Under the pieces are notes generated by a model, which saw only the letters and a list, made by a program, of their open reading frames with translations, searched no databases and had not been told where the DNA came from. A stretch of DNA of 64,000 nucleotides from Amphiscolops sp. MND2022 (Eukaryota), in contig OZ076409.1 in NCBI GenBank assembly GCA_964187785.1, positions 18,974,001 to 19,038,000 of the forward strand, in the 5' to 3' direction. The position numbers were made by a program, and so were the translations under genes. Below, piece by piece: positions 1 through 64,000 of the stretch (its first letter is position 1; each line of letters begins with the position of its first letter).

Positions 1-286
1 ACTGTGCAAACATTCAAATTTACAAGGGGTTACACTTGATCATATATATATAGTGCTGCAGCGATAGTAGTTATTCAGTCGGTTAAAATGCCGAACGAAT
101 TTTTAGCAGAACAAAATTGAATTCTCAAATAATATTGGGCGCACCACTCTGATACTGAGCAGCAAATGATGAAACTCTTCCTCTGAAACAAGCGGTCAGA
201 GAAAACAAAAGATGAAAGCAAATTTTACAACTACCATTTGGTTATATTATCGTTTGGCTAAGGCAACGGCAACCACTAAGTCTAAC

Positions 287-3200
287 TTGTTATTGAAAGC
301 ATGCAGATGATCGGAGATGACGGAGCCATGGAATTCTTGAGAGGAGGACTCTCTGAGGAACGACTGAAGAGACGAAGGCGGGAAATCAGAGAGTGCAGGT
401 CCCTCTGTGAACTGAATCGGCTGGTTGAGTCTATTCTGCGACGATGATTTCAACGCATCCACAAACTCAGAATCCTGTTTCAACACAAGCACGTTTACAA
501 AAAGGGAGCAAAAAATTGAAAGATCAGCTCTCAATCAAGAGTCACTTCGATAAAAAACGAAAGGTAGGTCGAAATAAGGACGTAGTTCGATGCGTTTTAT
601 TTTGTAACTTCGTTGCGTTAAAAATTGAATAGCGCTTCTGAGCAAATCAAGAGAACGCTGTTAAAACTTTTTGAAATTAGCGCCTATTAGTTTTTTAGCG
701 TCGCAACAAAAAGAATTCATTACAAGACAATACAAACTACCGCCACAAAAATAATAAGAAAGATCGGAAAACAGGGTTCACTCTCAATACTTGATTCACC
801 ATCAACGAATGAAAATCAAGAATTTGAATCGACACTTCAAACAGTAGAAAAAGTTCTTCTTTTCACCTGGAATGCCTTGGAGGTGCTGTGGGAGAAAAGT
901 TGGGAAGCGGTGGCATTGGCTAATTGCGACAGTTCAATGTAAGCTTTGATGTTGGTCATGTTCAGAGTTGCCATGCACCTGTGCTTGTCGGAAGGGTCGG
1001 TGGGAAACACACGCTGTGACATGTCATACACCACTCTCAAAGAACCTGAGTTGTCGTAGAATTCCTGCAAAGACAATCTGCTGAGAATTTCAGTCGCGGA
1101 AAAAAGCTTAACTTTAGGCTGATTTCACGGAAAACTGTATAAAACACGGGATTTTGCGGACAAAAAACTGCTTTTTTCTGCATTAATTTTTTAAACTATA
1201 ATAGCAATTTTTCACAACTTTCTCGCAATCTACATTTAAATTTCTTAACGAAACAAGTTGGAAATAGTTTATTGGCATCGATTAGATCTCAAAATCTACC
1301 AACTTCATTAGGTAAAAATTGGCAAGAATATATTGTGAGTAAAATCTACGAAATGCCTTCAATGTTAATTTCTGCCATAATTTCTAGCTGTAATATTTTT
1401 TGAAATTATTTTGCATCTCCACATAAACTGAAAAGTTTAATTATTTAGGTGTATACTTTGAAAGAAGCGACTACTACTCTTTACTTTTTAATTATAGTAA
1501 AATTTTTGTCAATTTCGAAGTTTTTTCCGTCCAAAAAAGTTGGGTTACTTCGTGGATCAGCTTACCCCATCGAAAGCAATGAAAACCACACTGGTATTCA
1601 CACGGTCAAGGTCATCAGCAAACGGCTTCAACAAGTGAATCACTTGCAACATTGCAAGAACGCCAGACGCATATGCTTGTGTGCCCAGAGGTGATAAGTC
1701 GTAGAAGTACGAGTTCGAATCTACCTGCAAACGAAGTTTTTCAATAAGAGAAAAGAAATTGACAGAATTTTTCAAGTCGTAGTTAAAACTCACCCGAGAG
1801 GCAATAATGATGACGGAGGAGTCCGAATAGTGCTGAAAGTTGGAGCGTGGCTTCAACTGACCGTAGCTATTAAGACCACCCAAAGCACTGCACTGATCTG
1901 AAACCGAAATTGGACTTCAATTAATGCCAACTCAAATGAAAAATCTTTTACGGGCGTTAAGCAGCTGTTCTTAATTTTTAACCTTTTGCTCACTGAAAAT
2001 AGATAGGGAGGTCAAATAAAACAAAAACACCGGGAACTTTTTCTAATTGTTTATAAGGTATAATTAGTCGTCAATTTCAAACTGTAATTTCAAAAAAAAA
2101 ACGAAACTAATGTTACTCGTCAAATGATACCAATTTATAAAACATTTGTTTCCCATTCTCGAAAAATGGACGAATAACGGTCACCGATTTTTACTTGGCC
2201 GACTGAAACCAGTAGAAATACTCAGCAAAACTTGCGAACTCATCCGTATCGTTATTATACGATAATCATAACGATCATCGATAAAAAACAATTATTAATA
2301 AATACACTAGGATACCAGAAAATGAACAACATATCAAAAGATAGTGCGCTTTGAAAAATTTCGATAGCCAAATCGAGTGTCTTTAGCTTTTTGGTACCCT
2401 AGTGTATGACTGATTGACGATAGACTTACTTGAGTTGGACAAATCGGCTGTGAGCGACCCAATTATTCTGGCCCGTTGGCTTCGTCTGAGACAGACATCA
2501 GTGGAGCCAGACGAGAACTGGAATGTGTTGATCGACGCAGAGCACAGAGGGTACTCGCCAGAGGTTAGTTTGCTGCTGGGTACATTGAGGGAACTGATAC
2601 AATTGCGCACCGCTAGAATGTCATCTCTGTCGGGCAGATACACTACGGGGAAGTCGAACGACTCGTAGAACAGACTGTCTCCAACTGCGTTCCACTCCAC
2701 TGTAGTACTCGGAGCATCTAAATAAGGGTTTTGACATTGCTATTTTTTTCGCTAATCGCTAAACTGCTAATTTCAGAATCGCCAAAAAACTTTTTCTTTA
2801 GACTATTAAATGTTTGGATCCAAGTATGTTTCAAAATTCAATGATAACTTCAATTAAATTTTTGCAAGGAAAAAAGACTAGCATTTCTCATATTGTGATT
2901 TACAAGTGTAAGAGCTAGAATTTTTCGAAATTCATTTCGATACTCCGTACATTTTTTGAGAGATTTTTGAATTCGGACAATCTATTGGTTGCCGTGAAAT
3001 TGAGTCGCTAATAAAATAGCCAAAAAAATCTGCTCAGCCGCTAATTCGCCGGTTAGCGGTGTCGAAATTCTGATCTAAATTGAGTCTGCAGCATTTTAAA
3101 ATGAATAGCCAAGGGAAGAGTACAGGAAGGTTGAACGTAGAAATGACTCAAGGTTCAAAAAAATTATGAAGGGGGACGTGGTACTTTCATGGCCTCATCC

Positions 3201-5925
3201 GATTAATTTTAGTAATTTGATATCTTTGTTGATCAAACGAAAACGTGTATTTGAAGTCTAACTTTCAATTTTGATTAGCGCATTAAGTGAGATCTCAGGC
3301 GCAGAAAGAACACTTCTGTTACTTTCCCAGTTCTGGGCAGGTTTTTGATTTTTTCTCTGAAAATTTGAAATTAATCGGATTCTGTAGATTGTCTAAAATT
3401 CAATGATAAATTTTTTGTTTCAAAAATATTCTGAATGAAAAAATAATCGCGCTTTCTCGCCGCGAATAGTTAATTTCCTATCTTAATACATGTAAATCAA
3501 CAAAATTTTACCTTTCAAGAATAACATTTCGAAAACGGTTGATCAAAATATATCCGAAAGGTATTATTAGATTTGTGGCATGAATGAGCATAAAACTAGG
3601 GATAAAACGGTCAAAAATTGAAAAGACGGCAACAAGTCCCAATTTTGCTCAAAATGAGCTGTTTGTAACTTTCTCAATTTTTGCCTCCAAAAAAATACTA
3701 ATGTAAACTAGATGAAATTCCAAGAAACTTTCCTTTCTGATGTTTTGCAAAATTTTCAACCGATTTCGAGAAAAATCGAGCCTAAAATCGCCCGGGAATG
3801 ACTCCTCAATAACAACTGTACTTCTGACTAGATTTAGAAAACTATCCGTAAGTTAATTTCAAGTCAATCAAAATTGAGCGCAGTTTGGTTGTTATGTCGG
3901 TCCAATTACCTTTTCCATTGATCCACTCATTGGGCACCTTCTTCGCGGTAGAGAAAGCGTTTTCTTCTTCTTCTGTTTGGTTCTTCAGCACAAGAATGCC
4001 CTTAATTTTGCCAGTGTCTCGCAACTGCAACACGTTGTCTCTAAACAGCACAATTTTCTCACTACTTTTTTCTTACCGTTACCTTTATCTCTTTCAGCTA
4101 CAAAAATATAAATTTCGATGGACGTGCGCATCGAAACCAAGTTTGTTAACAATAAGTGATGATATCCTTATTATTTAATAAGGGACAGTCTAAAAAAGGA
4201 GGTTGAGGTGTTGTTGTTACGTCACAAGCCTCCTTGCAGTGTCAATAACGCTACCATGGAAAATATTAGAAAACATTCATAATAAACATATAGAAAAAAA
4301 TAATAGAAAACATTCATACGAGCGGAGGACTAATTTATTTTTTAAAAAAACCATGATTGCGAGTCGAATAGAACAAATGAGATAGGTTCTACTCCTCCAT
4401 TCACAAAATGACTGCCTCAGAACTTGAAAGCTAAATTTAACATTTATTCCTTGCTGTAACTAACTAATTGTACAAACTTGGTGATTTTCAATCTTTCGGC
4501 CATCTGGAGCTTTCAGAAACGAAAGCGTGCAGAATCTGGAAAATAACCTTTCATACATGAATTAATTGAAAAGGCTAAAATCATCCTTTGGGCTAACTCC
4601 TTCTGAATTGGGCTAAAAATTTATTTATTCTGAAAAAAAGTATTTTTTATCGATAATATTCATCAGAGCGAAGCAGTAAATAAAGATACGATCGAAAATT
4701 AAATGACCTTGTAAGAAGAGTCGTTGACTGCAGCACAGCCACATAGGAGAGCTTGTAGTCCTTTGAAATCAAGAGATCAATATCGCTCGACATCTCCACC
4801 ATGAACAGTACCCCATGTTGGCCGTGTAAATCACTTTGACCTAAAACAGGTTGAAAAGCTCTCATCAAAAAAGGTTGACCAGATTGAATGCAGTTATCAG
4901 AACCCAAGAAAGCTTATTCTTAATTCCTACAATTTGAGCAATCCCGCAATGAGTCAAAGTGAGGCAATGAATCAACAAATTGAATTCCGAAGTTAAAGAA
5001 TGCGGGGAGTCCCGACGTGCCAATACTCATGAAGAGACTTTTGCATTCAGTAAGGTATTGCAATAATTTTCCTGAACAGAATTGAAATCTGCGAGGGAAA
5101 CGAAAATGTATATTTGGAGTCTCAATTGACTTTCGGTTTCTTCTTAATCCCTTCAGTCACGATTGATGAAGTGGGTCATTGAGAATTAATTATTCAACTT
5201 CATCAGTCATCCTGTGAGGCATTCATTTCAAGATCACCAGCTGACGCCATAAAAGGTTATGTCCGAGGTTATTTCAATCTACCGGTGGATACGTTTAATA
5301 TCCATGCGATCTAGCAGTTGTTAACAGCAAAACTGCTGACTCAAATATTCCGATTCCATCGGAGCTACAAGCAACACCAACGAAAGTGCATCTTGGGTGA
5401 TATCTAGCACCGACTATGAAGCACTTTTCTACTATTACAAAAACTGGTTTTATAAGCTTGAGATTAAAGAAGGAAAATTGGTTACTTTAATTTCCGAAAC
5501 TTTCCCCCATCAGATTTTCAGAGATACCTGTTAAGACTTTATAGTGTCAGCAGCTTTGGGCAAAAAATAAAAAAAAGTTATTTTCGAAGAATATCAAGAT
5601 GTCCAAAACTAGTTTTACAATTCTCCGGTCTATTTTGTGGATATTTAACAGCAATCTTTGTTGCAGAATAATAGTGGCCAATATTGCTCAGATTTGAAAT
5701 TCATTACATCAACAAGTCAAAGAAATGAAATTTGCTTACGTAGCAAATGATGAAAGCAAACTAACATCCAACTGAGTGGGTATAGTTCGATCTTCTGACA
5801 CACGCGTTTTGAGTTGACGTCAGAGGCTGGTATAGCAGCTTCTCGATCATTTCTTTGTCTCGAACATCTCCACTCACAGCGCCAATCACGCACAAGACAC
5901 CCAGCAGAACATGACCTACCACCAT
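287..5925 (-). CDS. NCSTN: Nicastrin (gamma-secretase subunit), 5' part. Coding exons read from GT/AG junctions: 5925-5766, 4840-4708, 4040-3910, 2717-2430, 1897-1794, 1724-1566, 1064-867, 474-287. The gene continues beyond the left edge.
   Basis: Signal peptide followed by IEKLLYQPL..ACVRRSNYTHSVGC|QSDLHGQHGVL (cf. nicastrin CVRLLNATHQIGCQS), WNAVGDSLFYESFDFPV, YPLCSA..TDVCLRRS, VIIIASR|VDSNSYF, FIAFDG|EFYDNSGSLRVVYDM, YIELSQL, FPPSSLQSFLR and ISDHLHAFNNK. Exon phases join without frameshift. Confidence 0.93.
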
Positions 5926-6257
5926 CTCTGAGATTAGTTTGCCTACTTCGGAAGTTTTCAACAGCTACAACTTGGGTATTTCGGGATCCTATATCATGAT
6001 TCGAACTGAAATACAACCGATCGCTCAGTAAGAGAAAACTATTCAATTAAAATTTTTTGATAACATCAATTGCCTGCAAATCTATAATAGCACTATTAAT
6101 AAAAATAATTATACAAAAAAATCAACTTACTATAAACCTCAGAACAATAATTTAAAATTTTCGGATTTTGAATTACTAACTAGCAAAAAAGGCAACTAGC
6201 ACTTGGCCCAACATTCATTCTAACAATTATAACTGAACAGTAAACAAAACAGAAACG

Positions 6258-7748
6258 TCAACTTGAAGGGATATCAACGCAGCAAAACAGTTTCTGACAA
6301 TCTTCACTTGAATTTAAGAGGGACTTGAGTCTTTTAGCGGCTTTCGCTCTGTCATAAGGTGCTCTATGCTTTGAAACTTTTCCTTCGTCCAACTTTTCCA
6401 ATACAACTTTAGTTTGTGTACAAACTTCTGAAACTTTGATTCCAACTACATTTTCAAAGAACTCCATGTTTTCAGCAGCTTTATCAGACAAATGTGTTGG
6501 ATCTGAAACTGGATTTTGATTTTTAGCTTTTACAGGACTGCTCTTTCTGTCGCAAGAGTCTAGTGAGCCCCACGGTCTTTCACTGGAAGACCTTGCATTC
6601 CCCGACAGCTCTGCTTCAAGACTGTCCCTGGTTTTATTAGGAGGCAAGGCCATTGCAAAATTGGAGCCCATTAGTTCGTTACTGCTGATTGCGATTTCAT
6701 CGCTGACCTTTTCTGGGTTGTCTGATGGTTCTTTCGAGCGAACTTTGTAAATGATTCCATGATCTGAACAAGTTCCCAAATAAATGCAATCATCGTCGAC
6801 AGGTTTTTCATTACATCCGCATTCTGAACCAATTTCTAGGACATCAGCATTTCCAGATAGAGGCAAACCAGTGTTTTCAGGAATAGTTCCTGAATTTTTA
6901 TTGACTTGAAAATTGACCTGCTTTGTTTGAGTGGAATTTTTTGACCCCAAAGGTTTTCGCAAACTAGAAGTTTCATCAACTATATGTGTGTTCGATCTAC
7001 CCATATGATTAGCTTCAAGAATCCGCGATCTTTTTTGACGACTTGGCCTCATTTGCAGAGAACTTTCATCAATTTCATCATCACAATGAATAGTGGCACC
7101 AGTATTAGCCGTTGTATCGATATTGAATGTTTTACATGCCGCAGAAGCGGTCGCCATAGTGATTTGGTTGTCTGTAACCACAAAATCCAATTCCCTTTCG
7201 GTCAAAACAGTTGGATCGAAGCTTAAATAACTTGGAGAGCTAAGATTCACCAGCTTATCCACTTCTGAAGAACGTAGGAGTGGATCACAAGTTAGTAATG
7301 TATGCGTTAGATGATGAAAAATAGAGCGCTGCCCAAACAGATTGACCGGTATACATGGCGAGTGGATGATATCTAATTTGGTCAAGTACAAACAAACCGT
7401 CAAATCTGATTGGTTATCATTCGGAGCCTTATTAGCTGAGCATCTGGCTAAAAGAAACTTGCACGGGGTGATGACGTAACCAACTTCCATTTTTGTCAAA
7501 CCCCTGTCTGATGAAAGTGACTTCGACACCAAAACTACAATCAGACGCTGTGTGTCAGTGCAGAGCAACTTGAACTTGAAAATGCCCTTTTCCAACCTGG
7601 ACAGTTCGAGCTTTTTCGCGACATAAAGAGAGCCCGAAGGTGACCTTGACTGCACGAAAGAATTTGTGAGAACATCTTCAAGTGTGAACACACGTTGCAG
7701 AAAGGGTTTGATCACACGGTGACTCACAAGTTCATGGTAGCTGTCCAT
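6258..7748 (-). CDS. Intronless 496-aa protein: putative N-terminal OB-fold (TPP1/Est3- or RPA70N-like) followed by a long Ser/Thr/acidic low-complexity region
   Basis: Long uninterrupted ATG ORF between host genes with no transposon motifs. The N-terminal ~130 aa has an alternating beta-strand pattern; the fold call is inference. Confidence 0.6.
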   Translation of the reverse strand: MDSYHELVSHRVIKPFLQRVFTLEDVLTNSFVQSRSPSGSLYVAKKLELSRLEKGIFKFKLLCTDTQRLIVVLVSKSLSSDRGLTKMEVGYVITPCKFLLARCSANKAPNDNQSDLTVCLYLTKLDIIHSPCIPVNLFGQRSIFHHLTHTLLTCDPLLRSSEVDKLVNLSSPSYLSFDPTVLTERELDFVVTDNQITMATASAACKTFNIDTTANTGATIHCDDEIDESSLQMRPSRQKRSRILEANHMGRSNTHIVDETSSLRKPLGSKNSTQTKQVNFQVNKNSGTIPENTGLPLSGNADVLEIGSECGCNEKPVDDDCIYLGTCSDHGIIYKVRSKEPSDNPEKVSDEIAISSNELMGSNFAMALPPNKTRDSLEAELSGNARSSSERPWGSLDSCDRKSSPVKAKNQNPVSDPTHLSDKAAENMEFFENVVGIKVSEVCTQTKVVLEKLDEGKVSKHRAPYDRAKAAKRLKSLLNSSEDCQKLFCCVDIPSS

Positions 7749-7800
7749 CTTCGATTAAAGATCTTCATTCAAACGTCTGGAAACCAACGTACCTTGAGAG

Positions 7801-8592
7801 GGGAGGCGAAATTTCGTCGCCAGAAATTTCGTCGTATTAGCAAATCAAGAAATTTCGTCGTATTAATTAGAATAACAGCGTTCACCAAAAGATATCATTT
7901 GAATTATTCAATTATTTAATTAAAATGAGATCTTAAGAACAAGTTTTATTTTGACACCAAAATTGAGTCAAAAAATTAATTGCATTCAATCAACTCATCA
8001 AGACGCTTATTGAGCAATGGTATATTTTCAGTGTTACCGGTGGAACTACTTACCGGGGCTTTACAATACAATTCAAGCTTGCTCCAGGGGGACCATGTCA
8101 TCTACCCCCCCCCCCCCCGGTCAATTTACTGCGTCGGGATAAATAAGACAGAAGGTTCAAATACCATAATGTTGACATCGTTTGCGTTGAAATTTTGGTC
8201 CAATAAAATAATTGATGTCGACATAATCCTATCCATTACATTCCCAACAAGGTGTACCTGGGGTGGAATAGATGACATGGTCCAGAATTTTCGCTTTTTT
8301 GTCAGAAAATTATCAAAAAATCCTTTGTTAATGGTAAGAGTCGAAACAACTTCGTGTTCGGGGGATAAGAAACATATTTGGGGGGTGGTTATAAGGTCCA
8401 AAACTTTTTCTCTCAAAACGATAACAAAAAGTAGTCAATGATAGTAATAAGTGCACAATTATCGATAATTATTAAGACTCAATAATAAGACGATTCTTAT
8501 TAGATTAAAGAAAATGCGACATTTTATAGAACGTAATCACCGACGACGAAATTTCTTGCGACGACATTTCTGACGACGAAATTTCTGGTAAT
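7801..8592. mobile_element. Non-autonomous TIR element (Mutator/MULE-like)
   Basis: Subterminal inverted repeats GAAATTTCGTCG / CGACGAAATTTC, each repeated several times. Flanking direct repeat CCTTGAGAG at 7792-7800 and 8593-8601. Confidence 0.75.
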
Positions 8593-9477
8593 CCTTGAGA
8601 GCTACCTAGCACGTGTAGACATCAAAAACTCAATTGTGGTTTCTGCAACTGGAAAAAATCCCATTAAACTTTACCAAGAAAATTTGTTAATCCAACTCAT
8701 ATTTCTCTTTAAAAAAGAATATCATTTAACAAAACATGTACAGAGAAAATCTTTGAATTTCAGGCAGATTTTTGGAAACCTCATTTTGAATTTTTCAAAA
8801 GAATAGGAAACATACTTTTAGCCCTGAATTATTGTAGAATTAACTCGTTAAAAATTTAGGCTAATGTTGACTGTTCACTTGAAAAGTTCGAAAATCCTCA
8901 AAATTCAATAAATTCTATGGAAGGAATAAAAATTTGAGTTTGGGACGCGACTCAGCTGTTTCTTCATTTGGGGCTCGATCACAATAGGGTAAACTAACCG
9001 AAGTTTGCAACGCTTTAGACCTCAAATGATTTGGAAGTTAACATTCAATTCTAATCAATTCGAATGCACGGAGCTTTTTCAACTGATCATTTATTCGAAA
9101 CTCATTTCCATTGCTTATCCATAATAGTTCCTGATTCCTCAGTTTGTTTTGGACAAGAAAACACATTCGGAGGAAAAGATCAGTGAACTAAAAACACCAT
9201 CATATTTTAAGTGATCGCGTGTTGGGGTACTTGACGTCTTCCAATTCAATTTTGAGGACACAATTTGTCAACCTGTCAGGTAAAAACCTGCGACTATACA
9301 TACTGTCATGACTATTTCATTGAAATACGAAACATAAACCGGTTCAACTAAAACTAGCCTCGTGGACTTGTGATCATATCTTGAAAAATTGTTATTCACA
9401 TTTTTATTTTCTAACTTTGTACCAGAAAGAACTAAAGGAACATAGTAAAATCAGCAAATTAAAACAAATGATTTCCA

Positions 9478-10707
9478 TCAGGAAGAAAAATTTTTACGTT
9501 TAAATTTAGAATCAAAGCTCTGCGATGAAATCCGTTTGACAAAATCTTTCAAAAGATAACATAGAACACATATAAATAATATTATAATAGCACCGTGATT
9601 AACTTGCATTAAAATTTTGTAATCAGCTTGAGAATTCTTGACAAAACAACTATTAGATATGACCTGATAATAAGTGTACAGTATCAAAAACAGGGACGAA
9701 ACGCTAGTCAAGTGAAGACGACATCTGTTGGGTAACTGCTTTTCCATCAAAAGTGACCTCGATTTGACTGAAAAAGGTGGCGTGACCTCGAAACGTGACA
9801 TATCAGCATAGCACCCAGATTCATGTTGAATATCGGCATAATGTTTAGCAAATCGTGCGTCGTGAAAAAATGAGTTGCCCAAAAGTAGACCCATAACTAA
9901 AGTCTCGGCGACTAAATCAATCATAACCACATCCCTTGTCTTTTTCAGGCTTTCATTCGCTTCTCGAAGACTGAGGATCAATCTACCGCTGAAAAAAGCA
10001 AGTAAACCTTCGGATGTTTGAATATCTGTGTCTTTGTAGCCCAAATACGGTAGGTAACAATTAGTTTTGAGAGCAATGAGAACATACAAAATTTTATGAG
10101 TCAATTCGTAGCCATTTAGTCCTGTCGAAACGTCCGTGTTGTAATCCCAACATCTCTTGGAGACTTCAAGTTTACTATCACTCCCAGAATCGCATTTATT
10201 CGACAAAAGATTTTCCAAACAGTTGTCTTCGAAATTTTCATTCAAATAATCAACTTCTTCCGAAGCTGGTTTCGGATCTTGGGCGAAAATATCGTGGTCA
10301 TCTAGCCATTCCAGCTTTTCAGGTGGGGCCCAATCCAGTTCAAAGAGCTTCATGAATTTTCGATTGTACTCAGTTTTATTGGCTTTTGCTAGAGAAAGCG
10401 ATAACAGGGAAGAAATATTTGATTTCAGTGTAATAAATCTGTCAACATCAGATCCTAGATTTTTCTTTATATTAACTTTTTGAATTTTCTCGATAGCCTT
10501 CAACGTAATAACAGGAACAAGGAAAACATCCGCGTAAAGTTGGTCAACATTTTCGTCAAAGAACTGAAACGTTTTTTCGATATTCTTGAGAAAAGGAAGT
10601 TCGATGCAGCATTTCTCAGACTTTGGCTTCGGGTACATGAGATAAATGGCCAAAAAGATCAGTACAAAGCCAAGTGAGGCTAGGGTGATGCGTGAAAATA
10701 AGCGCAT
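9478..10707 (-). CDS. UPF0764 / C16orf89-like secreted or membrane protein (409 aa)
   Basis: N-terminal signal/anchor; DNCLENLL..C..SKRCW; GYELTHKILYVLIALKTNC (cf. GYxLSHQLLF..C); DLVAETLVMG; IQHESGCY; EKQLPNRCRLHLTSVS; C-terminal hydrophobic helix. Confidence 0.72.
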   Translation of the reverse strand: MRLFSRITLASLGFVLIFLAIYLMYPKPKSEKCCIELPFLKNIEKTFQFFDENVDQLYADVFLVPVITLKAIEKIQKVNIKKNLGSDVDRFITLKSNISSLLSLSLAKANKTEYNRKFMKLFELDWAPPEKLEWLDDHDIFAQDPKPASEEVDYLNENFEDNCLENLLSNKCDSGSDSKLEVSKRCWDYNTDVSTGLNGYELTHKILYVLIALKTNCYLPYLGYKDTDIQTSEGLLAFFSGRLILSLREANESLKKTRDVVMIDLVAETLVMGLLLGNSFFHDARFAKHYADIQHESGCYADMSRFEVTPPFSVKSRSLLMEKQLPNRCRLHLTSVSSLFLILYTYYQVISNSCFVKNSQADYKILMQVNHGAIIILFICVLCYLLKDFVKRISSQSFDSKFKRKNFSS

Positions 10708-11436
10708 ACCTTGCAGCTGCGAATTTCAGAAAACATGTGACCATGACATTCTACATTCATGATCTAAAAATCAGCACTGATATTGTCATTAAAGCAAAAA
10801 CCAACGAAGTCAACACTGGTTAGTTAGTAATACACGAAACGGTAAAATTGTAGAACACCGACCACAAAATCCATTGCCACGGCGAAACGGAGACGGTTGA
10901 AATTTGTGCAAAATTCTCAAAACTCATGTTAAATGCCACTAAATGGCTATAGCACAAAATTTAAAAAAACATCTGCTTCACGTTAAACGATCATCACATC
11001 ATTCCATACAACTTCTAAATTTATCTTTCAACTATTTTTTCTTGGAAAGCAAAGCCACTCGCCATTTCATTTCCGACACGTCTCCATTCAGTACTAGACA
11101 ATCTTATTTCATTGATTTTTCAAGTCTCGAATTTGTGACTAGGTCAAACGAGGTAGCTAATACAAGACGTCCGTTGTTCACCGGGATATTTTCCGCCTTC
11201 AAATGCGAGGGTTTTCTAGAACCTCCGCCTCCTCCTTAGTATAACGCAATATAGTTCGGATATAACGTCAAAAATTCTGATATAGTACAATAATTTCGAA
11301 CCTCCGCTTCCTCCTTATTGAAACGAAATACATGAAACGAAACGATTCATGAATGAGTAACAAGTAACTAAAATAGTCAAGAAACTGTATAAAAATAGTC
11401 AAGTGATGGAGGTCGTGGAGATTTGGCAGAACTTGT

Positions 11437-11555
11437 AAAAAAACGCAACACAGATCATGATTTTCCTCCCCCATAATATGTGGGCGGAAAATAATAAAAA
11501 ACGCAACACAGATCATGATTTTCCTCCCCCATAATATGTGGGCGGAAAATAATAA
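11437..11555. repeat. Two-copy tandem duplication of a ~59-bp unit
   Basis: AAAAAACGCAACACAGATCATGATTTTCCTCCCCCATAATATGTGGGCGGAAAATAAT occurs twice head-to-tail. Confidence 0.85.
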
Positions 11556-12303
11556 TTACTAACCCGCCAATACATCGATAGTCTAGACGACCATACTGAT
11601 GCCGACAAAGCATCTGACCAAGATGCACCGACACAAAACAGTTCTTTCAAAAAAATCAGGGTCGAACACGAGCAAACATGTTCATTCCACAAATTCAAAG
11701 AAAGGACACTCTTCTATGGAATTCGAAGGAAGAAAAACCTATCACTTGCAGGCTTGAGACAGCAAGAATTCGAGAGGAACAACGACTTCGCGTAAGGGAG
11801 TTTAAGAACCGTGTTGCTTCGAAACATTTGCGGAAGAGAAACCCAGCTACATGACATTTCTGAACTCAGCAAGAATCATAGGAAAGACCGCGCCATACAC
11901 ATTGAGAATGAAACCAGCATTTTCGTCAACAACTGCTAATGTTGTGAATGAGAACGCACTTGAAAATCTATTTGTTGACTTTTTGCATGACATTGCCGCC
12001 CACAATCACCCATTTGTTCCGAATTCTAGCAATGGTTTCTCACCGCTTTGGGCTGTTAAAGGTTCGCAAGCGAAGTTTTGAGACGGGAACAACACGATTT
12101 CCTTCAATTTGTCAGCTTAAAACAACTGCCACTCTCGACCAAACTGTCATGACAACGGTGAGTTTCTAGCCATCGTTCTCTCGATACCCTTGTTCATATT
12201 TTGGCGGGATTGTCTTGACAATCAAGAAGTCCCAAGTGTACTTAAACAGGCCCTGATTACGCCAATTTTCAAAGGCAAAAGTAAAGTTGATGCGGAAAAT
12301 TAC

Positions 12304-13702
12304 GGGTTAGGGACAATTTGCCGAAAGATAATTTGCCGAAAATTGACTCAGGGACAATTTGCCGAATTTTTTTCGGCAAATTGTCCCTATGAATTTGCCG
12401 AATTTTGTAGGGACAATTTGCCGAATATGCCCCCATTTCCTCTAGTGCCCCGCGGCCCCTTGGGGCCGCCTATGTTCCCATCGGGGAAACGGAAATCGGA
12501 CTAAAGAAATTGAACTAATGGAATTAGAACTAACATGCTCAAAATTTCTGAAACGTTCATGTGAAATAAAACTAATTTCGTTTTTTCTCAAACAGGAATT
12601 AGAACTAATTTGTTACAGGAATTGGAACTAAAAACAGGAATTAGAACTAATTCGTTACGGGAATAGGAACTAAAAAAGTGGGAATTAGACCTTAAATGCG
12701 GAATGAGACCCAAGGGGAGAACGGAATAGTATCTAAAGGAATAATATATAAAGTTTTTCAAAGTATAAAACGTGCCTTTGATATTTTCCCATTTCCTCTA
12801 GTGCCCCGCGGCCCCTTGGGGCCGCTTATGTTTTCATCTTGCTAAGCGAGGTCGAACAGGAGCAAAGACCTAGCGGGAACGGAGATCGCGAAGCGATCGT
12901 AGTGGGAGCTGGTCTTTGCGACGGTGAGGACGAGCGTGCATACACCGAATATGCCCCGAATTTAGAAGGGGACAGTTCTGAAAATTTTGTGAGACATTTA
13001 CGAAAGGTAAAATTTTATTCTTGAATGAAATGATTTGAGATCTGACACTTTTATAAAATCAATGGAAGGAAAAAAATAATGATTGCATTAATATATGTTG
13101 ATCAATTGTATTACGTTGCTTTTGTACTACTTTCATTGAGGTATAAGTGTCATTTCCTACTTTCATGTTCCAAGTTTCCAATTTGAATTTTGTACTATGT
13201 TTTTATCCGCTTCTGCGTTTTTTTGTTGTACCACTTTCATGTTGGGTGTTTACAATTGAACATATCGTGATTTTGTCAATTTGATCTAAGTAATTGCAAA
13301 TTTTCCGTGCCAAAAATTGTTTTAGTCTTATTTCAATTAGTCCTATTTCCATTAGTTCTAAGGCGGCACTAAAAAAGAATTAGTCCTATTTCCATTAGTC
13401 CTATTTCAGTTTTGATTATTAGTCCTATTTCATTAGTCCGAATTCCTGTCTCCCGTTCCCATCTTGCTAAGCGAGGTCGAACAGGAGCAAAGACCTAGCG
13501 GGAACGGAGATCGCGAAGCGATCGTAGTGGGAGCTGGTCTTTGCGACGGTGAGAGCAAGCGTGCATACACCGTATATGACCCCATATTAGGTGAGGAAAC
13601 CCAATTTGCCGAATGTCAGGGACAATTTGCCGAAAAAAATTCGGCAAATTGTCCCTGAGTCAATTTTCGGCAAATTGTCTTTCGGCAAATTGTCCCGTAT
13701 CC
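12304..13702. mobile_element. Outer non-autonomous Mutator-like element
   Basis: ~100-bp TIRs built of GGGACAATTTGCCGAA repeats, with G termini. 9-bp TSD GAAAATTAC at 12295-12303 and 13703-13711; removing the element restores the LINE frame. Confidence 0.88.
12483..13454. mobile_element. Inner non-autonomous Mutator-like element nested in the outer one
   Basis: TIRs GGGGAAACGGAAATCGGACTAA / TTAGTCCGAATTCCTGTCTCCC with subterminal GGAATTAGAACTAA-type repeats. 9-bp TSD GTTCCCATC at 12474-12482 and 13455-13463. Confidence 0.85.
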
Positions 13703-15657
13703 GAAAATTACAGACCAGTTGCACTGAACTCGCGTTTCATTAAAATTTTTGAAACGGTTTTACACAAAAATCTGGCGCATCACTTTGAAGAAGCGAATGC
13801 TTCCAACGTTCTCACCATGGGTTCAGGAGAGGTAGGTCGTGTCTCAGCCAACTCCCCGCTCACCATAATGAAGTGTTAGAGAACCTAGAAAATAGTAGCA
13901 ATGTTGATGTCATTTACCTTGACTTTGCTAAAGCCTTTGATAAAGTTGATTTCAACGTACTACTGCTAAAATTAGAAAACATTGGAGTGAAAAGCAAATT
14001 ACACAATTGGATCAAATCTTTCATTACAGAAAGAACGCAACCTGTTGTAGTGAAAGAGTATAAATCCACAGCAGTAAACGTAACTTCTGGAGTTCCACAA
14101 GGTAGTGTGCTGGGACCCCTTCTTTTTCTCGTCCTCATGATGGACTTTGACAAAAACTTGAAATTTTCAATACTCAAAAGTTTCGCTGATGACACTGAGT
14201 TACAAAAAGAATCAAAGACGAAGAAGATGGAAAAGCCCTCCAACTGGATCTGGAAGAAGTCTATGAGTGGGCTGGAGAGAAACATGGAATTTAACAGCCT
14301 GAGGTTTGAACTTCTGCGCTACGGTGTTGATGATGAAATAAAAACCAAACGCAATATTTAAATAGTATCAGAACCATCATTGAAGAAAATCATGTAGTAC
14401 GTGATCTTGGAATAACTATGAGCCACGATGTCACCTTCACGGCATACATTGAGACTATTGTCTCCAAAGCTCAATCAATTATTTCATCAATATTCCGATG
14501 CTTCAAAACCCGAACACCTGAAGTAATGATATAACTTTGGAAATCGCTTGTAATCCCACATTTAGACTACTGTTGCCAATTGTGGAGTCCCAAAAGGAAA
14601 GGTGAGATCAACAAGCTGGAGATCCTACAAAAGAACTTTACCTTCCGCATCGCTGCAGTAAATAAGTTTGATTACTGGGAGCGACTACAGAAATTCCGGC
14701 TACATTCCCTGGAAAGATACAAAATTTGGTGCCAAACATCACCACAGAATGCATTCGAAGCACACTGAAACCCAGAATGGGTAGACTATGCATCGTTCCT
14801 ACAATCAATCGGAAAGCGAGAGTCCGAGTCAAGACCCTTAAATCATCAAATTTCGTCATCAATGGTCCGAAACTGTTCAATTTCTTTCCATCGCACCTAA
14901 GAAACATGACGAACTGCGGTCTAGAGTTGTTTAAATTAGAGTTAGATCGATTTCTTGAACTGCTTCCAGATAAGCTCTTGGTACCCGGATACACCAGCAG
15001 GAGAAATCATGCAACTAACAGCTTGATATACGTTACCCTGTCCCAGACAGCTCACCCCTATATTGGAGAGATCAAATCACTGGACAGAGGCGCAAATGGC
15101 GGTCCTTGACAAAGGATCACCAGTCAGCGTGAGCTGAGAAAGCCCTTCAAACAAATTGTTTACTGGACCGCTCAATATCCATAGAAATGTTCATCACCTA
15201 CCGTCTTCAGTGAGCTCTTTAATGGTTTCAGCTCCTGGAGAACAAGTGCATGCAAAAACAACGAAAACCAAACTTTCAGCTACGAAACAAAAAATCAATA
15301 GTGTCTTGTCAGAGTCAAAACTCAGAATGGTCAAATACTTGAAGTGCAATAAATGCACCCTCTAAGACTTTTAATGCGAATACTGATTAGTCAAGGAACT
15401 CGAAGTTCTCATGTTCCATCTAGAAACAAAGACAAATTTTGTGCGGGGCTGTTTAGTCTTTAGAGCGAAGACACCTATAGCAACCTCTAATTTGGTTAAT
15501 CAGTCTAGACGGGTTGCTTAAGTATCGGAGCTAAGGTGTAATATGGAAAAACAATATCAATGTTAGACAATAAAATGACAATTGGAACGTTTTCATCCAA
15601 ACACGGATCATCTTCAGCATAATTTTTAAAAAATGGCACTGTTTACAGGAAGGAATG

Positions 15658-15868
15658 TGTTAGGGCCTGAACTCCTTCTGATCGTTGCTGGGTTCTCTTA
15701 TAATAGATCGATTATTGTCATTACTTTATTTTGGGATGTGTGTTGAGAAAGTGATTCAGTCAAGTGAAGATGTTCACAAACAACAAACATAAACTAAATT
15801 AGTTCAGTCTGGTATAGTCTGAGTTATTTCACCTCCAATGGTCCTTTGACCTTCTTCGATCTCTAACA
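15658..15868 (-). mobile_element. Short (211 bp) 3' LTR remnant with an adjacent polypurine tract
   Basis: TGTTAG...CTAACA termini. On the minus strand a purine run (GAGCGGGGG) directly precedes the TG, and an AATAAA lies inside. No TSD found. Confidence 0.5.
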
Positions 15869-16169
15869 CCCCCGCTCGATGAGAGTTTCCGAGGGTTGTT
15901 GGTCGTTGATGATGTCGAACCACTGTGTTTGACAATCTGTCGTATTAAGGCAGCGGTTGAGAGGGCTCTACCCATCAGTTGAAGAGAGGTTGAAAGTCGT
16001 CGTAGTCGTAGTTGTAACAAGACTATTCAATACAACAATTTTAGGTTCAAATCCAATCTCAATCCTGCTTTTGACTTTGACTTTCTTCTGCAATAGCCAG
16101 TAAAAAGTCTTAATATGGGAGCGCGTTACATTTCATTGATCATTTCTAGTCTTTTCACTTGTTTTTCAG

Positions 16170-17825
16170 ATGGCAGATGTGCATGTAGTGGAAGACAACG
16201 ACGAGAAATCTTCAAATGGAGCAGAAGCAGGTCCAAGTACGTCACCGATACTGGTTGTGTTCGGCTTGTGCGATACAAAAAGCTCGGACGTGCATGAGTT
16301 CTTTCTCGTTCAAATTGTGAATGGACAAAAACGGATGTCAGAAAGTGCATCATGTGTTCCACCATAGTGAAGCGGCCGAATTCCAGAACCATTGCACTTC
16401 ATCGACACAAAGTTATGTAGGAAAAAAACAGGATATGAAGCGACCAGCAGACCAATGGGCATTGCAGTATCCAGTTGCAAAGATTGAGAAAAAATAGGTC
16501 TTAACAAAGACTGCAGACTTGTGTATAAGGACGGTTTTGCAATCACAGCTGTCGTGAATTCCGAAACTACAAAAGATGTTCAAATCACTCAACTACAGCA
16601 GAGCTACATACAACAGTCTCAAAGTATCACTGGAAGAGACCTATCAAGCAGTGTTTGCAAAGATCAAGAAATTTGTTGCCGAACGCTAACGAAAGCAGGT
16701 GGTCGTAATATCCTTCGATAAATGGACTTCCCAAGACTATACGAAGTACATCGGAGTTTATCTCTACGTTCCAAGTTTGAGCATCTCTCTTGGGCTCGTA
16801 CATTATACAGGCACACAGGCACATGCGGAGCCGATGAAGTTTCCGTTAAATTGAAGAACATCCTTGCGCTCTATGATTTGTTGCCATCAGATATCATTGT
16901 TTGTGTAACCGTTTGTGGTTCCGATGTACAAAAAGTCTCAGATTTTATGGGTTGGTCCATGTCTGGCCCATGTTGTTAACTTAATGGTTAAAAAGTTGAT
17001 TTCCATTATTGATAAAGAATCTGACACTGATTTTGATGGAAATAAAGAAAACGACGAACCCCAGACTGGGTACTTTATCGAAAAAGTACGAAACGCAGTT
17101 AATTCACTTCATGAAAACAAGAGACACGACTGGTTGCTTGCCATTCAATTAGGAAGCAATCTGAGCGTTAATAAAGGGAACTGCACTCGTTGGAACTCTC
17201 TTTCATCCATGATGAAGAGATTCATTGAACTGAAAAACTACATTCCAATGGCGCTGACTGAGGACGAATTTCCGGCCGCTTTCAATTGGGACAAACTTCA
17301 GCATTTATGTAACATTTTAGAGCTCTTGAAGATCGTTACAATGGATTTACAAAACATGCATGCTGACGCGGAATTAGCCATTTGGGTAATCAGGTGTTTG
17401 CGCCGTTTCTCCAGCTCAATAACTGCAATGAAGTCAGCAATTTTCTCTGTATTATCTAAGTGGGTTGATAGCAATTCAATTGTTGACGCCATTTACATAA
17501 ATCGGGTGGTTTTTATATTTTGGTAAAACAAAATGTACAAGTGGGCACTGGGCAGTTGGTACAACCTGCTTTAAGCGATCGTATATATCTGCAGTCCTCC
17601 ATTATTTCATTCGCCGATTGTAATCAAGAAATAAAAGTCTCAAAATTTGATGTAAAAGGGTACATGAAGAACTTTCGAGCCACTTCAGTTGATACGGAAC
17701 AATTACTTTCAATTTCTCGGATCTCTGAAAACTACCTTCAATGTCACTCGACAAAGGAAAATCATCACCGAAATGTGTTCTTGCGTAAAAATGAGCACTT
17801 ATTCTATGAACAATTTGTTCAATAA
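16170..17825 (+). pseudogene. Decayed hAT-superfamily transposase
   Basis: BED-like KSSDVHEFF, PCLAHVVNLMV (CxxH), CTRWNSL, and C-terminal ATSVDTEQLLS (cf. ATSxxxERxFS). Several frameshifts. Confidence 0.75.
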
Positions 17826-17989
17826 ATTGTTCGCTCGTTTTCTTTTTCGTTTATCCAATAAATGTTACATAAACCATTGTTTTAGATTAATCAGTTAAAG
17901 GTAGTTTAGATTGTCACCACACAACAAAACAGGCGTGTCCACCGTCATCAAGCAGAAGAATGTGAGCTACACTTGCAAATAGACTGCTT

Positions 17990-19280
17990 CCTGTGCAGCC
18001 AATGTTGTGTCTGGTATCCTTCTTGGTTCACCGCTCGGCCTGAATTCACAAGCAGACATATTGGAAAAGAAAATCAATGAACTGGAAAAATTATTGGAAT
18101 TGTTGAAGAGCTAGATGCCCACTTTGGATTTTTTATGTTGAAAGATTGCTTCAGTCTGCCAAAGTTGTTGTACTTTCTGAGAACCAGTATATGTTTTCAT
18201 CACCCAGCTCTCTTGAAAAAGTATGACAAAACCGTACGCAACGGGCTTTCCAAAGTGTGTAACGTGAACTTCGCCAATCTTTCGACTACTCAGCTGGCTC
18301 TGCCCGCTGAAATGGGTGGTCTTGGGGTGTCATTCGCATCATTAATAGCACTTTCCGCCTTTTCGGACTCAGCTTTTGGTGCGAGTAACTTTCTGACGAC
18401 GATTTTTTCGGAAACATTCGAAGATGTTTCATTTACAAAAGCGCTTGAGAAATGGTTGAGTTTGATGAGAGAACAGGAAAGTCCTCTCAATGGACCCCAG
18501 AAAAATTGGACACAACCTGTTTTGTCAAACCCGCACAATAATTGATTTATAGAATGGATGACAACTGTTCGAAAGTTTTTATAGCTCATCAAGGCAAATT
18601 CGGGTCTCAATGGCTGAACGTCGTTCCTTGTAAAAACCTAGGCCTGAAAGTTGATGATCAGCAACTTCGGATTTCAATTGGTTTACATCTCGGAGCCATT
18701 ATTTGCGTTGCGCATACGAGCCACTGTGGTAAAAGACTTGAACGGGACGGTTTACACGGTCTTTCTTTCACCAAGAGTACTGGTCTCTTCTCACGTCATG
18801 CTACTCTCAATTCTCTCATAAAGCAGACGTTGGGATCTCTCGACTTGCCTTCATTGCTCGAACCGCGTGGACTGTACCAAACCGATGGCAAACGCCCAGA
18901 CGGTGTTATCATGACTCCTTGGGAAATGCGTAAACAGCTGGTGTGGGATGTCACGGTTGTGGATGCTCTTGCACCCAATCGCCTGAATCAAGTCTCTTTA
19001 TGCAACTCGGGAACCACCGCCACCGAGGCTGAAGTGCGTAAAATGGAAAAGTATCGCGAATTATTAGGCAATGGATACATTTTTCAACTGTTGACCTTGG
19101 AAGTATAGGGTTCTCCAGACGAAAGCAGTGAAATTTTCATCACGCGTCTCTGTAAAATGTTCTGTCGTTCGCACAACGATCAACGTGCTGGCAGCTTTTT
19201 GAAGCAGGTGATTTCAATGGCTCTTCAGATCGGCAATGCGGCCTGTGTTCTAGGAATTGTGAGCGACAGAGATGCGTTCA
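17990..19280 (+). mobile_element. 3' part of a CRE-clade non-LTR retrotransposon with a restriction-like endonuclease
   Basis: SLPKLLYFLRTS, QLALPAEMGGLG, WLNVVP, CGKRLERDGLH..RHATLN, KRPDG..PW..QLVWDVTVVD, EAEVRKMEKY, ISMALQIGNAACVLG. Confidence 0.85.
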
Positions 19281-19689
19281 AAGAAATTTATTACATATAG
19301 TTTATATTTTTAAAAACAAAACCTCTACATCAATGCAGCCTTAAAATTTTCTACCAGTCGATTGAGATAGTGGCTGGTATGAGTAGTTTGTTGGTTAGTA
19401 TTTTTCTTACAGGTCTACTGGGATAGTGGCTAGTATGGGGTTCCCTACGTTCGTTGCAGACCACGGGTGTGTGTCTTCTCCCCACAAAATGATGATACAC
19501 ATGGCACTTGAGTAATGACGAATATCCATGATATCTGATAGAGGGAATAGAAGAAGAAAAAAATGTCCTTCAATGGTCCTTTGACCTTCATTGGTCTCTA
19601 ACAGAATGTAAACGAAAAAGGAAAACAAACTAAGGAGAGAACAGACGAACGAAATTAAGAGACGATAGATGTAGCTACGACAAGCTAAT

Positions 19690-20270
19690 TAGTATTGTCA
19701 GCTGTCTCTGAGGGAACTCCTCGCGCTGGTTGAGGACCGGCCTCCTCCTGACGATATGTAACGCCTCCAAGATCAAAAGTTTATTGCTATCAAGGTAACT
19801 GTCAATGATATCTGCAGTCACCATGATCTTTTCCACCCAAACAACTCTTTAAACGCATCCCCAAAGGTGAAGAATTTTTCAAATGCTCGGCGAGTCGGGT
19901 CGTAAAATAACAACCGTGATCCTTCAGACTTGGGAGACAAGATTTCAACTTTTTGGTTGTGATTACTGTGCTGACCTCTTTTGATCGTAGATTTATGGCA
20001 GACACATCACTCTCTCGGCCACGGTACTCCATAAAGAGAACTGGTTCCTTATCTTTTGAGTTCTTGGGTTTATTCCGAGAGACATGCCTGACCTCAGATG
20101 AGGTTACGGTTTTCTCGATGATACTACGGACGATAACTTGGTAGTAGGAAGGCGGATATTGCTTAGCTACCCATATTTTCTTTGCCTCTTTATAACCCTC
20201 ATGGAAAGAATTCCAGTTTGATGTCGCTTGATTGATCCTGTGCAGGGTTCATTCCACGATATTTCGATTG
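19690..20270 (-). mobile_element. Penelope-like element fragment (RT C-terminus plus GIY-YIG endonuclease)
   Basis: TLHRINQATSNWNSFHEGYKEAKKIW..QYPP, YRGRES, TTKKLKSCLPSLK, TTRLAEHLK, LLILEALHI..RPVLNQREE. Confidence 0.7.
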
Positions 20271-20279
20271 TATCGGTTT

Positions 20280-23200
20280 GGCGCAACCATGCGGAAAGAA
20301 AGTTCTAAACCAGTGTCTGTTGGATTGGAATACCAGGCAGTGGAAATTCGGTTATCACGTCTTATATCCGACCAACATATTCAAGAATGGGAGCGACTTT
20401 TCAGATTCCAATTCAATTGTAAGCTCCAAACTATTGGAAGAAACTTACAAACAGTATCGAAAATAGGATAGAATTCGCCAATTTGTTTCCCCTTAAACGA
20501 ATTGTGTGTGCATTCAACACTGTCAGAGGCAATATTCACCTGGAATTATACAGTAGCCAGGAAGCAGAAGAAGCACCTGGCATAAAAGCATTCTCGGTAA
20601 CAATACATCAATCAGAAAACCCGCCTCCCCTGAGCAGCCTAATGAATCGGTTCTTGTGAGAGGTGTCCCCACGGAAATTTCAGAAGAAACAAACACTGAC
20701 AATCTTGCTCAGGAATTTTCCAACGTTAAAGCCACCTGTTTTATCAAGCGAGATAAAACAGCCTTGGGAATGGTTAGATAAACATTTTTCAGCAGAAGAT
20801 GCCGCAAAAGCATTAAACCAAAGGTTTTTTGACCATCTTTTCTACCGACCTTCGTACTTCATACAACAATGAGTTAAAATCTTTACATGTTATAATTGCC
20901 AGAAATTTAGACACGTGAGCGCGAACTGCAAATTTGAAAAACATTGCGGACACCTTAGCCAGAAACATCACGGATTGTCCGAACAAACATCTTGACCCTA
21001 CGTGTGCAAACTGCGGTAATAATCATCAGACTGACTCATTTGTTTGCCAATTACACCTGAACCAAGCTCAAAAAGTCTATAACGCAAGGGATATTCCTGT
21101 CCCCAAATCTTTCATGAAAGCATTAGAAAACAACAATGAAACAGAAAACGGCTACATTTGTACAATACAATCTGTGGTATAAGTGAACATAGTAAAACGG
21201 CGCTTGAAAAAAATTCTAGATGAGAAACGTCCCTTCTTCGTTTGTCTCAACGAATCAAAAAAAATTGAGTTCTGACTTCTTTGAAAACCCTCCACACGTA
21301 AGGTTCTCAGATTGGAAACTCTGGTGGATTGGCGCGTTCAGTTTAACACGATATCCCTTATGCAAGAATCAAAGACCTCGAATGCCCAGTTTTAGACAAC
21401 GTCGGTATTTTGGGCTTTCTCGGAAGACTCAAACTCTTGATAGCTACTGCTTATATCAGACCAAATAGCATAAACTGCCTTAAGTCATTCCTTCAACAGC
21501 TGGAAGCAGCCCAACAATTCATTAAAATTAATCAACTTGACAGTTTTATTTACTTGGGGTGACTCTACTAACAATCTTCATGGCCTAGAACTTTACAACC
21601 ATTTACCATATGAATTCTCCGTTATTAACTATGGTGACCCTACTTTTGTCTCATCTAACGGGAACAGCATCATTGACATAAATATAGTCAGTGGAAAATT
21701 GGCCAAACACAATTTTTTAAAACTCAGTTGCGACTACGACGTTGAACTCTTCACTGGAGCACGTCGACGAGGTTACCTGCCTGTTCTACTTGACATCTCT
21801 CCCTTGGAGTACGCTAAGGTAGTTAATGACTGATCGTGGTTAGAAAAAGCTGATTGGGCCGGTTGGACAAATTTACTTGAAAAATTTAGCGAAGACTTAA
21901 TAGAAATCGAGGAACGTAACGAAATTTGATCAGGAATCAAGCAGTCAATAAGTGAAACTTCGGATAAATTCATTCCAACTAAAAATCATGCCACCACAGT
22001 AGGCCCTCCTGGAACGCTTTTCTATCCGCGGCTAGTAGAGAGGTAAGGAAACGTCGTTAACAGTTCAGATTATAATCAAACTTTTCTAATGGTCTAGCGC
22101 TGAACACAACCAAAGGGCACTTCAAAACTTCGCTTTTCCCCGGAAGCTTCAAATTGTATGAAAAGTTTTTTTGCGAGAATTTGGTTACAAAAGAGGCAAA
22201 ATTTCTGGAAGACCTACAACAGGCTATATAAAAAGAACAATGGTAATATTGGTGCCATCCGTACTTCCTCGGATCAACTTGCTTGCAAGGAATCAGAGAT
22301 TGCCGATGAATTCCGTAAAGCTTTTTTTCGAAGATAAACACCTTCCCCCTCAAAAATTGACGAAGATCAAAATGAATACGTGAAAAGAGAAAATTTAGTC
22401 AATTTGCAATGAATGAACATAATGATGACCTTTTTGAAGATGAAAAAACCATATCTGAACTAGAACAAGCTCTCAAATAACTTACCTACTGTGTCCTTCG
22501 ACACTGACAACTTACATTTTTTGATACTGAAATGTTTGGACTCCCGAGTCAAGCTAGCTGACCTTCATCTATTCAACAATTGCTAGGCCGAGGGCATCTG
22601 GTTTTGGAACGTATCAAAAGTTATCTCATCAGAAAATCAAACAAAAAATCAAACTCTGAATGTTCTAGTTTCCGACCACTGACAATTTCTAGTCACATGG
22701 GGATTGACGGACTTTACAATCGAGTACTTCATCTTGGTGTATCTGGAAAAATGCTACACATTATCAACATTTCATCCGAAGCAGAAAACTGTTATTACTT
22801 TTGAGCAACTTCAAATCGAAACGCTTTGTAACAACGACAGGGCTCCCCCAGTGCAGTGTAATATCGCCTCTTCTATTGTTTATCTACATCAACGATTTTT
22901 TGGCGACACATTCAAATTTGCTGACGATACATATTTTTTAGTTATGGGCAAAGTCCTTGAAGACTTCCAAGTTCGGTTGAACTTGGCCTGTAGAGAAATT
23001 GAATCATGAATCGAAAATGGAGAATGGTGGTCAACGGATCCGGAACCGAATTGATGCTGCTAAACTGTGAGGCGTGTGCAATCAACCTTTCTACGATAAA
23101 TTCTGATACACGTGCACTCGTATCGACCACAAAATCTATTGGTCTTACCATCGAAAATAAGCTGATATACCAGGAAAACTTGGAAACGGTCACGGTCAAA

Positions 23201-23770
23201 GCAGCAAGAAAATGGCGCATCATACGGAGCAAATGTGCCGACCAATGGGGTTTCAGCATCCCAACTCTGATCCTACTTTACAAAACAGTTACTATGCCTC
23301 AAATAATATAAACCGCACCAACCTGGGGACAAAAAAAAACATCTCCGATCTTAATAAGTCTCAGATCAACATAATTCGATCAATATTCAGGCATGTATTA
23401 AAAAATTCAGAGGGTTGTACCTTTCTTGTACAACCCTATGGCTCTACAGTCAATCCCTTGGTAAACGGCCACCCGTGGGAAGCAAATAAGTTATGCCAAT
23501 TTCTTTCCGTCAATTCTCCATAATATAATGAACTTTCGTGGGAATTGTATAATCGTGCATCACCCATGTGCTCCTGTGGTTTATTTGAAGAAAATGCTTA
23601 CCACTTTTTCCTCAGTTGTTCCCTGCATGACATTTGCAGGCCCATAGGCTGCAAAATCCTAACTTTTCGAGACCGAAGGCTGCATTTCCTTCAACATTTT
23701 CATTCTAAAAACCAAAAAACTGCAACAAACCACAAAGGTTTTGGCTGCTAAACTATAAATACTATTGTTA
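20280..23770 (+). mobile_element. Heavily decayed I/Jockey-group LINE (ORF1 zinc knuckles; ORF2 APE, RT and C-terminal zinc motif)
   Basis: CYNCQKFRHVSANC and CANCGNNH..C near 20890-21050; PTFVSSNGNSIIDI (APE); SSFRPLTISS; FKFADD; PMCSCG..ENAYHFFLSC. Confidence 0.72.
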
Positions 23771-23851
23771 TCCCAGTTACAAATGTTTGGTTCAACATTC
23801 GCCTTCAAATAGGGACTTAATTTAGATGTATATATAGTAAACTCCAAATTT

Positions 23852-24480
23852 CTATGTTAACAGAATTGCTAACTTGTTAACAGAATTCAGAATAGATCCA
23901 ACACATGAACAAACGATTGTCCTTTTTACGTCATCCATGAAGCGTGCAAAAGTTTTTCCCTTCCTAGGCCGTTCTGGGCTGCAACCACACATCCAATAGC
24001 ACATGATTGCCTCTTTGATTTGTTGAATTGTAAACCCAGTGCACTTTCGGTGGTACCAACGGCCATATACGTCACAACCAACCGAGTATCCCGAATTACC
24101 CACTTTCTTCCCACATTTCCCACAAGGATAACTGTTAGTTGCTGGATTGAACTGTGTTTAGGGGAAATGTCCATTGAAATGTGTCCTTCAAAGCATTCCA
24201 CTGATATAATGACAAGCATAACAGACAACGCTGAACTCATTGCAACCCATCATTTTGAATGAACCATTTGCCATTTGACAAAATGGTAACATTGGTAACA
24301 AACAATCTGATTATTCTTTTGAAAGGCGACCTGGTTGTTAAAGCAAAACTTGCGAAAATTATATCTTTCTCTGTTGTTGTGCAGTACATTTCTTCCACAG
24401 TCCACAAAAACGCAAAATGTCGTCCATAAACCAAGGTGCAGTAATCTCTTCTGGAAACTTCCCCGAGATAAATACATTGA
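23852..24480 (-). pseudogene. Decayed Cys-rich / PHD-finger coding fragment, probably transposon-derived
   Basis: SVGCDVYGRWYHRKCTG...YWMCGC resembles the second half of a PHD finger; frameshifted. Confidence 0.35.
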
Positions 24481-24494
24481 TGGCAAAAACAGGG

Positions 24495-24555
24495 AACAAG
24501 TCGGGAACGGCCCAAGTCGGCGTCATATCTAAAGCTCAATAATTTTCAGAGAAAA
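24495..24555 (+). repeat. Terminus of a dispersed repeat family; second copy inverted at 49330-49386
   Basis: AACAAGTCGGGAACGGCCCAAGTCGGCGTCATATCTAAAGCTCAA matches the reverse complement of 49330-49386 (AACAAGACGGGAACGTCCCAAGTCGGCGCCATATCTTAGGCTCAA). Confidence 0.75.
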
Positions 24556-26749
24556 TCGCAGCCGTTTGTTAAAAGTTTCATTTATCGCACGGTGCCGAAA
24601 AATCATGAAAAAGTTTTCCTCGAAACTCAAAAACAGTCTTTTTTCTGCACGGGAGGCATCAGAAAAAAGTTAATTTGCTATTGAAAAAATGATTTTTTTT
24701 CAGCAAAATTGTATGCTAAAAAAAGTCGCATACTGCCAGAATCCCAAAAAGAGTCCGTTTAGGCTCAAAAAACGTTTGTTTACAAAACGACATCTTCGAA
24801 AAAACAAAAGTTCCATTAAACAAAGATGTGGACCGATCGCGTTGAACTGACGAAACAAACTAGCCACTGTAAGAGTCGTGTATTTTCGTCGAAAACGCCA
24901 ACCAAAAACAGTGTCAAGGTAAAACACTAAAATGAAAAGTGGAACGATTTTGATACAAATGGATGAGCATATTTCGAAAATAAAAGCACCGTTCAACAGA
25001 AGTTTTGTAGACGAAATGGGAAAACAAACTAAGGAAAGAATATGAGAAGAAAATTAGGAGACCATAGAGGTAGCTACCAGAGCTACGACAAACCAAAATC
25101 TGCAATGTAATGGTCAGCTCTTCAGGCCGCGACTTGGAAGACTAGGTTAGAATCCTATCAGCTCTAAATCTTTGCTTTAGTTTCGATTTGGTTTAGTGGG
25201 TTGGTATAGTGGTAGAGCTGATATGGGTTGCTCGGAGCGAATGTTGAGCTTGAGCTTTTTGACAGCGACATAGGAAATACCTTTGAGAAGAGAGTAATAT
25301 AGCAACCACTAATTTGAATTATAGGACAAGACGGATTGCTCAAATATCGGAGCTCTAGTGTAATGGACAGCAACTAAGGCTGCGATGTAGAAGAATAACC
25401 TCGAATCATATCAGCTCTAAGTTTTTGCTTTAGAGTATAATAGTTCAGGGGATTGTTATACACCTAATCAAAGAGCCCATCTGATTCCAGAACAGTAAAA
25501 ATTTCTTACGCCGTGAATTGGAATATATTTATTTTTATTATATTACTTTATATTATATATAGTTATTCAAATTGGTATAAACTGTCGTTGTTTTCTTTTT
25601 GTTAGCCTAATTTCTACATGCATGCTCCAGATGAATGCTCATTAAATAGAAACGTTTCCTCTGCGAGGAACTGATAGTACTAAGAGGTTGAATATAAACG
25701 GCATCGATGTGGTGACTACGTGCAATAATAACTCTGACAGTGAAACGTATGGTTGTAAAATGATGTCTATTCCTGCTGTCTGTTATGATGTCTGTTATAA
25801 AGCTGCTGAGCTTTATGATTTATACCTGAAAGTAAAATGTTTTTTTTTACGCTTCTTTTGCAACGCCATCAAAAGTGTAACAGGTCAAAGTTGCGAACGT
25901 CATTCAGTGTTTTACTTTATTGGAGCATCCTCATTCCACATTCTCATGAAAGCCTTGGAGCGTCAGTCTCGTTACCAACGGCATGTTGCATCTTACGTGA
26001 AAACTTCTAGACAATTCATAACTCAACCCCAAATTGCAAAAATGTAAAACTTGTGCTTTTGCCTGAATTCAGGAAAACTCATCCAATTGTCCAAAATAGA
26101 ATTTTGGCACGACGTCTTCAAAAAAAGAATGACTACGGGTCCCTGATTGAGAAGTGCTTTTTGATAGATTTGATTAGTGATTTGATCAATAGTGAACGTC
26201 TTTCTGCACTGATTCATTGCCAAAGAATTGAGACAATTCTCAGTTGAGTTTGAGGTTCAGCCATCAGGTATTCTAGTGATAGTCGTCAAAAGGAACTTGC
26301 TATCCGATAAACGTCGATCATTTTGTTTGAAGAAATTTGACAGCTACACCCTTCCGTTGGGAAGAGATCGTTTTCAAACCATACAAGCCAGCTCAACTGA
26401 CCGGTGTGATCTAGTGAACTGGAAAAGCAAAAGGGCTGGACCGTGTCGAGGAAAGCTCAGCGTTTAGGTTTAGCCTCTCACTGCTAAATTTAGCAAGTGA
26501 TTCTACCCGGATTGTCTTCCCCTTAGTTGAACGAAGTGGTGCGATTATCATTTGCAACAGTCACCAATAATTTCCTGGCATTTTCCCTAGTTTACCGCAG
26601 CAAATATCGCCTGCAACTTTCCGCTAAACAAAAAGAGATAAACCTTCGAATGACCGAGCCTACTACTGTCAATCAGTTGGATTTGCTCCTCCTTTGCGCC
26701 GGGTCTGAGGCTGCGAAAATACGAAGTTACTTGGCCAGCTTTGACGCAA

Positions 26750-29700
26750 GATGAAGGGCAAACGGAACACAAGAGAGCCGTTGACTTTGAAAAACCGAAG
26801 TTTGCAGCTAGTAAAAACAAAACGTTTTGTCGGTGCAAATGAAACATTTGCTTTAAACAATGCGGTTAAGGCAGCTGCTCCACAAACAAAACCAAATTCT
26901 TCAATTCAACAACTTGCAGTGGTTGCTTCTAAAATTGACAAAGCTCCCGACCAAGCCTCCTCACGTCACGTCCAAAGTTCCGCCCTTTCTCGTCGATGCC
27001 ACTGGTGCAAGTCTCATTCGCTTCTGACGATATCAATGACGTTGCAAGCGTACCTTTCAAACAACGCCACGAGGCTTGATTCATGCTAAAGACAATGGGG
27101 TGTCACGACATTTTGTAGAGGACTCCGGAAGTGACACCACTGTAGTCTGACAATACGAGTAACAAATTTGTCGTATCAACTTCAAAGCCCATAACATTCG
27201 CTAGATGCTCGATTGGAGACAAACTTGTAACAACTTTGGCTCTGCGGCAACACAATACTCACTTGAAGCTCACGAGCGGAGAAGAAATATTTTCGTACCA
27301 ACAAAGCTTTGCAATCCTGTAATTCTGGGCTCATCCTCACTTTCGCAGTTTGAAACACTAGTTATCATATACAAAGGCTCAGAGCTCCTCCTTTGGTTTA
27401 AGTTAGCAATGCCAGTTTACCAGCAGAGGAGGTCGGAGGGTAGAATTACTTATATATGGAGCCTTTATCAATTGTAACATTGAAATAGAATGCCAGCTAC
27501 AGTCGATGCTCTTCTCGAATCCGAATTGAAGAAGAATTTTTTTGGGCTCGGTCAAAACATTAGCACGCACAGGGGTCATAGAGAAATCGCAACACCTTGG
27601 GAGAGCGGAGAGCTCAAATAAAAGTGTCAAAAACGACCATCTTCAAAAAACGAATATGCATAGAATACACTAAAGCAGTGATTTTGTACACGATTTCGGA
27701 CGCTTATCTTGTCTCGGTCATTGAACAAATTGTTGTTGATAGTCAGCATCCCCTACGTATACCAGCTTCGGTTGCTAGATGAAGAGAATTATGTAACCGC
27801 TTTCGCAGCGAATGATGCTATTGGAAAACAATCAACACTGTTGTCTATGGACTGGAAGATAATGCCTTTGATATCGTCAAGTAGTAAACGGCGGTGCAAC
27901 AATTTTTAACAGATATCCGTTTCTGAAAAGAAGTGCCTCTAGCGATTAATTAGAAAAGTTCAAATTTCAAAAATCGCGAGGTTAATTCCTCCGCCACCGG
28001 TTTTGAGAACGAATGTTTATCCACACATTTCGCGGATGAAACTCTAACTAAAATTGCTTATTCGTTCATTACCGAGAAAACTCGGCCATTTCGTTGTTAT
28101 GAGTGTATTGTACTCCACGGGGGTAGGTGATTCTACGATTATATCAGCTCGTTGCTCAGACGGAACGGGACAAAAAGCTATCACATGACCAATAAGTCAT
28201 AAACAGCATAAAAACTTTTAAAGAGCCGTGTCGAAAGAAGCGTTGTAGATGCCAGACAGGACACGCCCTTTGTGCTGAAAACAGATGCTTCTGGCAAAGC
28301 AAATGGTTTCACCCAAAACACTCAACCAGTAACCTTCTTATCTCATATTCCCTCATATTAAGAGTTGAATTGGTCACCAATCGAAAACACAGCATTTCTC
28401 ATTTGTGGTCTGTAGAAAAGTGTGGAAGTCTTTTTACCCTACTGACAGACCAAGAAGGAGCTTCGAACTTGTTGGACTTAAAGCCAGAGTCCTCTATGTC
28501 GATGGAGATAAGTCCCAACAGAATTTGATTCCAATAAATAGTTCCGCAAAGGTAAACTGAACGTAGTCGCTGATGCGATGTGACGAACCAGTACTTTCTG
28601 CTCACATATGGACGAAACCAACTACGGCATCATACACGAGGAAAAACGAACAAGTAGTATGTCGCAAACGAAATAAATTTCAATCTTAGGAAGTCCACGA
28701 CAAAAATGTCTATCCCGGAGTAGCCAGAACTGCTGAATTAATCCAACGAAATTTCGATGTAACTAATTGGAAGCAAAAACTCCTAGAATAAATCTCGAAA
28801 TGCTTTGTCTGTCTAGAGCTGAAACCCATGTTGACACCCAAACTATCGGGGGAGAGACAATCGCTAGTTTTTTGGGTAGGAAGAAATGCACACCAGATCA
28901 AAACAGGTACTTTTAACCAATTGTAGACGACTGCAGCAGGTTTTTGTTCGCAAAAAGCCAGCAAAACAAGAACCAATTCTGCATTGTCACAACTCGATAT
29001 TTATTCTCGACCTTTCATCCTCCAACGGCATTTCATGTCATTCGAATGTTCGCAGTTCAAATTGTTCCTGCATTGTTGGTACCTATGCAAAAAGCGAACC
29101 ACTCCATGAAACAAGGCGGTTACTGCGAATGCGAGAGGCTGAACGGAACAACCTGAAAAAAAGTGAAACCTACGCTGAAGCAACTTCTCAAAATCTTCGA
29201 GCTATTGGACGAAAAGATACTGCAAGGTTTGTTCAATATTTGATGTTTGTCGCAAAACAAATTGTAACGCTCGTAGCTGGACCAGAACATTCAACATTTC
29301 GACAAGACTAACCTAACGACATCCGATTCAAGTTCAACGCCCCAATGGATGTCTCAGGGTTCAGTATTCAACAAGATCTTTCAAAGACGTCTAAAGTCGA
29401 TATACTGGTGCAGCCTGCGGGAAGTCTACGCCTATTATCCCTAAACACGAAGTGGTTGCGTTGCCGGAAACAAAACCGAATCGAGAATGTCACCATAAAA
29501 CTAATATCAAAGGGACAAGACTTGCCTACCCTTCCCAATACCTCATAGTAGAACCCGCCGGAATTTGACCCAGTCTCACCTCATACGTCGCAGGAACTTC
29601 CGCTATAGCAAGCAGATGCCCTATGTAGAGACCTCGGAATGTTTATTTTAACGTATCACTTGCCAAAATGTCTATCGGAGAAATCTCATTTCCGCCACAA

Positions 29701-29750
29701 CGAAGAAAAAGGCCGATTCAGAAACGAAAAGCAGGCAGAGGGTTGTAATT
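26750..29750 (+). mobile_element. Highly decayed Ty3/Gypsy internal region
   Basis: RNase H VLKTDASG (~28275) and LLTDQ, integrase zinc finger CFVCLELKP (~28800), ECERLNGT (~29130), and a purine tract before TGTAA at ~29740. Many stops. Confidence 0.55.
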
Positions 29751-31699
29751 AAGTGTATTATTAAATCTAACACTAGAACTTATGGTTGTAGAATGATGGG
29801 TGTCTTTTCAGATTGAGCTGAAAATGATTTCTACGTGGAAGTAAAGATAGTGTTTCATCTTACGCAACGCTTCCACAATTGTCTCAAAAGAAGTTTTGCA
29901 ATTTCTTTAGACTAATGCGAAACACATTGCTGCAAAAAGACTCCACGACAACACATAAAACTGGATTCTATTTTCGAAGACAACATGAACGTTGATTGCG
30001 ACTTTTTTGACGTGGTTTTAATCAGCATCTTGCACCGTTGCCACTGAAAATACAACTATTCTGTTGTTGAACTGATTTTTGACCAGCACAAGTTTGAGGC
30101 CATTCAAGTTTTTAAGTACTTTGAGTCCAATTGTTGCTGCTTCCCATGTTGATCCTGTGATAATCCTCTCTATACGGTCCTCATTTATAATCACAGTATC
30201 GTCTAAGTCTAGGTTTTGGACAGAAACTGGTTGAATTGGTATTAGTTTGTTTCTGATGGCCTGAAAGGATTATCTTGTATTCGGTTTTGTCGATTTTTAG
30301 TATCAGATGTGTTCATTTTACCGTCGTCATTGTTTATGCTTTTTGGTGTTTCTATTTTCGATGTAACTTTCCCGTTATTTTTTCTGTTTGAAATTGAGTG
30401 TGTTCTTCTACCATTTTTCTTTTTCTCTCATCATCTATTTTAGTTTTTCATTCATCTCCTTTCTTCGTTTTGCCAATTCTCTATTTGTGTTATCCATTAC
30501 TCATTGTTTCCACACCTGCATCTCTCACGTTTTGTGTATGATCAATTGAAACTGCTTCTCTGTCACTAACTGAACTAACATAATTTCTTTCTCAAATCAG
30601 GATGAATGTCCTCACCTAGACCTTCTATTTTTTGTTCCCCATCACAGTTATGGTAAAGTGATGTTTTGTTGGACAGAAGAATTTTAATTAAGTTGATGGA
30701 TTAAACGAACCAAAGTTGGAAACAAAGTTGGGAAAGTTATTCATAATATCACCTCGAAAATACCGAACAGAGTTTGCAATGAGATAAACTGCGAGATGTT
30801 GTTTCCAAAGAGATTAGTAAAGCAGGTCTGATTTGTTTGGTAGTTTTCCAAGGACTGACATTTGATGGGTTTGTTTTGACTCTCCTTTTGTCGGGGTTTA
30901 TCTTTAGTAGCATAACAATCGTTTTTTAGAAAATCATCCTTAAATCATCTTTACTTAATTTCTATAAAAAGCGTCCCGTTATTTTACTCGTTAAAAATAG
31001 ATGCTTACATGATATAATATTTAAAAAAATCATGAATGACGTAATCAACGGCATTCTGATTGGCTACAGTAAACACCGTAACGCAAGCAAAAACTATTAA
31101 TAAAAATGGAAGTAATGTACAGTATGACTCATTAATTTTACATAATGCGCAATGCTGGATGGATTGAAGTGAATACAATTCAGTCATACTGCTAAAGTGT
31201 CACATTAAAAGTTTTGAGGGAAGGACATTATCTTGCATTGAACTCTAATCTAAGCTTAATGCGGCAATCAGATTAAATTGTTAAGTTCAGTATGCTTTAT
31301 CTTCGTTTAAAGAGTTTGTATAATTCTTTCCTTTTACCAATATTTGAGTGGAATAGCATCACCTATCAAGTGATAGTCTAATTTGCATTATGCTTGTGTT
31401 TACAAATGGTCTAGCATCAATGGTGAAATTTACTCAAAAATAGCAAACAAATGCAAACGTCGCTGGCGTTAAAGTATTACAAATGAATTTACATTACATA
31501 CGCTTGGAGAGTTAATAAGTTTTGGATGAGTTTCAGCAGACGGATTGGAGCCTACTAACGTTGCACACCGGATCCGACGCAAGCTGTAGGCTTCGACAGA
31601 TCCGCGCTCGCTAAGTTTTTGTCTACCTTGCAATTCCGGAGGAGATGTTTCAATTCTAATGAGACTTAGAAGTCTTCAAAAAAGCTGCGTTACCTGGTA

Positions 31700-32300
31700 C
31701 TGAAATCTATGGAAGAGAAATTTTGAAAAGATCCTAATTGGAAGGAAAGATTCCAAGAATCAATCTCGTCAGAACATGAAAAGATACATCATAGAATTGC
31801 CTACGACCGAAACAAGATATCCCAACAAAAAAGTACTTATCCTATCATCCGGGGTTGAATTCGACCACAAAGGAAAACGTGAGACAATCACTTGAAGGGG
31901 CTTTGAAAATCAAAAATCTATCTCTGAACAATTCTTCTCTACTGGGCCAGATCTACTACCGAATCGCATCGATGGTGTGCTGCATTTCCTGTAAGATTAA
32001 CGTGCACTTATTGCTGATACTTAACGCTCTAGCAGGTAGGCCTTTTCGACTCTGATCAGACTCCACTTGAATTTCTGAGGCGGGAAGCCGCCACTGATAC
32101 AATACTGGTGGACCAGTGTTCGTGCCATGTCTTTGACGCCGACAATTTTCTCACGTGTGCAAATTTGCTGCTGCATCAAACAGCGACTGATAATGAAAGC
32201 TTCTTCCCTGACGCTGCTGAAGCGGTCGATCAAATGGACTATGAGATAAGCTCCGTCCTATTCTGTACCTTAATCTTAAAGAGTTGGGATTATCTTGTAT
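31700..32300 (+). mobile_element. Possible Penelope-like GIY-YIG 3' fragment
   Basis: Frameshifted SEHEKIHHRIAYD..KI and RQSLEGALKIKNLSLN resemble the PLE endonuclease C-terminus. Confidence 0.35.
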
Positions 32301-32724
32301 AACTACTATAATCTTGTATAACTACCCAAAGGAGGCTTCAAACTTACGAAGGGTTTGAGGATGATATTAACGAGCAAAGAAAAATGAACACTTGGCGCCA
32401 TGAACACGCCATATCCGACAGATTGGAACAAAGTTTTCATTGAAACATTCGACTGAAAGCTTTTCTGTTAGGCCAAGGCAAAACCCATTTAATTACTTCA
32501 CCACTCACTAAAACTTTGACCTTACTTGCTGTTGTGCTCGATCCGAAGGTCTGCTTGCCCCCTTCAATGTTAAGGAACGGCAAGGACAGCAATTGTATTG
32601 TTTTTTTTTCAAAAAAAAGAAAGCACTGAATATGAATTCTTCTCTTAAATTTATGATGAAGACACGTCATAGCAGAGAAGTGTACAAGCAAATTTCAAAT
32701 ACACTAAAAGTACTGAAAGCTGCG

Positions 32725-34855
32725 TGTTACGACTATTCACCGGTGTAATTTTACGAGTAGTCGCAGTGGTTTTATTTTTGATCGGTGTTGAAGTTGCATT
32801 TTCCGGAATGTTTTCGGATTCAGAATCTGTTTCTTCAGTAGCTGTTATGATGGTTTGCTTTTTAATAGGAGGAGCTATTAGTTTTAGCATCTCCTTTTGG
32901 TTTTCAGCTAAGATTTTAGTAGGATCAGACATGATCTCTTTCCTCAATGAAGACTTGATTTCCTCTAGATTTTCAGTGAGTACTCTAGGAGATTTGCTCG
33001 TTCCCGCTACGGAATTTAAGTTTTGGCTAGTCTCAGGTATCGGGGTCTCAATTTCAGTAGAAACTAATTCTTCAACAGCATTTCTCTTCTGGCTTCTAGT
33101 AGTCATTTTAGAGAGAGAGAGAGGTTGTTCTTTGGAAAACTCGAATTCTTCAAAGAAATATGGTTTTCAGAAACGAAGTATCAACGTAGCAAATTAAAAA
33201 ACAGATTACCTTTTTTTTACAAATCCCTAGGTATATATACTTTCACAGCATCATTTGTTCCTAACCTAAAAATTCCTAGGAATCCTTGAAATCGGTTTTG
33301 TTCATCAAAATTGCTTAATCATCCCTATTATTTCAACCCTTCAATTAATTGTTCACGATTTAAAATTCCTAGTCACGGCTCCCTTACGGAGTGCTTGTTG
33401 AAATCATTTTTGTTCATTATCATTATTTCCGGTTTGATCGCGGAAAAGGCGGCAAAACGAAAGTCCAGTTGAGTTTTAATCGAGAAAGGCACGCTGGCGT
33501 GATCAATGATTCATCTCGAGACTAGTGAAAATCGTCTGTTCGCGGTAAAAGAATGACAAGCAAAACTGACTACGGAATTACCTCGGAGTGATTTTGGATA
33601 AATGTGCTGAGAATGTTTTGAAAAGAACAAATGATGCTGGAGAAACGGTTAATACCGATCAAGAACTGAGATAGCAAACAATAAAACAAGGAATCATTCT
33701 GAGCTTCTGAACTAATTTTACATGTATAGAAACATAATGGTTTGGTTACTACAGGTCAATGGCTTATTTAGCCCAATGAACATAACGTAATAAATGTACA
33801 AAACACCCTTTTCCAAAATGAAGGAAAGCACCTTTCTTTTAATGATTTCCTTTGTTTTAACCTGTAGTACGATCCTTTTGATTAGTTATTAAACTGGAAT
33901 ATTTCGGAAAGGTATTATTTTAATGTTATGATATTTTGAACATTCCTTTTCGGTTCCGTATCGCATGAGGAATATCTTGATATATTAAAACAATTTTGAT
34001 CTTGCAGCTTTTCCTTTAGTCGTTCTATATGTATTAACATTAGGCATAACCTTGTCATTTTACAATTTGCTCCGTAAGCGCTCCGTACGTATTAAGATCA
34101 GGTATAGTTTAATCGCTTTACAATTTGCTCCGTAAGCGCTCCGTACGTATTAAGATTAGGTATAGCTGAGCAGCACTTGGTTGCGGAGACAGAGCGGACA
34201 GCATTAACAAATTCATTCTTATTCTCTCGCTCAATTGGCGTTGCTATGGTAACTAGGGATGGTGAAAGACGACGCTATTGGTCCGTAAAAATAGAAACAT
34301 CTACTCTTCAATCAAGTTGAGTGACGCCGTCATAACGTTGTAAACATTCTCTTAAGTTGCTTAACTGCATTCTTAAGTGGATATTCACAACTATTCAATC
34401 ATTGGAAAACAATTCCGTCATTCTTTTTGTATGTTCTTTCATTTTAGATTGTATGAATTCCGTTGGGACCTCGGAATTGATTTTCATTTTGATGTTTTCA
34501 TTTTAGTGTTGAAAAGAAAAAGGTCCTAAAGTTAAGAATGTTTTTAACTTGTTGTTTAGATTTGTATGGAATTTTCAGCTGACGAAACCGGAAGTAACAG
34601 AACGGTTACGCATGAAAACTTTATACCGGAGGTTTCCTTCCAACTAAAATCACTTTTGTATGTTTTACGTATCGCTTTCGTTAGACTAAAACCCTTTTGT
34701 TCTGATTATTAACTCGTACTACAGTTAAACAAAGGTAAGTGATCAGTCAAAGTTTTTTACCTAATTTTGTGAGGTATTGCCATGTCCTCGCCCTCTTGCA
34801 AATTTCGGTATTCCTCCGCAACAGGAAAAATCCCGACCGGGAGCGGGCCGTGACA
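32725..34855 (-). repeat. 3' LTR (2131 bp)
   Basis: Direct repeat of 46243-48417, preceded on the minus strand by GTTATAGGGGCGCCC. Contains a ~57-bp tandem duplication near 34060-34165. Confidence 0.93.
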
Positions 34856-35418
34856 GGGCGCCCCTATAACTTGTTGACCACGGCCTGGGGCAATGTGGGA
34901 TCTCTCTAGTGATAAGTACGGGTTGTTTCCGTGCTCTTCTGATTCTCGCGGAAATGAATGAGTTCCCCCTTCCTGCGGTACAGTAGTAGTCTTCTGTCAT
35001 AGATAGACCGTGGGTCTCTTCTATTTCTTTAATGGAAGGCTCGTCTAGATCATTCAACTTCTCTGTCTTTGACGGGAGACGTATTCTTTTTCGTTCGTGA
35101 TGTCGGCAAGTACAGGGGCACGGGTCAGTTCTGGCATCTCCCGAGACGAATCCGGTTCTTCGTAGTAGTCTTCAGAGTTTTCTTTCTGGTGTGACTCAAC
35201 GACAAAAGCTTCTTCCGTATCAGACTCGAAAGTCGATACTGATTCTTGAGTGGAATTAAGGTCTGCCTCACTTCCTCACTTCCTCGCCATACTTCTACGG
35301 AGGAATCGCTTAAATTGAGTCTCCCCACCATGTTTACGGGCAGGGTTTTGATCGGCGTGCTGTATCTTTGATTTTCTTCGTCTGAGGAGATGTCAATAAC
35401 AAGGGCATAGTTGTCCAT
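34761..35418 (-). pseudogene. Accessory sense-strand ORF (~220 aa, acidic/disordered, frameshifted) that ends inside the 3' LTR
   Basis: Starts MDNYALVIDISSDEEN at ATG 35418 and continues through ESDTEEAF..EDYYEEPDSS into track ORF 34761-35057. Confidence 0.5.
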
Positions 35419-35534
35419 TTTACGTTTGGCGATTTTAAGTTTTGAAGAGTCAATTCTTGATAAACTTTTCTTTTCGTTTATTGTACGGCAAATGAAAAGT
35501 TCAAATTTCTTCTGTTCGTATTTTTCCTGCATTC

Positions 35535-35900
35535 CTATTGGCCTATATTATCCTTTCTATTTCGGTTCGTTTTATCCTCGGGGAGCGTTTCACTCCTATC
35601 TGCGTTGTGATTGGCTGAACCGTTGAGATGAAGTTTCTAAATTTGGACTTCGTTATGGCGTCATCAATTCCTTCCCGAAGGGATATCGTTCGTGTGACGT
35701 CATGGCATGAAAATTATTTCCTTTTTCTAGTATTTTTTCCTTGATTTGACCGATTTGAATTTCGTTAATCTTCCGTTAACGCTTTTCTTAAGCTTAGACG
35801 TTTCTGAAAGTTTCAGATTGTATTCTTCTTTTGACTGTATCTTCCTAATTGTTCTTCTCTTGTTTTAGATCGCTTTGAAGATTTCTTTCGCTGCTTGCTC
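35535..35900. promoter_or_regulatory. Putative bidirectional promoter between the two accessory genes
   Basis: Inverted CCAAT boxes (ATTGG near 35537 and 35610) and a perfect CRE/ATF palindrome TGACGTCA at 35695-35702, between divergent ATGs at 35418 (-) and 35904 (+). Confidence 0.4.
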
Positions 35901-35903
35901 GCG

Positions 35904-38900
35904 ATGGAGAATGAAGGTAATCCTCCTAATGTGCCTTCTGTTGGTTTCCTTAGTGGGAATGAAACAACATTTAATTACACCGATGACGATGTGCAATCGG
36001 AGGCAGAATTTGTCCGTGCTAGAGCAGGTTGGTAAAAATCTTTCTGACTTCCATGGGTAATTGGACTATCTTGTCTTTGGTGATCAGCCTTTTTGTAGTC
36101 TTACCCGTAACTCTGACGCGTCAAACAAGATCTTGATTTTCAGTACCTCAACCTGTCTCAACTTCAGCCGCTATTACTTGTGTCACTTCCGCGGCAGTAG
36201 TTGTTTCCAGTTCTTCCGTGTTGCCTCCGGTTTCAACTGTTCTGACTGTTCGTGCTTCTGTCAATGATATATTGACTTCCGCGCTTAGTGCGTCTGAATC
36301 TGGGCCTTCATCCGGATTTTTCCTTTCATGCTCCGCTGAAGATCCGACGAGTGCCGGCGTTGATCCTGTTGAGAGTCAACCCCATGTCCCAGATCCTGTT
36401 CCTTCCCCTACTGATGGTTCAGATAGTGAGTCTCAAGGAGGTGAGACTGATGCCCCCCTCATTCAAATTGCGAAGAACGGTTAGTAATTTTGAATGACTA
36501 GAATAAGAGAGTCCGTGGTGTTATTTATAAATGTTGTTTCTGTTTGTTGGGCAGGTGAACCGAGTGCTGCCCGTAGGACGTCAGTCAACTTTGCGACCCC
36601 TCCTAAGCGTGCTAAGAAGGTTCTTCCTCCACCTCCACCTTTGACTCGTGCTCCTGGATGGATTAGTCAGTGTTTTTCTTTGACGATATTTATTATCTTT
36701 GGTGTTTGATATTAGGTGGTTATTTGGTGTTATTTTGTGCAGGTCAAGATGAGCCAGAGCCTCTGCTTCTCACTAGTGGTACTACTCTCAGTCCGCAGGA
36801 TATATTGGAATTTGGGCGTCAGCTTGCGGGCCAGGTCGAGACTCGTCTTCAGACCGGTTGGTTCATTTCTTCTCTTTTTTTTCTTTTTTTTTGGTGGTAA
36901 TGCTTTGTTGTATATGACGGTTTACTCAATGGTTGTTGGTGTATGTTCTAGGTCTTGACGATTTTGTTGAGAAGATGGGAGACCGGCTGTCTAACGGTCT
37001 AAGGAGAAGAAATACAGCAGCCGCAATTACCTTCATCGACGGATGTTAAATCTCCATTAAGCGTTCCCCGATTTGTGTCGGGGCCTCGGAGTGGTAACGG
37101 CAAGTTTTTCTTCTGTCGCGTGTGTTGCCGTGATGTTGGTATGAAGGCTCACTGCTCTGGTGAATTTGCTCGTCACTTCCAGTCCGACAGTCACTGGTTG
37201 AAGGATGTGACTTATCGTGTGCACATGAAGCTACCAGTGTTGAACAGGCTTATGGAGCCAATGGAGTTGTCTGCAAGTCAATTAGCGGAGTATCAATCGC
37301 GGCCTTTTGAAGACCTTAGTGAGGGGTACCCGTTCCCTGAAGAGCTTTTTCCGAAACACTCGCGGGTTGGCTCAAAAGTGCCATTCATGACTTTGGTGAG
37401 CTGTCTGTGCGAGCTATTACGTAGTGGAGGCGATTTCCCATTACTGCGTCGGTTGTGGGGCCACTTTCTTGCATCATTGAGCGAGGAGCAAGAGCCACAG
37501 TTTGCTTTAAATTGGAGTCGTTCCCAGACCGTGGTTAGTATTTTATGTAGTGTCATTGTTCTTTTCTAGTTTTCTCTGACACGTCCCCTCTTTCCTATTT
37601 GTAAGGTGTTTTCCTCAAAAATGCAAGTCCAGTGTTTTCAGAGGTAAGTTTGACTGTTCGTTTTTTAGTCGTTTCTGTGCCGAGGTCTTGCTCCGCGGGT
37701 GTTGCGTTCCATGCTTAGCAGCATCGTGGGTTTCCGAAGCTATGGCGTTCAATTTGAAAAGGAGTGTGAGGATGAGCGCTGTTACATTGTATATTGGGAC
37801 GACAAGGATGTCAAGAAGATATGTGTTGGCTGTGAAGTTTTGAATCAGGCTGTACCCCTACCGGAATTGTTGCCTTTGTCCAAAGTTGTTGGCAGTTTGA
37901 GCGCGAGCCAGTTGCCTATATCTATTCTCGGGGCTAGTCCGTCTTTGATCCGGGTACTGGACGACAATCGCGCTGATGGACGTCGGTGGGTGATTCATCA
38001 AACCTTTGATGAAGAGACGCTACTCCAGTGTGTGTTGCAGGCTGACAAAGATGTTTTCGGAATGGTCAGCATAGTAACTTTAGTCGAGTATTTAATTCAT
38101 CGCCTCAAGAGTGCATTGTACGAGGAGTGGACGGAGGATTAATTTGTTCTTCGTAAATGCGTACGCCAGGGCTCCGTGGACTTTGCTGATTACCGTCGAT
38201 TTCTATCTGACGTTATTGATCTGTGGCCAATAAAACGACCTTTTGTTCGATGTACTGGCCATCCCGAAGCTAAGGAGAAAGCTGATACCGTTAGTTGTTT
38301 CTTCTTATTCGTCACGTGTGTCTTTTTTTCTTTTTGTCGCTTTTCTATGCTTGTTACTTTCCTCTGGTATGGCAGGTGTTTGTTTTTAGATGAAGGGGAC
38401 TGACTGGCATATTATTGCGGACAATATGACGCCGTATCGCTTCGGTTTGTTGCGGCTAGTTCTCGATACTTGTGAGTATATCATGATGGATTGTTTCGTG
38501 TTGTGACTGTTCTCTTGTCTCCAACTGTTTGAGTACTGTTTTTCTGTTTATTCTCTGTTGTTTCCGAGTGGTTTGCGTAATGACCTTCTTGACTATGTCG
38601 ATCTGTTTTAGTTCACGTCAATTGTGCGAAGTTGTTGCAGCGACGGAGTGACTACGGGTTCCACGGATATGGCGAATTGTGTGACTTCGTATATTGTTTG
38701 CTACTAAAGACGCGGCGCACTGAAAGCTTGCCCACTTTGAATGAATGGGAGAAATTTATGGATATAGAGAAGGTTGCCGAGTTCCCTCCGATCGCCATGG
38801 AGTCTTTTCTTGCTGGTTCTGATTATGGGCGTGAGTTGCTGGCTGGGAAGACAAGCGAGTTTGGTACGTTCCGTGTGCGTTGCCGGGAGTTTCTCGACCG

Positions 38901-39828
38901 ATTGATTGTGATGATCTTGAAGAGTCCCAGTGCATCATCCCGAGTGTCTCGCGGGTAATACAACTTTTGTCCAGAGCTTCTGTTAGAAGGTGACGGACAG
39001 TTAGTTTTCCGCCTATTTTCGGATCTTTGTCGGATCTCGGAGACTTGTGGGGCCCTATTGTCCGATGAATCAAAGGCTGCAGTAGAGGAGTTCAGTAGTT
39101 ACGTTGTGGAGAAGCGTTCTCAGCACGAGGCATCTATGGGGGTGGCTAGTGAGGTTCCTGACGTCGTGAGTTGGTTGCTGCGCGATTTTGGTTTTCAAGC
39201 TCGTGTGCATGCTTGTCGAGTTTTGAAACTGTGTGTACTGATTACGGGCAGGCCCCGTAAGAATTATCCTGCAGTGACTTTCGACCTGAGCGGGAGTAAG
39301 CTATCTGAAAAGCAGTTCCGCGAGTGTTTACTTTTGGTGCAGAGTTATGTGTTGAGTTCTGGGTGTTCGCATAAAAGCTTTTTTACTGATCCCACTTTGA
39401 ACGCTGTGGAAGAGGCAAACGCTAATGCTGGGGTGTTTTACGTGGCTCCGAACTTTGATCTGTGGACGGAATTTTGTAGTGGAATTGCCGAGGCGTTTGC
39501 GTCCCGATATCAGAGCCTGTACGATACCTTTTTACTGGGTCACCGCCAGTCTTTCGAGTCTCATTATGCTGATCTCAATAAGAGTAATCGTCTCGCCCGC
39601 GCACTGCAGGGTACATCTGTGTCAGCAACGGGTAGTGGCAATGTTTCTGCTGTGTTAGCGAAAGGGAAGGGCTCTAGTCAACGTGCTGGGTCCACTGGGA
39701 AGTCAAGTTCCAGTAAAGAGGCTACTACGAGTTCTAGTCCCGAGAAGAAAAATAAGAAGAAGCCTAAGAAGGTAAAAGACAGCACTGATGAGGATCGGGA
39801 AAGCTTCCAGAAACTGAAGAAAATGTAG
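35904..39828 (+). pseudogene. Antisense multi-exon accessory gene of the retrotransposon: zinc finger plus hAT-transposase-like body and a basic C-terminal tail; a few stops and frameshifts
   Basis: ATG 35904 (MENEGNPP). T-rich GT..AG introns at about 36028-36098, 36480-36553, ~36665-36742, 36856-36951, 37534-37668, 38290-38375 and 38472-38610. Motifs PPKRAKK, CRVCC..RHFQSDSH, FRVRCREFLDRLIVMILKSP and KKNKKKPKK. Confidence 0.72.
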
Positions 39829-40007
39829 CACTCTGTGTTTGTGTCATTTATTCTGATTGTTGGCTTTTGCAGTTTGTTGTTGATATATAAGGACTGCCTG
39901 AGATTTTTATCCTTTTCATCTTATGTATTTTGTAGTTTTAGTGTATTAAGGAGGAACGAAATTAACGTAGCCATCCCGGTTCGGTTTGGTTCTCTGATCG
40001 CTTTTAT

Positions 40008-43000
40008 TCAATTTTGAGGTTGAGAATTCTCTTCCGTAATGATTGCGTCCAGCATCCTAAAGTCGGGGTGTGCGTTAGGTTTAGGATTAGGGCGTAAGTT
40101 ATATCTTCCTGTTTTCCTGGGATTGTATCCAACAACTATAGGCAGCAGTGAAGGCGGTATTGGGGGGCTTTCTGTATGCGGCGGGGTCATTATGAAAGGG
40201 TTATCACTGACGTCTAAGTTTAATGACGTATTCTCTCCAGAGGATATTTTATCCATCGTTGTATTCTCATCTGCAGTTGTTATAACTGTTTCATGGTCCG
40301 TTGTATTTCCGTCTTCAGTTTGTACTTCCGTGATAGTAGCTTCTTCATTGTCGTTTTCCGTTGAGGTTCCGAACAGAACTTCTCCGAATTCGGTTTCCCA
40401 AGCTTGCGCGTACCAATCATCATGGGTTGTTTTAACCTCAGGATCTGGAAGCTGATCTTCCACTTTGACTGTTACGTCAGGTACTCGCTGATTGGGCGCG
40501 TATAGCCTTAGGCGAATTCTATGGAGGGTTTGCGTATACCTTTTTCCCGTCCGACTTACGACGTAATTGTTATTGGAAAGGACTTTGACCACTATATATG
40601 GCCCTGTCCAAATGCAATCTTTGAAAGCGAATTTCCTTGACTGGTTATCAGCCTTCGTATTCAGGACGTAGCAATAGTCATTGATTTTCAATGGCTTTGA
40701 TGTCGCTTTTTTATCGTAATATCGCTTATACTTCAAATATGATTGCATGAGGTTGTCCTTGGCTGACTGGTGAATTTAGGTGATTTGCTTTTGTAATTCG
40801 TCCGTTAGATCTTCGTTGGCGTCTTTCTTCTATTCTGGCTTGAGTCCCAGTTTGATGTCCAGAATGTTGTACGGGATGCGTCCGTGGAATACTGTTGTCG
40901 GTTCGCAGCCTAGGCTTTCGTGGTAGCTTGTGTTATAGTTCATGACTGCAATTTGTACATATTTATTCCACATTGAACGTCGTTCTCCCGTTGATATTTT
41001 TAAGGACGTTTTTAGTGATGCATGCGTTCTCTCAAGTATTCCAATCGTTTGTGCATGTTTCGTTGATGCGTGGCTGATTCGTATGTCAAGAGTTTGCGCT
41101 ATCTGGTTTACGACATCTGATCGGAATTGTGATCCTTTGTCGGTGAGGATTGTTGTAGGCAGGTAACAATGGCGTGTCATTACGTCAATTATGCATCGGC
41201 CTACTGTTCTGGCTGTCATATCTTGCGTAGGGTATGCGAAGTGGTATCGAGAGAAATCGTCCATCATTGTTATGATGTGCCTGTATCCATTGGATGAAGG
41301 TAAATTTGGTAGAATGTCAACTTCTAAGCAATCCTCTGGGCCGAAGGTATATTCTGTGTTGCTCAGCATTTTTGGGCGTATTTGTCCTTTGTCGATCCGT
41401 TTGTTGGCTATGCAGTCAGGGCAGTTGATTACCCAAGCTCTGATTTTCCGTGCGAGTCCCGGATAGTAGTATTTTGTTCGGCTTTCTTGGATCATCTTTG
41501 TTATTCCTGGATGTTTGTTGGTTTTTCCGTGCAGAGTTTATAGGAGTTCGGGGACTATGTGTTTCGGTTTGAGGATTCGATGATGCGTGATTGTGCCATC
41601 CTCTCCGTAATATTTGGGCATAAGAACTCCATCTTTGACTATTATTCTTTCTTCATGGCGTAGCAAGTTTTTCCCTCTTGGTTCAGTTTTGAGGAGATGT
41701 TTGTCATATTCTTCGTGGAGTAGACGTAGCTTTAGTGCTTTCAGGATTGAATCTGCATCTTGTTCGTTGCGTATTCGGGCGTTTTCTTTGATTGCTCCAA
41801 ATGCGTAGACTGCCGTATTGAGCGGTATATGGACTGTTTCTGTTATTTCGGTGGATAGGTTTTGTTGTTCTTTTTCGTCCACTGCTCGTTGTTTGCTAAG
41901 AGCTTTTCTTGCAAAAGTTTCTTGTTCTGATTCTTCTTCCTCATCTGGTAGGAAAAAAAGTTGTTCTTCGTCAGCAACGTCTGTGGACTGTAGGTTGAGT
42001 TCGATGGGTGCCGTTATAATGTCGTCCCGTAGCTTGAGCTGAACTTTTTTTGGCGTTAGTTCCAGGCGAGACCGAAAATCGGCTGCTGTGTTTTGTGACC
42101 CGACTACGTGCATAATGCGGAATTTGAATTGTAGTACGTAGTCACAAGCGTTCCAGAGCGCGGGAGGCGTTGTCTTTGTTTGGAAAAACCTTGTTACTGA
42201 TCTATTGTCCGTTAATACTAGAGTTGGTAGTGTCGTTTCCCATAAGATGTGACTGTATTCCAGGATGCATGGTAAATGGCGAGGAACTCTTTACAGTATA
42301 TTGAAATTTTCAGCTGTGACGGAGAAAATACGCGGGAACCAAAAGCGACCGGTGCGAAAGTTTTCCGTTTGGAGAGTAGCTTTTTATCATCGTTTTCTTC
42401 TATCATTAGGGCATAGCCTGATGCCCGGAAACTTGCGTCCGTCATTAGTACGTATTGTTTTCTCGCAACTGGTTGTCTGAGGGCTAGTCCACATGCTTCC
42501 GCTAGGCTTGCGTTGATGGCTTTGAAGTTGTCGACTAGTTCTTCTGATATGGTGATTTTTGCATCTGCTTTTAGGAGTTCGTACATTCCAATCATCTTTT
42601 CGGACAGTCTTGGTATGCAGTTTCTGTAGTAGTTGATAAATCCAAGGTATTTCTGGACTTGTTTCTTTGATCGGGGAAATCTGATTTTTGACAAGAAATT
42701 TGTGATTTTGTGGTCTTGCGGTGCTACTCCGTGGGGTGTGATGGTTCTTCCCAGAAATTCGATTTGGGTGACACCAAAGTGGCATTTTTCAATTGTGAGT
42801 TTTAGTCCGGCTTTGCGGATGCATTTGAAGACTGCTCTGATGTTCTTAATGGGTTGTTCCATTGTGTTGGCGGCGATCCCGATATCGTCCACATTTTGGG
42901 CACACTGGTCGGCTTTGATGACGGTGTCGAGGTATTCCCGCATGAAGCTCGAAAAGGCTGACAAGGCTCTACTAAGTCCTTGGGTTAGCCTGCGATAGGC

Positions 43001-45215
43001 AAACGTTCTACTAGCAAAGTTAAATGCAAGGAGTTCTACTGACCTTTGATCTGCCATTTGGAGGCAGTGATAGGCTTGTGAGCAATCTAGTTTGCAGAAC
43101 AGCTGCTTCCCCGCTAGATGTTGTGCGACGTCTGAGAGGGTGCTGATGGGGTGGTTGTTGTTTATGTAGTCGTCTGAGATGAGGGCGTTGATCTTCCGTA
43201 AGTCCACTAGGAGCCGCAGTTTGCCGTTTGGTTTGCGTTGCGCGAAGGTGGGGCTTTCATATTTCGAGAATGGGAGAGTTGTGATGATCCCATATTTGTG
43301 CATCAGTGCTAATTCTACTGTGAGGTCGTCTTTGAGGTTGATGGGTACGGGGAGACTCTGGTTGTATACCGGTTTGTCGTTTTTGGGGGTTAGGCATACC
43401 TTGAACTGGTTGTTCATTCCGATGTCAAGTCGGTGGCGTGCAAAGATGTCCTTGAATTCGACTAGGGTGGACTCTAGGTTTTCACGGTCTTCTCCCGTTA
43501 TTAGCGAATCATTCCATTTGAATAGTGAAAGGAATTGTGATCTGGATTTTTCGTCTTGTTTGGGGTCCAGTTCTTCTAATCTTTGTAGTTCGCGTAGTTC
43601 TCCCAGAATGCGTTGTTGGATGGGTGTGTGTTCCGATTCATCTCCGGGATTTTCGGGAGTTGGGAACCAGAATTTCTCTTCTGTTTGTTCTGACGAGTCA
43701 ACTTGCATCAGTGCATTAACGTACGCAACAACATCGTCGTGTTCGGTGAGTAGATTGAGGGCTGCTATATCTACTGCTCGTATCGATTGCGTTTCTTCAG
43801 GTTTCAGTATTTGTAATTCTGCTAGTTTCGTATGTGGTGTTACTGTATAGGGAAAGTCTGTGGTGTTCGCTATCTTTATCGCGACTCGTTTTTCTCGGGC
43901 TGTTGTTATTGCTGGGGCTACTATAAGTTTCGCATTTTCGTCGAACTGTGGTAGAGGTTGAACTGTCCCAGATATTGAGTGGTCGTTGCTTGCAGTAATG
44001 TACGCGTGGATGATCTGCGTGGCTTGCGCTGGTATGGTGTGTTTTTCTTCCGTCTTGATAGTGATGGGTTTGGGGTTGCACTTTTGTCTTTTGTCCTTTA
44101 GGGCTAGAGTGATTTGTATTTTTGGAAAGTCGATTGTTCCTTGTGTAGTATCTAGGATTGCGGAATGTTTCCGAAGGAATGCCAGGCCGATGATTGGGTA
44201 CGATGTTTTGGTCATGATGATGAAGGTCTCTTCGAACGCGTAGTGACCGATTTTGAACTGCATTGTGTATGTCGCGCGGGCTTTTTCAAGTTCGGTGTTG
44301 GCATATTGTATCTTGAAAGGGGGCGGAGGTGCCTTCGCGATTATGGTTGCGTTGGCTTCAGTTTGTATTTTGTCTGCGTCTCTTTCGCTGATGACGTTGA
44401 TGTAGGCTCCCGAGTCAACCAGTGCATCAATTCTAGTGTTTTCAAAGTCAAGAGGAATAAAGAGCATTCTTTTCTTCTTTTTGAGGGTAATTGCTGACAT
44501 TAACGGAGTGTAGTCGTCGTCTTTGTCAAGTTGTATGAATTCTTTTATGATATTGAGGTCATATGGCAGTTGTTGTGGGCATTCCGTTACTTCGTCGTCT
44601 TCATGATTGCTGTCCTGAGTTGGCAATTCGGGTGCTGTTGTTGGGGGTGATACTGTTTGATCGGCTTTCCTGCGCTGTTTTTTTTCTTGTTGTGTCCATA
44701 TTGTTTTATCCTCGATGCAGATGATATTCTCTGTATCTATTGGTGGGGACGTGGTGGTGACGGGTATTGGTGGGGACTGTGTTGTCTTTTTTAGGATTGG
44801 TGACGGTGGTGATGGTAAGATTGTCCTCTCGGTGAGTTGGGCTTGAGGATTTGAAACTTGAATTTTGAAAGAGAGTTTGTTTGTGTCATAGATGGTTGGT
44901 TCGTCCCAGGGATAAACATCTATAGTCTTTATCATATATGTAAATGCGCTCGGTCTTTGATTCTGGGAGGGGTCTCTTCAGTGTCGCGTAGTTATCGGGT
45001 GATTCTGTTATCCATTGGGGTAGTGGTGTTGGATCCTCTGGGTGTCGGGCACTGTGTCTAAGTATCATGCCTACGTTCCAACGACGTTGCCAGTCTTGGG
45101 TGGGTTCCTCATTGCATTCTGTGAGGATGTCTTCTTCATACCTATTTGTGGGGTCTTTTATTGTGTACGCCCTTGCGTCTACCGTTTCCCCGAAGCAGAG
45201 GCGCGGCGTTCTTAG
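40008..45215 (-). pseudogene. pol: pol polyprotein (aspartic protease, RT, RNase H, integrase) with several frameshifts and stops
   Basis: ALVDSGA; KPNGKLRLLVDLRKIN; KLDCSQAYH; NVDDI (YxDD altered); MTDAS; H2C2 finger CPDC; TDKGSQF; ERTHASLK; WTGPY. Confidence 0.93.
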
Positions 45216-46624
45216 TTTTTTGGCTGGATTTCAATAGAAGGGATTGGTTGTTCGCTAATTTGGTTTGTGGGTATGGCGAACTCGTGTCGTTTCTTCCTAG
45301 GGTCGTCCGCCGCATTAGCTCTGTACCAGCAGTTCTCAGTTTTGTGGAGCTTTCCACAAGTGTCGCATTTTGGTTTGGGTGGTTCATTGGTGTTGGGAAT
45401 GCCGTTCTGTGCTTTAGTTTCGTAGTAGCGATCTTTTCGTAATTTGCGGCACTGTGCTTTATAATGCCCCTGTTTGCCACAGTGGAAGCAGTTTCCTCGA
45501 TGGTTGAGTTCCTTTTTTGGTTCCGGTGGGACAACGTCGACCGTATTTAGTGGGACTAGCGTGGTTTCGTCTGGGGTTCCCAGACCATTAAGGCTCATCT
45601 CTCGTTCAAGATGTAGGACAATGTCGTTATAGGGTTTGTCCTCGAGGTAGGCTCGGTTAAGAATCTTTTTGACGTGGTCCGGCATTTTGGCGTATATGGC
45701 CTTGTCTATAAACTTTTGTGCCTCTGAGCCGAACGCTTCTTTAGCCGTTTTTTGCAGTGTGTCCAAAAATTCAAGTAACTTTTGCTTGGTTGGGTCAAAA
45801 TGTAGCGAGTCCCATTCGCATCTCGCCTTGGCCGAAGGTTGAAAATCTCCGAAGCGTCGTTTAAACGCTGTAAGTACCTCCTCTAAGTTATCTTTTTTGG
45901 CATCGTCTAAGTTGCAGTATGCTTGTAGTGCAATGCCTCGTAGTAGCGAGTGAAAGTAGTTGATTTTTTGAATTTCTGTTAGATGTGGGTACATTTTTAT
46001 ATTGTTTCGGAATAAATCCTCGAAAAGTTCGAATTCTTTGGACTTACCATCAAATCCAGGTAGAGATGCGGTGAGGGCTTTTGGCATTGAAGGAGGTTGA
46101 GGTGGTGGATGGATTTCCGGCTGAGGAGCGAATAGTAGTCTTGATGTCGAGGGTCGTTCGTTGGGTGGCAGGCTTTGTGGACGGTGTGGTCGCGTCTTCT
46201 TTTTCCCCAGATTTGTGGAGTCATTGAGGACTCCTGTCACAATGTTACGACTATTCACCGGTGTAATTTTACGATTAGTCGCAGTGGTTTTATTTTTGAT
46301 CGGTGTTGAAGATGCATTTTCCGGAATGTTTTCGGATTCAGAATCTGTTTCTCCAGTAGCTGTTATGATGGTTTGCTTTTTAACAGGAGGAGCTATTAGT
46401 TTTAGCATCTCCTTTTAGTTTTCAGCTAAGATTTTAGTAAGATCAGAAATGATCTCTTTCCTCAATGAAGACTTGATTTCCTCTAGATTTTCAGTGAGTA
46501 CTCTAGGAGATTTGCTCGTTCCCGCTACGGGATTTAAGTTTTGGCTAGTCGCAGGTATCGGGGTCTCAATTTCAGTAGAAACTAATTCTTCAACAGCTTT
46601 TCTCTTCTGGCTTTTAGTAGTCAT
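45212..46624 (-). pseudogene. gag: gag, starting inside the 5' LTR; one nonsense codon at 46415-46417
   Basis: MTTKSQKRK..., FDGKSKEFELFEDLF, knuckles CFHCGKQGHYKAQC and CDTCGKLHKTENC. The 3' LTR copy has CAA where this copy has TAA. Confidence 0.9.
46230..46242 (-). promoter_or_regulatory. Putative primer-binding site, tRNA-Leu-like
   Basis: TTGTGACAGGAGT immediately follows the 5' LTR end and is close to the complement of a tRNA-Leu 3' end (TGGTGTCAGGAGT). The host tRNA sequence is not available here. Confidence 0.5.
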
Positions 46625-48417
46625 TTTAGAGAGAGAGAGAGGTTGTTCTTTGGAAAACTCGAATTCTTCAAAGAAATATGGTTTTCAGAAACAAAGTATC
46701 AACGTAGCAAATTAAAAAACAGATTTACTTATTTTACAAATCCCTAGGTATGTATACATTTACAGCATCATTTGTTCCTCACCTAAAAAGTCCTAGGAAT
46801 CCTTAAAATCGGTTTTGTTCATCAAAATTGCTTAATCATCCCTATTATTTCAACCCTTCAATTAATTGTTCACGATTTAAAATTCCTAGTCACGGCTCCC
46901 TTACGGAGTGCTTGTTGAAATCATTTTTGTTCATTATGATCATTTCCGGTTTGATCGCGGAAAAGGCGGCAAAATGAAAGTCTAGTTGAATTTTCATCGA
47001 GAAAGGCTCGCTGGCGTGATCAATGATTCATCTCGAGACTAGTGAAAACCGTCCGTTCGCGGTAAAAGAATGACAAGCAAAACTGACTACGGAAATATCT
47101 CGGAGTGATTTTGGATAAAGGTGCTGAGAATATCTTGAAAAGAACAAATGATGCTGGAGAAACGGTTAATACCGATCAAGAACTGAGATAGCAAATAATA
47201 TATTACGGAATCATTCTGAGCTTCTGAACTAATTTTACATGTATAGAAACATAATGGTTTGGTTAATACAGGTCAATGGCTTATTTAGCCCAATGAACAT
47301 AACGTAATAAATGTACGAAACACCCTTTTCCAAACTGAAGGAAAGCACCTTTTTTTATCTGTTTCTTTTGTTTTAACCTGTAGTACGATCATTTTGATTA
47401 GTTATTAAACTGGAATAATTCGGAAAGGTATTATTTTAATGTTATGATATTTTGAACATTCCTTTTCGGTTCCGTATGGCATGAGGAATATCTTGATATA
47501 TTAAAACAATTTTGACCTTGCAGTTTTTCCTTTAGTCGTTCTATATGTTCTTTATGTATGTTCTATATGTTCTATATGTTCTATATTAGTCGTTCTATAT
47601 TAACATTAGGCATAACCTTGTCATTTTACAGTTTGCTCCGTAAGCGCTCCGTACGTATTAAGACTAGGTATAGTTTCATCGCTTTACAATTTGCTCCGTA
47701 AGCGCTTCGTACGTATTAAGATTAGGTATAGCTGAGCAGCACTTGCTTGTGGAGACAGAGCGGACAGCATTAACAAAGTCATTCTTATTCTCTCGCTCAA
47801 TTGGCGTTGCTATGGTAACTAGGGATGGTGAAAGACGACGCTATTAGTCCGTAAAAATAGAAACATCTACTCTTCAATCAAGCTGAGTGACGCCGTCATA
47901 ACGTTGTAAACATTCTCTTAAGTTGCTTAACTGCATTCTTAAGGGGATATTCACAACTATTCAATCATTGGAAAACAATTCCGCCATTCTCTTTGTATGT
48001 TCTTTCATTTTAGATTGTATGAATTCCGTTGGGACCTCGGAATTGAATTTCATTTTGATGTTTTCATGTCAGTGTGAAAAAAAGGTCCTAAAGTTAAGAA
48101 TGTTTTTATCTTGTTGTTCAGATTTGTATGGAATTTTCAGCTGACGAAATCGGAAGTAACAGAACGGTTACGCATGAAAACTTTATACCGGAAGTTTCGT
48201 TCCGTCTAAAATCACTTTTGTATATTTTACGTATCGCTTTCGTTAGACTAAAATCCTTTCGTTCTGATTATTAACTCGTACTACAGTTAAACAAAGGTAA
48301 GTGGTCAGTCAAAGTTTTTTACCTAATTTTGTGAGGTATTGCCATGTCCTCGCCCTCTTGCAAATTTCGGTATTCCTCCGCAACAGGAAAATTCCCGACC
48401 GGGAGCGGGTCGTGACA
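46243..48417 (-). repeat. 5' LTR (2175 bp)
   Basis: Direct repeat of 32725-34855, differing by scattered substitutions and a TTCTATATG-type expansion near 47540-47600. Confidence 0.93.
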
Positions 48418-49974
48418 CTGCGTTCGCAAGATTGTAATAGTGATAGAAAAAAATTCAAGGACTTAGCATAACATAAGCTAGAAAGAAAATCGCTCCCAAC
48501 GATTCATACCTATAGCTGATACCTAATTGTCCTTTAATTTGCTAAGTAAATAAAGTTTCTACATTTGCTTGATGGTGGGGTAACCACAAAGTTTTTCTTC
48601 CAGGTCAATAGGTAGACTTTTCCAGGGATCTGCCATTTTTTGAAAATTTGTTTCTTGGAAACTTTTCTTTACTTGTTGAAAGTCTCTGAAATCTAAAAGA
48701 TGCCGAACTGGTAAGGCATTGTAAGATCTGGACAGATTCAGTCTGGAAAAGAACGTCTTGTTATAATTCAATCCAGTCAGATGAGTTTCCGCAAAAAAAT
48801 CTCGTGCAACAAGGAATCGAAAACTTTAGACCAATCCAAAATTGCCGCAGCTACCAAGTCGTTTCCATAATTTGACTGCAGTGAATATTGCATCTATTGC
48901 TAATGAAATAATTCTGAAAGCAGATTGGATGTCACTTAAGACATATGTCTAGCTCAAAAAATCAAGAAATCAATCATTCAGCTGCGCAAATCAAAACTAT
49001 TTCAAAGACGTTAAGGAGAGATGTTGTTTTTAGTCGGCGCCTTTTCCCTTAAGGAAAAAAGCCCGACTCTTACAGTGAGTAGTTTTTTTTTTCAGTTGAC
49101 AATCTCACTCTGAGTGGTCCACTTTTCTTACAATTTTTGTTCATCTTTCATATTTGTTCATCTTTCATCTTCGACCCAGCCGGAGAGCGTGGGTTCGAAT
49201 CCCGCACTAAACCATAAATTTTTTAATGAGTTTTTCGGCATTGTGCGACCTAAAAAATACTTTTTTTCGAAAAAAAATCAAAATTTTTTTTGAAAAAAAA
49301 ATTTTTTCCAAATTTTTCCAATAGTTGTTCCTTGAATATTTTTGAGCCTAAGATATGGCGCCGACTTGGGACGTTCCCGTCTTGTTGAAACTTATCTACA
49401 GTAGTTTATTGAATCCTCTTGGTCTCTTTCGTAATAAAATGGTCTTACGTTGGACAAATTAAGGAGGGTTGGAACTTTTTCTTCAACAATAAAGTTCTGA
49501 GTAGTATACGAATTGCCGATCCTGATATAGCCAGTCAATAACCTAAGCATATTTTCAAATAAATCATCAAGAGTACCGTTTTTTACAATAAAAATTAACA
49601 GATAAAAAATTACCATTTTTACAAAAAAACTTAATCCGTCAGCCAGACCATCAAAAATAGGTATTTTTTCAAATAAATCACTAAAAGTGCCGTTTTTCAC
49701 AACATAATAGTCAATGAACAAAATTTCTCATTTCGCAAAGCGGCTTCGGTGAAAATGTTTGCCACAAGGAAAAGTTCACTAACCTGCATGTATTCGAAGC
49801 CAGCTCTGCTGTATGGTAATATAGAAAAATTGTGTAGGAGAAATGAAAAGTGTAACATGTGCAATTCAATTCAATTCATTTGCAATGTGCAGTGAAGTGT
49901 CATTGACATTTCACACTCGAGAAACATGCGAAGCCAGCTTTGCTGTATGAAAGAAAAATCAAAGTAAATTTGCC

Positions 49975-50260
49975 AAAATTCGTGCCAGCTTGGCAAAACT
50001 TCGAAAATAATTTTTTGGCTCTTTTTTGCAACCGTTGAGAAGGAAGTTGTTCTAGTTCTTGTAAGTTATTAATCCATGGGAAAATATAATTTGCTCAATA
50101 TCTCAGCGGGAGAGGGTTTTAGAGAAAGTCCACTGAAACAAAAGTTGTAGATAATTAAAAGATACACACATGCAAAGCCGGCGTTGCTGTATTTTACTTC
50201 TGAACGTTTTCTCTAAACTTAACCCACTAATTACCAGGTGCCAAAATAGGTGTGAAAAAT
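49975..50260 (+). repeat. Left terminal inverted repeat of the Polinton
   Basis: Reverse complement of 63595-63925, e.g. GTTCTAGTTCTTGTAAGTTATTAAT and TAATTACCAGGTGCCAAAA. Confidence 0.88.
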
Positions 50261-50304
50261 GGGTTTTTCTCATTTTTCTCGAGACTACTTGAAAGAATTT
50301 ATAT

Positions 50305-53300
50305 ATGCCTCTATCAGATAAAGAGATATCAGATAAAGATATCACTTTTAAGTTCAGATGATCACAAGAATAAAACTAAACAACTACTTGTTTGGTGTGA
50401 AGATTTTGGTAACTATACTTCTGATAAAACAAGACATTTCCAAAGTGAAATACATTTACCGAAAAGACAACAAACTAATTTTAATCAAGGTACGCAGTCC
50501 GGTATGCGAAGCACCTCCGGTGTAAAATTGATTGTGAATGGAAAAACTTTAATGAAACTTGAAATAAATCCAAATATGAATAATCTTGAATATCACATAA
50601 ATGAATTACTTAGTAAAATATACTTTTCCCGATATAAAAATCAATTGAGTTATTTGGCTAAGTTTATAAAACACATCAACGGAGAAGAAAGTGTATTTCA
50701 CAAATGGGTAAAATCAGAAATAAATTATAATTACTCTAGTGATTAATTTTCATTTCATAACACAATAACACAGAAATTAGATGATGAACAATTGAAGGAT
50801 CAGATTTCCAATTTCAAGAAATAGAAGAAGCCGTATTAGAAATATATGAAGTTATTGATAATAAAGCATCTTCATGTATTGAATTACCACCAAGGTATAA
50901 GAATAGCCAATCAATTATAAAAATAAAAAATGATGATCAATTATGTCTTTTGTGGTGTCTATGAGCACATTTATTTCCAGTTGAGGACAATACATATAAA
51001 ATATTAAAATATGTTTTTCATATGTCTACTTTGTGTTTGGAAGATTTAGAACTCCTAATGAAAGTTAAAGATATTTCTAAGTTTGAAAGACTTAATAGAA
51101 TAAATATAAGTGTAATTGAACTAAACGGAACAGTTTTAACACCAGTGTACATTAACAAAAGTTACTTGCAACCACAAAAAGATTTGTTTTTGTATGAAAG
51201 TCACTTTTGTCTCATATTAAAGTTGCATTCTTTAATTAATAATAATTCACACATGAACCATGTATGAAAAAGATGTTTAACGGCATTTAGTTCAGAACTG
51301 GTTCTAATTGATCATATAGAAAGATGTATAAAACAGCAATCAACTAAAATCAGTGTCAGTTGAATGGATCATCTAATGTTTGAAGACCACCACATGAAAA
51401 TACCTTTACCAAAAAGAGTATATGCAGATTTTGAATGTTCCAATCAACCCCAAAAATATCCACATAATCCCAACGTGTTGTTCAAACAAATACCTAATAC
51501 AGTAGGATTTCATCTAATTTCACTATTTGGAAACAAGTATTACCCACACTTCGGCGAAGGTTGTGTAAAATGGTTTGTAAATGAAATGTTGACACTAAAA
51601 AAATTGCATCGGAATATTTTAAATCAATTTTACCACTACATAAACTCCTCAAGAAGAAGTAAAAATCCAACAATCCAACGTGTGTTGGTTATGTGAAGAG
51701 CCTTTTTCACAAAACACAGCAACGCTGGCTTGGCATATAGATAAAGTTCGAGACCACGATCATCTAACAGGACAATACAGAGGGGCAGCCCATTCTAATT
51801 GTAATGTAAATGTAAAACAAAAACTATCAAAATTTGTTCCCATATTTTTCCACAACTTCTCTGGGTATGATTGTCATCTTATATTTTAACAACTCTTAAC
51901 ACAAGCTTTCAAAATGGGGAATTGTTTAGGTTTTCTAGACTCATACCGTTTTCTTTCATCTAGTTTGGATAAATTAGTTAGGAGTACAAACAGTTTCCCA
52001 ATAACACAAAGTCCCTTTGGAATGGATGAAAATTGTCTTGATGATGAATTATTAAAAAAGAAATTGGCCTATCCTTATGAATACTTTACGCAAAGTGCCT
52101 TCGGTAATTTTCAAGAACCATTAATTCTAACAAAAGAAGACTTTTGGTCAACACTAAAACAAAAAACCCCTTCAGATGAAGAAGTTGACTGTACACAAGA
52201 AATTTTTAAAAAGTTTAATACAAAGAATGGACAAAATTTAAATACGTTATACTTGAAAATGGATGCTCTACAATTAGCTGAAGTCTTTGAGAATTTTGTG
52301 CAAACATCCACTGAAGAGTACGGCATCAATCCATTATACTCATACTTAACTCCTGGATATTCGTGGAAAACTGGTTTAAAAATGACCAAAATCAAATTAG
52401 ATTTTATAAAAGACAAAAATTATTATCACTTTTAGAAAATATTATACGTGGGGAATTTCAAGTGTTATGGGTGATTGGCATGTTGTATCGGCTGTCATCA
52501 AACAAACCTTATACACTGATGCAAATAATCTATTTGGATAGGCTTTGAGTCAATACCTTCCTACTGGCCAATTCGAAAAATTACCTTTTAATCCGAATAA
52601 CTACACGCAAAGCGCCTCCGGTAAAAATAGTTATAATCAACAGCCATTAGTGAAAGATTTATTACAAATACCACATGATAATGAATGTGCATTTTTTACA
52701 CAATTTGATTTAGAATATCCACGAAATATGAAAGAAAAAAGTAAAATTTTTCTTCATGTCCATATCAAGTAGAAACTAATTGTCAGTTAAATTTCAGATT
52801 ATATGAATTTTGTTAAACAACCGAAATCCAAACCAACCCAGAAGCTTGCGTGTGACCTAACAAACAAACAAAATTTTTAATACACTACAGGATGTTCAAA
52901 TTTTACATCAACATGGGTATGAAAGTAACAAAGGTACATACAATCTACCGCTTCAAACAAAGTAAATGGTTAGTAAAATACATTAATCATAACATCCAAA
53001 AACGCATCAAAGCAAAACCAAACGTTGAAAAAGACCTGTACAAATTAAGGAAGAATGCTTTCTTTGGGAAGACTATAGAAAATGTAAGAGTTACAACTAA
53101 TCTAGAATTCATTGATCCTTCTCAATTAGACCAAATAACAAAAAGACAATCCAAAGTAAGTTTCAAAGGAATCATTAACTTGTATGAAAACGTTAGTGTG
53201 GACAAGTTTGATAAGGAAAAAACAGTTTCTGATGAACCAATTTATTTGGAATTCTCTGTGCTAGAATTGAGTAAACTCTTAATGTATGAATTGTAATATC

Positions 53301-53810
53301 ATACTTCCTACTATCAACCATATAGGCAAAGTAAAGTATATGGATTATGACAACCATATTATTGTTTTATCAACCATATTGGCAAAATAAAGTATATGGA
53401 TTATGACAGTTTTGTTCTTAGCTTTGATACAAACAACCAACATTTGTTAGAGTTTCAACAACAAAACAAAGATGAATTTGATTTCAGTGAATTAGATAAA
53501 TCCAATGAATTATATAATCCTAATAATGAAAAAATTATAGGAAAAATGAAATTGAAACAAGTCCAGTAGTAGTAAGAGGTAGCTTCACAGCTTTACGATC
53601 AAAATCATATTCTTTTTCATACAAAGCTATTCGACAAGCAAAACAAAAAGGACTACAAAAACCCCCGAATGTGAAGATTATATCCGATGTTTGTTCATTT
53701 CTAAAACAACAAATGCAACAATTTATTCAATTCGTTCAAACTCACATCAATTATCAGTTGAAAAACAAAACAAACTAGTTTTGAATCTGTTTGATGATAA
53801 ACGTATGTAA
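50305..53810 (+). pseudogene. Protein-primed family B DNA polymerase with an inserted endonuclease VII-like domain
   Basis: SSCIELP..IKNDDQLCLLWC; VYADFEC (ExoI); CWLC..VRDHDHLTGQYRGAAHSNCN; FHNFSGYD (ExoII); FLDSYRF; YPYEY; YLKMD (ExoIII); DANNL (motif A); KLRKNAFFGK (B); YMDYDSF (C); LRSKSY; FDDKR. Confidence 0.92.
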
Positions 53811-54126
53811 CAAGTCGATTGTCCATGTTTATATTGTTTGAAGTTTATACTTTTAAATCATGAAGAATTAACTAAAAATAAAAAAGATGAAGATTTTTTT
53901 ATACATGGTATTGGAAAGAAAATTTAACTAACCCATCAACAGTTTTAAAATTGATAAGTGATCGAGCACATCTTTTATAATTTTAAATCTTTTAAAATAT
54001 ATTTTTCAAATAAGGAATCTCTGATATCATTATTTGATATGTATATTTTATTTTAATCATTCAAATATTATATTTTCATCATTTATTTATAAATATTATA
54101 ATTTCAACAATTTTATACAAATTTGT

Positions 54127-55440
54127 TTATACTAAATCGAAATGCTTTTGTCCATCACTACTAATACCTATCAGCTTGGGTGATAGTAGAAGGAAATACG
54201 CTATATAGTCTGCTACATTAATGGCATCACTGAAAATAAATTCCAATCTGATAGAATGACTCGCAATAAGATCTTTTCCTTTAGATTAGTCAAATACATA
54301 AAAATCATAACTTGTCAAGGAATTTTGCAAATCAATAAATGACCTCAATAGGTTAGTTTCACTTTTTAACCGATAGAAGGATTCTATTTCTTGATATGCG
54401 TCACAGTAGTTGTTTCTGTCGTTGTCACATTCAATTCCATCAACAAGGATATTTTTTTGATCTTCTAAAAGAAGATCAAAAAAATATCAAACAGCATTTG
54501 AAATATGTAAACGATCAAATATTGAATTATCATGTGTTTACGAATGAATTTTGGTACTAGTTTGAAATCCAACTATTACGAAAGTTGGTGTTGAATCTCC
54601 ACTGTTCCCCAAGTCGAAGGTCCAAATATCATTAGTGTTTACATCTTTTCTAGAAACAATAGGTTCCATGTAATACAATTCAGTTGGATTTTTATTCATT
54701 AACTAATCCATCATAATTTGTTGGTTTTCTGAGCTGGGTGTAAAGTGTGGAATATGCCAACCAATATCTTTCAATATTTTCCAATTTTTGCAGCATCTAC
54801 TCCTGCAGTACGAATGATAGGGTCGTTATTGTTATTTCGTTTTAGAGTAAGGGTATGACCCAAACCATGTGTTACTTCTTTCGTTCAGCAAACCCAAACA
54901 AATCATATAGTTTGATGTTCTTAAAGAATATTCCTTTCTCTGTCTAATTGTTTGCTAGTTCTTGTCTTCTGATAGTGACTGATTCTTCATCAATTCGCTG
55001 GTTTGGTGTTGGGAAGTTAGAAGTTTTTGCATTAAACTTATAATATGTGTATTATCCACTTTTTCCAAATGTTTCCCAGAATTTGTTGTCAGCTTAGCTT
55101 CACTAAATAAAGCAACAGGCCCAAAGTTCACTAGGGCNNNNNNNNNNNNNNNNNNNNNNNNNNNNNNNNNNNNNNNNNNNNNNNNNNNNNNNNNNNNNNN
55201 NNNNNNNNNNNNNNNNNNNNNNNNNNNNNNNNNNNNNNNNNNNNNNNNNNNNNNNNNNNNNNNNNNNNNNNNNNNNNNNNNNNNNNNNNNNNNNNNNNNN
55301 NNNNNNNNNNNNNNNNNNNNNNNNNNNNNNNNNNNNNATTTTTGATTGTAGCTTAACTATTTGGACTATATTTTCTAAAATCAATTTTATGAATAGGTTT
55401 TTCAAGAGCATATTTGATTTTCATTGAAAAAAATTCCATT
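54127..55440 (-). pseudogene. Major capsid protein (double jelly-roll; PY/hexon-like), spanning the N gap
   Basis: Manual translation: KIDFRKYSPNS (N-terminus), DLFGFAE, GHTLTLKRNNNND, IGWHIPHFTPS, PTFVIVGFQT, IFDRLHISNA, NNYCDAYQE, FYVFD, ISSDGQKHFDLV*. Confidence 0.72.
55138..55337. other. Assembly gap (200 N)
   Basis: Run of N. Confidence 1.
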
Positions 55441-55539
55441 TGTTCCAGAAAAAAAATCAATTTTTTAAGTTTATATTCATGTGCGAAGCTTAGAATTTCA
55501 TTCTAATGGTATTTTTACAAAATAAGGTTAGCCTATAAA

Positions 55540-56335
55540 AAGAAACTCAGAATTTAGTTTAGCTTTTTTATTCTTATACACATCGTATGCTTGCTTTAGT
55601 TTGTTGTATACAGTTAGATCTGTTCTATCGTCTTCTAGACACATTGTGTGTAGCTTTTGGAAGTGGTTTAAAGTTCCACCAGCAAGTGTATATTTTTAAA
55701 TATTGTGTTGTCCTTTTCTTTTCAAATACTCACCAATAAGCTTACTGAATATGCATACGCCTGCACCTATACCACTTCTGCACCTATACCACCTATACCA
55801 GCTCCACCAATACTAAAATTCCATCAGTATACTGATTTAAACCGTTTATAAATTTATATGTTACCTTTTCTTGATCAGCAAACCCAAATAAATCACTTAG
55901 TTAGATCTGTTTTATCGTCTTCTAGACACATTGTGTGTAGCTTTTGGAAGTGGTTTAAAGTTCCACCAGCAAGTGTATTTTTTTAAACATTGTGTTGTCC
56001 TTTTCTTTTCAGATACTCCTCAATAAGCTTACTGAATATGCGTACACCTGCACCTATACCACTCCTGCACCTATACCACCTATACCACCTCCACCAATAC
56101 TAAAACTCCATCAGTTTATTGAATTAAACCGTTTATAACTTAATATGTTTTAGATTTCTTTATATACTTTCTATCTTCATCATTATAAAAATTTTAAAAA
56201 TCTTTTATATTTTGAATGGAATTATTAAAACTATTTCTTTTTTTCAATCGTGTATCTAAACCATCTGGATGCGCTTCGCGTGAACTAGGATATACATTTT
56301 CACTCTTTTGTTTTATTTAAAAACTTGTTTTCCAT
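55540..56335 (-). pseudogene. Small glycine-zipper membrane-active protein of the type seen in adintoviruses, with an internal ~250-bp duplication
   Basis: FYNDEDRKYIKK, IGGGGIGGIG..GIGAGV..SKLI and YTLAGGTLNHFQKLHTMCLEDD occur in two copies (about 55612-55860 and 55900-56150). Confidence 0.5.
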
Positions 56336-56379
56336 TTTTATTTATAAAAATATTTACAATTTTAATTTCCATAAAGTAT

Positions 56380-57051
56380 GAAACTAAGCTCAGTTTCAGT
56401 TAGTTCCATTCTATATTTGAGGTCAACAGTATCTTTGTATTCGTCTTTTTACAAGCACTTCACGATATCTTCTCCCGTTGAATAGTCCATGTTTGATAAA
56501 TAACCCACACCATCTGATGACTTTATTTCTGTTCCGAATTTTTCAAGCAAGTATTGGTTTGTAAAGGTCAATTACGACTGGAACATTTGGTCATTATTTT
56601 CAAATGAGTCACACAATCCTTCATTATATAGTAATTGAATAGTATCTTTGACTGCTTCACTTTTACATTTTTCCAGTTCTAAAAAAAGGTCCCTCTGAAA
56701 GTGATTACGTAAAATGGTTTCTTGTTCTTCTACTAACTTGGAAGCATCCAAAATAAATTCTTTCTTCTTTTTTTCTAATATTTTGTTTTCAATATCTTGT
56801 TGTAAATACTTCAAATTTAATTTTATATCTTCTTTGTATTTAGTTATATCTTAGAATATCTTTACATTGACTACTACCTTGGTTTCACCGTCGACAAAAT
56901 TATTTTCTTGTATTTTTTCTAATTTATCAGACATGCCGAAGGTGCTTCGCATATCTTTAAGTTTTATGGTAATTAATTTGGTTTGTGATTCCAATTCTTT
57001 TTCTGAATTCTCATTTTTATCTTTTTGCAAGCTCTCGGCACTAGAACTCAT
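56380..57051 (-). pseudogene. Polinton ORF of unknown function (coiled-coil, Lys/Glu-rich)
   Basis: Track ORFs 56851-57051 and 56572-56814 are collinear; the start lies in a TAAATG context. Confidence 0.4.
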
Positions 57052-57139
57052 TTATGAATTTCCATTTTTTATTTAGGTATAATCACTCAAATTGATGGAA
57101 AATATTCATACTCTCTAACCCTTTCTGGTTATATTCAGA

Positions 57140-57928
57140 GTAGAATACACTTCTTAGAAGTTCGTGTTCATAAAATTTTCCTCGAATAATTTCTCCAATT
57201 TCACCTTCCAGAGTATAAGTTACTGGATTCGTTTAGGTCATTTTATGTGTTTAAAAAAGTTCTCTGTTCCAATTTGTTGTTTAACCTTTAATATATAAAT
57301 TGCGTTTATCAGGAACTCTTACAAATTCTCCCACTTGGAATTAAGGTAAATTACAATTTTTGCAAGGTACTAGACTAGGTATTGGTTTGTCATTACTGGC
57401 TTCAAATGGTGTCATTTTTGTTGTACCATAAACACGATTAGTATATTTTTCCGAAGCAGCGTCAAGATGATTCAACCAACAAGCTTAACCTTCAATATAC
57501 ATTGGTTCTTCGATAAGGTCCAAAAATGTTCAACTGAAGCGTTCAACAAAAACAGCTTTCAAACCTGAATTAGTTGAATAAATTTGAATGTTTAGCTCTT
57601 CAAGAAAATCTAAAAATGTTTTGTTTTAAACTCTTTACCTCTATCTGACCAACTTTTATGAGGTTTTTTTTGCTTTTTCAATAAGACTTTTTCATGCAGT
57701 TGTTGTACTTTTGCCTGATTTACGAGGATTCGCCCATGCATATTTAGTATGGTTATCAATTATTGTGAAAATAAATTTGAAGTGGTTATTGTATTTTGAT
57801 AAGCTAGACCGGTCTATCAGATCAATACTCCAACACCCATCTTTATAGTGAGTTTGTATTTGAACCCTTTGAAGCTTCTTAATTACAGGAGAGAATATTT
57901 CTTTCGCAGTTTCTTTTTTCATATTCAT
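57140..57928 (-). pseudogene. Retroviral-like (rve) integrase of Polinton type
   Basis: WSIDLID, FIFTIIDNHTKYAWA, WSDRGKEF, KAVFVERF, KMTPFEAS, FQVGEFVRV, TNW..ELF, TNPVTY, GKFYEHEL. Confidence 0.88.
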
Positions 57929-58069
57929 TCTTTATTTTGGAATTTTTCACCTAATCGGTGAAACAGCTTCGCTGGCTTCGCATACCGACGGCGCTTCGCG
58001 TAAAGTTTTTATACTGTATCGGAGACGCTTCGCGTTCCGGAGGCGCTCCGGGTATTTTGTTCTTTATAA

Positions 58070-59010
58070 ATGAATAAAAAATTTATATAGGTTTATAATG
58101 TGAATTTTTATTATAATTTTATTATTTTCTCGGTATCATATTAGATCTGGATTTTACAAAAAATCATACCAAAAACCAAGACTATTCACGGGATTTAAAC
58201 ATTTTCCTTTAACTTATCAACCAGAAGAAGAACCCCAATTCAAGCCAATCAGTAATACAAATTGTCATATGTTGATTTAATGTACTAGTAGGTCAGGTAA
58301 GACATCTTTCCTAAAGAATCATTTTGATCAAACTGAATCAATTTTTATAGTATTCGGTAGAGATGAAACTGAGTCTCCTGATAATTATGTAGCTTTGTTG
58401 CAGTTAGAAAACATCAATATTGAATCACTTGCTAATAAAAATATAATTTTAGAAGATGCAGGTGCTTATAAAAAGCCTAAAACAAAAGTAAAGAACTTAT
58501 TACGGTTTGGTAGACATCTTAATATACGAGTTATTCAACTTGCACACTATGCAAATGGTGTTCTCCCAATAAAGAGAGAGAACTGTTTCAGGTTATTTAT
58601 AACAATTACCAACCAAGAGAGTTTCTATGAAACAATTACAAACACATGTTCAATCAAAGATCTCAATTGGAAATATACCACGATCAATTAGAATTCGAAA
58701 TAATTGAATCTGATGCTAGATCGCAAAACTTAAAGATACTCAACCAGAAGTATCAGGTAGTAAATGATACAACTAAACATAAATGAAGTCCCGAGGATTA
58801 TGTAAAATCAGAAAGTTATTTCTTTACTGGTGATAAGTATAACAGATTAACAAAACAAAAGAAACAACTCCTGAGAATGTGGCTTATTATTATGTGGAGT
58901 TTTGTAAACAAAACAAAATGAACGTAAATGAATCTAAAATACACAATTATATAGAGCCTATGCAACAACCACTAATTTGAGACTCACTCAAAAAGGAAGT
59001 TAAGAATATA
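58070..59010 (+). pseudogene. A32/FtsK-like P-loop ATPase 1 with a hydrophobic N-terminus
   Basis: TSRSGKTSFL (Walker A, ~58285), NIILED (Walker B), LLRFGRHLNIRVIQLAH and IKRENC. Confidence 0.7.
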
Positions 59011-59265
59011 ATATTAACTCAGCAAATTAGGTTTAGTCAAAGTGACTAAATATGCTAAAATATATTCAAATAAAATTAATAATACAGCAAAGCTGGCTTC
59101 GCATATATAAATAGAATGAAATTTAATTAAATAATACATAATTTTTTTAAAATAATAGATCTGATATCTTAGTGTTTTTTCATTCACTAGGAGCATATAC
59201 ATGAGCACTAAGCCTATAGGCTACACTTGAAAAGATTTGCTGTTAGTAATTTTTCAATTAAGTAA

Positions 59266-60198
59266 ATGAAGTGTTTAATTTGTGGTGAAAGTAGTGAAAA
59301 GTCGTTATGCGATGATTGTAATAAGAAAAAAAAATGTAAAGAGCGTAGTACACAGAAAACAGATTTTTATAAGTGTAAGAAAAATAAAAAATATAGAACA
59401 TGCAAAGAATGTTTTAACAAAAAACTAAAATGTGAATACTGTGATCGTGAATTCAAAAAAAACGCATGTTTATCAAAACATCTTGAAAATTTTCATTTGA
59501 ATAATAAAATTACAAACAATTTTATAAAAAATAAGGATGATCAAAATAATTTTATGAATAACAATGATGACGAAAGTAATAATAATTTTATAAACAATTT
59601 TATATATAATAGTGAAAATTATAATAATAATAACGAAAAAAACTATGAAAAAACTGAAGGTGCTTTGCATAATAGAACATTAATAGTTGGTCCATCTTTT
59701 TGTGGAAAGACTCATTTTTTTTTGAAAAAATTACAAATAATTCGACTGGATAATCTTGAACAAAAAATACCTATCAGTACGAGAAGTCCTGAACATTATA
59801 CAGGTTTCGAAATAGAAGATGTTTCAGTGGAAGAAGATCCAGAAGATAGAACAATACAAGATTTTCAAAACTGTTGTTTTGTATTTGATGATATGTTGGA
59901 TAGTAATCAAAAACTAATAGTTCCATTTTTACTAGAGGAAGAACAATTAGGAACAACTCGAATAAAATAATTTTATTTCAACAAACCTTAATTGATGTAG
60001 AAGATATTTATAGAGACATAGCTGGGTTTGATACGTTTTATGATGAATTCGAAGAATTATGCAGCGACTCCTGGAAAGAAAAAGATAATTATTTAAAAAT
60101 GAATAGGTGAGAAGATAAAAATGGTAAAAAAATATAGGCTTTGTAGTGAATCTAATCCAGAGTATAAAATCTTTAATCCACAAACTGATCCTTTCTAA
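59266..60198 (+). pseudogene. A32/FtsK-like packaging ATPase 2 fused to N-terminal zinc fingers and an Asn-rich linker
   Basis: CxxC pairs and CEYC..KHLENFH; RTLIVGPSFCGKT; CFVFDDM; frameshifted PFFTRGR; then IILFQQTL..IYRDIAG..EFEELC..W. Confidence 0.8.
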
Positions 60199-61215
60199 TT
60201 GAAAGAGCTTGTGATTTTTTGTTGTTGATTTGTTATTATACATTCATATTCCAGGAGTTCATCAACAATTGCTATGACTTGTTCAATGAGTTTGGGATTA
60301 TCATTTCCTCCTACTTTTTCAAAGTAAAGTAGTTTTAATTGATCTACTAGCTCATCTGGATCAGATGGAAGAAAGATATACAGCAACGCTGGCGTCGCAT
60401 AAATCGGAGAGTTACCCCTACTAGAGGTATACTGATATAATCCACTCCCTAATTGAGGTCGAAATAATTATTTAAAAATTTATATCTACTTGATTTTTTA
60501 TCGCCATAATTCAGATCATATTTCATATCACTCAAAAAGTATAAGTTAAGCCCACGTTTTGTATTTCTCTATCAAATTGTGTTTTAGTTATAAAATACGA
60601 AAGTTCTGGATCATTCAAATTATATGTGTTACCATTCTGGAAAGTGATCGTTGAACCTTTGATTATTACTTGTTGAAGATTAGTATTAGGATTAATCATG
60701 AATAAATTTGGATTACATTCCACGGGATCTAATCTTCGTTGACTTTGGGTGTTGAGGAGGTTAGAAACTATTTTAACGATACTAAAATCGACTTGGTTTG
60801 GATGAACAAGATCTGTAACAAGTTGATTATTACGGTTGGTATTTTCGTTATATTTTTCTATTCCTTCTTTAACTGGTTTTTGTATATTTTCATTTAAAGT
60901 TTTAGTAGATTCTTGAATAGTTTTCGTTATTGTTTGAGAAAAATCTCGCAGTGGTCGGGTTTGCTGGTCAATAGATTGTATTTGATTTTCTGCTTGTTGT
61001 TGAATTTGTTTTGGGCATTGTTTCTGGTTTTCAGTAACGGGTTCAAAAATTTCTTCAATATCGTAATGAAAGTCTTGCTTCCCAAGTTTCTCTTTCAATC
61101 TTTCTTGCCGAGTAGAGATTTTGTTTCTTGCAATATTTTTGCTTTTCTAAATCATCTCGATTGTGAATTGAATACAATTTTTAAAGATAATAATTTTGAT
61201 ATTAAACTTATTTAA
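60195..61215 (-). pseudogene. Conserved Polinton protein (PZ-like)
   Basis: C-terminal IFLPSDPDELVDQLKLL..GGNDN..VIAIVDELLEY and N-terminal LGKQDFHYDIEEIFEPVT, both recurrent in Polintons. The PZ label is from memory. Confidence 0.6.
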
Positions 61216-61219
61216 TGTA

Positions 61220-61624
61220 TCAATTAATGAATTTTAGCCCAATATAAGCCCTTTTTTGATGAACAAATTTTATAAAACCAGGAGCAGTTGCAGCAAAAAG
61301 TTTTAGATTTTTATTTGCTGCTGCAGTACCATTATTTGCCGCTATTTCGAGCGCTCTTCCAGGATTGTTTAATATTTTCTTTCTAACGTTCTTTGCAGCT
61401 TTTCCTTGATGTTTGAAAAAATCACCCAGTCTTTCTGCTTGTATTGTTTGATCTGTTACTAAAGGTGACTTATTTCTTTTACAAGTGGAACAAGTACCTC
61501 TTAATTGTTTAACTGGCAAGCCAAATTTCTTATTTTGCGTAATATCTCCATAAATACTTGTGGTAGCAGAATAATGTTTTCCACCAAGACAATATGAATT
61601 ACATTTAAAGTTATTGAAGCTCAT
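61220..61624 (-). CDS. Small basic virion core-like protein (Zn-ribbon plus amphipathic helix)
   Basis: SYCLGGKH..RGTCSTCKRNKS followed by LGDFFKHQGKAAKNVRKKIL. Confidence 0.55.
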   Translation of the reverse strand: MSFNNFKCNSYCLGGKHYSATTSIYGDITQNKKFGLPVKQLRGTCSTCKRNKSPLVTDQTIQAERLGDFFKHQGKAAKNVRKKILNNPGRALEIAANNGTAAANKNLKLFAATAPGFIKFVHQKRAYIGLKFIN

Positions 61625-61686
61625 TTATTAGAAAAAAAACATTGATTTTTTCTAAGCTTCGCACAAACATTTGGTTTGTATTAGAA

Positions 61687-62728
61687 TTAAATCTTAACAA
61701 TTTGAATTTTAAATGTTATAGTTTTGGAGTTGAAATCAAATGCGTTATGGTTGGAGTCTTCTAGGAAACATTGAATATTATCCAGTCGTGTTTTGTTTTT
61801 TTGATACAAAATAATATTGGGTTCTTTTATAATTTCATATCCAGGAGGTGGGCTTGAATAGAAAGAAAGGGAAATTTGTTCTAGTATACCATTAACAACT
61901 GAACCATCTACACAATCACACTTCAGATTAACTTTGTCTGTGGTTGTAATCATAACTGGTTTTCTGATTTATGAGATCCTGCTGGGTAGTCGGTGTTTGT
62001 AAACCCTAAAACGATGTTAAGTTCAGAATTTAAATGTGTGTTGTTAGAGGTTGTAAAAACAGATTTCATTGACATTGTACCTGCTTGTATGTTGAGTTCA
62101 AAATCAGAATCGGAAAGTATTTGCTTGATGGTAATAGTAATATCAACTAATTCAAAAACTTCTGGTGTTAACTCCATATCAAAGAAATCGTTTTCAATTC
62201 TAAATTCTGGAATATTTAGAGTTGGTGGCATATCTCGCCCTGACTTGGTGGGGAGGGAAGAAGTTTTCGACTGTTGTATTGGCGGTTCGTTATGTTGTTT
62301 AAAAGTTTCAATTGTTTTAACTAGTTGGGTAAACATTTTTCTAGTACGTTTTTTTCTTTTTAGAATAACTATCGACTAAAAATGCATTAGCTTCTTCTAC
62401 AAATTGACTGTAGTTATTACAATTTTTAGACAAATTTGCAAGATTCGATACTAATTCGGTGTCAACTTCAAGTTCTTTAAGTTGATGAATATTCAAGAGA
62501 ATTTCTAGTTTGTTTTTCTTTTCAGTAATATTATAAACTGTATTTATCCATTGTTCTGACAGCTCCAAGGGAACATCGAAAGAAAAGATTCTTTTCGTTT
62601 AGTTATTTTAAATTCTAGAGCTTCCTGAGGTTTTGAATGTGTATTTCCAACAACATTTTGATTAGACTTTGCAATACTCAATAAGAGAGATTCTTTTTAT
62701 CATTAGTTACAAAATTTGATAGATCCAT
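61687..62728 (-). pseudogene. Minor capsid protein (penton-like, PX)
   Basis: N-terminal LLLSIAKS..THSKPQEALEFK..FDVPLEL; NTVYNITEKKNK; LGFTN; C-terminal DKVNLKCDCVDGSVVNG..PPPGYEIIKEP..FLEDSNH..DFN..ITF. Confidence 0.75.
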
Positions 62729-62911
62729 TTAGTAAGAAAAAAATGTTTAAATCCACTAGCGGATATGTTATTTATAAATTCTTGGTTTTGTTTTTATAAT
62801 TGTTTTTTCGGAATACCATTCGGATTCTTTTTATTGTTTCCAATCTCACTCGGATGATATTGTACCGGAGGGCGGCTTCGTTGTATAATTTTAAATTGAG
62901 CTGAGTAATTC

Positions 62912-63290
62912 TTAATTTTCTTCATTCAATATTTCTAAATTTTGATAATATAAATTCAATACTGCATTTTCAAAACCTATTAAATTGGTGAGATATAACA
63001 AATACAAACAATACGCTGCACAATAACTATCCTTTTTCTGAATTTGAAATTCTGAATAAATACCATTATCAATGTGATTGAGTAGGTTAGATGGAGTTGG
63101 GCATCCATTTGAATCAAAATAAAACTTATCAGAAAACTTAACCCAATGTATTCCTTTTGTTGGATGTAAGTTAACTATTCGTGCCGTCATGGCAAAATTA
63201 TCATCTCTCATGTGTATCCCACACGGGATATTTATTTCATTAAGTATTTGTTTTATTTTTACTTTAGAAGTTGCATCAATGTTTAATTCA
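62912..63290 (-). pseudogene. Adenain-like cysteine maturation protease
   Basis: IVNLH..GIHWV (His), FYFDSNG (Asp), QIQ..DSYCAAYCL (Gln, Cys). Confidence 0.85.
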
Positions 63291-63359
63291 TGTTTTCAAC
63301 AATATGATTAAATGATAAAAACACTGGCTTCGCATACCGAAAGCGCTTCGCGTGTTTCA

Positions 63360-63520
63360 TTTAGGAAAAAACTTTGTTGAAATTTTTTTCTCAGCTTTGC
63401 TTCAAGAAAAAAAATTGTTGGAAGTTTTTCTATGCTTTGTTTTAAGAAAAAATTTTTGTTGAATTTTTTTCTAAGCTTTGTTAAAAAAAATTTTGTTGAC
63501 TTTTTCTTCTAAGCTTGGCT
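63360..63520. repeat. Subterminal tandem repeat (~35-40 bp unit, about 4 copies)
   Basis: AAAAAAATTTTGTTGAATTTTTTCTAAGCTTTG-type unit repeated. Confidence 0.6.
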
Positions 63521-63594
63521 TACCGAAGGCGCTTCGCGTGTATTAGTTATTTTTCATCGATTTCAATTTTTTATTTTTGTTATATTGGAAAAAA

Positions 63595-63925
63595 AATTTT
63601 CGCACCTGTTTTGGCACCTGGTAATTAGGGGGTTATTTTTAGAGAAAACGTTCAGAAATAAAATACAGCAACGCTGGCTTCGCATGTGTGTATCTTTTAA
63701 TTATCTACAACTTTTGTTTCTGTGGACTTTCTCTAAAATCCTCTCCCGTTGAGATTTTGAGCAAATTTTAATTTCCCATGTATTAATAACTTACAAGAAC
63801 TAGAACAACTTCATTCTCAACAGCTGCAAAAAGAGCCAAAAAATTGTCAGTGAGAAAAATTTTGCCAAAATTTCTGCCAGCAATTTTATTTTTGCCAAAA
63901 ATTTTGCCAGGTTGGCACAAATTCT
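63595..63925 (-). repeat. Right terminal inverted repeat of the Polinton
   Basis: Inverted match to 49975-50260. Confidence 0.88.
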
Positions 63926-64000
63926 CATTACAGTGCATAGGCAAGCCATTTTGCTGCTTGTCGTGGAATCCGCGACGCGAAAATTCTCATGCTTGTCCGT

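What the first reader, a model, noticed from the sequence alone, without database searches (positions are those of the whole stretch)
49734..63684. Two families of frame-preserving 16/19-bp double-hairpin micro-insertions at TA sites throughout the Polinton
Seen: about 20 GC-rich islets in otherwise very AT-rich DNA, in both orientations. Family A core CAGCAACGCTGGCTTCGCA (19 bp): 49793, 49927, 50171, 51717, 57964, 59085, 60381, 63666, partial ~63323. Family B core CCGAAGGCGCTTCGCG (16 bp): 49734, 50505, 52005, 52089, 52606, 56265, 57985, 58019, 58037, ~62865, 63337, 63523. The best copies have TA on both sides (TA-CGCAAAGTGCCTTCGG-TA at 52087-52106; TA-CAGCAAAGCTGGCTTCGCA-TA at 59083-59105), so core plus one TA adds 18 or 21 nt. 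In pPolB they create extra peptides whose removal gives normal-looking sequence: PYEYF[TQSAFG]NFQ, SFPI[TQSPFG]MDEN, NNY[TQSASG]KN, CEEPFSQN[TATLAWH]IDKVRDHDH. A further copy sits in frame just before the IFLPSDP motif of the PZ-like gene. Copies stack on each other's TA (57964-58002). Each core is two 3-nt-loop hairpins (CC-GAA-GG + CGC-TTC-GCG; CAGC-AAC-GCTG + GC-TTC-GC). Established: d(GCGAAGC) is an exceptionally stable, nuclease-resistant mini-hairpin, and similar selfish inserts are known from fungal mtDNA (double-hairpin elements, GC clusters) and Rickettsia palindromic elements. Inference: a minimal mobile element of a strand-displacing DNA virus, selected to be 3n long, possibly spread via ssDNA intermediates or the element's EndoVII-like domain. 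I know of no description in Polintons.
Basis: partly seen in the sequence, partly recalled or inferred. Interest (0 to 1): 0.9.

Follow-up and report, generated by a model that had tools for sequence, protein, structure and literature searches.

The report
Tiny hairpin DNAs parasitising a Polinton
An integrated DNA virus (a Polinton) in this genome carries mobile inserts only 18 or 21 bases long, each folding into two tiny hairpins, which slip into its genes without breaking the reading frame: a minimal parasite of a virus.

Summary
It sits bluntly between a pyrimidine and a purine, with no target-site duplication: CA, TG and CG targets appear unduplicated in empty copies.

The genome holds 671, 299 and 540 exact copies. 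All 37 sampled clusters lie in one Polinton family, and presence/absence among copies is extensive. The three families are the three pairwise fusions of three half-modules; self-fusions are almost absent.

Selection acted on living virus lineages: none in the major capsid gene (about 27 expected), 82% between codons (44% expected), and inserts inside 12 of 17 long open polymerase frames. A sister subfamily with an intact EndoVII domain is nearly free of them.

Best reading: a non-autonomous element that spreads on single-stranded replication intermediates with its polarity kept, cut beside its hairpins. The enzyme is not shown (EndoVII domain about 35%). It works like mitochondrial double-hairpin elements and GC clusters; five literature searches found no report in Polintons.

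The parts
49500..64000 (.). Decayed Polinton copy; left terminus AGTAGT at 49500, continues past the window end
   Evidence: terminus; inverted arms 50012-50258 / 63597-63843, 91%; A32 ATPase here; rve, DJR capsid and EndoVII in family copies
50252..53810 (+). pPolB gene in pieces (end approximate)
   Evidence: 60-71% identical to 120 listed relatives; model of a relative matches phi29 polymerase
51680..51832 (+). EndoVII-like zinc/HNH motif (CxxC...DHDH...RGAAHxxCN) with an A unit in its loop
   Evidence: (PF02945 in relatives)
49733..49750 (-). B unit, 18 nt, left terminal repeat
49792..49812 (-). A unit, 21 nt
49926..49946 (-). A unit, 21 nt; empty site is T^G in 5 loci with an exact 21-nt deficit (best 23/24 identical)
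50170..50190 (-). A unit, mirror of 63665 in the other terminal repeat; empty site T^G, 8 loci with exact deficit
50504..50521 (-). B unit, abutting a 12-nt B derivative
51716..51736 (+). A unit between codons (TATLAWH), flanks C..A
52003..52021 (-). Decayed B unit (TQSPFG); 8 loci lack exactly 18 nt; register uncertain by 1 nt
52088..52105 (-). B unit (TQSAFG); neighbouring 9-nt loss in this copy
52605..52622 (-). B unit (TQSASG); empty site T^G, 9 loci with exact deficit
56264..56281 (+). Decayed B unit
56935..56952 (+).
57963..58001 (+). Head-to-tail stack A (57963-57983) + B (57984-58001)
58018..58053 (+). Head-to-tail stack B + B
59084..59104 (+). A unit
59653..59670 (+).
60380..60400 (+). 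A unit; empty site mostly T^A
62864..62884 (+).
63321..63353 (+). 15-nt A derivative stacked on a B unit
63522..63539 (+). B unit, flanks T..G
63665..63685 (+). A unit in the right terminal repeat; empty site T^G

Best explanation
A family of minimal non-autonomous mobile DNAs that parasitise this Polinton while it replicates as a virus. SHOWN: each unit is 5'-A, two abutting GC-stem three-base-loop hairpins, T-3'; 18 or 21 nt; made of two different half-modules out of three (X 9 nt, Y 9 nt, Z 12 nt; B = X+Y', A = Z+Y', C = X+Z'). It is inserted bluntly at a symmetric D-Y^R-H step (mostly AT^AT-like) with no duplication, often at the edge or centre of an existing unit and then nearly always in the same orientation. 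Survivors are filtered by protein function. INFERRED: protein-primed strand displacement exposes single strands, where the mini-hairpins fold and resist exonucleases. A structure-guided cut one base outside a hairpin, at a Y^R step, frees or opens the unit, and one strand is joined or copied into another Y^R step of viral DNA in the same replication compartment, keeping its polarity. The most likely cutter is the polymerase's own EndoVII-like domain (about 35%), with pPolB or host repair finishing the join. Length 3n lets the unit survive in a genome that is about 80% coding.
For: Confinement: 37 of 37 sampled clusters are Polinton-homologous; of 389 units, 359 lie in the first Polinton mask, 24 in the extended mask, 4 within 47 nt and 2 within 271 nt of it, with 137 kb of other DNA held. 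Polymorphism: 331 of 444 units align to an empty site; in 20 young copies (89% identical) 34 of 38 unit-overlapping gaps are exactly 18 or 21 nt. No duplication. Symmetric target: -1 T80/C18 against T75/C22, -2 never C on either side, n=55. Structure over sequence: the Z loop varies (AAA 58, TTC 29, AAC 27, TTT 12, AGA 11) on a fixed stem; B pair 9:17 is C-G 108, T-A 42, A-T 3. Self-fusions: 0, 5 and 0 places against 671, 299 and 540. Junction targeting: 74 of 476 units abut another; stacks 38 same against 6 inverted, central nests 16 against 0. Selection on live virus: capsid gene 0 against 26.6 expected, 86 of 105 between codons against 44%, 12 of 17 frames of >=900 codons carry a unit and third positions diverge most. 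EndoVII motif present and conserved. GNA mini-hairpin stability and nuclease resistance: PMC13037366 (passages, section 14).
Against: No enzyme activity was tested. The EndoVII motif is intact in 10 of 10 proteins of a sister subfamily with few units (1 of 16 proteins with a peptide; 0 units in 8 loci of 5.5 kb) and in 92 of 149 distant pPolBs with none. ViennaRNA DNA energies favour the double hairpin only weakly; it is within 0.3-0.7 kcal of a single-hairpin minimum, and the model lacks the GNA bonus. B pair 9:17 is a C-A mismatch in 39 of 202, and C-G to T-A could come from CpG decay. Counts of copies are not independent events. The orientation bias could come from loss of inverted stacks. 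Some 27-nt half-duplications exist (about 4), which fits slippage.
Confidence: 0.6

Rival explanations
1. Pure copy-in by pPolB template switching, no nuclease: the nascent strand ending in a pyrimidine jumps to a unit on a template of the same polarity, copies it, the hairpins loop it out, and synthesis resumes where it left off.
For: Same-orientation stacks and nests; restriction to lineages that already carry donors; 27-nt, 15-nt and 12-nt derivatives; needs no special enzyme.
Against: Only 1 nt of microhomology; exact 18/21-nt ends at 72-90 site clusters; a two-sided symmetric target preference; inner and outer copies of nests often differ in loop.
Confidence: 0.22
2. Phosphotyrosine peel-and-paste by an HUH transposase or a topoisomerase supplied by the host or another element; the excised unit is an 18/21-nt dumbbell circle whose T^A junction is exchanged with a Y^R target.
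For: No duplication, hairpin ends, polarity kept; the circle junction would itself be T^A (inference).
Against: No HUH domain in the 10 family frames other than pPolB that were scanned; IS200/IS605 targets are one-sided (recalled) while this one is symmetric; a host enzyme would not explain confinement to some subfamilies. The host genome was not searched for HUH genes.
Confidence: 0.1
3. The units are functional viral signals (promoter, priming or packaging hairpins) kept by selection.
For: CCGAAGG and GCGGAGC mini-hairpins occur in the ssiA priming signal and N4 promoters (PMC13037366, section 14); non-coding parts are enriched (133 units in 79 kb against 226 in 354 kb).
Against: Positions are scattered and polymorphic (294 site clusters), many inside genes; a young subfamily with long open frames does without them.
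Confidence: 0.04
4. TA-specific Tc1/mariner-type MITE or footprint with a TA duplication, or insertion by the Polinton integrase.
For: TA is the commonest target (49 of 90 best empty sites).
Against: C^A, T^G and C^G targets are not duplicated; ends are not inverted repeats; no 4-6-nt direct repeat seen by eye in 13 longer-gap cases; absent from host DNA.
Confidence: 0.04

Closest known systems
Mitochondrial double-hairpin elements (DHEs) of chytrids and Schizosaccharomyces
   Same: GC-rich, two adjacent hairpins, potentially mobile, no coding capacity (PMC10085805, passages; Paquin 2000 seen only as a citation there).
   Different: DHEs described there are in mitochondrial DNA, intergenic or in rRNA genes, and longer (found with 35-bp windows). 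These are 18-21 nt, in a nuclear DNA virus, mostly in protein genes, with a defined blunt target.
Yeast mitochondrial GC clusters (GC42)
   Same: GC-rich palindromic units in AT-rich DNA, presence/absence polymorphism, conserved stems with variable loops, merger and shuffling of units, endonuclease proposed as helper (PMC4478555, passages).
   Different: GC clusters bear a putative AG target duplication; these have none and are half the size.
Rickettsia palindromic elements
   Same: In-frame insertion adding peptides to proteins (recalled; only a search listing was seen).
   Different: About 100-150 bp (recalled), bacterial chromosome, not virus-confined.
Pithovirus M1/M2 and Pandoravirus MITEs
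   Same: Palindromic repeats that colonise a DNA virus genome and stack next to each other; a junction resolvase was suggested (PMC10664404, passages).
   Different: About 140 nt, true terminal inverted repeats of 47-54 bp, putative TA duplication, non-coding regions.
IS200/IS605, REP/RAYT and Helitron-type HUH elements
   Same: Single-strand hairpin ends, no target duplication (recalled).
   Different: No transposase found; symmetric target; far smaller.

Membership tests
Polinton/Maverick (host element) | pPolB, retroviral-like integrase, A32 ATPase, double jelly-roll capsid, terminal inverted repeats | tested here: met
Tc1/mariner MITE | TA target-site duplication | tested here: not met
   23 of 34 non-TA flank pairs reappear unduplicated in empty sites, 5 are TA
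Tc1/mariner MITE | Terminal inverted repeats | tested here: not met
   Ends are different half-modules; self-fusions 0, 5, 0
Double-hairpin element | Two adjacent GC-rich hairpins | tested here: met
   Loop variation and pair changes; predicted energy only marginal
Double-hairpin element | Presence/absence at homologous sites | tested here: met
Double-hairpin element | Mitochondrial location | tested here: not met
   Nuclear Polinton copies on chromosome-scale contigs
Double-hairpin element | Sequence relationship to known DHE families | not tested
   No DHE sequences were fetched
Yeast GC cluster | AG target duplication | tested here: not met
HUH-mobilised element (IS200/IS605, REP, Helitron) | No target duplication | tested here: met
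HUH-mobilised element (IS200/IS605, REP, Helitron) | Cognate HUH transposase | tested here: inconclusive
   None in the family frames scanned; host genome not searched
HUH-mobilised element (IS200/IS605, REP, Helitron) | One-sided target sequence | tested here: not met
   Symmetric logo, n=55; either strand being mobile could symmetrise it
Polinton-integrase product | About 6-bp target duplication (recalled) | tested here: not met
   Gaps equal unit length; none seen in 13 longer gaps

The most novel reading that the evidence does not exclude
A new class of mobile DNA at the lower size limit: 9-12-nt hairpin half-modules that pair only as unlike couples, are cut out and put back by the junction-resolving EndoVII domain of the viral polymerase, and so give that widespread domain a visible substrate; a heritable parasite of a virus that adds 6-7 residues to protein surfaces.
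Probability: 0.3. Interest if true: 0.9.

Novelty: new variant of a known kind. Interest (0 to 1): 0.74.

Why it matters
How double-hairpin elements and GC clusters move is unresolved (PMC4478555 passages say more evidence is required). Here there are at least 1,500 exact copies, clean filled and empty alleles, exact ends, a target rule and a candidate enzyme in cis, all testable with short oligonucleotides. The empty capsid gene is also independent evidence that these Polintons were under virion-level selection while they spread. The units are natural insertion scans of pPolB, integrase and capsid proteins, and markers for dating subfamilies.

Tried and rejected
TA duplication: rejected. Pairing between the two flanks of a site beyond base composition: none, p>=0.48 at all 7 positions. 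Loop preference on the AlphaFold model of P0017 (pLDDT 85.7): not significant. Other organisms: one exact A hit in metagenomes (61% GC) and one B hit in IMG/VR (70% GC), judged chance from GC alone and not examined further; 41 IMG/VR Polinton-like loci (398,605 nt) gave only scattered weak matches. No sequencing run was listed, which is no evidence. PDB sequence search gave no EndoVII match, only Hpy99I at E=0.73. Earlier scan notes: nothing relevant. Four tandem-array loci (L023, L026, L027, L029) were dropped from the alignment; loci L001-L031 were left out of the catalogues. Supplements were not read.
Full report
OBSERVATION. The region 49,500-64,000 is a decayed Polinton: terminus AGTAGT at 49,500, inverted arms 91% alike, A32 ATPase, and in family copies an rve integrase, a double jelly-roll capsid and a pPolB with Pfam Endonuclease_7. 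The listed islets are there: 9 A matches (<=4 mismatches) and 11 B matches (<=3) against 0 and 0 in the other 49.4 kb, and about 0 in 30 simulations.

DISTRIBUTION. The 1.07-Gb genome holds 299 exact A, 671 exact B and 540 exact C matches; the reversed controls gave 0. I took one stretch for each cluster of A or B hits on contig C1 that was not already held; 37 of 37 are homologous to the window's Polinton. Of 389 catalogued units, 359 fall in the first Polinton mask, 24 more in an extended mask, 4 within 47 nt and 2 within 271 nt of it, while 137 kb of other DNA was held. The extended mask did not hide the units themselves, so tandem arrays may have matched through them. Within the family the load is uneven: 37 of 95 proteins of one subfamily carry a unit peptide, 1 of 16 of a sister subfamily, 5 of 23 others. 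Eight loci of the sister subfamily and two of a distant, 40%-GC Polinton family had none in 5.5 kb each. None of 149 distant pPolBs has a unit peptide of six or more residues, and 41 IMG/VR relatives show only scattered weak matches.

PRESENCE AND ABSENCE. An alignment of 26 pPolB loci shows filled and empty alleles at every site printed, with most gaps of 18, 21, 36 or 39 nt. Of 444 units, 331 align to an empty site; the modal gap is 21 for A and 18 for B. In 20 young copies (89% identical) 34 of 38 unit-overlapping gaps are exactly 18 or 21 nt; the other four are 6 nt.

BOUNDARIES. The TA is not a duplication. Filled CA..TA sites have empty CA in 8 of 12 clusters, CA..TG have CG in 6 of 7, TA..TG have TG in 6 of 10, and TA..TA have TA in 38 of 46. 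In the larger set, 34 clusters have an A...T unit with a non-TA flank pair; the empty site equals that pair in 23 and is TA in 5. The window's own units at 49926, 50170, 52605 and 63665 have T^G empty sites. So the unit is A+core+T, set bluntly between a pyrimidine and a purine. The target is symmetric: -1 is T80/C18% on the left and T75/C22% on the complemented right, and -2 is never C on either side (n=55). Both junctions of a filled site fit this rule again (sequence). No 4-6-nt direct repeat was seen by eye in 13 longer gaps.

ANATOMY. Commonest natural units: B ACCGAAGGCGCTTTGCGT, A ACAGCAAAGCTGGCTTCGCAT, C ACCGGAGGCCAGCAAAGCTGT. They decompose into three halves that each begin with A and hold one three-base-loop hairpin: X (9 nt, CC-GRA-GG), Y (9 nt, GC-RAA-GC) and Z (12 nt, CAGC-NNN-GCTG). 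B is X+Y', A is Z+Y', C is X+Z'. Self-fusions number 0 (XX'), 5 places (YY') and 0 (ZZ'); the three YY' loci fetched are in or within 45 nt of Polinton DNA. Stems are fixed while the Z loop varies, including flipped forms; B pair 9:17 is C-G 108, T-A 42, A-T 3, but also C-A 39 of 202, and CpG decay could contribute. Predicted energies are small and the double hairpin is 0.3-0.7 kcal above a single-hairpin minimum. PMC13037366 (passages, section 14) states that GNA mini-hairpins are far more stable than standard models predict, resist nucleases, and that CCGAAGG occurs in the ssiA priming signal. Derivatives of 12 and 15 nt also keep 3n.

STACKING. 74 of 476 units abut another. After collapsing similar contexts, stacks are 38 same-orientation against 6 inverted. 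B nests in B at the central C^G in 16 copies, none inverted; at 6 or more sites the orthologous position holds a single B. All three cut positions lie one base outside a hairpin (sequence; for A's right end this needs an alternative fold). About four 27-nt half-duplications exist.

SELECTION. The major capsid gene has 0 units in 30 kb against 26.6 expected from the same loci, with normal target density, and 0 in 36 kb of open frame in the larger set. These figures count copies; by site regions my estimate is about 6.5 expected. Integrase units all map at residue 177 or later, past the rve match at 30-120. Of 105 distinct-context units in open frames, 86 lie between codons, against 44% of available targets (p=2e-15). 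Twelve of 17 young polymerase frames of 900 codons or more carry a unit, and mismatches by codon position are 0.065, 0.047 and 0.109. On the model of P0017 (pLDDT 85.7, phi29-like), 13 of 22 sites are at loops against 47% background (p=0.17), and sites are less conserved than average (0.31 against 0.45, p=4e-4). I infer that most units entered while these lineages were replicating and making virions, not after they decayed in the host genome.

MECHANISM. Shown: structure, ends, target, polarity, confinement, selection. Inferred: mobilisation on displaced single strands through a cut beside a hairpin, then joining or copying into a Y^R step. The EndoVII motif is intact in the window and its D-H-x-H and CN residues are conserved; their catalytic role, and junction cleavage by T4 endonuclease VII, are recalled. 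PMC11161782 (passages) notes homing-endonuclease domains inserted in Polinton pPolBs. The domain is not sufficient: it is intact in 10 of 10 proteins of the unit-poor subfamily and 92 of 149 distant proteins. I give 0.6 to the nuclease-assisted single-strand model (about 0.35 for EndoVII itself), 0.22 to pure template switching, 0.10 to an HUH or topoisomerase route, and 0.08 to the rest. That the units are mobile, duplication-free and virus-confined I put at about 0.9.

COMPARISON AND NOVELTY. It works like mitochondrial DHEs (PMC10085805, passages) and yeast GC clusters (PMC4478555, passages), and echoes Pithovirus repeats (PMC10664404, passages) and Rickettsia palindromic elements (recalled; listing only). 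It fails the MITE and GC-cluster duplication tests and is not mitochondrial. PMC7218506 (abstract) concerns A/T palindromes and is not close. Searches (listings and abstract starts) showed no description of such inserts in Polintons; subscription papers and supplements were not covered. Verdict: a real, well-supported new variant of the selfish-hairpin kind, unusual in size, modularity, blunt target and viral host. Interest 0.74.

Noticed in passing
window 42218-46408 (-): Gag-like (398 aa, CCHC knuckles) and pol-like (905 aa, protease/RT) frames of an LTR retrotransposon, by eye Ty3/Gypsy-like (label recalled, not scanned).
   Followed up: no
L031 1685-4004 (just right of the window): The Polinton's right end is present twice; 1,730 nt are 99.5% identical to window 62271-64000. 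Recent tandem duplication or assembly artefact.
   Followed up: partly
window 55138-55337 and 55612-56149: A 200-nt N gap, and a 287-nt-period tandem duplication (94%) next to it.
   Followed up: no
L016, L023, L026, L027, L029 (C4:33.077-33.083 Mb): A pPolB fragment repeated in tandem with a period of about 1.17 kb.
   Followed up: no
L081 8987-9111: Six head-to-tail A units in a 21-nt array; L105 has a 39-nt B+C array.
   Followed up: partly
L180, L183: A second, distant Polinton family (40% GC, 33-37% pPolB identity) in the same genome, with no units in 11 kb.
   Followed up: partly
window 58395-58691 and 59266-59970: The family has two P-loop ATPase-like genes: an A32 packaging ATPase and a zinc-finger-fused one; the second is the most unit-rich large gene.
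   Followed up: partly
P0071 against P0017, P0053, P0067 and others: The same codon junction of pPolB holds a C peptide in many proteins and a B peptide in one: independent insertion, or exchange of one half-module in place.
   Followed up: no
window 47598-47713: A 58-nt tandem pair outside the Polinton with a weak B-like 16-mer (4 mismatches); probably chance.
   Followed up: no
family loci, frame 'orfY' (L096 7486-8022): An unnamed 179-aa gene with 0 units in 12-15 kb, like the capsid gene; possibly a structural protein.
   Followed up: no
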